From the NCBI GenBank assembly GCA_051362555.1, contig CM120641.1:33362401-33426400 (forward strand): 64,000 bases of DNA, in the 5' to 3' direction. The position numbers were made by a program, and so were the translations under genes. The notes below the pieces were generated by a model. That model had not been told where the DNA came from and made no database searches. It saw only the letters and a list, made by a program, of their open reading frames with translations. The DNA is from Lingula anatina. Lineage: Eukaryota; Animalia; Brachiopoda. Below, piece by piece: positions 1 to 64,000 of the stretch (position 1 is its first letter; each line of letters opens with the position of its first letter).

Positions 1-131
1 CAACTGTACTCATAGGTCCAGGCTTGCTTGAAATAACGGTTTCCTTTGGTTGTACCAGCTGGTAATCTGATTCCACCTGCAACCTGCCTTGTCCACTTTA
101 TACCTTCATCTGTGGCACCACCTACAGTTTT
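1..131 (-). CDS. Possible further gene A alternative exon, truncated by the window edge
   Basis: Acceptor atttgcag| at 131 gives an open phase-0 frame to the edge. Composition is coding-like, and a selector-type motif lies 264 nt upstream. Acceptor and frame are uncertain. Confidence 0.35.
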
Positions 132-394
132 CTGCAAATTCATAAATAAGCAACCCAAGCTGTTGGTAAAACTAAAGAAGTAAAATATGAAGTGTATTTT
201 TTTCTGCAAAAATAAGAATTCAAGCTTCTATATAAGCTTTTTTGACATTCCAATTGCAACACTGTGCCCAATTTGACTTGAATATATCTGACACTTTCTC
301 ACTTAAAAAACAGAAATGTAAAACTGCTATTGCATGCCATGGTTATCTGCCACTGTGTTATTGAACACTTGGACACGCATTAAAAGCTTCAACC

Positions 395-409
395 GTCACA
401 CCTAACACA
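395..409 (-). promoter_or_regulatory. Putative selector upstream of the leftmost candidate exon
   Basis: gtcacacctaacaca; 15/15 complementary to the docking sites. Confidence 0.55.
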
Positions 410-1931
410 ATCAACTAGTTTAATACTGACATTCAAATAAAACTGCTTTTCAAACTTGACCTGTATTTTTCAGTGTCATATATCATTCCAGTAAATTTGA
501 GGCTAATCAGTCCAACAGTTTTCAATATATTGAAAAGTGCAGGGCAAAAACAGCAATGGAGGTAGTTCATTGCTGTATGCACAGACACACTGTGTCTACA
601 CTTAAAAACCTCCCACATTATCTTTTCATTAAGCATGGAATTGCATTCTGTCCGTAGTAATTTTTTACCACTTCTGTGAAACCAATCATCTGAAAAACAT
701 TCAGTAAGTCAGTCATTCATAAGTCTTCTCAGCCCAACAACACTTATATTTTCACTAGTGGAATAACAAAGCCCTTCTCAAAACCATGGGGTATGCCTCG
801 GTAAAAGCTCATTTTGGTGGGGTTGGAGGTCAGCTACATGAAGGGGAAAAAAACCCTAGAAACTCCCACGCATTCCCTACCCAAGCAACTGAATAGTTAA
901 GGAACTTAAACTACTTCTTGTGGCTGTACACATTTTAACTTCTAATAAATCATAATTACTAATAAAACAATTGTACTGATAAAAAAATTAAAAGAAAGTC
1001 GAAGTCTCTGAGCAAAATAAAGGAAATCCTTTTTCTTAAAATGTCTGACAAAACAGTGAATGCATTGTGCAATACATAACTGTCAGGCAGCTTTTGCTTA
1101 GTAAGTTGTTTCTCAAGTCCCACTAACATCTAAATGACCAAAACAGAAAAAGAAATTGAATCATAATAGCTTTAAAATTTATGATAATTAAGGTCTTATG
1201 CCTCAGGAGACATGTGAGATGTGATAATCAAGACCTTGTCATAAATGAAATGTAATAGGTGTGATAGTAAAAACCTCATAGCACGGTTATATTGTCATAG
1301 GTGTGATTATAAAGATCTTGCATCACAGTTGAATTGTGGCAAGTGTGGCCAACACCTGGTGCATTTTGTCAGCCAATCATGGTTTTAATTGTTTCTTTTT
1401 TATTATCTACAATATTATCTACTCTAAAAAAATACAATGTCACATGGCTTAAAGTATATAAAACTGAAATGAATATTAAGACTCTACAAACTGACTTCAT
1501 CTCTATGGCCATTTCTGTAATACAGCAACATTAGATAAAGACAGTAGATAAAGAATAATTCAATTTAAATGTTCAACAACATGGCAAAAATAATCGCTAA
1601 CATTAATATATGCTTTAATGCTTTAAAATTGATATAAATATATCCAATAACAAGTAAGTTATCTGTCACTAAAAATACTCATTTGCCATTCTGTTCAAAT
1701 AAACATGTTTTCAGATCTGAAGAGTCACATACTCATAAGCATATTATTCATTGTAAAACATGAGTCCCACCACAGAAAGACAATATATACTGTATAAAAA
1801 CTACTCAGCTCTATTTTTTTAAATTTCTCTGGTGTTAAGTGTTTTGTAGTAATAATGCCTAAGAATTGGGGGGGGGGGGGGGGGGGGGGTAAGAGTGAGA
1901 TGTCAAAGGTTTATTTGGACAGATTGTTCGT

Positions 1932-2270
1932 TCAAGACCACTTGTCATATTGCTGACCTAAAGACACACCCTCCATCTGTAACTTTTTCTTCAACCGCTG
2001 ACGTTTGTGTCTTAGTCTGTCCATTTTTTTATGATGTTCATATTTCTGAGGATCAGCTTTAATCTTTTGTCTATACAATTTTCTTCTCAAAGCACCAGAA
2101 GACATGTGCGGTTTTTTCCTTGACGGCACCGGGACAGTATTGCTGCCAGAAATCCCAACTTCTGCATTCTGTCCTGACGCTGCATTTTCCCATGAGGTTC
2201 CTAGTCCAACATTGTGACCTGATGTCACAGATGCTACCGTATTCATCCTGGGTGCCCCAATTCCTGCAGC
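1932..2270 (-). CDS. Gene A alternative terminal exon (single exon)
   Basis: tcttttctag|GCT phase-0 acceptor at 2270, in frame with ORF 1932-2246: AAGIGAPRMNTV...RKKPHMSSGALRRKLYRQKIKADPQKYEHHKKMDRLRHKRQRLKKKLQM... An AATAAA lies on the minus strand at 1915-1910. Confidence 0.8.
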   Translation of the reverse strand, partial: AAGIGAPRMNTVASVTSGHNVGLGTSWENAASGQNAEVGISGSNTVPVPSRKKPHMSSGALRRKLYRQKIKADPQKYEHHKKMDRLRHKRQRLKKKLQMEGVSLGQQYDKWS

Positions 2271-2353
2271 CTAGAAAAGACAGGGCATGGCTTAACTGAG
2301 GACCAAGGTCTGGAACACTGGAATGGCCTGTAACTGAGACCATTCTTAATCAA

Positions 2354-2454
2354 TCACACCCAACACAATGTCCCTCTCAATGAAGAATATGTTACATCTT
2401 ACAGAATGTCACTCTTTCCAATTACATACTTGGTTTGAAGTCACACCTAACACA
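2354..2454 (-). promoter_or_regulatory. Two putative selectors upstream of the 2270 acceptor (2440-2454 and 2354-2367)
   Basis: gtcacacctaacaca (15/15) and tcacacccaacaca (13/14; the single change is G-U compatible in the transcript). Confidence 0.6.
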
Positions 2455-2668
2455 ACACAGAAATCTTTTTCTAATCAGCAATAAAAAAAAGCTAAATGTT
2501 ATCCCCTCAAACAAATCTGCCATGCATAGAATATGACATCTGTCCATGTGACAAATATAAAAAGAAAATGCACACATTCAAGTGGTGTTTAATGTTTAAC
2601 TGATGATTAGATGAACATTTTATAATGCAGAATAACACAAATAGACTAACCATCTTAAGACCTGGATT

Positions 2669-2848
2669 CTAGACAGTGTTCTCTGAAAGAAGTTTGCGTT
2701 TCATTCGCTGTCGCCTATGGCGTAGGCGGTCTAGTTTCTTATGGCGCTCATATCTAACAGGGTCTAATTTGACCAGTTGTCTATACTTTTGCATGTATGT
2801 GTTTCTTGCTAGTCCAGCAATAACTGCACTACCCTGGCCAGGTCTATC
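2669..2848 (-). CDS. Gene A alternative terminal exon (single exon; absent from the ORF track)
   Basis: ttttgtag| phase 0: DRPGQGSAVIAGLARNTYMQKYRQLVKLDPVRYERHKKLDRLRHRRQRMKRKLLSENTV* (180 nt). Strongly similar to the 1932-2270 exon. Confidence 0.8.
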   Translation of the reverse strand, partial: DRPGQGSAVIAGLARNTYMQKYRQLVKLDPVRYERHKKLDRLRHRRQRMKRKLLSENTV

Positions 2849-3052
2849 CTACAAAACAACACCACAATGTCACAATGTGTTAGGTGTGATGGTGTACTTA
2901 AATCTGCAAAGATATCATATGTGATAGTTAGTTAAGAAGGGAGGTCTGTGTGTATGTGTCGGTGTGTGTGTTTGAGGAGAGAGAGAGAGAGACAGAAAGA
3001 ATGCATTTGATCAAACACATCATTTCATTATCTATACACATTAACTTTACCA

Positions 3053-3067
3053 CTGTCACATCCAACA
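3053..3067 (-). promoter_or_regulatory. Putative degenerate selector upstream of the 2848 acceptor
   Basis: Plus ctgtcacatccaaca; pairs with the docking site with one mismatch and one G-U pair. Confidence 0.4.
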
Positions 3068-4201
3068 AACACTTACTATCCATATACAAGCATGAATCAA
3101 ATTATAACCTTAGGTTCTATGTATATTACTGACCACAGGAGGCTCCAAATGCATTTCCTGATACCATATTATGATTTATTGTCATTGTAGGCTATAGTAA
3201 GTGTTTTGCAGGGTGGGATTACGAGTATGATGTGTGCTCAGGTGTGACATTCTGCTAGGTGAGACAGTGTATTGGGTAAGATGTGTTAAACGTTACAAGG
3301 TGTTACATAAGACATGGAAAATATCACTTGTTGCCTTAAACACACATCTTTTGTTAGTAGTCTTCTCTTTTTATTTGTTTGGTTTCTGTCTGCTGTCTTT
3401 TGGTCTCCACAGTTTTTGCCTTACACACTCTCTATGTTTCTATCTTTATTCTTCCTTCTGTCTGGACTTAGCTTGTCAACACCCTTTTAAACATCTTTAA
3501 TTATATTTCTGTTGTTTTAGTTTTCAGAAACTCATCAGATGAAAACCAACTGCTGCAGGCAATTTGTGACCACCAACACTTGAGATATTTGGTTTACATA
3601 ATACAACACCTGAAGTGAATTGAACACACTGTCACCCTGACATTATTATTAATTCACATTTTCACATTAGTACTTTAGTCTATGCAACATGACTTCACTG
3701 ATTATACTCAATCAATGCCCCAATCAGATGTGCTTATCCTTATATAACATTACCAAGCCTAACCTAACCCAGACAGATCAACAGCAGCCTAAGTTCATTA
3801 TTCCAGTGTGATCAGGATACAAAAACAAATATACCATGTACCACAGATTCAAACTATAAAATGACACAATTTCTTCTCCACTGTCACCACAGTATTGGAT
3901 ATCAAAGATGTCGCCTCTGATATACAAATTCACTCAGGCCAAAAGTGTTGTGCTATTCATCATTTCATCACTGACCATTTTCATTTTGAAAATGAAATTT
4001 CTAAATCAATTCATTAACTTTCTTTTTATTCTAAAAACACAGGAAACTACAAACAGGATTAAAAAATCAAGATACACCATGCTTTGATACACATGTGAAA
4101 TATCTTTTTCTTCAGTAAGTGATAATATTGATTCTATTTTTCTTAAAAAAATCCATTTTTCAACTGCAAGAGTTGCATAAACATGTAGTACATAAAATAT
4201 G

Positions 4202-4639
4202 TCACGTATCTGTCTCTATCTTTATTTCTATTTCATTATTTAGCAACATTTGTCTCTCTTTAAGCCTTTTTCTTCTCTGGTACTGTCGCTTGCGAGCCTT
4301 TATTCTATGTTCCTCAATCTCTGCCTGTGTCCTGTTCTTTCTAATCATTTTCTTCCTTAGGCAGTCAGCCTTTTTGTATTCCTCATACTTTTCCTTATCT
4401 TCTCGCAACTTTGCTCTGTACCTGAATGAAACATCAGGAGCACTATAACATGAAATGTTTGATGTGAATTCATTCAACTGAAATACACATCTAACCAAAT
4501 TCTACCAAACATTCAGCAATTAACAAACATCATATAAGTAGTATTTCAATACTGATTGGTGATTCAATATTTTGAAATCATTCAACGTTACATACTTTCT
4601 CATTCTTTCTTTATTTGTAAGTCGGCACCTGCCTGGGAC
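4202..4639 (-). CDS. Gene A alternative terminal cassette (two exons: 4639-4596 and 4421-4202)
   Basis: atatag|VPGRCRLTNKERMR AA|GTATGT (44 nt, phase 0 to 2), then ttcattcag|G YRAKLREDKEKYEEYKKADCLRKKMIRKNRTQAEIEEHRIKARKRQYQRRKRLKERQMLLNNEIEIKIETDT*. The intron position matches cassette 1. Confidence 0.8.
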
Positions 4640-4928
4640 CTATATAAAAGAATTACATTTCATATTACTATGTGTACAGTATCAACGAAAGGCTTTCTTT
4701 TAATCCAAGTTTATGTATTAGCATAATAATCTACATTATTTCCTAAGGCTGAAATCTTCAAAGGATTCTTGGATTCTTGACATAAAATAAATTTAACTAA
4801 AAAATCGACTACTTTATGTAAACTGACAAGGGATAAACTTTCCAATGCAGTTTTGAAGACCTGGCAAATCTCAAACATTTCTGACAATACAATTACTGGA
4901 CAGGGTTACAAATGCAACCCTCTGAAAA

Positions 4929-4948
4929 CTGACACACCTAACACACTG
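4929..4948 (-). promoter_or_regulatory. Putative selector upstream of the 4639 acceptor
   Basis: Plus ctgacacacctaacacactg; 19/20 complementary to docking site 1; 290 nt upstream of the acceptor. Confidence 0.65.
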
Positions 4949-5915
4949 TAATTTTTTAAAAACATTTACAAACAAGATATAACCTACCTCTTTTTGTGTA
5001 CCCTGCTAATTGGCATTCTACATCATGAAAAGTCAACACAAAACAAAGACTTGATCTTTACCCAAAGTTCTTTTTTTGTCCAAAAAAGGAGAACCCTCCA
5101 AATTTTTCAAAATCTGTTCCCATAACATTTAGCAATGTAGGCATATATTGGATGCTCTGATAAGTGACCTATTCAAACAACAAATTTGCCAGCATGACAG
5201 ACCATAGATGCTATTTACCATGCTTGAGGTATATAACACAATGCCCTTTTTAACAAATTTACGTTAACAAATTTTTAGTTTTTAAACATGTTGAAACTTT
5301 TATTAACAATAAAAACCAACAATGCCAAACCTTGTCACAATGCTAAACCACCCAGAAAGATGACTAATTACAGCAAACACAACATCACTTAGCACTAGAC
5401 AAGATGTCGCTTACTGCATGTTTAAGCTAAAATTCTTAACTACAACTGTAAGTGTAGCCCCACATACTGAATGGAAAATCTACTGATGTGTATTAAGGCT
5501 ACATTTCATAGACCCAGAAATATTAATGTTGTATAAAAATGTGTAGTGCTATTAAGAAAAGTTTGGAATGAAAAAGTAAACACACTTTGGGGACGAGGTT
5601 TATAATAATTTTCTTTTTTTATGTGACAATGCATTAACAAACTCTGTTTATATACATATGTTCTGTTAAAGGACAAATGTACAGTCAACTTGTTTGTTCA
5701 AAAACTAGAGTGCAATATCAAATTAATGTCTGACCATCAGTTTTCTAGGGATTTCATTTCTGTGACATAGCGACAAAAATAATTCAAATGACTGTAAGGG
5801 TAACACCATTGTAGGTAATGTTATGGTGATTTGATAGGTTTATTACATAGAAGAGAAATGGATTCTGTTGTGATGAATGTTACTGTGCGAGTTGCAGACC
5901 CACTTGGTGTGAAAA

Positions 5916-6485
5916 TTAATCTTTTGGATATGTTGCCAGATATACTCTTAGCAACTTGACTTTTTTCTTGTCATAGGTTTCTCTCACTGTACATTCTTCG
6001 TCAATTTCTTTTTTACTAAAGTGGCACATCTTAAAATGAAAATCTGAAACTGCACCTTTTCCAGACTGTCCATGTTCAAAAAAGAGATCCATTGCCACCT
6101 GCTTAAGGTCTTTCATCTTCATATCACAAGGGATTGTTAAATGCCGAGTCCCGCCTCCATTTTGAGATTTAACCTGAGTGAACCCTTTGCCCCATTCTTT
6201 GTGAAGCCACCCTAGTTCTATCCTTCGAATATTCTTTTTTGCATTTTGGTTTCCATGTAATGACTCATATCTACTTGACTTTTTCTCCTTCAAAAACTTT
6301 TGTCTAAACTCTTCTTGTAACCTCTCCAGTATTCCCTCTTCCTTGCTTTGTGATGACTGGGTGCTATTTTCTTCACCTTCACACTGCTCCCCGACTAATG
6401 TACTTTGGGCTATTCTGTCCCCAAATGTGGGGACATATTCCTCTATCTGCTCATCAGTCATGATATGTATTAACTGTTCATCAAT
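5916..6485 (-). CDS. SAM-like / uncharacterised-domain exon; possible gene A alternative terminal exon or remnant of a mobile-element gene
   Basis: Phase-0 acceptor tctttcaccag|ATT at 6485 is in frame with ORF 5916-6461: IDEQLIHIMTDEQIEEYVPTFGDRIA (resembles the C-terminal half of a SAM domain) ... GNQNAKKNIRRIELGWLH...QVKSQNGGGTRHL...RVYLAT. From recall it resembles multicopy uncharacterised invertebrate/fish proteins; not verified by search. Confidence 0.5.
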   Translation of the reverse strand: MDEQLIHIMTDEQIEEYVPTFGDRIAQSTLVGEQCEGEENSTQSSQSKEEGILERLQEEFRQKFLKEKKSSRYESLHGNQNAKKNIRRIELGWLHKEWGKGFTQVKSQNGGGTRHLTIPCDMKMKDLKQVAMDLFFEHGQSGKGAVSDFHFKMCHFSKKEIDEECTVRETYDKKKVKLLRVYLATYPKD

Positions 6486-6955
6486 CTGGTGAAAGAAGTA
6501 ATTATCTTTAACAAAAAATCAAATAAAAATCTATGAAGACATTCAACAAGTTATGAACCAATACCAAGGCAAGGTACCTAGTCACCAATAGACAGTTTTT
6601 GAAAATTTAATCAAACTCTGCCCAAAACTTTTGGCAAAATGTTGTTAACAGACAGACCTCACAGTGAAGAGCTATCAGACCGACAGCAGACCTAACAGAA
6701 AGCAAATATAGGCAAATATGCCATTTTAGATTTGAAATATATGGGTCACTACCGAACCTCTCTGATCTGCTTTTTGGTGAGGGTTCCAAAATATCTGAAA
6801 ATTTGTTTCTATGACAAATAGTTTTGGAGATGTGACCTCTGAATGCCTTTAAAGACATGCACTCAGAAGTTGCAAAGTAAATGATTCAAAACTTATTTTT
6901 CTATGTATATTAACAAAAGGAACCAAAAACACAACCTCCTTGGCAGAATTTCATA

Positions 6956-6974
6956 CTGTCACACCTAAAACACT
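6956..6974 (-). promoter_or_regulatory. Putative selector upstream of the 6485 acceptor
   Basis: Plus ctgtcacacctaaaacact; 18/19 complementary to docking site 1. Confidence 0.55.
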
Positions 6975-7258
6975 ATTACTTTTTTACATTTTAAACACTT
7001 GAACAATTTTTCTATCTGAAGAAAAGAAAACACTTACCTGTACCTCTTGATAGTCAAACTTGTAATTTCAAAATGCATTGGCTTTGATCACCAACCACTA
7101 GGTTCTCCATGATTAATGTACACAAGCAGTACTCTTTACTTTAGAACCAAATTTCTATTACCTATATACAGTTTTGAATCATGACACTTTCAAAGAAATG
7201 AGTTGTCTGTAAAATTGTATAAATCTACACTGAAGCTTGAAGGGATGATAGAGTGTTA

Positions 7259-7473
7259 CACCCCATTTCCATAGATTAGATCGACCTACTTTAGATCGAC
7301 CTAACTCCCTGGGGGTTCACGCTAAATAGCTGTCAGCCGGGGAGACACGAAAGTTAATTACCCCCTTACAGCTTGTGGTAGGCGGGACGGACATTTAAGT
7401 CGGATTATCTGAAAGTAATCTAATGAGACTCCCCGTGGGGATAGATCGATCTAAAATCTATGGGAATAGAGCC
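7259..7473. mobile_element. MITE (non-autonomous TIR element; 3-bp TSD suggests PIF/Harbinger)
   Basis: Imperfect TIRs caccccatttccatagat...atctatgggaatagagcc, flanked by TTA on both sides. Internally near-palindromic and highly similar to 23275-23500. Confidence 0.75.
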
Positions 7474-8153
7474 TTAGTGTAAATGTTAATCTCACAAATC
7501 TTTCTCCACATTTTATCAGAAATATAGGACTCCAACAATATTGTGGACACTCAATCAAAATGCCAGACTGACACAGTAAATTCAGGACACTTGGCACATT
7601 TATAAATAAGGCAAGGCAACAAAACTTCAGGTTGATCCAAGTGTTCTCATTGAAGATGTATATTTTGCTTTATCTTTACATAAAATGAATACAACATTTT
7701 ATTATCCAGTAATCCAATACCATTGACTATATATATGACACTGAATTTTGACAGCAGCCATAAAAAGACACAACATCATTCCCAAGTATGTCACTGCATT
7801 TACATGAACTACAGACACTATAGCATATAACTGCCATACAGGAGGCAGCAGACAATACATACGTATATAACAGCCACATAGGTGGCAGCACACTATACAT
7901 ATACTGTGGGCGGTTGGGTAGGAGGGGGTAAGTAGCAAAAACTGTCCCAAGATTGTGCTGTGCTTCCTATAATGCATATTACAAAATAGTTCCTTTAATT
8001 GTAACATCACTCATTCTCAAAATAACCCAAGTGGGCATTTCTAAATGGCAAAAATTCACCTTGTCCTCAGATATACATAAATATATATATGTATTATGAC
8101 CAATAAATTTATGAAGTTCATATGTAGCACCAAATTGTTAGGAGTTATTAGGA

Positions 8154-8788
8154 TTACCAGTCTGCTTCTTCAAAAGAATGAGATTCTGTTTTTATCTGAA
8201 CATTTTCAGTTTTGTTTTCTAACATCTTTCTGCGGTTCAGTTTCATTCTTTGGTACTGCTGCTTAGCAGCGAACAATTGATCTTTTTCAGATTTTTCTGG
8301 TGTCCTGTTACTTCTTTCCAGTCTTTTCCTCAACCTGTCATACTTCTTGAAATACTCCCACAGTTCACAGTCTCCTTTAATTTTATTTCTAAATCTTTAG
8401 TAAAAAGAAAAGGAATATATATACAGGAAGGTAATTTTCACTTAAAAGTTTGAGTGCCACAAAGAAAAAGAAGTCACTATGTAATGTTATGTAATGTAAC
8501 AATGTAACAAGCAGATTCCAGTTATGAAAAATCTGACAAAGAAATACTTCTAATCGAAGGAAAAATCCTGAACTTTTTAGCTTATGTTTCACATACATTA
8601 ACTAGTAAGCAATATTTGATGTAAAGAGGCCTCTAGATATATATGAAAACAGTTTCTCAATTATTTCCCAACACAGCTGATTGATTCTCAATGTTTCCCA
8701 AGCCCTATGGTAATAGTTAAATGCCATACCTCTTAACCCTCTCTGCATTTGTTAGTAGTTCCTTACCAACTCGTTTCCTACCAGGCAC
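8154..8788 (-). CDS. Gene A alternative terminal cassette 1 (two exons: 8788-8730 and 8394-8154)
   Basis: ccatag|VPGRKRVGKELLTNAERVK AG|GTATGG (59 nt, phase 0 to 2), then RFRNKIKGDCELWEYFKKYDRLRKRLERSNRTPEKSEKDQLFAAKQQYQRMKLNRRKMLENKTENVQIKTESHSFEEADW*. An in-frame alternative acceptor exists at 8388. Clearly paralogous to the 4639-4202 cassette. Confidence 0.75.
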
Positions 8789-10008
8789 CTATGGAAGAGA
8801 CACATAAATGTGCTGTAACTAGTCTACACAATATTATCAATCTTCTTACATCATGGTAGATCACTTGAATTAATGCAGTTATAAAAACTGCAGCTTTTGC
8901 AAAAAAATAATTGAAAAAATCCACTTATGCTGTGCACTTAGTATCATTTTCTGAATTTTCTATTGCGCCATCAAGAATATTTTTCAGGGAGAAATGTTCA
9001 TGAATCTGTTTTAAATTATTTAAAAACATTACTAAGCCACGACTGTTCATCATTTGAAAAACAGCAATTTACTCTTATCTGATTTCAGATATCAAAATAT
9101 TCTCTTTGCTATGTCTGCTTTCTTAAGACAAGGGAAGTCAAATCAATGCCTTCGCTACCTACTGCAACAGGATTATTAATACTGGATGTGAAACAGAAAG
9201 ACTGTGTCACTAACAGTGGCATATATTCTATGACAACACTAAACCTATCAACTGTGTTAATAAATGCCAGCGAAGATTTTTTTATTTTTTTTTTAAATTT
9301 TGGACACCTTTGTCTGAAAGAGACTTGGAAGAAATAGGTCCTCTGCACTTCACCTCATGATAAAATGAGAGCTGGATACCATATGCTTCTAAACTGTTCA
9401 GCTACACCTCCTATCTAGCTTATATCCAATATGTACTAGTTTCCCTTGAAAGCATTAAACAAGCTGAGCAGACAGGCAAACTTGTCCAATAATCAAAGAT
9501 CGATGTGTATAGCAAAATCCTATAACGAACTTTGTGGCCGAAGGAAGGAAAAAAGGAAGGATGAAAGGACAGATAGGTAGTATGACAAATCTAACCTGAC
9601 TGATGAGCAGGTTTAGCATTTTACAACTTTTAAATTTAATGAAGTTAATTTAGTGGATTCACAACTTCCATCAAGCAAAGATCCTTATTTCACCTTGGTC
9701 AGATACATATATATAGCAAGTTCAAGATCTTGAATACATTTGCTGTAAGCGAAAAAAAAAAACCCCACTCTTTGCCAAACACCTTGTTAGGTCTCTATGA
9801 CAAGAATTTCTTATATATATATATATATATCCCACTTAAACTTTACGAATACAAGGTTTTACCTTGGGTTAATTTCATACAACAGCCACAAGTTTTTATT
9901 GAAAATATTTTGCCATTTCCTCACTCAAGATACCATATTCTTCACCCTGATACTGCTGAGATTAGGCATTCAGTCACACAGACTCTCATAGCTAGAAGCA
10001 TCAAATTA

Positions 10009-10012
<4 letters not shown>

Positions 10013-10063
<51 letters not shown>
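10013..10063. repeat. (TC)n(TA)n microsatellite
   Basis: Direct reading. Confidence 0.9.
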
Positions 10064-10900
10064 GCATTCAGTGTCCTACAGGTAGTATGGCAGAATGGCT
10101 GTAGTTACAAGGGGATTCAAGGGGATTTCATTAATAGATCTTACAGACTCTGAAATCATATTTTCTTCTTAACATTTTGGTAACCCATCCTTTTATAAGA
10201 ATATATTATTCCCAGACACTCAAAGCTTAAGTCTGTTTTCTTGCACTTCAAGAATGTATACGAGTGTTATCTTCCAGAGACCTTCCAGGGAGACATGTAA
10301 ATATCAAAGCAACTATCATATCTTTTAGAATAAATGTCTTATATACAAAAGGGCGATCCACTTGGATAATTTAAGTAAAGTTATGTAACTGCTATTTTTT
10401 TCAACACATCACAGGGTAATTTTAGGTCTCAAAATCTAAAATTCAAGAGCCACCAACACTAAACCATAACAACCAGTACAGAATTTTATGGTCTTTTCAT
10501 AAGCTTTTTTATATTTCATATTTCTATTTCACCTGTTTATATAGCAACATTGCAACTTAATGATAATAATAAAATACAATTATAGACTGGCTGAAGTCGA
10601 TATGTTATTTTGCATATCTCAGAAAATGCACTGATAAAACGACCAATAGACCTTTTTTCTGATTGGTCAAAAAACCAATGACAATGTTATCAGTCAATCT
10701 TGTTTTATCAGACCTCAATTTCATAGATATTATAAGCTCATAATCTGTAAATCTACTCTAATTACATGGTTTACATAATAAAATACGAACTCACAACATT
10801 TTTTGCATTCAATACATAGAATCCTGCTGGAGTCACAAAATTGATTTTAATTCCAGAAACCAATACTCAGAGATGATTCATCATTTTATTCAACAAACTG

Positions 10901-10920
10901 ACAGTGTGTTAGGTGTGACA
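10901..10920 (-). promoter_or_regulatory. Putative RNA docking site 2 (duplicate copy)
   Basis: Plus strand acagtgtgttaggtgtgaca, sharing a 19-nt identical core with 11066-11084. Confidence 0.6.
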
Positions 10921-11065
10921 TTGTGTTACATGTAACATTGTATTATGTGTGCATGATATTGGCAGTATCACTGAACTGATGTGACAATGTTTTACAGTTT
11001 ACCATAGCCAAATTATAAAGATCTTAGATATGTGACAGCATTCTGGGTGTGCCAAAATTGGATTT

Positions 11066-11085
11066 CAGTGTGTTAGGTGTGACAG
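11066..11085 (-). promoter_or_regulatory. Putative RNA docking site 1 (transcript CUGUCACACCUAACACACUG)
   Basis: Plus strand cagtgtgttaggtgtgacag, about 37 nt into the intron after the last constant exon. Reverse-complementary to motifs upstream of the alternative exons. Confidence 0.65.
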
Positions 11086-11122
11086 TCATTATTAACATCA
11101 AACACAATCAAATAGGACTTAC

Positions 11123-12618
11123 CTTTACCTGTTCTTGTCTTCTGGCTGTGGCTTGACCACTGTGCTGGACTGCTGTGTGCTGACCAGTGTGGTGCCCAGT
11201 GGATGAAGAACTGTGTCCTAATACAACGTGTTGCGAGGCTATTGCTTGTGACGCCATGGGAACACTGTGAATGTACGAAGATGACGGCTTATTAGCACTG
11301 TCACCTGTATTGTCATCAATAGCACCAGTTAAGTCTTCATAATCATCATCATCAGTTTCTACCTTCACTTCAACAATATCATGCCTAGACTCCTCTACAC
11401 TGACTTCCTCAGTCTGTTTTGTGTCCGAATGTGTTTGTTGTGTCAGTGCTGTGGTAGTTGTGCCTGATGTTAAACTTGGCAGTCTCTCTTCTTGGATAAT
11501 TCTTGGGAATTTCATTGCACCACTTGTGACAGTTTCAGCAGGCCTCTTCCTAGAAATATTTCTAAATAATCTCCGAGGAGAAGGCTCAGGAGTAGGTTGG
11601 TGGCCCTGTGTAACATTCGTTGCCATGGGAACTTGACTTACATAATGGTCTTGAGGGGTCACCTGGTCAGGTGGTTGACCACTGTCTGAGTGACTGCTCT
11701 CCAGTTCTGCATTTTGACTGCTGGTGACGTGGGCATCTGGAATAACAGCCTCATTCTCAGTCTCTGATCTTCCCTGAAACACTTTCAGTGCTTGCTCTAC
11801 TTCAGCCACAAAGTGTCCATCTTGGAAGGAGATTGACAGGTTAGAAAGCTCCAGTGAGATCACATTGTTCTGCTTACCACGCACCTCAATGCTGTGCTGA
11901 AACTCTCCTGGAAAGTTAATATACAGTTCTGTGTACTTGAAGAGGCTTGGAAAATTGATAATAATAATAATAATGCTAACACACATACATACATACATAC
12001 ATACATACATACATACATACATACATGTAAACAGGTAAAATGTTCACTAGATTATGTGCTTGAAGAAGTTAAAAACTGAACCATTAAAATCCAGAAATCT
12101 TAACTTTTTAGCCTGGACTAAATGACAACGAGTTACAAATTAGTTGAAGTAAAATTTAATCAAAAGTTAATAACAGCCACATCTGCTTCACAAAAAAATG
12201 ATAAAAGAAGTATGTACAACATTCTTAATAACCACTGGAAACAGCGTATAACCATGAAAACTTTTTTGTTATACAATATGATGTCATTTGAACTAAATAG
12301 AGGTTGCAGAGGAAATAAGTCATTTTATGAGCATCTGTCCAGGATTAGCGTCCAGTCTACAATGTCAAAAGGTACAAACTGTCAATGTCACACTAACTTC
12401 ACTAGGCCAATTACTGCAAATGTCTTATGTGTTCAATTAAATAAAAAGAAAAAAAGAACTGTCATATATTTTAATTCAGACCAAATATATTGTGACATTG
12501 CTTTCCTACCCTGACTGTTTGTTGCAATAAACTTGCAGAGTTGGCTCTCCCTCACACCAGCACATGTCTGAACTAGATCTGCAGGCAGGTTGATATCCAG
12601 CCTTGAAATCTTAAGCAT
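11123..12618 (-). CDS. Constant coding exons of an uncharacterised putative nuclear protein with alternative C-termini (gene A)
   Basis: Exon 12618-12510 (ATG; MLKISRLDINLPADLVQTCAGVRESQLCKFIATNSQ G|GTAGG, phase 1) splices in frame to exon 11907-11123 (ttccag|GA GAG TTT..., GEFQHSIEVRG...RRQEQVK|GTAAGT, phase 0; a second phase-0 donor lies at 11129). The product has an ordered ~85-aa N-terminus, then an S/T/Q/H-rich disordered region with a basic SRKRP and a SUMO-type VKVE followed by acidic residues. No family recognised. Confidence 0.75.
11956..12025. repeat. (ATA)n and (CATA)n microsatellites
   Basis: Direct reading; intronic. Confidence 0.9.
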
Positions 12619-13645
12619 CTTTATTTACTGCAATGATAAAATGTGGAAAAAGGTTAGCTTGATAAAATAAGAGTGGTGAAAAAATGCTGAAATGTGTTGC
12701 ATGTGAAGTTAAAATTTTAGGCCACAATTTAAAACATTTGAATGAATATAAGAATTTTGCAACTTAAACGAAAAATTATCCAACTGACACTTTCTTTTTT
12801 CATATCATTTATTATTAAACAGTACAGTCTTATTGCCATATTTAAGATGATGCTAATTAAAATTTTGACAAAGTTGACAATCCAATGTTCACATAAACAT
12901 GGAGTCTAGAGTAAAAAGACAAATGCATTTGACTCTGTTGGCACAATAACAACAATCATCATCATCATCAACAAAACTATAGTTGTCACAGGTAAAAATT
13001 AATTGTGATATCACCAAACTTAATTTCTTTCATATTATACATATTAACCACTATTTACGTGGTGCATTTGCTTTCAATAACGTTTAATTACATTACAAGA
13101 ACTGTGCCACGGAAAAATCCAGAATTGTGGTAGCATGATAATGCTGGCAGGCATTATCTGTTACACATATAATGAGTTCACAAATAAATAAATAAATAAA
13201 TAAATAAATAAACGAAAATCAATAGAATAACAACAATAAGGCCATGTGATAGAATATATAAGGGTTTTTCTTGGATTCTTTCTTCCTTCAAGTAAACAAC
13301 TATCCTTGGAAGTTAGAGGAATAAAAGATAAAAGCCAAATATGAAAAGACAACAAATGACAACTTCCACGCCATCCTTTCACAATCTATTTTCTTTAACT
13401 ATTTCATCAAGCATGAATGCAAAACCTATTTAAAACTACAACAACCAAACAAAATATCCTAGCTAGCTACCCTAGAAACGTTATATACAAGTTTAACACA
13501 CAAGGCACGCACACAAAAAGAAAATATGAACCCCAGACGGTGACCTACTTTATTTTAATGAATTGAAATAACATTTTAAGGAAGCCATTTAAAATTTGCA
13601 ACACTTCACTACGACCTAGAGTTATTGTAAAGATTATTTGCCTAC

Positions 13646-13800
13646 CTTTCCTTTTATCGGCGCTTCTTTGGTCGAATAAAACTTTTCCTTTTTTCATCGA
13701 CATAAATTAGGCATCTCTGAATGGAAGAAAGCGTATCCTCTACTCTAACTTTAGACCTTCCTTTTCTAAAGAGCATTTACGTCAGGAATTTCTGTTGCAG
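13646..13800 (-). other. Probable first (5' UTR/uORF) exon of gene A
   Basis: Donor AAAG|GTAGGC at 13646, in a region with more CpG than its flanks. The ATG at 13703 opens MSMKKGKVLFDQRSADKRK, which stops shortly after splicing to the acceptor at 12627, so it is likely a uORF. The 5' boundary is approximate. Confidence 0.45.
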
Positions 13801-15001
13801 ACGTCTTGACTCAACACTCGACTTACAAATTTTTACAGTGTGAAGAATGAGAGTAATTAAAATACGTTACGACTGTCAAAAAATTTATAAGGCACAGTTT
13901 TCAGATGGTAAAAGAAAGGGTTATGCACAATTATAGTATTTTATAAACGGCGGTGTTTGCTGCACGTTGTTGTTCTGACCTTCCACCAAGTTTTTATTTC
14001 ATGATTGAAATCGTTTAGCCAAGGGTTTGTTTATCCTACTCATTCTTGAGATTATGTCCAACCTCGGTTATTAAAAAAACAACAACAACAAACAATAAAA
14101 AAACTGCGTTTTGCCCCCCCCCCACCCCACCCCAAGATTGTGATGATCCTCTACATGTACAGTGCATAATGCCAGTACAGTACGTTAACGTGTAAATAGG
14201 CATACTGATAAAGTTATTATATATATTACTATGATTATAATTATTATTAGGGGATTAAACTCATTATATTTATCAATTATACCAATTTTCATGAAAACAC
14301 TCAAAATATTGAGAAAATACCATGAAGAGGTACGTGTTGTCAGTGGTCTACAAGATTTGTGATAGGCAGTCAGATTACACAAGAATACATTCATTTTTTT
14401 AATGATCAAGCAAAAAACAAAGAAAATACTTTGACATTTCACTGAAATCTTTATATGAACCCCTGACACAAATATTGTATCATTTTCTTAGCATCAGCTT
14501 GTAGAAGCCTATATTTTGTACATTTTAAAACAATATACAAGTATATGTATTTATGTACAAGTATTTATGATATTTGCACGATATGAGCAGTATGTACATA
14601 TGAAAATGAATTTGATGATATAAAAATTGTGTTTGTCTTGCTACCTTTTACATAGTCTAATAAATTCTTACGCATTTTTAAAAAGATATATAATCCCTAG
14701 GCTCTCATGTATATCACTTGGAAACATCTGTGTTTTAGCACAAGTTGAGAAATACAAATGGAGCAACAAAACAAAATACATTAGTTGTGTTTTCTTCTAG
14801 TCTTTGTACAGTTTATAAATTGTGAACATTTTTCTTCTATTCATTCTTTTCTTTTCAAATACAGTACATGTGTGTGTGGGTAAGATTCGTTGGCACCAAT
14901 GCATAAAATTATATAGGTAAGAGTTATGGTATGGTAAGGTATGAATGAGCTATGAAATAATGACAAGATATGCAAGAAATGTCTCTTTAAATGCTATCCT
15001 T

Positions 15002-15895
15002 TTATCCATATGTTACTGATCGCACTGTTCTGTAGTTCATGCTGTTCACAACTCTGAAAAGAAAAGGATGTAAATTTAGATAAAATCTTCATCTTCAAAA
15101 AACATACATTCTACAAACAATTAAGATCCCATGTTTATAAATTTTATATTAGAACCTCTAAATTATGGTAAAATTTCTTGCAAGACTTGGAACCAATATT
15201 AACAAGGTTATGATTATAGTAATGGTTATCATCATTTCAATGATAACAATAATAACAATATTTAGCAAAGAAAGTTTATTTAGTGACATAAATATATACT
15301 TATTTCAAAAGAATCACTTACTTTGTAACATTCTGGTCTAAGATGGAAGAGATAGGAGCGGTCTTTGGCCCTGTAGATGGGACAAATATTTTTCCTGTTT
15401 TGTTGACTACATGAACTGGCCTCTTGTACTTTATGCCATATGGATCTTGACTATGTGAGGGGTATGGGTCAAAGGTACCGGCTTTGGATCCTCCAGCCTA
15501 GAAATTATTTATATAATTATTTCACAATCAATTTTACATGCTTGTCCATTACGTATTTTCAATCAATATAATATTATAATATATATAATTATTATATAGA
15601 CATTTCTCAAATATTCCCTGTAGCTATTTATTGGGATATTCATCAATGTGCCTTTTTTTCAGCTACTTAAACGTGAGGTTCCGTTTTGTGACAATTATCT
15701 AATCATGCTGGGTGTAACATTGTTTTTGGTGCATGGCAGACTGATTGTTGTGTTGTATTGTGTTGTGTCATCACAGTTACCACATTTCGGAACTGAAATT
15801 TGGGACAAGTCTTTAAACAATCAGAAATGTGGGAGGTTGAATACAGGATGCATAACATTTTAATTAAAAGGTAATGCTCTTTCATGTAGCCTAAG

Positions 15896-15939
<44 letters not shown>

Positions 15940-18802
15940 TACCTTCTTGGGTGGATTACTGGGCCTGAATGGTTTGACATCTGGGGGTTTCGATACTCCT
16001 TTCTTTGCTGGTGGCAAGGGCCTGTCTGACATGAAAGGATTACCATCAAAGTATGCTTTTGGATGCATGTTCAATCTGAATGCACCTCCTTTTAGTGCTT
16101 TCCTGTGTGCTTCATTCTCACGCTGTAAGAAAAAAAATAATAATGATGATCATGTCACAACAGAATAAAAAAAAGCTATGAATGAGTTTTTAAAAAAGTA
16201 TGTTAATTTAATCAAAATGTTTAAGAGAACAAACAAACAAACAAAAAAAAATGAAATTTAGCAAATATTGAGACCAAGTTTCATTTTCTAACATCGAAGA
16301 TAAAATAGAAATGCAATTATTTAATGTGAATATAATATTGAATTCGTTGTTTTTAAGTTATTTCCAAAAATTATTAAAAATTAATGAGGTATTAGTATGT
16401 TAGTGCAATTAGAATAATTATTAGCAAAAAAAAAAGAAAAAAAATTGTTGTGAAAAGTGAACAGGACTCCTTTAAAAAACATTCACACAATACTTGCAAA
16501 GTGGGGAAAAAAGAAAATTCAAAAGTAAGCCACACCTTTTGCAAAATTTTTCCTTTTTCATATTGTTCCGTTGAGTACTTAGGATAGTCCCCAATTGTTA
16601 CACTGATAAAACTGCAAAATTAAATAATACGACAAAGTGCATAAGACCACTCGTGAATGCGATAGACGAGACAAGCACTGAATTTTGTATTATCTTCAAG
16701 CCACTGTCATCACAATACAGCAACATGCATCTGAAATCAAAGTTAGTTTGCAGGTGATAGGGAGTTGTTTTTTTAATGAGTTTAAGTTGTAAATTCACAA
16801 TTTTTCAAATTATATACTAAACCACCTGTCACCTGACAAATATTAGTAGATTAATAAGTGTGCATATGTATGAAGTGCAGTGCAATTGGTGATCACCATC
16901 AAACCCAGTGTCTACCTTGGAGATCTCTTTTGTCTTGTCATATTCATTGCCCTTGTATTCAGGATATTTTGATATTGTCACACTTAAATATCTGAAATAC
17001 ACAATTTATGATATAGTACCCACAGTAGAGAATGTAGATACATGTATACATAAATAACAATTTCTTTTTTCGTTGCAGACAAGCATTTAACATATTGCTT
17101 TCTTTTAGGTGCTATCTGGAATAAAGAACAAAATGGACAAAGCCATTCACTATTCATAAATCGTTATCTATAGATACAAAACAAGAACAAGCAGTGAAAA
17201 TCTTATGTTTTGTTAGCTTGCAGTCATAACAAATTTTTGTTGTTTGTATCTGTAGAACTTCTCACTGTATTATACAAATACCAAGCAGATTAACCTCTTC
17301 AGTTTGTCTAAACATGATTATAAGTAAAAATTAATTCCACTGATCTATATATTATCTAACTCCTCAAAAAAACATTTTTAGCTTCTTTCAATTCTTTAAC
17401 ACTGGTTGTGTTTGAAAACAAATTATTTAACATTTTTGAAATTAAATTGTATGTTTTCAAAAATGTGATATACTAATGTCAAGTCTGTCACTGATAATAT
17501 GAAACACTGAAATCAAGGCTTTTATGAAAAAAATTAATGAACCAAACACCTAATTAACAAACAGTCAGTATAGCAGTATAAATATAGGGCTTACCCATAG
17601 CCTGTCCCTTTTTTGGCTGGGTTAGTTGTAAAGTTCCTTCCTGGTGCTTTATATCCCTGTCTTGCTTTGGCTACAGGACTAAAAGCACTTACAGGACCAG
17701 CAAATGTACCATAATGGTTTCCAAGACCAGAACTGCAAAAGGACATACAAATAGTGATGAGTGCATCAATTAGCTTTTCATTATCTTCATTGATTTAACT
17801 TCTGTGGTGCAGCATTTTTCACAAATTATCTGTAGGCAGTAGTTATGAAAAATAAAATAAATGGGCAAGAAAATTCATATCTAAAATATACTTTCATAAA
17901 ATCCTTATTCATACCAAAATATTTCACATGGACATATATCTGGGTATATATGGACACATATCTGGGCAAAAATGATTGATGTCTCTGCTGTACTCCAATG
18001 AGAGGTAAAATTCCACATTTTAAATACTTTATCAGTACTGAAAATATACTTACGGCATTTTTTCACCGCTGCTTGGAATAAACTGTTTTCCAATATTCTT
18101 CTGCATTTCTTTAACTCTCCTTTGCCTCCTAATTTTAATGGGATCTGTGTATGCCTCTGATTCAAACACTCTGTTGAATTTTTCATGGAAATAGCCATGT
18201 TGCAATGCAGATCTTTCTTTTGAGCCACCAGGTAGCATTTGCTTTCCCTTTGAAGCAGAAACATTGAATTGGACTGGAAAATAAGGTTATATATTGTACA
18301 TATTCATAGAATCAATGGGAAATAAGCAAAACAGGTATTTCATGTTCCTATTTTGTCTTCTATTGGTCTTGTACATTTTATAGTAAAAAAAAAAAGTAAA
18401 AACACTGAACAACACATTTAGATGTATCAATTTACAAGTCACAGTTGTATGCACTGATAAGTGCAAAAAAAGTTGCGTAAGTACATATTTGATATGCTGA
18501 ATATTAAGGCTTATATAAGTAATGAAAATTAAGCTTCCCTTTAGGCCATCTATTCATCCATCTTCTTAATTTCTATTATCATGTTTGTAAGAAATAAAAA
18601 GGTTTTTAATGCTCATATTTGACCCACAAATCTAAATGGCTTTTAATATGTAGATGGCATTCATTGATTAACTGTTAAAGAAGTAATTTTAATTTGACTT
18701 ACTTTCTCCTGGTCGTCTATATCTGTCGCCTATGGTAGCGTATGACATCTCTTGAAACACTCCAATCCTCTCCATATCCGTCTTTCCTCCTTTTTCACCC
18801 AT
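15002..18802 (-). CDS. CFAP96: Cilia- and flagella-associated protein 96 (C4orf47/UPF0602 family)
   Basis: Exons 18802-18703 (MGEKGGKTDMERIGVFQEMSYATIGD), 18273-18054 (KQMLPGGSK...), 17732-17595 (GLGNHYGTF...TNPAKKGTGYG), 16991-16916 or 16611-16536, 16122-15943, 15497-15322 and 15053-15002. All are GT-AG with consistent phases, and the motifs match recalled human C4orf47. Confidence 0.9.
15897..15934. repeat. (CA)n microsatellite
   Basis: Direct reading; in a CFAP96 intron next to a donor site. Confidence 0.9.
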
Positions 18803-19160
18803 CTTGTCTTTTTTAAGTTTCCTCTAACAACCTTCCTAACTCAAAGTCTGAAACGTTTGTCTATCCTTTAGCTAACTTTTTGGCAAAGCAATCAAATGTT
18901 GTCTACCTAAAATGTTCTGCGTATTGGAGTAACCACACGCTCTTTGCACATAGTCTTACGCGAAATAACAATAACCTCCCTTTGTTGGGGTATCACCATG
19001 GAAATTATCCACAATGCACCGCTCAACAGGAAACTAGAAAGAAAAGCGGAAGTGAAGACCACAGCGACCTCTATCCCCGCCATTTTCAATCAGGACTGGG
19101 CAAGTGACCAGGCAGTGTACAAGTTAACCGAGTTAAGAATACCAGATAGAACCAAGGTGA
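18803..19160. promoter_or_regulatory. Bidirectional promoter region CFAP96/MRE11, with probable MRE11 non-coding first exon
   Basis: Divergent genes. The region is richer in CpG than its flanks and contains an ETS-like GCGGAAGT (~19046). A candidate donor CAAG|GTGAAA lies at ~19156 and an acceptor at ~19887, before the MRE11 ATG. Confidence 0.45.
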
Positions 19161-19912
19161 AATTGCGACTGATCTAAACAGCGAAAAATAAAAACAGTGC
19201 GATTTAAGTGTCTGATTTTAAGTCTCAGTTCATGATTGAATTTTAGCAACAAATGCAAACTAGCTGCAGTGCAGACTTGGTTTGGTTTTGCAAGTTGCAC
19301 TGCAGCTAGTTGCAGTTGGCAAATGAGAATTATAGGCTAAGGAGCATCCTTGATTTTGTTCTTTGAATCGTTTGGCATTTGTAAAGAGTGCTAATACGCC
19401 ATTTGGTTCCTGTATATATTTCTTTTTTTCTTTCTTAATTTTTTTCACTTGGCATAAAAATTTTTAAATGCATATTTTGGGCAGGGATAATAATTTCATT
19501 CTTAAAAGAGTTTGGCATGCAATGAACATCAGTACAGGCTATGCCTTGGAGAAAAGAAGGGAGGCTGGTTAAAGACTAGGGCATTATGGCAAGTTGTCTA
19601 ACAAGACAATCTGGTGAAAAAGAAATGGGAGCCTGACATTGAAATTGTTTAACCAGCATGCTCAAAGGGATTTCTAATTCATATCATCATAGAAAATGCA
19701 CTGTTCTTTTCTATTGCTTTGTTGTTACACATATAAATATCAAACAGGAAAGGTAACGCAATCAGCTTAAATCAGAGCCAGTTTGCTGTTAAGTTCACAA
19801 GGATTCATAAAAAATGATACAGTTCTTTAAATTCCTGAAATTTTAATTCCAGTATGGGTAACCTTCTTGATTTTATATCCGTTTTAGTTGTTGCAAAATA
19901 GCAGTGTCCATC

Positions 19913-22900
19913 ATGGCTGATGAAGATGAGGAAAACACAATGAACATTCTGATAGCTACAGACTGTCACTTAGGTTACATGGAAAGGGATGTGGTGCGTG
20001 GTAATGACTCTTTGGTAACCTTTGAGGAAATCTTGCAGAAGGCAAAAGAACTGGCTGTAGACTTCATTCTTCTTGGTGGAGATCTATTCCATGAGAATAA
20101 ACCGTCTCGGAAGACACTTCATGGGTGCTTGGAACTTTTAAGACAATATTGTATGGGAGATAAACCATGCCAGGTATGTTATGGAAGTTTGGTTGGTGTA
20201 AGGTCATTAAATTATAATTTATATTTTAGCCTAATGACTATTTTTTACCATATTGCCTTTGTTAAATTGGTGGAAAGTGATACATTGCTCTCCATTCTGA
20301 CTCATTTTAGACTTTTGGCAAAGTTTTGTTCATCTATAGAATGAGTTCAGTAAAGTTTACAGAGATAAGCTGGTTAATTAATTTTTTTCTTGTCAGGTGG
20401 AATTCTTGAGTGACCAAGCAGTGAACTTTGGTGAGAGCAGATTTCCAATTGTCAACTATGAAGATCCAAATTTCAATGTGGGAATTCCAGTATTTTCTAT
20501 TCATGGTAACCATGACGATCCTGCTGGCATGGGGAATTTGTGTGCACTTGACATTCTCAGTGTGGCAGGATTTGTGAACTATTTTGGTAAAACCACTTCT
20601 TTGGAGGAGATCAGTATTAGTCCTGTGCTGCTGCAGAAAGGGGCTACTAAGTTGGCCTTGTATGGACTTGGAGCTTTACGAGATGAGCGTCTTCACAGGA
20701 TGTTTGTGCGCAAAAAGGTCAGCATGCTCCGACCCACTGAAAGCAAAGAAGACTGGTTTAACCTGTTTGTATTACACCAAAATCGAGCCAAACATGGACC
20801 TACAAACTATATTCCTGAGCAATTTTTGGATGATTTCCTTGACTTGGTATTTTGGGGTCATGAGCATGAGTGCATTATTGAGCCTTGTCACAATCCTGTG
20901 CAAAATTTTTACATTACCCAACCAGGGAGCTCTATAGCTACCTCACTGAGTCAGGGGGAGTCTGTAAAGAAACACTGTGGGCTGCTGAAAATTAACAGAA
21001 GAAACTTTAAAATAACCAAAGTGGAACTGGAGACAGTGCGCCCGTTCTACATGGAGGATGTGGTATTAAGTGAGACTAGTCTGAACCCAGAGGAGCCAGA
21101 AGTTTCAAAACAAGTTGAGGCCTTCTGCTCAGAGAAAGTTGAAGCAATGATTGAGAGAGCTGGTAAGTGTGAGGGTCTGAAGATTTAAAAAGGAACAATT
21201 CAGAGAACATCAAAATGAGAATAAAGAATTTGCTATGAACATAAAACAAATAGTTTATCGTAGTGTTAGCTGGCAATATGAGAAAATATCTCTAACATAT
21301 TTGTGTGCTACACTGTACCATGTCTTTTATCATTATAACAGAGAGTGAGCACACTGGGAACCCAAGGCAGCCAGATAAGCCACTGATCAGACTGAGAGTG
21401 GATTACAGTGGAGGGTTTGACCTCTTCAGCACTGTCAGGTAAAAAGTTAGCTTTGTGAGATTTGATCTTGGTTATGGTCTGATCGTGTAATCCGAAATAT
21501 GTTTGTTTTGAGAAAATGTATCTTTATGTTGGTTTGAACACAAGCATGACATATTAGAATGGGAGGTAGTCTGGTGCAACCAGAGGAACAGGTTGTACAT
21601 AGACTGGGTTCCCATGCCTAGATCCATCCATCCGGCTTAAATGTCCGTCACGCGTACCAAATCAGCTAGGGGGTAAAGATAATTACCCTCTAACAGCTTT
21701 ACTAGGTGTGACAGCGTTTAAGCCAATTAGTTGATAGCAATTTAGTGAAACTCCCCAGGGAGATAGATCGATCCAAATATCGGTGGGAATGGTCCCATAG
21801 AAACCCTCATTGTCAATAAGCAATTTTATCAAGGTTCTTCCCAGAGAGCTGTCCAGTTGCCATTTTGACGGCCATTAGACTCAAGAAACGGCCTATGTTT
21901 CCCAAGATGGCTAGATGGCTTACAAGATTGTGGGTTGGTTGGTTGGGCTTGCTTTGGTTGGACTCCCTGTAAATTTATGACCAAAATACAGATTCACATT
22001 TTGGACTCCCTGTTCCCCAATCCTGGGAAAACCCCTGATTTTTCATGTTATGTTATTAGACCTGTTGACATCAGAAGCTATCAACTGTTTGTTGGTTCAA
22101 TTCTAGGTGAATGACCTAATTCATGTCTTTAATATAAATTATGACATAATTTTCCATTACAGCTATAGGATAAAACAGAGGAAGCTTGTAATCAGACTCA
22201 TTGTTGGCTATCATAGTATGAGAAAATCATCCTTGATTTTGTTATTTTAGGTTCAGTCAGAAATTTGTGGACAGGGTAGCAAATCCTCGTGACATCATCC
22301 ATTTTATGAGGAAAAAGCAGGTGGACAAGAAGGACTTTAAACCAGGTGGGATTTTTAAAGAAAAGGCTTGAGATTGACAAGACTGAGAATGCTAATTATG
22401 TTTTAGAATTTTATAGAATATGGGAACAGAAATATTAAATATTAACATAAATATTAACCACCTGACAAAGAAAATTGGGACATTTTGCTATTGGTTTTAA
22501 AGAAAAACTGGAGATTTTTTTTACAATTTATTCAATTTAATGATTTTACAACTTTTTATTATATTTACAGATGTATTCCTTGACAAGCAACTAAAGCCAG
22601 AGGCCTTAGACAGTGCAAGGGTAGAAGACATGGTGAAAGCTTACTTCTCAAATGTAGATGAGGTAAATCTAGAGATATAGAGCAGCCGTCCTCTGTCTAA
22701 CTAGTCAGAATGATAGTCATACATATTAGCAAAAGATGGGAGATAGTTCACAAGTGCATGTTGAGTTTGTTTCTCAGTCAGTTTCACCTCTTAGAGAGTT
22801 CTGAAAGTTTTACTCGATTTTTTGTGAAAGGTAACATCTGCAGTGAGTCTGTAGCTGAGATATGAATGTTAAATCAATACTAAATTAAATGTTTTGTTCA

Positions 22901-25900
22901 TTCTTCCAGACTCACAAACTGTGTCTTTTGACAGAAAAAGGTCTTGGGGATGCTGTGCAAGAATATGTTGACAAGGAAGAAAAAGAAGCTATTTCCGAAC
23001 TTGTGAAGTACCAGCTGCAAAAAACACAGGTATTAGCTGAATTAATTTGCTAATAGCTATATTAAACAGTTTGAGCTAATTATAATACCATATTTTTTAA
23101 GTGATTAAGTCTGGCAGAAGAAAAGTTTTAAAATCTGTAAGCAGATAAGAGTCTTTAAGGCTATTTTTTTTTTCTTTTTTAAACCTGAAAGAGTAATTAA
23201 ACCCACAAGGGGTCGTGCATGTTCCCAGACTCCTGTATCTCCACTATCCAGTTTCTTTATTAGTGGATGACATAGGGTGCTTTCCCAGAGATTTAGATCG
23301 ATCTAAAGATTAAGTTTTAGATCGACCTAACTCCCTGGGGGTTCACGCTAAATTGCAGTCAGCCGAGCGGGCACCATAGTTAATTACCCCCTTACAGCTT
23401 TTAGTAGGCGGGACAGACACTTAAGCCGGCCAAGCTGACAGTAATCTAGTGAGACTCCCCACAGGGATAGATCGATCTAAAAATCTATGGAAATGGGGTG
23501 ATAAAGTTTGCTGACCCTCTGTATTTGACTCAATATCTTATTTTAGCATCACTTAAGGTCTAGAAATGCTACAGAGGAAGTACTGGACATGGAAGTCATG
23601 CGATTCCGAGACGAGCGCAAAAAGAAAGCTGGCGAAGAAGACGAGGAAGTGCAGGAAGCTTTCAAAAGAGCCCGGGAGTTGCGTCCCCAGAACGAGAGCA
23701 ATAATATTGGTAGTAGTGATGAAGACATGGACCAAGATGAGCCAGATTCTAACCAGGGTATTCCCACAGGGCAGGGACGGGGTAAAAAGACAACTACCAG
23801 AGGGTCCACTAGAGGACGTGGCTCTGAAAGAGGAGGCAGTTCGAGAGGGAGAGGACGAGGAAGAGGAAGAGGCAAAGGAACTGTCCCTTTAGCCTCTTCT
23901 TCCATCAAGGATGCGTTTGCTGCTGCTTCCCAGTCTTCCAGATCAGCAAAGTGAGTAGCAGCTGTATAACACACTGACAGATTATCTATCATTGGGTTTA
24001 TCTAGCACACTTTAATTTTTTAAAAATATGAATTCATTTCTACCTTACAGTGTTATAACTTGAAAGTTATATGCCTAATTTCTTTACACACTGGCCATAC
24101 ATTTTTATGTACAGACACAGATGTGTCTGTACATATTGCCATCACCTGCGTCTGTCGTCGCCGATGGCGATGGCGATGGCGATGGCGATGGCGATGCCGG
24201 CGCCGTGCACTTTCCTTGTAAACACGATAAGTGGAGGGCAGTTTTACTTTTTGGCTTTATATTTACAGAGCTGATGAATATTCATAAAACGCAGGTCAAG
24301 TTCGAAAATCGGCATGATCGGGCCATTATTGTAGAAGTTATGCTGTTTTTTCACTTTTCAGCATATTTTTCACATTTCCTCAGATTCAATTCTTAGGCAT
24401 GTTAACAGTCTCATTATTAAACTAATAAGATACGTAAAAGTGTTTGTTTGACATTTCCTGCATCTTTACAACATTGTTAGTTGATTTTGTAAAAATGATG
24501 GTAAACTTGTTATCGTGTATTGTGTAATAAAGTTTCAAAAATGGAAATAAACTCATATCATTGCAGTTTGTCAGATTGAATTATTCACTATGTTCAGAAT
24601 CTCAGAATGGAAGAAATTAGACATTTAACACTGCTCTGTTAATATTTTTCCCATCTCATCAATTTCCTTAGTTGATAATATAAAAATGGCAGTAAACTGT
24701 TAATTTTGTTTTACGTTAAAAATTGTTAAAAATGGAAAAAAAAACATATCAGAACAGTGCTGTCTTGTTTACATTTTGGCATTTTCAAGTTGTGACTTTG
24801 AAGTTCCATGGGCCTGAAGACCTTTGCTAGTCACATTTTCTGAATATCCATGATACTAATATTTTATTATTAAAATTAGGTCATCATGCTGTTAAACATT
24901 ATGTAATATTGCATCAAAATTTGAAAAAAACCTATTTTGGGCACTGCTCCCATGATGACCATTTAAGAAAAACCATGTCACTTACTGTTCTCAAACAGTT
25001 CAGTAAATATATATAGATGTGTCTGTACATATTGCCATCACCTGCGTCTGTCGACGCCGTCACCGTCGTGCACTTTCCTTGTAAACACAATAAGTGGAAG
25101 GCAGTTTTACTTTTTGGCTTTATATTTACAGAGCTGATGAATATTCATAAAATGCAGGTCAAGTTCGAAAATCAGCATGATCGGGCCATTATTGTAGAAG
25201 TTATGCTGTTTTTTCACTTTTTAGCATATATGCAACACTGTAAACACATTTCAACGAAAACCGATAGGCCTGTTGTCATGAAACTCACAGGAAAAATTGA
25301 TCTTACTAAAACGCAGGTCAAGTTCGAAAATTGGCATGATCGGGCCACTATTTTAGTAGTTATGCTTTTTTTTCTTTTTTCAGCATATATGCAACACTGT
25401 AAACACAATATAAGAAAAACAGATAGGCCAATTGTCATTAAACTCACAGGAGTGGTCAATCCTGCTAAAACGCAGGTCAAGTTCGAAAATCAGGATGATC
25501 GGGCCACTATTGTAGAAGTTATGCTTTTTTCTTTCACTTTTCAACATATATGCAACACTGTAAACACATTTCAAGGAAAACCGATAGGCCTGTTGTCGTG
25601 AAACTCTCAGGAGTAATCGATCTTACTAAAACGGAGGTCAAGTTCGAAAATTGGCATGCAGCCTGAGTTGGAAAAGCAGTCTAATTGGCTTCTTTTTCTG
25701 GAAGTTATACATTTTCAAAGTGTGAACTTGAACTCTCATGGGCCTGAAGCCTTATGCTTGTTACACATTTTACTTTCATTGGTATTACCTGTTGAGCATA
25801 ATTAAAATTTGATGTTGAATTTACAGTTTAACATAATGTACTTTTGCATCAGAATTGACAGTAGCCTATTTTGTGCATAGTTATTTCCTGCTTTTTGTCT

Positions 25901-26145
25901 GTACATTTGACAGCTTTGCTGCCTTGTTGTTAATTTGTGTTCACAGATATGCTGATCAACTCTCTTGCAGGTCATCACAGATTTCCATGCATGACATATC
26001 AGATGATGACGATGATATGAACACATTTAGGTCTAATTCACACAAAGTAAATAGTGCATCAGCCAAGAGAAAGGGCAAGGGAGTAGCATTCAGTGATGAC
26101 AGCGATGAGGACTTTCCAACGATGCCAACAAAGAGGCGTAGGTAG
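19913..26145 (+). CDS. MRE11: Double-strand break repair nuclease MRE11
   Basis: Exons 19913-20173, 20397-21162, 21342-21438, 22251-22345, 22571-22662, 22910-23029, 23547-23950 and 25971-26145. The phosphoesterase motifs ATDCHLG, GGDLFH, IHGNHDD, LHQN and WGHEH are intact. It also has a GAR/RG repeat and an acidic C-terminus. Confidence 0.97.
21602..21796. mobile_element. MITE, related subfamily, in an MRE11 intron
   Basis: Ends gactgggttcccat...gggaatggtccc, flanked by ATA on both sides. Shares internal motifs (taattaccc, gatagatcgatc) with the 7259 and 23275 copies. Confidence 0.6.
23275..23500. mobile_element. MITE copy in an MRE11 intron
   Basis: Highly similar to 7259-7473. Its right end atctatggaaatggggtg is the exact reverse complement of the left TIR of the 7259 copy. 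ATA flanks both sides. Confidence 0.75.
24115..25760. repeat. Two tandem copies of a composite interspersed repeat with an internal ~159-bp tandem array and a (GGCGAT)n microsatellite
   Basis: ~24120-24360 is repeated at ~25016-25230. The unit caggtcaagttcgaaaat recurs at ~25155, 25314, 25473 and 25635. Both copies end near catgggcctgaag (~24807, ~25737). Confidence 0.7.
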
Positions 26146-27727
26146 TGACAGGATTCTTGGCAAAAGTTGATCATCTTATTTAGCAACCCAGCCAGCCTCA
26201 GCAATTGTAAATGTTGAATTGGACTATTGGGAACATAGAGAAGCACAGGGGAGGTGAAAAATTATACCCTTTGCAGCCATCTCCTCCCCACTCCACTTCT
26301 CTTTGACTCAGAAGTTCAGACGGAAGGACCCAATACTCATGGCCAATCAATAATTGCTGCAAAAATAGTGCACCTCATCAGCCCTGGCTGGAAAATCATT
26401 ATCCTATTGTCCACAGGATGGGTGTCAAACTTGGATTAAAAGGACCACAACCAGCTGGGTGCTGGCATTTTCAAGGTCACAGATGATTTATGCACAAAAC
26501 AGAATGGTGCTTGTAATTTGTCATTTATGATGTCTTCTTTTATATTATCATTAAAGGAGGTTTTAATTGTATTATTTTATAGTTTACTGGTGTCTGGGTT
26601 TCAGAGCAGACACAGGCCAGCTTCTCCATTTTCATATTTCCATATGTGCTTCCTTGTCATGTTTGAATTTAGGTGGCATTTGATTGAAGTTTACCACACC
26701 AGTCAAGAGTATTAACTGCCTCTATAGAATACACTTGCTACCCATGCATTCTTCAGAAATAATACACTAGTACACTGTTTTCATACTTTTACTTTATTAA
26801 GTATGTGAAACCACAATATGATGTACAAACTAGGCAAGTCACACTTCTCTAGGTACCTTGTTGTTTGCAAACCTTGGTACATCTCCATATCAAATTGGTG
26901 TCCAAAGAAACTTCTTAAAAATTAAAAAAGTAGGAAATTGCTCTAGATGCATGCTGAGCAGAATGAGGAAAAATTATAAATGGCTAGCAAATTTTTTCAA
27001 CATATGGTTGTAAATATGCTAGAGGATTGGCAAGAAAAAAGGAACATCTCATCCATGTATTTTTATTTTGCTCAGTATAATAGTATTATGTTTTCACTTC
27101 ATGCAAAATGTACAAAAAACCAAAATAGAAAAATTGGTTTTATGCCTTTTATGATATGTTATGCAATATTATTGCAAGTTTAATTAACAACAATAAAAGT
27201 TGGGATTATTCCATATCGTGTGTATCGTTGCTGTCTCATTGCTGTGATAAAGTAACTTCGTGTCACATGTATATGACATGAAATAGCATATATCTCAATT
27301 TTATAGATAGTATGTTCATACGTATACCCACAAAATCTATCAGAATTAGAGGTAAAAAGAAACATCTTGCTATATATCTTCATTTGAAAATTCTTGATTT
27401 GTGGTAGCTCTTGCCACTGTCTTTGAAAATTCTCAAAATAACTAGTGCTGATGGTTGTTCAGCAGGCCAGTAGGTTTAAGAATATCGCATTGGCTCGTCT
27501 TGTCATAGGTGGCGCGAGTAGTATCTCTCGGGCGGTTCCCCTTATATTTTACCAAGATATAACTTACCATATAACTTTATAAGATTGTGACTCACAATAT
27601 GAAACAAAAATACCATAGTAGATCCATTATTTACTTAATTAAATTTTAACGTACTGGTGATCTTAAATTATTCAGTGCGGGGCAGCATAACACATCGTCA
27701 CATGACGCGACGAAGATGTAACCAAAA

Positions 27728-30700
27728 ATGGCGTTATTCCACAAACTTTTTCCCAGTCGAAACAAACAGAGAAACAAAGGCTGTTGTCGCAGAGATCAAC
27801 ATTCGGAGTCCCCCAAAAAGTAAGTCAGTCTGGCTTTGAAGCTCAGATTTTCCTTCATTCAGGTGTAGTTTACAGACCGATCAGCCGCTGTGGCATCACA
27901 TGACTGTTTGTGTTGTGTTTACTCACCGTGATTACAATATACAGTGGTCATGTGCTTCTCAGTCGTGTGACACCTGCTCTAATCTAGCTGGGTGTCCCTC
28001 AGTCCAGAATGAAGTTCCCAGACCGATCGCCGGCAGTTTTAATGATAAAACACGGATTGGAACAATGTTTATTGCGCTGGGAAGACATGAGGGAGAACAG
28101 AGCTATTGGAAAGCACCGCGGCAGGGCCAGAGTGAGCCATCTGCCTTCAGAAGGGTAAATTTACTTGTCCATGGTTCATTGACTTGTGATATTGGAATGG
28201 TTAAATTTGATAGTTATTTACTGCCTTATAATGGTTTGGTATTGGAATTCAAATATTACACATGGTTTTAATGTTATTATTTTTTTTAAAAAAATATTTC
28301 AACAAAGAGTTTTAGTGTATGTAATACCTCTGTTACAGCAAAGAATTACTTTGGGGTCAGGGGTGATACTTGAAATATCTTTTATCTCCCAGGAACTATT
28401 TGTGTTATGAATGGCATGCAGTTTTTTTAAAATAAGAAATGATATATTTTAAGGATTTATTTGATGCTCATGATATTAGATACCAACTTTGGTAACTGTT
28501 ACCTTTTAAAACATTCTTCTACCATCTTTTGACCCTCTTTGATGTTAAAATGTAGTTTAAAAAAGTGGCTTCTTTGCAAACTATATACTTTTTTCTGATA
28601 ATAGGCAACTTCATAAAACACATGGACTTCTGAAGTTCAGCACAGATTCTAAGTTATATACGATGGCTGATGCATTATATTTGCTTTGTAGATGGAGAGG
28701 TCCAAGTTTGAAAGAAGAGCAGGTCCGTCTTGTGATTTACCGTGATCATGACATTAAAGGAAGGCAGCTGGTATACGATTCTGTTGCAGTCACGCGGATA
28801 GAACCTGGCAAGGTAAACCAGCATTTAACATATATTATTCATGGATATAAGGCAGGTGATATTTCTACAGGGCCAAATTGAATTAAAATTATGTGGAGTA
28901 TTTCCTAGAAATCTGGTATCAAAATTGCTCTTCAACTTATATTTTTAATATCTTTCCTTTCAAAAACATGATATTGTAAGGAATATACCAAACCTCTTTT
29001 GATCAAGCTGCTATTTAGAATTGTCATCATCATTACAATATAATTGTGGTAGAAAGTTTGGGGATGTATGAAGCATTTATGGTGCTCATGAACAATTCTT
29101 GCTTGAAGAACACTATATCTCGATTTTTACCTGATTTCTTGCAATGAAAACATTACTATTGTCCCTTAAATTTGATTTTTCTGTTCTTTGAAGGATTCCA
29201 AACAGCCAAAGAAATGTTGCAAGACGGAACAAAATGTTTCACAATTAACAGACAGCTGTGATGGTCTGAATGAATGGCAGTGTAGACAGGGGCCAAAGTA
29301 CCAGGTAAATGGTGGCATTCATGATAAATAAAAAGTAGTCTGTGCCATAAACATTTCAGTTTACTGGTCATTTGGGCCACCACTTTTATAAAAATTGCTG
29401 GCCCAAACTGTGATTTCCGGTTTTGTATAAAAATTTCAATAAAAATGGACATGTCCCCTATTGCATTAATATCCAAATAACAAGATCTTGATTTTGTCAA
29501 ACTTTAAAAAAAAAATTCTTTAGAATCATCATGTAACAGTTACATTAAAAAAGAAAAAAAAAGAAACTAGATCAAATGAAAAGCTCCTTGAAAAACTTAT
29601 TTAAAAAATTCAAATGGTATCTCAGAGGACACTAAATTCACTCTTGTTGAAAAAGTTTGTCATGTCGTGGTCCTCAAACAAGTGGTCGCAGACTGTAAAA
29701 GGAATAGATTTATTACCAAATCTGAGGATGGAAAACATTGGCCCAGATTATTGTAGAGCTTATTGAAGAACAAATTCTCCAGTGCTATATGCAAAAATCG
29801 TGCCTTTAATATGGAGATTGAATGTTATTTTTTTCCAGTTTGAGAAGCGAGGTTCTGATGCCAAGCTCCTTGGTGAAATGATGTATGGCTCTGTACCTAT
29901 GACCAGCAAAGGGACTGCATTCAAAGTACACTGTATAAGGTTAGTTTTATTAAATAATGTATCAATCTTGAATTTTTTTTAATGGGCAAACTGAATTTAT
30001 CTATGCCAATCAGAAGAAGGATGCTCAATTTTATCAGAAATGAATCTTTTTACTCATTGAAAATATGAAAGGTGTCAGTTCCGTTAGCTTTGTCATCCAT
30101 CTATGAATGTTTTGTGCAAATACTGAGTCATCTAGGTTTCATCTACAATTTTGTTTCGTATCTTTAAGGTCATTGCTATCTATTTGACAGCTTTTTATAT
30201 TTAAGATAAAATGTTTCAGTTAGTAGGTCAGTTTATCACAGTATATACATATTAGCTATATGTCAACTAAACATCTGTTAATTCTTTGCTGCGTGCTCTT
30301 AAGTATTGTAGTTCTGTGGAAATATTTCTTAAAATGTACGTCCTTGTTTAGATTTAAAAACAATATGTGTAGTGTGATTAAACTTTGGATGCATAAGGTG
30401 ATGTATGTGAAATCTAAAAAATGTAAACAAATTTATTTACAACTCGCCTTTTTCAGACTACCACCACAATTGATGGTGACAAAAGTGTTTATAGAACCAA
30501 AAACAAACAGGGATTCCAGTGGGTAAGTAACCCCTTTCTGGGTACAGAAAACATTTACCCTTGTATCGGTATCCCTATCTGATAAATTGTCAATCTTTTA
30601 TCTTCATATCAAATTGATAAAAGGTCGTCTATACCTGCCTTACACATGTGTCTTTATATATGTTACATACATATAATGTGAGATGTGTCTGGAAGCTAAT

Positions 30701-33700
30701 CAAACATTTGTCAGAAAAAAATATCAAACAACAAACTGCATGCTTTCCCTTTCTAATTTAGTGCACTTGTCTACCTTTTTGTACATGTATCTATATGCAT
30801 GGTTGAAAATATTACTTTTGTAATGCCCTTCAGTCTTTTTGTTGTGGTGTTCTTATTGGCCCCTATGTCTTTAAAGTGGGTACTTTTGATATACCTAATG
30901 AGCTTGGGTTGGAGTGTGGGGGGGGGGGGGGGTGAATCACATGGAGCAAGATAATTGAATAAGGAGGTTGCTTCAGTATTCATTATCATAGCTCTCTTGA
31001 TGGCTCCCGAGATTCTGTTTCATAATCGTTTTCATTCAAATTTTTCCCACAGTCTTCTCATGGACAATGATGATTCCTGCAGTCTGACAAGCTCTACATC
31101 AGAATACCTAGCATCTGGTCATGAGGGGCAATCATTGGGTGAGTATCAGAACATGTCCAGTCCAATAATGGCAGCATAGCTTAGTGCAATGCTATCTCAG
31201 CAGACTATGTACTATGTGGGCATGACACCTGACTTATATCATGTATACAGTGGCAGTGGGCAGGGGAAGGATGACGCTGATGTTGGCTAGTTGTATTTTT
31301 TATTCTGAATGAAGGGCTGGTAGAGGACAGATGTCAAAAGTGACAGCATTATTTTGGGTATTTTGGGTTTGAATATCTTAAGTTTCAGAGTGAAGGGGCG
31401 AGTTCTTTGTATTATTATTATTATTGTGTACGAAATAATGGATGAGGTAGTTGAGGTAGTTTTGATTGGTTTCAAATGATGTTATCATGTTGTCAGGCTT
31501 TTAGAGATAAAATAGACCAGTTAATTGCAATGCTGCCACATACTTCTTGTGACTAGCATGCAGTGACCACGACACGTGTCACTCAGTTAAGCCTACTGTG
31601 ACCAGAGATAACTAGATTATATGCTATGTCATGCATATGTGTGTGTGTGTGGTTGGTGACAAGTTTGCCTTGTAACTCATTAACCTGTGGAGTTATGGGA
31701 GGTCTTACTTGTGAAAGTGACATGTACAAGTTACTGTAGTTTTTTTTTTTGAGGGTACATTTAAATGTTTTCTGAAATGTATATGCGTACATATATTACC
31801 TGCCGTGATAAAGGGGTGTGCGTGTTTGTGTGTGCGTTTGCATGCTTGCAGTCTTGCAGAGATAGTTTGAAAATGTATTATGTTTATTTTCGTTGTTTTA
31901 GTTCATATGGAAGTGCAGTTCAGATATGTATTGATTGCTTTATTGAGTGTATTAAGTTTTTTTACGAAAGCAGGACAGAATCAGCTGTCAATTGAATATT
32001 GACCTCAGTGATAGAAGGCGTTGCTGATGATTGCATGTGACATGCACAGTTCCGGCGACTGAACAGATTTTAAAAAATTGATATGGGGGAAATTACGTGA
32101 TATCAAGATTAAATTGTCATATTATTATTAAACTGATTAAGCTGTGCCAGAAATGATAACCCTGTAATTAAATATTTGTGAATATGAGTGCACGTGTTTT
32201 AGGATATGATGTAATTAATTAGTCTAACTTAAACAGTGGGCTTTTGTTGTATAGTTTGTAGTGGGAATTTCAATGTGGTAGGTAAGAAAAAAATATTCAT
32301 AATGTAGGATAGTTTTTTTTAAATTGTGTTAGGTGTGAGATATAACACTGGATTGTGTTCTTTACAGCACGCAGTATCCCCGTGGCCGTGCCCTCTCCTC
32401 CTGCTGTGTCTGCTAATGAAGAGGATAGTGGTTTTGCAGCTTCATCTCTAGGTGGGTGTTCCCTGTACTTAACTGGATATTACATCTTTTTATTTAAGTG
32501 TGCATCGCACAAAAGAAAATACTTTAAAAGGTATATATTCAAAAAGAAATCTGAGAATTGATGTCAGTCATGGTTTCTGTTTATATGTTCTTTGTTGTAA
32601 TTAAGTTTTCTAATATGAATTGTTTTCCTTTATTTAGCTTCCAGTGATGGGTGGGTGACCCCTTTTCCATCTCCAGGCAGCAACTCTAGTCTCAACTCTA
32701 ACAGCTATAACAGCATGCACAAACGCTGGATGCGTGCACAGAGCATGCGGCTTGACTATGGACTCTTGCGCAGGCACTCTGGGGAATTCACTGCACAGCT
32801 GAATGAAGTGAGTTATTATTCTGCCAATATTTAAGGCTGATTTACTTATACATACTGGGCGTAATTCAATGTTCTATCAGATGAAATAACATCATTTTGA
32901 TATGTTTTTAGATGATTGTTAAAATGTGATAAGGTTTCCAAATTTTTCATAATTTTACACTATAGATAAAAAAATACAATATCAGGTACATGATTGCATT
33001 TCATTTACAGGGTTCACTTCCAACATCAAGAAGAAAAGCTAAGCTGGGCATGGCAGTTGTGTTCAACCTGACTGGGCAGGAAGAAGAGATTATGTAAGTA
33101 ACTGTCATGTCTTAAATGTACTCTGAAGTAAAAAATCAATGTACTATGTCCAATATTTAATGCTCTACCTCTCAAATTTCCAGGCAGTTCCAGAGTTTCT
33201 TTTTCTCCCACATAGCACTGTTAGAAGGGAATGTCAACAAGCTCAAGGCTGCTGTGGAGAGAGCGTGTATGGATAAAAGGAACTTTGTGCACTTGGTCTA
33301 TGAGGTGAGTGGATTTGGATCTTGTAAAAGGTAGGGGAGTTACTGTTTAAAAATTGACTCCTGTTTATTTAGTCAGTGTATAAGATTATGATTATCAGTA
33401 GGAGTAATGCCTTCTTTTGGATGTTAGAATAATATGATAAGATAGAATACAACACAATACAACATATTAATATAATATAACATAAGATAACATAACATAA
33501 TAGTTGTCCATTTGTGCGTATCTGAGCAGACAAATAAATTATTAGATGCTTGTTGCTAACCACATATTTGATTTTTTTCTAGGCCTTTGCTACTTTCCGT
33601 CAAGAGATTTTAGACTTGTACACAGCACCTAGAATTTGTGAGCCTGTCTGGCTAACAATGATGGCAACCAACAGTTACAGACATGCAATCCTTAGTCAGA

Positions 33701-36700
33701 AATTCCTTGGAGAGTTCATGTCACTGGTGGAGAAATATGACACAAAGAATACTAGTTTGTGAGTAATGAATTTTTGGCTAAAAATATATTGTAATTTTAG
33801 CTTGTGTACATGCGTGCTTGCATCTGTGTTGTTTTGAACAAGACAAAGTTTATTTGATTTATAGATTTTATTTGTCAAAAAGTAAACAAAATCACAAAAA
33901 CATGTCTACTTAGTTGTGGAGATATAAGAATAAACTGTACGTAGACTTATGTGTGTCTTGTTTCAGTTTCCTAAGCAGTCTTATCACTGCTGTTTTAACT
34001 CATCACCTTGCCTGGGTCCCTACAGTGACGCCTGCTGGGGCAACTCCATCCAGAACATATCTAGACAAACATTCTGCTAAATGGGTAAGGTTTAAACTTC
34101 TCTGATGTGAAATCTAATGCATGTGAAATTGGAGTACTTAAAACTTAAACACTGACACAAACAATATTCTTGTTGGAAAAATGTAGGCACCGAAACTCAC
34201 CACAAATTGATAATTAGAAATCACAGTAATTTTTGACAGGCTCTTTGAACCAACAATATTCTTGCTCTGTGACATGTAAGTACTGCCTTTTTTTTCAGTT
34301 GGACACCCTGGCCAGAACCCATCCTTACAATCCTCTCTGGGCACAGTTAGGGTAAGCGTTTGTCAGTTCTGCTTAGTCTATGAATTACTGAGATCTCATA
34401 CTACAGCTGCTTTTCTGTTCATTTACCTTGCACGATCAGTGTTGATGGTTGTTCATCTCAGCAGGTTTTTTTTTTTAATTTAGAAAATTTAATCAAAATA
34501 TGAATTGCTTTAAGTGATTTCATATGAATTTGAGATTCATTGTTGTAATTTATTCAATATTTTTGGCTATCATGTTCTCCACTCTGTTAAAAAATTATTT
34601 TAATGTGTTCACTTTATTTCTCTGACTGAGGGACAAATATGAATTTCTTCAGGGATTTATATGGTGCCATTGGTTTCCCACTCAAGCTAGCCAGGACTAT
34701 AGTAGTAGGCAAGAAAGCAGATTTGGTCCGTAAATTGTTATTTGTCCTGACCTACTTCATACGCTGCAGTGAGGTCCATGAGAGTGGGGAGCACAGCTGG
34801 GAACCCCTTGAGGTGGATTTTGTGGACATTGAAGAGGGCAGTACCTCACAAACTGAACACCAGAGGGAGTTAGAGTGCAGATCCCCTGGTTTGCAAGACA
34901 GGTCAGTACATGAGACTGAGCCAGTGCCAAGACTTCATGGTGATCTATGTTTACAGCTGGATTCATTAGACAGTGCTGTGTTCACAAGTTTTGACTCCAC
35001 ATTAAGTTCAGAACCTTCTGTAAGAGGGAGGCATCCAGAGCTGGCACTTTTCAACAGACAGCACAGTTCTAAGATTGAAGATGTAGCTGATGAATGTTCT
35101 AGTCTAGATTTCAGTTTGGGTTCACTTTCAAGTCTGCCACTGACTGAACAGACAGAGGCAGTAAGTAATTTTAATGAATTAGTAAGAGAGGGAGAAGAGA
35201 AAAGTGCCAGCATAGCACAAGGGAAAGCACCTTCTCTGTCTCACCATAGTGACATGTCAGAGATACAGAAGATTGAGAAAAAACAACACATGTCATTCAG
35301 CAGTGCCAAAACAAACTTAAACACAGAAAGAACCCATTCTGATGTCTTCAGTAGTAGGATGTTAAACAATGAGAAGAATGCAGCTACAAGAAAGGAACTC
35401 GGGGATAAAACATCAGTTACAATCATTGATGCCAACAGAAGGACAGTATCATTAACAGACAAAGATGCTCAGGATAATAAAATACCTAGCAGCAGTCAGG
35501 TTCCAGTGCTTTTTCATGAGCGCAGCCATTCAGACAGCTCCAACAACAGCAGTACCTCCCAGGCCTCTACTTGCCAGCTGGCAGTCGATTCAATCCAAGA
35601 ACCAGCTGTGGAAAGAATTAGGCACGTGGGACGTTCAGTGTCAGATTTGAAATTAGATGACCGTCAGACTATTAACAATGCTGGCTTGTTTAAGTCTAAA
35701 TCATCAGAAATGTGCGCTGAATACAAAGAGCATGTTGGAACTTCGGATGCCTCATGTAAAGCTGCACAGCTTCCACAGCAGCATCTTTTGACTTCTTGTA
35801 AGGCCTGTATTCGTAACAATCAGCTGTCACCCACTGTGGCCCTGCAGTGTCAACACCATGGAAAGCATGTGTACTTCAGGCAGCCCTCCATGGACAGCAG
35901 TACCATGTTTGATGAATACTTTCTGGGTGACAGTGAAGTGAAAACCATTGACGAGCTTGAGGTTAGAGATCGCCTTGCCAAAGCTGATACAACTAATCAC
36001 AGGACTTCAATAGACTCTGCATATGAGGAAGAACATGGGAAAATATCACTTGTTGAGAAAGACTCCAAATTGGAGCACACCAAGGGAATACAAAGTAGGC
36101 CCAACCGCCCAAGTAAATTGGTCATAAATAAAAATAATACAGCTGAAGCAGAACCGGGACATGAGCGATCTCGCCATGACAGTTTTAACTCCAGCAGTAA
36201 AATGGAATTTCTGCGTAGTGATAGCTTCAGTGCTGGAAGTAAAAGTGATGGTGCTCGCCGTGACAGTGTGAGCAGTAAGGGGAGCACTCCAGCCAGGTGC
36301 AGGTCTGTTACGCCCACAGAGCTAGGTCGTAGACGTCACCAGTCCGAACTGAGCACGGCATCATCTCTACATGATGCTCTGGAGTACTTTGAGAGTCTGA
36401 AAGAGCTGCCATTACCAAGGTGAGCTTTAAATATCAGTATACATGTTAAGTAGGTTGCAGGCCTACATGTTTCAAGTAATTAGAAGACAGTCTTTGTAAT
36501 CTCATTTATGTGAAAGAAACCAGTAGGAACTTAAGAACTTACAAATATATCATAGATTGAATATATTACATATTTTTTATTATCTATTTATATTTTTAGA
36601 AATTTGCAGATAATTAATCAGAGGTAAAAGAAAGTGTTTGGTTTGGATTGATAAATCATTGTATTTGATATTTTTCAGCTTTACAAGCTGTCCCCAGGTG

Positions 36701-38382
36701 ATAGAGAACAAGCTGTATGACAGTAACTTTGGCCACTCTCTGCTGGGCGGATACAGTGACCACTATGTCTCTGACTTTGTGCTTCACGGCACCAGTGACA
36801 CCAGCTTTTTAAAGCGCCTCAGAAAAGATTTGGTCATGACTGAGCAGGTAATGTGATTCATTGGAACACGACAAACTCAGTTTTGTTGCTAGCTTTAGAA
36901 AGGTGCTTGATTTTGATAGGTTAGAAAATCGGTTGAATTAACATGAGCATGGTTTCAGCCCATGTCACATAACAGTTGACTTAAACATACATTATATTTT
37001 ATTTTAAAAAAATATTCATAGTTCTAATGTATTAAAGACTCCTGTGTTCAGAAGTTATTGTACTGGATTTTTTTTTTCTGCAGAAAAAGAAATAACATAT
37101 TTTCTTTTTTGTGTGTTTCAGTATTCTATATTGGATGAGCCAGTGGCAGAAGCTGTGTCCATAGTAGCTGACACATCTAACTGGTAAGGTTTATAGTTTT
37201 GTATTTCAGTGTTTTGAAAATGTAATTTATGGAGTTACTGGCCTAGTATGTATTTCGATTGAGTTTTTCGATTTGTTTCTGTAAAACTTTTTCCCATATC
37301 CCTTACCGTTTTCTTATTCCTTAAGTCTTTTGATGCCATTTATTTATCTCCTTTTCTGTCTCTTGTTCATTCATCATATCTTCTTTTATAATTTGTTTCA
37401 CCTACACAATATAATACTTCTTATTCTATTTCATTTCATTCATCATAGGTCTGTGGAGATTGTTTCATCCCGCAACAAGTCAGAGTTTGGTGAGGTGGTC
37501 AACCCAGCTCCATTGGTTTGCAATATGGTGGAGTCTGTACAGAATCTATGGAGACTCAGGATGGCACCAGAATTTGTACGTAGATACGTTGTTCAGTTAC
37601 TATCTCATTATTTTATCTAATGTGGTCCTTCTCCGGTCATGTTGGTGCATCTGGGCCCAAAAACAAGGGTCATATTTCAAAGTTTTATCTTGCAGTTGTG
37701 TAAACACACTTATCTAATACTCTTTTTAAAGTGTGTCACCTATGTCTGTTGAATGTGGCCTACAAATGCGATCATGACATGTTGCTAGTACACCAGAAAA
37801 CTGTGTTACACACCTCGTTACACTATAGATGTTTCCAGTATTTGTTGCTGAAAAACAGCAAAGTGACAATATCAAAACCCTTTTTTATTTTGCAGTGTTT
37901 GATGCATATGGAGGATCGACTTCAAGAGATTTATTTTAAGAGTGGCATCTTGGCAGAGTATTTGCAATGTGAAAAGATTGGCAGCAACAAGGAAATATGC
38001 TCACTACTTGGGTATGAACTTTTGTAGAATATTGCTTTATTTCATAGTCTTTTTAGATATTTGGCTTTAATGAAATGGTCATTCCTAATGCATTTTTGAT
38101 TGATCCAAATAAAAGATTACTTCTCAGTGAAGGCAATTTTTTTGTTGAAAAAAGAATGGCAATTTGATGAAAAAAAAATTATTATTGACTTGTAATCAAG
38201 GAAATCATTTTTTGGCATTGTAAAACATTCTTGTTTGAGCTCATAATAGTTTATACATTTAATGTTATACATATGAAATAACTATTCTTTACTTTTTCAG
38301 GGTTGATGTCAGTGACCTACCACTGCTTATGGCTGTTGCTGGAATTCACTCCCCAAACCAAGGACTGGGATTGGTCTCCTAG
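27728..38382 (+). CDS. FNIP1: Folliculin-interacting protein (FNIP1/FNIP2 co-orthologue)
   Basis: Exon 27728-27819 (MALFHKLF), 28692-28812 ([21 protein letters not shown]), 29194-29304, 29839-29939 ([16 protein letters not shown]), 30457-30522 ([10 protein letters not shown]), and further exons encoding [48 protein letters not shown] and [15 protein letters not shown]. The last exon 38301-38382 encodes [14 protein letters not shown]. Confidence 0.93.
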
Positions 38383-38608
38383 AAACTTACATCCACCAGC
38401 CTGGCATTGGTCTCCTAGAAACCTGCACCCACCAGCCTGGGATTGGGACTAGTTCCTTAGGACCCTACACCCACCAGCCTGGGATTGGTCTCCTAGAAAC
38501 CTATACCCATCAGCCTTGGACTGGGACTAGTTTCTTAGGACCCTACACCCACCAGCCTGGGATTGGGACTAGTTTCCTGGGACGTTACACTCCCCAACCA
38601 GGGATTGA
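38347..38608 (+). repeat. Minisatellite (~35-41-bp units) overlapping the FNIP stop codon and 3' UTR
   Basis: About six to seven units of cacccaccagcctgggattgg(tctcctagaaac/gactagtttcttaggacc). The first unit encodes the last FNIP codons and the TAG. Confidence 0.8.
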
Positions 38609-41126
38609 GAACAGAGCAATTCAGTTTGCACCAATCATCATGCATAATGTGACATGCCATCAGTTTGTTTTGTCAAAGACAAGATGACAGTGACCATTGC
38701 TCCCAGAGAAATAATCATTTTATCATTTTATCAGGCTCAAGTTTTGATGAATTGGTGAAAATTTTAACAGAGAACAGTCTGTATGATGAAAGTTAATATG
38801 CTGTCAAGTTTTGAAAAACTGATGGACATTTTGCTCATTTTACATATTTTTGCTGGGATCCCAGGACCCTGAATGTTTAGAATAAAAACAGTTCAGTTCC
38901 AGGAATATCTTTTGAATGAAATGTGTTAACAGGCATGTTTAAAAAAACTTGGCTGTATTTGTTCCATGACATTTATGTTCATTTATAAGCTGAAGATGGT
39001 CTTCTGACTGTGATATCTTGAACCTTTATCATTATGCTATATCATGTTAAAGCCTTCACAAGTTATCATATGGGTAACTTTTTATAGTTACATGAATAAG
39101 GCAGCAGATAAGTTTGCAGGTAAGTCCAAGTTTTAAGTATAGCTCCTGTTACATTCAAAAGTTACTTGATGCTATTCAAGGCTGTTAGTACTTATCAAAT
39201 AGACTTAGTTTTGAATCATTAGATCAGTGCAAGAAATCCCATCCTCAAGAATGATGCAATTTTACCATTTCATTGGAGGCCTTCAAAAAATTGAAGCCCC
39301 TGAATGTCTTGTAAAATGAAATATGATTTTAACTTTTTAATTTATGACCATTAAAATATTGTTGTATTGTACTAACTTATTATAATTATTCGAATTTAGA
39401 CATTTATGGTAGAAGAGGTACAATTTATGAGCTTCCCACTTTTTGATCTGTCATGGCTCAGTGTTGGTCTATGCACATAATTTGTTTTGGTTATATGGCT
39501 TAAATTTCTACCAAACTATATTAAAGGATGAAATATTTATTAGATTTCTTTAGCCAAACTGAAATAATTGTGTCATTAATGAAAATTATTGATGCCAGCA
39601 TGGTAATACGTGATTTTTGAGCTGTTTATGTCTTAGGCAGAGTATATTTATTGTTGTACAGATACTGTGTTCATATATTGTGCAATAGATGGTGCTTCTT
39701 CCCTTGTCCTATATTATTATAGGATAATACAGTGGGTAACGTTAGAATTATTTATAATAAATTACTTTGCATTTTTCAATGACCCAAGTTGTTGGTGTAC
39801 TGTTGGTTTTGTTTTCGAGTTATTAAGTGGGAAATGGGCAAGTTGCTCTTCCCAACCAGGCATTGTTTATACAGATGTGACACAATGTAAACTTCATACA
39901 CAGACCCACACTATTCAGTCAGAACACCACAAATTTCTCAACTTGCAAAGCCCCACTGTTAAAAACATACGTATTCATGAAAATTGGCATCCTTAAAATT
40001 TTGCTACTGGTAGATTTTTTTTTTTTTTTTTTTTTGAAAAATTTCTAGAACTTGGTCTTTGCCTTGGCATCTACCCTTGGTCTTAAAAAAATAAGCAACG
40101 TATTGTCATATATAGTATATATTTTATTTCAGCCCAAAGGCCCATAAAGTATGTGATTCCTGGTTACATCGAGATTCTCCTGCATCACTGCAGCGGTAGG
40201 AGTATGATACATCAAGTTCATAAATTTGGACTAAATTTGTATATAATATTTACAACACAACCATGATTCCATGCAAATTTGTGTAAATTTTAGGTATTTG
40301 TTTAGTTATAAAATGTTTTGTCCTAGTTAATACTTTGGGTTTCAAAGCTCACACAAGTGAAGATACATTCCCAAAGACTGCCCTCAAAGCACCTTCAATA
40401 GCATCTAAAAAGCAACAAATCCTTGCACTAGTAAATGCATACAGCAGTTCTGTGGATTTTCGATCACATTCTCCTAGTTTATATACACAATTGCTTCATT
40501 AATTTGTGAGAAAATATATCGTCAGAACAATAAACAAACATTCACCAACACAAACCTCTTGTTACACAAGTTATTTTTGCTGATAATGAATCACTCATTC
40601 ACCCAAATGTACACGTCACTTTGTTTACATAGCAATGATAATACACACTAACAACTGTGTAAAACCTCTTAGACAAATAATGCATCTGTATAAAAGAGAA
40701 AAATCTGATATGTTTTACATCTTAAAAGATGTTTATATATAAACAAAAAACACACCTTAACAGTGACAACCATTGTTATCCAGGATACAGATTTGCACAA
40801 TATATCAAATGTAGCAGTGCCAGCAGCCACTTAGTTAAGATATAAATTATATTCTGAACCCCTATATATCATGTCACATATCTTTCTAATATCTACATTA
40901 CATTATTAAGCACTTGACACCCTCAATTTTGAAGAAAAACTATATCTTATTTTGCACTGCTGGTTCATAGTCGGCGGAAGCAAATACTTCAAAGATGATG
41001 ATCAATTACCATCCTTTTCTTGATAAAAAAAAAGCTTTATTAAGTCAGAGACTCAAATACTACTGAAATATCTTTTGTGTGGTACGGATTTGATGAGATC
41101 ACTTTATAAAGAGATTACTGCGGCCA

Positions 41127-44100
41127 TTACGTTTTTGGTTGAAACTGAGCCATGTAATAACTACAGTGGTGACAGTATGTTTGCCCTTCAACCACCTGTC
41201 TCATATTACACAAGTTACACACAAGAGCATTGTCTGCAGGAGCATCAATCATTTCAAAACTATCCACAGAATCGTCATCGAAATCATCCTCGTCACAGTT
41301 CTCCATAGCGTCTTCTATCCCCCCATTGACAGGGGCCCCTCTGCTGTTAGCCTCGCGCCTCTGAAGGGTCTGATGTAGCACGTGCATAAACTTATCGTAG
41401 CTTTCCTCACTTTCATCAGGATCGCCAATGAGAATTATGTTTTCGGAAAACGTGACACTTTTCTTCCTCTGTGCCCTTGACCCTGTTGAACGTCTGCGCT
41501 GTGAGGGTCCCTTATTTGATGTGGAATTTGATGTCTTGGATGCATCGACCAAACCTGTGTTTAATGTTTCAAACTTAGTTGCTAAGTCTTTCACTCCCAA
41601 CTGATCCAAATCAAGTAGTCCATTTTGTAAAGAGCTTGGATCTGACCTCTGTCGGCTGTGTTTGATTTCCAAAGGCTTTTCAACAAAAATGTACGAGTCA
41701 TCCCTAGTGTGGAGGCCATTTTGTTTTGGTCCATTTGTGACATTGGTTTCTGGGTAGGGTGGTAGTGGCAGATCATCTACTGATGGTGCCAACATGTTCT
41801 TGGAACCATTTGTTGCCTTAACATCAACCTGTAAAAATAAAACTTATTCAATATTTTCTGGTTTTTACACATCCATTATATATGTATAACCTGCATTACG
41901 TAAAAGTTACCATTAAAACTGTAATATGAACAAACTAAATGAATGACTTATAGGACATTTTTTTCTGATTTTCTGATAAAATACTAACTGCAATATCTAA
42001 TGCTTTGGGTTTTTATGGAGAAGTGAACAAATCCAATATTTGAGAAAAACCTTCTTACCTTATGTTCTTTTGTTTGAGCCCCCAAGACTGTACAGCAAAG
42101 AGGGAAATGAAAAAACAAAACATGGATTAGACCAATGTCAATTTCATAAAGATTGTCTGTTAATAAAATTTTGTAACTGCATGATATCTAGACTGAAAAA
42201 TCTAATTGGTCTGCTTTTTTTTTTTTGTACAGAGAGAAAATTCACCCATGCATTTTATACAGAGCCATCATAGCTTGCTGCTTACTGCACTTACACAAAT
42301 TTTTCATTTCTCCAGTCTGCAACCTACCTTTGTTCTGTGTATTCTGGACAGGTTTGGGACTGCTAAGGACCGAGTCCTTCCTGACTGGAGGTGGTGGTGG
42401 AACCTTCTTCCCTGCAGGCTTCACTGGAGCAGGTTTGATGTTTGCAGCCTGCCACTGCTGCTGACTCTGAAATAGCTGCAGGTTCTGCTGCTCCAGTTGC
42501 CGCAACTTACTGGGAATTCCTTGGCCATTAATCACTGGACCATTGGACATTTCTGGTCCACTAGGTATCTGACCACTAGAGTTTGTAGGGCCATTCATCA
42601 TAGCTTGACCACTAGGTCTAGTTGGACCACTGATCTTCTTAATCTGACCAGCAGTGTTGTTAGCATCAGGCTGGACTCTAGGCACAGCATAATGACTTTC
42701 CTTAAAATCTAACTTCGAACCCTGATGGGGGTGCTGGGAGGGTCCCTGGGGTACACCTTGGGGATGCTGACCCTGTGGTACCTTAACTCCCTGTGTTGGT
42801 CCCTGTTGGAGTGGATTATGATTTGGAATGATGGGGCGAGAGTTTGGCACAGCGTAAATCTTCTCAGGAGCATGCCTTGGTATTCTGGTAGATTGTTGCT
42901 GTGGTGGGAGGGTGGATGATGATGGCTGTGGTGGTACTACTGACTGTGGTTGCCTCAACTGTGAAACTGGAGGCTGTACTTGTGGATGTCTTGACTGCTG
43001 CTGTTGACGTTTATTATTGACAGGAGGCTGCTGGTGCTGTATGGACTGGGGATACTGCATTTGTTGTGTTGCTACAGGTGGAGCAAGCTGTTTCCCCTGC
43101 GTCTGTGACGGTGGTCCCATAGGATGCTGAGGTTGTTGACTATGATTTGATGATATGCTGTACTTGGATGAGGAAACATCACTTAAATTGGAATGTGTTG
43201 ATAAAGTAGAACTCTGTCGGCTGTGCATACCCTGACCCTCTGATGATCTGGACCTTTGTTTTTCTATCATATTCTGTTGTAGCAGTCTTCGTATTTCCTC
43301 CTTGGTCATCTTACTCTGACTCTGTGTGGTAGGTCCCAGGCTTGTGGGTACTGTCTGGCTGCTTGTTATAGAGATCCTATCAAATTGGTCTCCTGGTGGG
43401 GGCACCAGTTGCTGTTGCTGCTGCTGAGACTGAACAACCTTTTGTTTGCTTAAGTAGTCCTGATAAATCTCTGCCTCTCTGTTAGCGCCACGTCCCTGCT
43501 CACCCACTGGTGCTGCTGATGCTGCAACAGGGCCAGCTTTCTGCTTTGATTTCTTTGGTAAAGTCCCATACAGCTGGATGCCACGTTCAGCATCATTGAC
43601 TGCTGAATTGGAGACACCATCTGATGATTTAGAGTGTGGGATCTCAGACTGCCCCCTGTGCTGTGCCTCAGACACACTGGTGGACCTCCTGAACATGACC
43701 TCCTGGTAGCTAGGCAATGGCTTTCTCGGTTGCTGGGCAATATTACTATCTATAGGTGGTGCTGCCATTCTCCCATGTACACTGTGACTGCGATGCATGC
43801 CCTCTGACCTGTGTCGATGACCTCCGTCACCCCTGTGTCTCGTGGATTGCAGATCTGGCGCAGAAGTCTGCCTTGGGATCTCTCTAGATTGCATCTGGAG
43901 TTCATCTCGTACTGGAGGGGAATCCAGGTCTTTGGTGTCGGTGTCTGTAGTGCTAAGGGAGCTAATGCTGGAACAACAAGGGATGGTACATACAAATATT
44001 GTCTCATTTAGATTTCAGGAAAAATCTACTAAATCAATTAATTTTTTTTTCAAAATTGGTTTGTCAAATTCTTTTCGTTCTCAGACAAAGCCTTCTTGAC

Positions 44101-47100
44101 ACTGTTCAATATAAATTTCAACAGATAAGTTTTGCTACATAAAAAAAAACTGCTCTGGACCATTTCAACACCAAAGCTGAGTTCTTGAGAACATTTTATA
44201 TTCATCCCTGAACCAGTCTCTAAATCCCTGATCTGAGAATGACCTATCTTATTAGTTGAGTGTATTTTGTTTTGTACCAAGTCACTCATATCATGTGGAC
44301 AGCTGGTATAATTTCATACCTGATATGATCCTCACTGCTGACTTCACTACACGTGGACTGTGCAGACGTCTGCCTGCTCATGATACGCCTGTGCAGACTG
44401 CGCGACCGGAGCACACACGTACTGTGTTTCTTCTGAGCGTGCACCATGGAGTGCTGACTGGCACCTGGGGCATTCATGGCTTTCTTGAAGTATGCTGGAA
44501 ATAAAAAAACATGAAATTCCCAACGATTGTTTAATATGTTAACTTCTCACTTCAGAATTCAAGGTGCTTTCAAATATTACTATCAACTGTGATGCAAAAA
44601 TAATGCGTGGAAAGGAGTATTTTTTATTGTTAAATTTAAGCAATATATTGTTCACATCATGATGGAGAAGTCTTTACCTGTAGCCTGGGTACACAGCCAC
44701 ATTGACATGTGAAGATCCCCTCGTCTTTCCTTCTCAAATGATTCATTCTCAAGTTCTTCTGCCTTCAAACATAGCTTCTCAAAGGTTTCAGCTAAAACAA
44801 ATGCAATTATACCACATTAAGAATTTGTACTAACACCTCAAAAACATTGTATTACCATGGCGAAGACAGTTTGATGTATGTTTGTTACGAGTCCAACTAA
44901 AATTAATGAAAGTTCACACCTATTTCCAAAATTTCTGATGGTATTCAACATGAGTTAAGTTTTTACATAATCTAATGAGAGTTAAGTAATTAAATTATTA
45001 TTCTTGCTGTGTCAGCCTGACAAATACTCACCACCATCTGGTTCATCGCCTTCATATTCCTTCTGGATTCTCATTGGTCCTTTCTTGGTTACATTGATCT
45101 CTGTTGATTCAGGTTTGCTTCCTAAAATTGAAAAAAAAATCAAAAGATGAAAATAAACAAACAGTACTAGTAAACAGTAAATACATACAAATTTTATCTA
45201 ACTTAGAGGGAGATTTAAGCCCACTCTTTCAAATTTGAACTTAACCAATGAAAACATGTGAAACACTCCTATTGCATAGTATCATTCAATTTTTCTATGA
45301 AATATACCAAAGAAATCATAAAGAAAGGCCTCATCATTCTATAAGTTGCTAACCTTGCTTGGAAGATTCTCTCAACTTCTCCTTAAAGAAGGCAGTTGCC
45401 TTGGGAGCCTGAAATGTAGCGATGTTCTCTGGAATCTGGGTCAAGTTACGATCCGTCTTAAATTGCTGAATGTTTCCATTGTTCCCCTGGTTGGAATTTA
45501 GACTTTCAGAAGACGACTTTCCATCATACTGTCCTCCGTGTGAGCTCTTCCCTCCCAGCATAGGTCCATGTGTGCGACCAAAGAATGCACCATTTGTGTG
45601 GCGTGGATCCAAGAGGGGAGAGTCTGCGGAGGTGCTACTGGCAGAACTTGCCCTATCTCCACTGTAGCCAGAGTCTCTGGACACATTATCAGGTATGTCC
45701 ACTTTCAGGGCAGGTTTGTTCAATGGCAGGCAGAAGCCGTCTCTTTTACCTTCCCCTGCAAGGTCCTTTCTTGGGAGTACTGGTGTAGGAACACCACTGC
45801 TGGCACTGCTGGATGAATTCTGACGAATAATCTTCTGTTTATTGAGAATACTCTCCACTGCCCGTCGACTGATGTAGTTGTTATCTGACACATCTTCTCC
45901 CTTAGCAGTATATTTAGCATCAATTCTACTTTCAGAGTTGTATCTGGACATGGTTTTCTTTGGCAAGGGCTCTGTGGTGCCCTCTATTCCTTTGCCATGG
46001 AGCAGCTCATGAATTTGATTTTGATTAAGGTACTCCTGGGGGTAGTACGGGTTGGATATTGTTTGATGTCTTGTACTTTTTCGAGGCAAGGAACCATAGC
46101 CTTGGTCCAGCAGCTCTTTAGTTCTGCCAGAGCGAGCACTATGGGGGCGCTTCTTGTGAGCTGCTGCCACCTGTTGTTGAGGTTTATCTGATGTGATGTC
46201 CCCACCAAGTCTCTCATCTACTGACACAGCACGTTTCACAGTATGTGGATATGGGTTTGGGTTGACCACAATATGTTCAGGAAGAGGCTCCATTTTTATT
46301 TGGTCCTCCATGTCTCTAGAAAAGTCGAACCCTGCTATGTATTCAGATCCTGGTTTTGAACCTGACTGGCCAAATTCAAATCCATCAGTCTGTAGACCAC
46401 TGGGAGATGGGGATGTGTCAGAATTGGACTGGTACCTAATAATATCTGCCCCCAGTTTTGGGCGTCCTTTCTTTCCACTGTCACGTTTCTGCGGCCCCTG
46501 CTTGCTGAAGATTGGAGCACTGAATGCAGAGGTGGAGTTTGGCGACAGCTGAGGAGCGTTAGGTCTCCTGTACTGCCCCTGCGTGGATAATGTCCAATTG
46601 TCCACTTCATCAGCACCTGAATTTGAATTTGGCACATCACCAGAGTTCTGAACCATAGGTGGAGCCACTTTATTGATCAAATCAGTCTGAGCATTGTGAC
46701 CTTTAGTATCTGTTTTCTCATCTTCTGGTAAACCAGTCACTGCTATCAAATAACTCGACTGTCTCCTGTGGTCAACTGCAAGCTGTTTCTTATTGGCTGA
46801 ATCCTCATCGCTGTCATAGGCATGCCACTCTGGTGTTGGAGTGACAGCACGCCGTGGTTCCACTGTGAACTCTTCTCTCTGCTGTTGAGATTCTGGGTTA
46901 GGTGTAACCGCCCTGCGTAGCGTTGCAGATGGGGGCATTTCCCGTGTTCTGCGATACTGACCAGCTCGTGGAGCAGGGCGGCTGTGAGACTGTGTGGAAT
47001 TTCGGGAGTCTACAGATGCAGGACCTAAAACACAATATTGTAAAATTTGATATCATGTTTAAATTTTTCATTTTTCTCAAAATTGTCTATGAGTCAATGC

Positions 47101-50100
47101 TTTTGTTAAACAATGAATTTTTATAATTTGCGGTGTTTTTTTAACAACCTTGCTACAATGTTTTCACTAAATGAGTTATTTCTATAATTTGTGGCATTTT
47201 TTTTAAAAGCTAGCCACAAATAATATTACATTATATAGTCATCAAAATGAAAATGTACATATTAAACAATACTGTCACTGACACAGTCTCATTTTTAATT
47301 TCTTTCAGTAATACCTTGATTTCCTGTGTTAGCAGGGTTGCCAGGACTACCTGGCCAGTTAAACGGCTCATGTCCTGGTACCATAGTAGTCTTTTGCAGT
47401 GCAGTATCAGTATCAATTGCCGTGGCGTTGGGGTTTGTATACAGCAACAGGAGTGGCTGATATCTGCCTCGACACATCTTATCCACCACCCTGGACCAAT
47501 CAGGTCCTATCTCTCTTACGGTGGCATCATCAAAGTAGATCCAGATGCCTTTCTTTGTGAAGAAGAATGTAGAGTAGTGTTTGCCATAGTAACAGACTAC
47601 ACCCCTCAGTTCTAAGGTACTGGCCCTAGTGTCTGCTAGGTGAAACAACTGAAATATACGAAATCGCGTCGAATTACACAAGATTCAATTTTTCACAGCA
47701 GGAACATCTTGTATTAATTTTCACATCAGATGACATCAATCATATCAAGGCTAATTATATGAAAACATTATTTTCCTGTTTATAATTTGTATTTCCCTTA
47801 GTAAAATGAGTTTTTTTAGCAATTCAACAAATCTCAAAAGAGCCACACACCTATTTCTAAAAAGTACATCTTACACAGCATTAAGAGATGATGGAACAAT
47901 AAATACCACTACTTACATGATAGAGCACTATATTCTTTCCAATGCAGCGATTGACCTGTGTAATGTGGTCAGAGTCTGGACGATCCGAGTCCCAAATTAA
48001 GCCAATGCTCACTGGAACAAAAAGACATTGCACTTTGAGGAAAAATCAGATTTTATCAAGCTGAAAAATTAGGGAACACTATACATTTACGTGTCTTTTC
48101 AGCGTAATGAAATTTGCCATTTATAACATTAATGTACTAGTTAGCAGAAAGAATGGAATACTTATTTATCAAATGCAAATAAATTAATTAATTAATATAA
48201 TCATAAATGCATTCTAACATGCAGGCTATACCACTGTCATAATTCAACAGGATATCACCTGTCTACTTACCAACATCAGGACAGTTAATTAGATTCTTGC
48301 GGATTGGTATTCTCTCACCACAGTCACTCTGAAAAAATATTCATTGATCAAAGTCAGTCAAAAGGTATAGTTAAATAATAGGTAATAGTTAAAATGTTTA
48401 TTTTTAGTCATATTCAGTGACATCCTAAGCCAAGTGTGTTGGTAAAATGATCTCCAGACTTCCTGTCTTGTAATTGACAGTAAGCGAGGCACAAAAACTG
48501 CAACTCCTTACAACTATTACCAAATATAAACACTCCAATTTAATTAAGAGAGACCTTAGCCTCGGAGGCAATAGTGGATGAGAAATGTGACACCAGTCAT
48601 TTTCTGGATGAGAGGTTTCTCTTCTCTCGTACTTCCTCTCCTCCCAAAACAGCTGTGCTACATAGGGTTCTGTTCACACATTAGACCCAAACAGAGTAAT
48701 ATATGATAGGTAGGAGCAACATAAAATTAATCTCATTAGTAATGACCTTCCTAGAAATTAACACCAGTTTAACTCCCTAAAACAATATTTGGCAATTACT
48801 ATTGAACTAAATCAATGTGCACAATTAACTAATTCTCATTTAAGAACCAAAACTCAGAGAGAGAGAGTGTAACCAAATTCACTATAAGCAACCGCCCAGG
48901 ACTTCAGAGTCAGGTTTCCCAGGAATACTTTTTCTAAACAGCAAGTCCACTGAAGCTTAAAATTGCCCTTTTTACCAAAACTGGTGTTGTTTTTCATGTG
49001 AATGTGTGTCATTTCAATTAAATGATAAACATCTCACTTACAATAATAAGGAATAGATTCTGAGCCCCTGCAATAATAGTCCATATTTAAGAGACCAAAT
49101 AACCAGTAAATCATACTCACTGGACAACTCCTCATGTCACCCTCAGATGAGGCATTTCTCAGTAGTAAGCTGAAGGCTCTGTGGACATCCTCTGCTGGCA
49201 GCCCATCCTTGACCATACGCTGGGTATGCCACCTGCAAGAGGAAATTATAGAAAGCCCTGGAATAGTTTTTAGTTTATCCATCTTTTTTTGTATGTTTGT
49301 GTGAGAGTTACATCACTAAGGTAGTAACATTTAAGATACTTCAAAAGGTGTAAAAAGTTGAGGGTATGACCATAAGCACAACTAGTTTAATAACATTTTT
49401 TTAGTGAATACCTTAGCGAGATGATAATTATGGAAGAGAACAGTCAGTGAAAATCTTCTTTATCATGAGTAAAATTGGTTGCATATTTATTTCAATCAAT
49501 AGATAATACTTAAAATATAAATATGCATGAAGATGAACATAAAAGAACACCTCTCTCTCTCTCTCACTCGAAAAAACACAAGCCTGGCTACCAGCTATAC
49601 ACCATAAAACACTCTACAGACAATTTATCAAACCACATGCAATACTGAAGTTGCAACCATCTGCAACCAGACATTTATTTTTCTTGATCACTTCCCAGTT
49701 ACAGATGTGTAACCTTACATAACCCACTGGTATTTCATCCTGACTGGCAGTGGAAAGGAGGCGCAATAAAGCCCACATGCCACAGCCTTCCAGTGTGCAC
49801 CCTAACATGTCTAGACATCTACACAAACCAGGGATTCTTGTGAAAAGTGTGTGCAAAATCTTTTTAGTTATGTTAACTGTGAGGTTTTTTTTTTATTTTA
49901 TGTAATTTTGTTTCCAATTTTTTAAATAATTTTTATCTAAGAAATACTGTCCACTTTTTAAACTTTACAACATTAATGAACAACCTCAGGTTGCATGAAA
50001 TTTCTTCTTTTTGCTACCTTTAAATCAAAAGTTTGTATTTTTGGTATGAACTTAATTTTTCTTCAGTCAATGAATCTAAAATAAATGAATGTGGACAAGA

Positions 50101-51059
50101 AGATTATCAATAATGAACCAATAATGAATTAATACCACAGACACAGATCAAACCTGAATAACGTATCAATCTGATAATAAACAATGCCAAATATATCATA
50201 TTCCTGTCATCTAAATTAACCAGTAATTACTTCTGGTTTTCCTGTTATTTCTTCACCCTCAGGAAGCTAAATACATTAATTTCCTCTCTATAAACAATAG
50301 GAATAGCCCTAATATAGGCACAGAGATAGAATTTCAGTATAAACTAAACAGTTCAATTATCAAGCCAAACACAACTGTATCTGTCTAAACAATAACCTAG
50401 TCAAAGATATCAAATCACAGACCTCAAAATTTTGACTAATCACTAGTGTTATTGTTTTCTTGCTGCCTGATGGAGTGTGCTCTATGTAAGCACCAGGTGT
50501 GTACTCTATGTAAGTTACATGAAAACATGTCTATTCAATATGTTTTAAATGTGTTGCCACATAGTTCCTTGTTTCTTTGTCAATGAAAAGACCATTCAAA
50601 AGGACCATTCAAAGCAATTTTTTGACATTATTAAGCATTCTAGGAAAGGAACAAAATGCATCTCAATAAATAATGATTCCAACACAGGTTTTATGTGGGA
50701 GGCACAGGTGCTGAGTTTCTAATAGACTCGTGCATGATTCACCACAATATGTCACATTTGTCAGTAGACATCTATCAAGACTGCTACCTAACAATAGTTT
50801 TTAAGTAGCTGTTGAAAATCTATATGAGTCAGTGTGCTGACAAACTGGAAATTTTCTTTTTGTTCACTCTTTCCTCTGTATTCACATTATACATGTCTGA
50901 CACACGGCAATCACACACCCAAACAAAAATAGCCACACATATTAATGATCATATGCATGCAAGAAGGCATTCAGTAGTTATTACAAATGTTTCGGTAGAA
51001 ACACATCTGAATATCTATACACGAGTAAAACCATCTGTGTATGTGACTAAGCAAATGCA

Positions 51060-51099
<40 letters not shown>

Positions 51100-51254
51100 C
51101 ATGTGCACGCATCCCCATGACTTACGCTAAGGCACTTGTAGACACATAATGCACCATCTGACTAAAGGGATGAGGTTCTGAAGTGGCCCCACACTTGTTA
51201 CACACAACCTGGAATACAGCAAATACATATACTTTATTTTTCTGAATTATTATT

Positions 51255-51287
<33 letters not shown>

Positions 51288-54200
51288 CAATACACATATT
51301 TCCATAGAAAATTATGCAAAAAAGCACATCCCTGTAAATGTTATGAGCAACATACTTTCAAAGAAACTTACCAAAATACAACTATTCTCTCCTGAACACA
51401 TAACAATGGGTTTTAATTTCATATACTCATCATGGATTCCTTCACCATATAGGTTCATATAAGTGTGAATATTTTTTTTTCTCTCTGAGGACAAACTGAA
51501 CTAAAATATATTATCTCTTAGAGCTCATTCCAATAGAGGTCACCACTGTCCTGGGACTACTTTCACTAACTTCAGATCATCACTTCTCAGTAGTAAACTT
51601 CTAAGAATCCCAGGTGTTTCCTCAAATTTACAGAGTAAAGGAGGAGCCAAGTATGAAAGGAATACCAACTATATCTACCATCTCACCAATAGGTTGCTCA
51701 AATAGCTTACATACATACAATATCAGATACATCTTACAGACCTGCTGACTTCAAAGACTATCATAGTTTTAAGGCTGCAGAAATGAGAGAAGCTACAATA
51801 TAATCCCTGGAATTTCTGCAGAGAAATGGAATGACTCAACCTGTATTACTAGATCTGGTATTTTTTACAAAATTCTGCCAAGCATGGCATCCCCAGCACA
51901 TGTTTAGAAAATACAACTAATTTCAATTCTGTCATAGTGACCTTTTCTTTGAAAATTTTGTTCAAAGATCAAAGGCTGTGAAGGGTTTCAGAAGCACCAC
52001 TCAAACTTACTTTTACTGTTGCATATATTTTTGTCTTAGAAAATGTTCTGCCAACACTTCTCTCTTATTTTTCTTATATATTTTCTTTAACCTACAAGCA
52101 CTGCTGGTTTTGCCTTACCTGTTCTACCACAGTCATAGCAAATTTCTGGTGGGTTATACAGTGCTGTGCATTACACATATCTTCATTCTCATCCTGGGCT
52201 ATGTGTCTATGGATACGAGTCAGGATGTTCTCCTGTAAAATATCAACATGTAGAACTGTTAAATCACTGTATGAAAAACAAGACGAGATGTATATTTTAT
52301 TTATTTATGTCAATGAAGTAAAATGAACATGTAAAATAAAACAATTTTTTTTAGGCTGAAGTTTCATTTAAGTTACTTGGTGAGTAAAAACCATTGTGTA
52401 AACTTCATATTTTTCATTTAGAGTCAAGGGCTCTCTCATAAAACCTTTAATAAAACTTGGAACACAAAATACAAAATTAAATCAACTCTTTAACACCTAA
52501 TGACTGATAACTTGGGGACCATTCCCAGTCTCTATCATACTAACTGTGGATCAATCTATCTCCTAGGGGATTCTCACTAAATTGAATCGTTTAGCAGCTT
52601 CAGTAGGTGTGCCAGACATCTAAGCCACTTAAGCTGAAAGCAATTTAGAGAGAAACCCCTTACAGATGGATCGATCCTGTGGGATCGACCTAGGTATGGG
52701 AACCCAGTCTGAGGATAACTGAGAGCTCTAAATTTCAAGCCTGCTTATCATGATATTCTCCAAATAAGACTAGCCACTTCAACCCTACAAAAAATAGAAA
52801 CATAAGCAATCAGAATCCACTGGACTCCTTAATGGAAATAAACAAAATGCTAAAATGACCCATAACATAGCTATTCCCTGAGACTCTGCCTTGCTACTTC
52901 TATTCCCAGCATGGAATCTACTTGTCCATATCTCTCAGCAAGACATTCAGATAGTACACTTAGGGCAGAGTTGGTGGTCTTGCTTCTAGCTTTCAGGAAT
53001 ACTACATAGCTTGGACCCATGGTAGTACACTTTTTCAAGTTTTAACTAAATACCCAAAATGTATTATCCAAGTCCTAGCTTTATAGCAAAATTAAATACA
53101 ATTTGGAGACTGTTTGCAGAAATTGAAAAAAAAAAAAAAAAAAAAAGAATGAACTAAAAAACAGACAGACGGACATATAATTGAACAAACTACAAAACAT
53201 TTAAGCAAACAAAAAATAAATTTCATTAACCCAAACATATAATCTACATCTTAGCATCTCAGCATGATTTCAGAATTATGAGTTGGTTGGTGGTCTGACT
53301 TTTTGCTCTCAAACATTCTATCTAGTCACTACTAGCATGTAATGGGAGTAAAACAGCTGCAAGAGAGATCATTTTCTCTCTCACCTCTAAAAGAAAAAGT
53401 GCACCTTGCCCTCTAGGTTAACATCACAAACAATCAGCGTAACATCTTCACCGGCTAACGGATGTTTTTTTTCTTCTAGTTCAGAGCATTTTCTTTTTTT
53501 TTCTTTTTTAACCTTTTACACATGCAGAACATTTTAACGATCTGGTTTTTTTTTTTCCTTCACAGATGTGCAATCTGTTAACATCCAAGCTAGCAAATTT
53601 ATTGTCATTAATTCTTGGCATTAGATGAACCTAGATACTTCATTCATCCTCTAATGGGGAAATTTATGCTTTTCTCTGATTTCAACATAGATTGCATTCA
53701 AAATATATCAATTTTCGATTAAAGCACAACAAAACTAATGAATACACCAGAAATGGTAAAAATAAACTACTGCCTTCACCATCAACAACTCACAAATTTT
53801 AACTTCTCGAAAAATTTTGAACCTTTTTACTGAGATATCCAAACATTAAACACTTTATTGCTGGCTATTTGACCCCACCCCTCATCAATGTCTGCCTATG
53901 GCAGCCGTTCTCCAGCCTTCTGCCACTCAACGTCTCATCATCAGCTGTTTACACGCTATTACACTAGAAATTAATATGATCAGCATCTGGTTAGCTAACA
54001 CATAAATTCCTCATCAATGTCTTACAGCACTCCACGTGTCTGAGGGAATTACTGAAGAACAGGTAATGATGTCTTCATTGAGAGATTAAGGAGAGAGTCT
54101 GTGGCTCTCTTTTTTTATGTTGTTTCCTTATCTCAGTCCACTTCTGTGAGAGAGAGAGAGAGAGAGAGATGGGTCTAATAAAACAGTTGCAATAATGAGA

Positions 54201-57200
54201 TCAGTTATTTTAGAGATCAGAGTACCAGGCGCCCTCAGCTACTGAGTCGTCCGCACTCAACTTGGTACCAGCATGACTGGTGAATAAATATGCCACTCAT
54301 CCTAGGTGTGTAGTTGTTATGCTACATAACACCATACTGACACATGAGATACCATCAATGTTTTTGGTTTGTAATGCATATGCTGGTCACTGTTGACTAT
54401 AGGGCTGTCAGAATTGTCTGTTCACCTGACAGGCTCAGTACCAGAACTGCAGCTTTGCTGAGGCATCCTCACCTGGAACCCTAGATCTTTATATTGAGCT
54501 TGGTCTAGGGGAGTGGTTCAATCCCCCCCCCCCCCCCCCATACCCCTAAAGCACTGATTTCATTTTCATCCAACATGGCTACTCAAAGTATGTGGCAGGT
54601 GTTCTATCTCTGTTTGCTCTCAAACTGTCTTATTACGTGGCATTAATCCGGCAATGTATTTTAAATACAACAAAACAAGAAACTGAACTGTAAGATTACG
54701 CAAGGCATATAGACATTAAAGCAATTATGGTGTGCCAAAGCTTCCTGAAAATAGTATTGAATCGATACTGTCAGGAAGACTTAAAAAACAGTTTTCTAGT
54801 ACCTTGCTTTACGTGAATAAACTAGGCTCATATACAATTAATGTAGAAAAATTGCAGACTGAATGTTTTTCTGTTACCAAGGCAACAATGAAGCCTAATA
54901 AATCTCAGATTTCCCTCAAATTATCACACAATGCAAAAAAAGATTGAACCACAAAGAAAAAAAAAACACAATATTCCATCTGCTGGGTTTCAGATTAACA
55001 TTGTTTTCTATTTTTATTTGACATTATCACCCTAAAACACAGATTGTTTTGATCCACCAAAAGTGAAGTTTGACACTGACATTTTTTCAAATATTTCTTA
55101 ATATTGTTAGACTTTCATGTGACCTGATCTCTAACGCAGCTCAAGTTTCAGTTATTTTTACTGAAACACTGAAACAGCGTGGATGGAATAACCCCAATGC
55201 AGCAGAAAATTGACATTTACAAAATCAGATCTCATTTGTCACAGAAAATCCCCCAGTGTCCAATATTAAACTAACCATGATAGGCCGAAAGTGCCAGTCT
55301 TAAAACTACAGAAAAAAAATCACCAGAAATAAAAGCAAGGCTGTCACATGATAGATGTTTTTCTAGCCAAAAGCTTTCTTTATCCTGTCATCTCTTTTTG
55401 ACAATTTTTCTACACGAAACCTTTAAAAACTTTTTTGATATGCATACAAGTTCGTACTACATACATGTTACATAGATGTCTATCAGTAATGGGACAGCTA
55501 CACCGATCCTGACGAGAGATTGGAACTAATGGGCAAATAAAGCAGATCAAACCTGCTGATACCAAACAGGACAAACAACTGGCAGCTGTGATTTACCTGC
55601 CCTGATAACCAAATTGCATGCTCCTCTTTCATATCTGGACATATTAACTGAATAAACAACAGTTAAAAACAACTTTGTTTATGAAGAACCATGCCGAAAA
55701 GTGGCAAAGATTTACAGCATTTTTTTTTTTTTTTTTTTTTTTTGCATTTGATTTAGACAACAAAAGCCTTTTGCTTGCTCCTTATATAAAGAAGTATAGA
55801 CAATTCTGATATAACGTTGTTTTGTAGCAACAATAAATCCTTATTCATATCAGCTATAATCACTCAACCTGACAGACAACAACAGGCAACTTGATAACAC
55901 CTGGTGAAGTACGATTCTAGAACTATTCCGATAACAAGTCATACTACAGCAATGATTGACAAGCACATTACTGTAAACACCTCATTTTATACAACACCTT
56001 TACCATCAAGTTAGCATAATAAACCAGCAGAGATCAATGATTTACATCATCATTTATGTAAGGTAGATTAACAAATTGATCAATTCATGTCGGGCAATCT
56101 GTAACATGACAGATCAAGATAGACGGGGCTTTGAAAATTTCCGGCATTTGTCATTAGATTTTGATCCTTTTACCTCAACACAATAAATACATCAAAGGCA
56201 TCATTAAATTTATCAACATGTCTCAGTCTGTGAAAGACAATGTTACAAAAACAGAGATTTAATGCCACAAAATGCAATGTGCAACAACTTACGAAGCACT
56301 CTGCAGCATCATCCATGTGACCTAGCTGAAACCTCTGCTCATTGGAGAAGTTCTGTGCCAGCGCCTTCCTCAGTGCATCAGGTGGCAACGCCGACTGGTC
56401 GCTATACTGGAACTGTGTGAATATCACCTGGAAGATAAATTGTTATAATTGACAGAATGAACTTTACTTGTAACATGAAACAACAAACCTGACTATGTGA
56501 TGGCTTCTGGTATAAGAGTAAGGAGACTGTTGTTATTTTCTAACAACTCCTTGAAGATTGGTTCTAACTTCTAACAGAAAAATTTCAGCCATCACTAACA
56601 CTATCTTCTTATCCACAGCCAATTTCTGGTCTGATAACTTCCTAATCTATAAATTTAATTCAGCAACCTAGAAAAAAGAACCACAGTCTACTGACTTAGA
56701 CACCATTGAAGACTGTGCATTAACCACAAATGTTATAAATATTCTGGTAATTAATTAATGGGGAATCCACTGGTTTACTTGTTGCTAAGTAGGAGCAAAT
56801 GGCCCCCAAGGTTTAACAGAGGTAAAGATAGTAAAATGGGATATACGAAATCCATTCCAAAGCTTCCTTCCATAATTAGTGAACACTTTGTAACTTTCAA
56901 TTCAGTTCAACAGGCCTACATCCCTTCTTCTTTTTTAAAAATCTAATGCAATGTTTAATGCTGGTACAGACAGTACATACATTATATGCATTCAAGAAGT
57001 GTATTTTTTACTCTATGTAACTTATTAGTATTTCACATGTGTTAATCCACATGGAGTAAGCAATTTTCATGTCAAATATAACCTTGTGGCAAAAAAACAT
57101 CTATCATGTCTTTGACTTAAAGACTTATCAGGCCTATATGTGTGAATTTATTTTCTTAAAGATACAATTAGTCTTATTCTATTCAAGAATTGATTCATCT

Positions 57201-60200
57201 GAATTTTCAGAATATATTCTATTAAAATCTTATTAAGTATGCCCTTCAGAACACTGCAACAGTCATAGTGCACTGAACCCCAAGGATTCTTTCTTCTTGA
57301 AGGCAAAACCTGTCATAAAATATTCAAGTGCTCTTTTTATCTTTCAAAAGGCTATACTTATAGTTTTAATATTAATCATAGTCACACTTGTCACTGTCAA
57401 CCCTATGACAGGTAAGTTATTTAATGTATGCTTAGAGCCTAAAAAGAAAAGTTGGGAAGGGTGTTTTGGAATGTGGAGGAAATCCTTGTTCTTTTTAACC
57501 ATCACTATAAGACCTATTTCAAGTTTTCTAACTAAGAATATACTAAATATGAACTGTAAACGAAGGCAAACATTACACTTCAACTGAAATAAATACCAAA
57601 TCAAATACTGATATCATAAAGAAAAAACAATTCTTTCACATTTTAAAGCAAAACAACAAACCTGCTGCATTTGCCAGCTATCATAAATACACCTGTGTTT
57701 TCCAACATCTTTTCTCAAATTAACTTTTCTTCCTTTTTAGATCACATCATTTTTTCAACCACATGGTCAAATATGAAATATATATCGGACATGAAATAAA
57801 ACTACCACTTGTCCCTTAATTACATCAAATTAGATCCCTTTAAAACCCCAAATGGTGGACAAGACGCTGCTTCCTTACCTTAGCCATTGTCCAAACACCA
57901 CTCCACAGGCCAGTGAACACGAGTGGGCAAGCCACAAAACTACACAGAGGATAGAACACCACAAATATGTGGGGGATGGTGGCACTGATAACTATATCAC
58001 AATGACTACTGTGGCCATGTTACAGAGTAAAACATGTGGGCTTGGCTTGTATTATTACATCAAAGTTATTGTGTCCGGGTTTTTTTTTTCTCATGTGATG
58101 GTATGTGTGTTCAAAGGGGACGTATGAAGGCAGGTTTTGAGAGTTGGTAGGAAGTAAAATGATACAACAATACCTGCTACTGTTGCACTAGCTTCAGATT
58201 CAAATTTTGAATTGATATATATATATTTACTGATAAATTGTGATAATAAAATCATAAACACAGATCAGGATGGGGCCTAGTAATGACTCGTGCCACAGCC
58301 AATGATGACTGTCAGGGGAGATGATAAAATTAATTGTTTTACTCATTCCAATCTTTATAATAAATATTTGGCATGGTATTCAAATGTATTCTTTTCAGAT
58401 GAAATAATTCGATAATTATGAAACAACTGTGAAAAAAAAAAGCAAGAAAACAGTAAACTTATTATATTTTATTCCAAATCAGAATTTATTAAGCATATGA
58501 TTAAATTTTACTATGCTTGAGTGAGAATGTATTTTCAGTCCTTATTTTCTGATACAGACATTTTTACATCATAAGAAAAGGAGGGGAATGTTTGGACAGG
58601 TTTAACAAAAGAGGTTGTCTTGAACTCATTACACTGGGGACATATGTACCTGACATAACCACATTTGACTTCTATAAATTTGCATTTAGTACTGCCAAGT
58701 GCCAAATGATTTCTTCAGCTTCCATATTATCTACATACTATACAAGGTAAGGAGTGGTAGCTATACTTATTACCCGCTTGCACAGACAGAATTAAATGGG
58801 ATTCAAATACTATGTGCAACTGCCCAGCTTTGGTCAAATTTTAATTTAATTTCGTACTTTCTTATCCACATTGCACAGAGGAAAAAATAATCTTTTTGAA
58901 TGGAGGTAAAAAAACAAACCCTTGGTACAGCTTCATCAAGCTAAGATAAGAATACAGAGAGGTCTGTGCACTCTATAGCCACCCTTCCCAAACAACATGT
59001 TCACAAACTTGAGAACATTAGAACACATAAACATGTCACAGTTTTTACTATCATACTTAGCAATCCTGACAAAAGTCACACACATCCACATGGGATCTTA
59101 CATTGTAAAAAGATTGCATATGTAATAAATAGCACACATCTTACCTTCAAAGCACAGAAAATGCACGAGTTTCCCATGCATGCATGTCCCGTCAGCATCC
59201 TGAAGTTACGACGGAATACGTCCAGATGCCACAAAACCTGCAAAAGAAAAAAATTGAAATAATAAAAATGTCTTCATTCAGAGTATGAAACAAAGTCCAT
59301 TACTACATATCTGCATGCTAAGATAAAAATCTAAAACCTGTGGGTAATGAAAAATTTGATTCAAAGTTCAATGTTGTGTGAAATAGAAATTTGAAATTTA
59401 ATTCCCATTTCTCTGTATATACATAGCTGAAATAAAATGGATATGATGTTTTTAAACATCATTTCCTTGTAGATCCACCTAAAAATCAGAAAAGCTAAAA
59501 CTCATAAACTGCTACTTCAAACTTATGCCATGAGCATCAATTTACTCAACCTCAAAGAATACTACACTTATACTAGCAAAGTAACCACTATACGCAGCAA
59601 GTGTCTGCATTAAAACAAATCTATTGAATTCTCTTCATTACCCCTGTATTGAAACAAAGTGGTCTTATTGCAGATGTAACCTCTTCCAATCTTAAGCTGA
59701 CTTCCTGTAAAAATCTTGCCCCAAGTCTGTTGTCGAAAAGCTCGAATATAAAAGCTTTACTGTATATTTTGTGGAAGTTAGTAATCCATCAAACAGCATG
59801 GTATCAAACCTTTTTTAGACTACAAAGGTGAGTGTGCTGCCCACAAGCGCAGTGACAACCACAATAAAACTTGGTTTATGTACATTATTGTAATTTTCCC
59901 GTCTGCCTAGGAGCAGGCCATCATCTGTCTTGACATAGAACAAGTATTCTGTTAACAATCCTAATTGAATGTTTTATCTGCCTCAAAGCTTTATGCCATA
60001 TGCTGATATAAAAAAGGTTAAAATGAATTTTCAACTGTTCTGCCTAAGGAAAACTTTTTGACGTGTCACATGGTATGGTCTACTGAATAAGGGAGATTAA
60101 ACTATTTTTTATTTACCATTTTATTGCCCTAGAGAAACGGTGCTGTTGTCATGACATGGACCAAGGTGTTGGAATTCTACACACATGCACGTGTAATTAC

Positions 60201-63200
60201 CATTTTTATTCACAGAGGAAGATGTCATGAAACAGAGCACACTATTTTGGCTATAAAAATATATGTCCTACGGCTATTTACCTTTACAAATTAACAACTA
60301 GCTTGTTGGTAAATGCATTATAAATCAAAGATTTTTATTGCTTACCTATAAATATTTACCATGAAACTATAAATAATCTGCCCCCCCCCCCCCCCCCCAA
60401 TTTTCCTGTCTAGCTTTTGTGAATTCATATTTGAATTTTAGCATGATTTTTAGCTACTGGTGTATTTTGAAAGTAGTTTTTTGTTGTTTATAATGTGGTA
60501 GAAATTATCTTAGGTTTACAGCAGTTGTTGCCAAAGCATTATATCACGCTTCTTTATCATGTGGCTAAAAGCTTTCAGACAGATACATTTTTTAACCAAA
60601 TCAAAATTTATCTAGCAAACTAATGACAGCAGCTGTAATCTTTTCACTGCTTCTGCCAGAAAAAAAAACTTTTCTATCATGAAAATTGACTTTAAAGGAA
60701 GCAGTCCAATTTACTGTTATGCAATTTGCTAATAGGTCCAAATTTCAATATCCTGGAGTGGAGCCTTCCCTGGCTCATCCCAGTAACACTTTCAATGTGT
60801 ACCTTTACACCTGTGTTGATATGTTTCTTATGGTCAGATAACTCTGTCCAGCTGGTCAAGATGAAATGGACAAGACAGCTGGTTAGTTTTATACCTGACC
60901 TTCAAGTTGATTAGTGACCAGGTGATATTTAACAGGCCCCTGATAGATATAATTTACTATTGGCAACTATCCAAAATAACCTAGAAACTCAAATCTTGGA
61001 AAAGTGTAATTTTGAAACAGGTGTGAATCTTTTGGTTTGCAATGAAATTTATTAACTTTTAGTTTCATCATACTTTTTTTTATCATAATTCAAAATTTTC
61101 AGCACTAAGCTATGAGAGGGAATCTTCCCCTTAAAACATGATTCAGGAAGGATTTAATAACACTAGGGCAGCCAAATGAGACTGTGCATTGCCAGATAGA
61201 ACCAATACCTTCTTGTATTCCATCACAAAAAACCCTAAACAAACACTTCTGGCTTTTTTTTGTGGTTATGATGTTCAGAGATCTATTTAATGATGTCTGG
61301 GTCTAGTTATCTTTGACTGGAATCACTATTTATGCAGCAGTGAATATAATCTACCTGTCCTCTTGTATTGTGTTTAACAAATTAGACACCATTTTTAGCT
61401 TCCGTAAGTCTTTACACTTGCAAAAACTTGCCAAGCTTTTGATATTATGCTTTTTTAATGTGTTTATACAGGTAATAAAGCTTTTTAATATTCTAAGGTA
61501 AAGGGAATTCTACTGCATCCTTTGCACCTGACAATCATCACAATACTTTCAACGAAAAAGATGTTTTAAAGTAGCAATGCCACGTAGCTCTCATTCTTCG
61601 TTTCACAAAACTCTGTTTTGCAATTTTACACAGGTAATTATATTGAAAATATTGACTTCAGAATTTTTTTTTAGAATAGTCCCTAGTTCTCATAACAAAC
61701 CCCAGCCTAACTCTATATCAGTACCCAAGGGCTACCCTCTACCAGGGCCACAAATCCATCTTTCACTAGATATTCACAGATGTCCCTGGTTAAATTCGGG
61801 GTTATTCTATGTACTGTGCCTCAGTGATAATGTCCACATAAAAATAACGGCAGCCCTGGAAGAGGATATCCAGGGCCTAGAATTCAAACGGCACTGAAAA
61901 GGTCCCCCATGCCCAAGAGCTAGTTGACCTGAAGTCAGGAGCCTTGAACTACGGATAGAAAAACTGGTAAAATGTTCCCCTGGATCCAATTGAGCCACAT
62001 CTAATACCTGTATTATTTGGGGCGGTGACATTTATCATCTGGAATCCTTTGTTAAAAAAAATATCTGGAATAACATGCCCTTGATGCCATTGTCAATACG
62101 TAAACTTAGCTATATACTTTTAAAAAAAAGTCTTATCACTTCTTTTTTTGGGTACGTGTAGCTTTGTTTTCTTTACCCAAAAATGTCTCTTATTTAAGGT
62201 CTATCTGTTAAGAAAGGCAGTATTAACTACTGGTTTAGACATTAAACAACCTGACTGCATGATGCCTTGGTTAAAGTTTTTGCAAGGTCAGACAACTGAT
62301 GTAAACAGCCATGTGCTACCTGACACCCGACTTTGTATTGTAAATCATTAAACAGCCTGTATGTGTTATCACTACCCTGGTGACTTGTCAATGCCATTGG
62401 GAATTCTTTGTATATAATTTTTTATATCAACTTAACAACCCATCTCTCAATATCATTAAAATTAGATTACTTTAAAACTGCTTTCTTGGTCAGTCTTAGC
62501 AATTCAAATGTAAATGTGGGTACTTACTTATCCATTACAGAACTGTATATATATGTATTATTTTGTATATATCATAATCATATGTCATCACTTCTCTTCC
62601 CATATCTTCATTTAAAAATTACTTTTAGTGTTATATGACAATGACCCATTTATAACCATTACAAAGGCAGATCTCCCCCCCCCCCCTCTAATGTCTATCC
62701 CCTGGAGATGTCACCTGAGGCTGCCCTGGCAAGATGCCAAAGACATACCTCTCTCTCTTTCTCTCCCTCTACCTGGGCTGTCACCTGAATAGATATAGAA
62801 TGACAGGTCAAACTTGAAAGCCTTCAAATACAGTGCTTACCAGCTCCTGTATTAAAAGAAATAGATTTTAGTCATAATTCTATGGGGGCTCACTAAGGCT
62901 TATCCAGGTGAAAAATTCCACTAATTTAGCTCAGCAGTGGTGTGTCCTGAAAACCATTGCTGGATATACATAGAATTAACTGTGTTAAAACTTACCTGAC
63001 TGTCAACAAAGCATTTCTATTTTAGAATCATCTGATTTCACTATTGTACTTTGGAAAAGAAAATGCTCTCAGTCTAAACTGCTGTCAATTTGAGTGTTAT
63101 TTACAGCTTTCTACTATTGAAATGTTTGTTAAAAGATCAAATTATCAAAAGTTTTCTTTTATTTTATAGAGCTGTCTTTAATCTTCGCAGAGGCCCTCGA

Positions 63201-64000
63201 ACCAATACATGACAACCCCCAGGCTCCTTATCTGAATTTCTCTCCTTATCGCTAATTTCAGCTTCGATAACTGTAATCCCCTGCCCAATATTTCTTCCCA
63301 ACAACTCCCACAGCTTAAATCTGACAGCAGACAGACAAATGACGTCTTCATGTGACTGTTACCGATGAGAGTCATTCAGTCCCTGTCATGGTTCCCGAAT
63401 CAGTTCTCAAGCCTTTCAAATCCTGCTGTGTCACAGTTGACGAGAAAACAAAGGTTTTTCTTGTTTTCCAGCAGGAGACTTGTTCTCAACACTGTGTTCA
63501 CTTGTACCTAGTAGTGTCTTTTCACTTTGTAAACCCCATGTAGTTGTTCTACTGAATGTAATACAGTGGTCTGTCAGAACCTACTATACATAACTGTCAA
63601 TCCCTCATTCTCATATCTCATTCCCTTCATCTCGTATATTATTTACATTATATTCTAGGGGAAACTTTCTGCTCAATTTGAGTAAAATGTAGGAAAAGGA
63701 TGATCAACATTATAAAATAAATGAAATTGTGTACAGCTATATCACAATAATGTAATGCTTAAAGTTAAGAGGCCTTTGAAGAGTCCTACAGCTCTTCAGC
63801 CTGAGAAAATGCCAGATAATCAAGATTTGTGAAATGTGTTAGCTGTCCCACTGTGTAAGTGATAGTTTCAAAACCTCACTCACCTGAACGGCACTATTCA
63901 GGAAGCAGTTGTTCTCTCCAGGCCCATTCAATAATCCTTTCGAATTGGTAATCGACATGCTCATGCGTGAGCTTGGGCTCCATACAGTCTCTGGTGGTCC
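41127..64000 (-). CDS. USP54: Ubiquitin-specific peptidase USP53/USP54 (echinus-like), 5'-truncated by the window
   Basis: Exons include >64000-63884 ([19 protein letters not shown], Cys box), 59237-59145 ([13 protein letters not shown]...CIFCALK), 56427-56293 ([10 protein letters not shown]...[13 protein letters not shown]), 52232-52119, 51208-51126, ~49231-49120, ~47649-47315 ([13 protein letters not shown]...YFDDA), large low-complexity exons ~46949-45354 and 43967-42328, then 42087-42059 and 41828-41127. Confidence 0.92.
51063..51101. repeat. (CA)n microsatellite
   Basis: Direct reading; in a USP54 intron. Confidence 0.9.
52514..52710. mobile_element. MITE copy in a USP54 intron
   Basis: Ends gggaccattccc...gggaacccagtc are the reverse complements of the ends of 21602-21796. 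Confidence 0.6.

What the first reader, a model, noticed from the sequence alone, without database searches (positions are those of the whole stretch)
395..11085. Candidate docking-site/selector competing RNA-pairing system that selects alternative last exons
Seen: two copies of a ~20-nt element (11066-11085, 10901-10920) lie just downstream of the last constant donor of gene A. Opposite-orientation copies lie upstream, in transcript direction, of the acceptors of the distal cassettes: 6956 (18/19), 4929 (19/20), 3053 (degenerate), 2440 (15/15), 2354 (G-U compatible change) and 395 (15/15). I found none before the most proximal cassette (8788), as expected if it is the default. Established: insect Dscam1 exon 6 uses one docking site pairing with competing selectors to enforce mutually exclusive choice. 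Inference: here, pairing loops out the intervening cassettes and brings the common donor to one distal acceptor over distances up to ~11 kb. I know of no description of this gene or motif.
Basis: partly seen in the sequence, partly recalled or inferred. Interest (0 to 1): 0.92.

Follow-up and report, generated by a model that had tools for sequence, protein, structure and literature searches.

The report
Brachiopod docking-selector splice switch
A lamp-shell (Lingula) gene splices one shared front end onto several alternative, likely DNA-binding endings, and a short sequence just after the shared exon is complementary to tags placed before those endings, which likely pair in the RNA to pick the ending, as shown for some fruit-fly genes.

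Summary
The motif is real: 10 of 12 window matches to the 14-mer (0.72 expected) lie in this gene, which matches Lingula anatina LOC106156073 at 98%. RNA reads join donor 11123 to acceptors 4639, 2848 and 2270, and each has a reverse-complement 'selector' 81-290 nt upstream (permutation P about 0.002). The gene belongs to a five-member Lingula family: a shared 85-aa domain of no known family plus many alternative DNA-binding tails, like lola/mod(mdg4) without a BTB domain. Five further docking-orientation copies lie among the cassettes. Exon 2848 is internal and splices on to 2270. The 'default' cassette 8788 is barely used. The most-used cassette has the weakest selector, but a separate (GA)n/(UC)n helix points to it. 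Joins to 6485 and 131 were not listed. The motif also occurs in FNIP and as tandem arrays in other RNAs, and its core equals the T-box half-site. Competing RNA pairing is the best explanation (0.6) but is untested: no orthologue DNA, no mutagenesis. The mechanism is published for Drosophila 3' cassettes; my searches found no lophotrochozoan case.

The parts
12511..12618 (-). First coding exon of gene A (start of the 85-aa shared domain)
   Evidence: ATG at 12618; matches the N-terminus of RefSeq LOC106156073 isoforms
11123..11907 (-). Last constant exon; donors at 11129 and 11123
   Evidence: 98% identical to LOC106156073; depth 29-47 in X1-X3; all listed joins use 11123; RefSeq models use both donors
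11066..11085 (-). Docking copy D1, 38 nt after the donor
10899..10951 (-). Docking copy D2 (10902-10921), best unit of a degenerate 17-nt tandem array
   Evidence: TRF period 17, 3.1 copies, 77% matches; AATAAA at 10890
10000..10049 (-). (GA)18 run plus 7-nt extension: predicted 5' arm of a second long-range helix
   Evidence: (I3)
8154..8788 (-). Proximal cassette: mini-exon 8788-8730 plus last exon from 8394; no selector
   Evidence: RefSeq X4/X5; depth at most 0.8 in bins 7981-8778 and no join listed
6956..6974 (-). Selector S6956, 471 nt before acceptor 6485
5916..6485 (-). Candidate unannotated cassette, 189-aa ORF unrelated to the other cassettes
   Evidence: Sense depth about 2 in X2 and X3 over 5986-6384; no join listed; look-alikes in unnamed animal clusters, score 0.93
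4929..4948 (-). Selector S4929 (strongest), 290 nt before acceptor 4639
4202..4639 (-). Cassette: mini-exon 4639-4596 plus last exon from 4421
   Evidence: RefSeq X6; joins 11123>4639 in 3/6/0/0 reads and 4596>4421 in 5/4/0/0
3232..3267 (-). Two internal docking-orientation copies; predicted to fold back on S3053
3053..3071 (-). Selector S3053 (weakest), 205 nt before acceptor 2848
2977..3011 (-). UC-rich run: predicted 3' arm pairing with the (GA)18 run, 129 nt before acceptor 2848
   Evidence: duplex -42.6 kcal/mol, about -26 after opening costs
2874..2892 (-). Internal docking-orientation copy over the likely branch point of acceptor 2848
   Evidence: perfect 14-mer; CTAAC about 35 nt before the acceptor; the branch-point role is inferred
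2651..2848 (-). Most-used cassette; internal exon whose stop codon lies 18 nt before its donor
   Evidence: RefSeq X8/X9; joins 11123>2848 in 4/13/14/0 reads and 2651>2270 in 17/19/12/0
2351..2457 (-). Selectors S2438 and S2351 (with a degenerate unit at 2389), 168 and 81 nt before acceptor 2270
1932..2270 (-). Cassette 2270: coding tail when joined to the constant exon, 3' UTR when joined to 2651
   Evidence: RefSeq X1/X2; join 11123>2270 in 10/0/1/0 reads
1249..1309 (-). Two internal docking-orientation copies in the long 3' UTR
   Evidence: reads cover 1-1600 continuously in X1-X3
393..412 (-). Selector S393, 262 nt before a candidate acceptor at 131
   Evidence: no join listed, and reads lie on both sides of 131

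Best explanation
This Lingula gene splices one constant exon to several alternative 3' cassettes, and the docking copies after the donor likely base-pair, one selector at a time, with the complementary copies before the distal acceptors, which would loop out the nearer cassettes and favour that acceptor. Shown: the cassettes, the joins to 4639, 2848 and 2270, and the positions and complementarity of the copies. Predicted: helices of 15-19 base pairs, net -13 to -25 kcal/mol with D1 for five of six selectors. Inferred: the internal docking-orientation copies act as competing or balancing partners (3232-3267 folds back on S3053; 2874-2892 covers the branch point of exon 2848 and can pair with S2438/S2351 to skip it), and a (GA)n/(UC)n helix supplies the pull towards exon 2848 that its weak selector lacks. 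The product would be a set of proteins with one shared N-terminal domain and different basic-helix, zinc-finger or helix-turn-helix tails.
For: Enrichment: 10 of 12 matches in 11 of 64 kb, 0.72 expected. The six best partners of D1 on 10.9 kb of downstream sense RNA are the six selectors. An unbiased search of 500 nt before each of 8 acceptors gives D1 or D2 as the best partner for 6485, 4639, 2270 and 131, the GA run then D1 for 2848, and no dock among the top rows for 8788 or the cassette-internal acceptors 8394 and 4421. 3 of 3 read-verified distal acceptors have a selector within 300 nt (P = 0.0022 in 200,000 random placements; window width chosen after seeing the data). Selector flanks are unrelated in all pairs but one that overlaps itself, so the 15-19 nt are kept or placed on their own, not as part of copied segments. 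Selector transitions are G-U-compatible in 5 of 6 cases (not significant). Same anatomy as PGRP-LC, CG42235 and Pip, where compensatory mutations were done (PMC6191721).
Against: Usage runs against strength: 31 of 51 listed constant-to-cassette reads in X1-X3 go to 2848, whose selector nets only -2 kcal/mol, while S6956 and S393 (about -21) have no listed join (7 and 8 joint rows were hidden). The GA/UC helix that would explain this was found after the fact and crosses the D-S3053 helix. The motif is not private to the gene: an exact 14-mer lies before an FNIP acceptor with no partner better than -18.8 in 12 kb, and reads from other loci carry tandem copies. The best-kept positions (4-12, in 11-13 of 13 copies) are the T-box half-site. 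No orthologue DNA was found, so conservation and covariation are untested.
Confidence: 0.6

Rival explanations
1. The element works as a single-stranded or DNA-level factor-binding site, not by pairing: for example T-box sites at internal promoters or enhancers, or an RNA-binding-protein site near 3' splice sites.
For: The core equals the Brachyury half-site (PMC4010391 passages); 9 exact half-sites in 1-11122 against 4 in the other 53 kb; both orientations occur among the cassettes; the FNIP copy sits about 30 nt before an acceptor without a partner.
Against: Identity runs to 15-19 nt, well beyond an 8-nt half-site, and does not match the TBX1 tandem consensus. S4929, S2351 and S3053 each break the half-site yet keep most of the helix. 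All copies next to the common donor face one way.
Confidence: 0.14
2. The same pairing joins separate RNA molecules: a constant-exon transcript carrying the docks pairs with separately transcribed cassette RNAs, possibly of paralogues, and is trans-spliced, as in lola/mod(mdg4) and mite sDscam.
For: Same gene layout as lola/mod(mdg4) in five paralogues; AATAAA and ATTAAA directly after D2; zero depth over 9976-10773 in 7 of 7 runs; dock-selector pairing drives trans-splicing in mite sDscam (PMC9258826 section 8); other RNAs carry docking-orientation arrays.
Against: All cassettes in the window are collinear and on one strand. Zero intron depth is normal for poly(A) RNA. Depth in bin 10774-11172 is about what the exon end plus the foreign motif reads give, so no stable dock-bearing RNA of this gene is evident. 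No excess of U1-type pseudo-donors (2 sites in 11 kb, one of them the real donor; 14 in 104 kb of background).
Confidence: 0.12
3. The 17-mer is the unit of a dispersed minisatellite that collected here without function; cassette choice relies on splice-site strength and poly(A) sites.
For: D2 is part of a 17-nt tandem array. Reads from other loci hold two or more head-to-tail units; one context has 184 and 162 reads in X2 and X3, about four times the depth of this gene.
Against: Selectors at 6956, 4929, 3053 and 393 are single units in unrelated flanks, each before an acceptor-like site; density is far higher in the gene than in the other 53 kb. A repeat origin is compatible with later use for pairing.
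Confidence: 0.1
4. The inverted copies are DNA recombination sites; inversion between a dock and a selector turns the nearer cassettes around and leaves one acceptor next to the constant exon (shufflon-like).
For: The geometry allows it: inverted repeats of 15-19 nt flank the skipped cassettes.
Against: All opposite-strand joints in the reads have at most 27 letters on the shorter side, the motif alone, never its flanks; all cassettes in the assembly face one way; the neighbours identified are CFAP96, MRE11, FNIP and a UCH-family gene. RNA reads are a weak test for intronic DNA joints.
Confidence: 0.03

Closest known systems
Competing RNA pairing at 3' variable regions: Drosophila PGRP-LC, CG42235, Pip (Pan et al. 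2018, PMC6191721; abstract and sections 7, 12, 14 read)
   Same: A docking site in the intron after the common exon, selectors before alternative multi-exon 3' cassettes, more than 10 kb span (Pip over 12 kb), alternative donors, and usage in the animal not explained by pairing strength alone.
   Different: Different phylum and gene class; two docks plus five internal docking-orientation copies of one motif; a predicted second helix from simple repeats; the motif recurs in other genes; cassettes include unrelated domains; no mutational proof here.
Dscam1 exon 6 docking site, selectors and 'balancer' pairings (PMC8791459; abstract only)
   Same: One upstream dock, many selectors; extra pairings that favour distal choices.
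   Different: Dscam1 exons are internal and strictly mutually exclusive; here they are 3' cassettes tied to poly(A) choice, and one (2848) splices on to the next.
Drosophila lola and mod(mdg4) (PMC11426971 and PMC4387717, passages)
   Same: Common N-terminal domain plus tens of alternative C-terminal DNA-binding domains.
   Different: No BTB domain (no Pfam match); trans-splicing there rests on a U1-binding pseudo-donor, not on a dock-selector match; trans-splicing is not shown here.
Mite sDscam-beta cis- and trans-splicing through shared docks and selectors (PMC9258826; abstract and section 8)
   Same: A paralogue family in which one pairing code could act within and between genes.
   Different: There the variable part is 5' and the dock downstream; sharing of the motif among the Lingula paralogues was not testable.
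Fish (AC)m-(GT)n bridged introns (PMC4691745; passages)
   Same: Complementary simple repeats bring intron ends together; the dock is AC-rich on the 5' side and the selector GU-rich on the 3' side.
   Different: The repeat pair here is GA/UC, 1.07 kb from the donor and 129 nt from the acceptor, not within 50 nt of the splice sites.

Membership tests
Docking-site/selector competing RNA pairing | Docking element in the intron next to the common exon | tested here: met
   D1 38 nt and D2 about 200 nt after donor 11123
Docking-site/selector competing RNA pairing | Complementary selector before each alternative cassette | tested here: met
   3 of 3 read-verified distal acceptors; none before the proximal cassette or the two cassette-internal acceptors
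Docking-site/selector competing RNA pairing | Common donor is spliced to each selector-marked acceptor | tested here: inconclusive
   Joins listed for 3 of 5 (4639, 2848, 2270); none listed for 6485 and 131, with 8 and 7 rows hidden
Docking-site/selector competing RNA pairing | Pairing strength tracks cassette usage | tested here: not met
   Weakest selector marks the most-used cassette. PMC6191721 section 7 reports the correlation in minigenes but not in wild-type flies, so this is not decisive
Docking-site/selector competing RNA pairing | Conservation and covariation across species | not testable with these tools
   No genome held; no related locus or motif match in metagenome contigs
Docking-site/selector competing RNA pairing | Disruptive mutation shifts, compensatory mutation restores, isoform choice | not testable with these tools
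   Needs a minigene
lola / mod(mdg4) trans-spliced BTB genes | N-terminal BTB domain | tested here: not met
   No Pfam match for the 85-aa domain in 5 of 5 sequences; no PDB sequence match below E 0.6; low-confidence model mostly beta
lola / mod(mdg4) trans-spliced BTB genes | Shared N-terminus with many alternative DNA-binding C-termini | tested here: met
   9 RefSeq isoform names for this gene with 6 different tails, 22 fetched isoforms of LOC106170880 diverging after residue 368; zf-C2H2, zf-C17orf113, HTH and Myb-like tails
lola / mod(mdg4) trans-spliced BTB genes | Trans-splicing; U1-binding pseudo-donor in the common intron | tested here: inconclusive
   One perfect pseudo-donor at 7038, beyond the first cassette, at background frequency; phase of alleles not readable
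T-box binding site | 8-nt Brachyury half-site | tested here: met
   9 exact copies in the gene
T-box binding site | Protein binding and enhancer activity | not testable with these tools
   Needs ChIP, EMSA or a reporter
(AC)m-(GT)n bridged introns | AC and GT repeats within 50 nt of the 5' and 3' splice sites | tested here: not met
   The repeat pair is GA/UC and lies further away

The most novel reading that the evidence does not exclude
Lingula has evolved, independently of insect lola/mod(mdg4), a transcription-factor family whose members share one 17-nt pairing code. Any reading frame that gains a selector becomes a new tail (the unrelated ORF at 6485 would be a recent capture), constant exons can be joined in trans to tails of other paralogues, and RNAs that carry docking arrays compete in trans to shift the isoform mix.
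Probability: 0.15. Interest if true: 0.9.

Novelty: new variant of a known kind. Interest (0 to 1): 0.62.

Why it matters
Docking-site/selector splicing has been tested mainly in arthropods and a few vertebrate genes. A brachiopod case would show independent reuse of the device in a third lineage, in a gene family that rebuilds the lola/mod(mdg4) layout with a different N-terminal domain. The locus is compact, has near-identical 17-19-nt elements and clear predictions, so it suits a minigene test of how one donor chooses among distant 3' ends. The reuse of the same motif in other RNAs makes a shared or trans-acting pairing code testable.

Tried and rejected
Whole-genome scan: no genome held. 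Orthologue DNA: 0 of 64 pattern matches in metagenome contigs were relatives; the 19-mer had 0 matches there. The look-up of sequencing runs: no RNA holder listed; nine raw runs by species label were offered and seven laid. Known RNA family: 2 weak Rfam matches in 1-14000, both far below gathering score. Fold of the 85-aa domain: pLDDT 55 from 5 sequences, no Foldseek match at E 0.001, no usable Atlas hit, only Lingula and three unnamed proteins among 1.84 billion representatives, searched with the constant exon alone; the wider structure search was not run. Origin from the interspersed repeat at 7256-7476: rejected; only one of its three copies (21696) drifts towards the core and the 3' half of the motif is absent. 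The opposite-strand and backward 'joints' between motif copies were considered as evidence of pairing, template switching or inversion and rejected: the shorter side is at most 27 letters and the letters between are further motif units, so these reads come from other loci. Selectors as recursive splice sites (they contain AG|GT): no join at those positions was listed. G-U asymmetry: 5 to 1 in selectors, 6 to 5 in internal docks; not significant. Earlier findings by place and by sequence: none.
Full report
Observation. The 14-mer has 12 matches with up to 2 mismatches in 64 kb against 0.72 expected by shuffling; 10 of the 12 lie in 1-11085. A duplex scan with D1 over 10.9 kb of downstream sense RNA ranks the six selectors first (-24.9 to -36.1 kcal/mol; next -20.0); the best site in the other 52 kb, both strands, is -24.3, the FNIP copy. 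A matrix built on the 13 copies, and so biased towards them, finds 14 sites above 12 bits inside 1-11122 and 3 outside.

The gene. The constant exon matches Lingula anatina LOC106156073 at 98%. RefSeq names nine isoforms with six different tails. Four tails map in the window (acceptors 8788, 4639, 2848, 2270) and encode related basic, helix-like segments without a Pfam match; two (zf-C17orf113 and a weak helix-turn-helix) are not in the window. That the basic tails bind DNA is my inference. The 85-aa N-terminal domain has no Pfam, PDB or Atlas match and is shared by five distinct Lingula paralogues, plus two near-identical copies, all with alternative tails; LOC106170880 reaches isoform X36, and the 22 isoforms I fetched diverge after residue 368. 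This is the layout of Drosophila lola and mod(mdg4) without a BTB domain.

RNA evidence. Seven of nine offered runs were laid on 1-11950 (6-30% of each run read). In X1/X2/X3/X9 donor 11123 joins 2848 in 4/13/14/0 reads, 2270 in 10/0/1/0 and 4639 in 3/6/0/0; 4596 joins 4421 in 5/4/0/0; 2651 joins 2270 in 17/19/12/0. X7 shows the 4639 join in 3 reads (table 5c); X4 and X5 have none in the rows shown. So alternative acceptor choice over 6.5-8.9 kb is real. Three corrections follow. Exon 2848-2651 is internal: its stop lies 18 nt before its donor, which by the usual 50-55-nt rule (recalled) would spare it from decay, and exon 2270 then serves as its 3' UTR. The proximal cassette 8788 is hardly used in these samples. 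No join was listed for 6485 or 131; 8 and 7 joint rows were hidden. The 6485 ORF has sense depth about 2 in X2 and X3; the 131 site is crossed by unspliced reads of a long 3' UTR.

Evidence for pairing. Each of the 3 read-verified distal acceptors has a selector 81-290 nt upstream (P = 0.0022 by random placement of six sites; the 300-nt width was chosen after seeing the data). When the 500 nt before each of 8 acceptors were searched against the whole 5' region without using the motif, D1 or D2 came first for 6485, 4639, 2270 and 131; no dock came up for 8788 or the cassette-internal acceptors 8394 and 4421. Flanks of the selectors are not alike, which argues that the short element itself is kept. 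After opening costs D1 nets -25.5 (S4929), -21.4 (S393), -20.6 (S6956), -14.0 (S2438), -13.2 (S2351) and -2.0 kcal/mol (S3053).

Evidence against the simple model. Usage runs opposite to strength: 31 of 51 listed constant-to-cassette reads go to 2848. S3053 is predicted to be held by the internal copy at 3249-3267. The unbiased search, however, found a second helix aimed at this acceptor: the (GA)18 run at 10014-10049 with a 7-nt extension against the UC-rich run at 2977-3011 (-42.6, net about -26). Six GA or CT runs of five or more units exist in the window, so the pair may be chance; it was found after the fact and it crosses the D-S3053 helix. Pan et al. also report that strength does not explain usage in wild-type flies.

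The motif is not private to this gene. An exact 14-mer lies about 30 nt before an acceptor of the FNIP gene, in selector orientation, with no good partner in 12 kb. Many reads carry two or more head-to-tail units in flanks foreign to this locus; one context has 184 and 162 reads in X2 and X3 with 86-90% agreement, and the same-strand class is 23:0, 49:0 and 28:2 in favour of RNA in docking orientation. D2 itself is part of a 17-nt array. These RNAs could be UTRs of paralogues, unrelated minisatellites or competitors; I could not place them. The best-kept nine positions equal the T-box half-site, which keeps a DNA-level rival alive, though three selectors break the half-site and keep the helix.

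Mechanism. Most likely (0.6): docks and selectors pair within the pre-mRNA, one at a time, loop out nearer cassettes and favour the acceptor that follows; internal docking copies and the GA/UC helix tune the choice, together with poly(A) sites. The joins and the anatomy are shown, the helices predicted, their effect inferred. Rivals: factor-binding site (0.14), pairing-guided trans-splicing (0.12), neutral minisatellite (0.10), DNA inversion (0.03).

Comparison with what is known. Competing pairing at 3' cassettes is published with compensatory mutants for PGRP-LC, CG42235 and Pip (PMC6191721; abstract, sections 7, 12, 14). Balancer pairings are published for Dscam1 (PMC8791459; abstract), pairing-assisted trans-splicing for mite sDscam (PMC9258826; abstract, section 8), a duplication origin for selectors in PMC6071210 (abstract), repeat bridges in fish (PMC4691745; passages), and U1-dependent trans-splicing for mod(mdg4) and lola (PMC4387717, PMC11426971; passages). 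Six searches listed no paper on this gene, this family or a lophotrochozoan docking system; I saw only the top 20-25 rows of the larger ones, the library lacks most subscription papers, and no supplements were read.

Verdict. A real feature, working most likely like a known device, in a new lineage and gene family, with extra parts (internal docks, a possible repeat bridge, reuse of the motif elsewhere). Membership in the docking-selector class is met on anatomy and open on conservation and mutation. New variant of a known kind; interest 0.62.

Noticed in passing
window 32323-32341: Exact 14-mer of the motif in an FNIP intron, in selector orientation, about 30 nt before a 3' splice site; no complementary partner found in 28000-40000.
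   Followed up: partly
reads laid at window 10899-10927: Other poly(A) RNAs carry tandem arrays of the 17-nt unit, mostly in docking orientation; one context is about four times as deep as this gene. Source unknown.
   Followed up: partly
window 12511-12618 and 11760-11907; proteins P0002, P0005, P0018, P0042, P0048: An 85-aa N-terminal domain of no known family, 63-84% identical among five Lingula paralogues that all have alternative zinc-finger, HTH, Myb-like or basic tails; three unnamed proteins from other samples also carry it.
   Followed up: partly
window 5916-6485: 189-aa ORF unrelated to the other tails, expressed on the gene's strand, with look-alikes in unnamed mollusc and chordate clusters; may be a captured piece of a mobile gene (my inference).
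   Followed up: partly
window 7256-7476, 21620-21810, 23270-23510: Three copies of an interspersed repeat with palindromic ends, very abundant in RNA reads.
   Followed up: partly
window 7030-7038 and 4980-4988: Donor-like sites (9 of 9 and 7.5 of 9) 60 and 40 nt upstream of S6956 and S4929; no use seen in reads.
   Followed up: partly
window about 1957: RefSeq X1/X2 leave exon 2270 before its stop and add a further exon that is not in the window.
   Followed up: no
window 11227-11345: Runs of different studies differ from the window and from each other at many fixed positions, as from divergent populations.
   Followed up: no
window 15000-18300, 19900-26200, 28600-38000, 41100-60000: Neighbours: CFAP96-like, MRE11, FNIP and a UCH-family protease gene; a 159-nt tandem repeat at 25148-25658 inside MRE11.
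   Followed up: no
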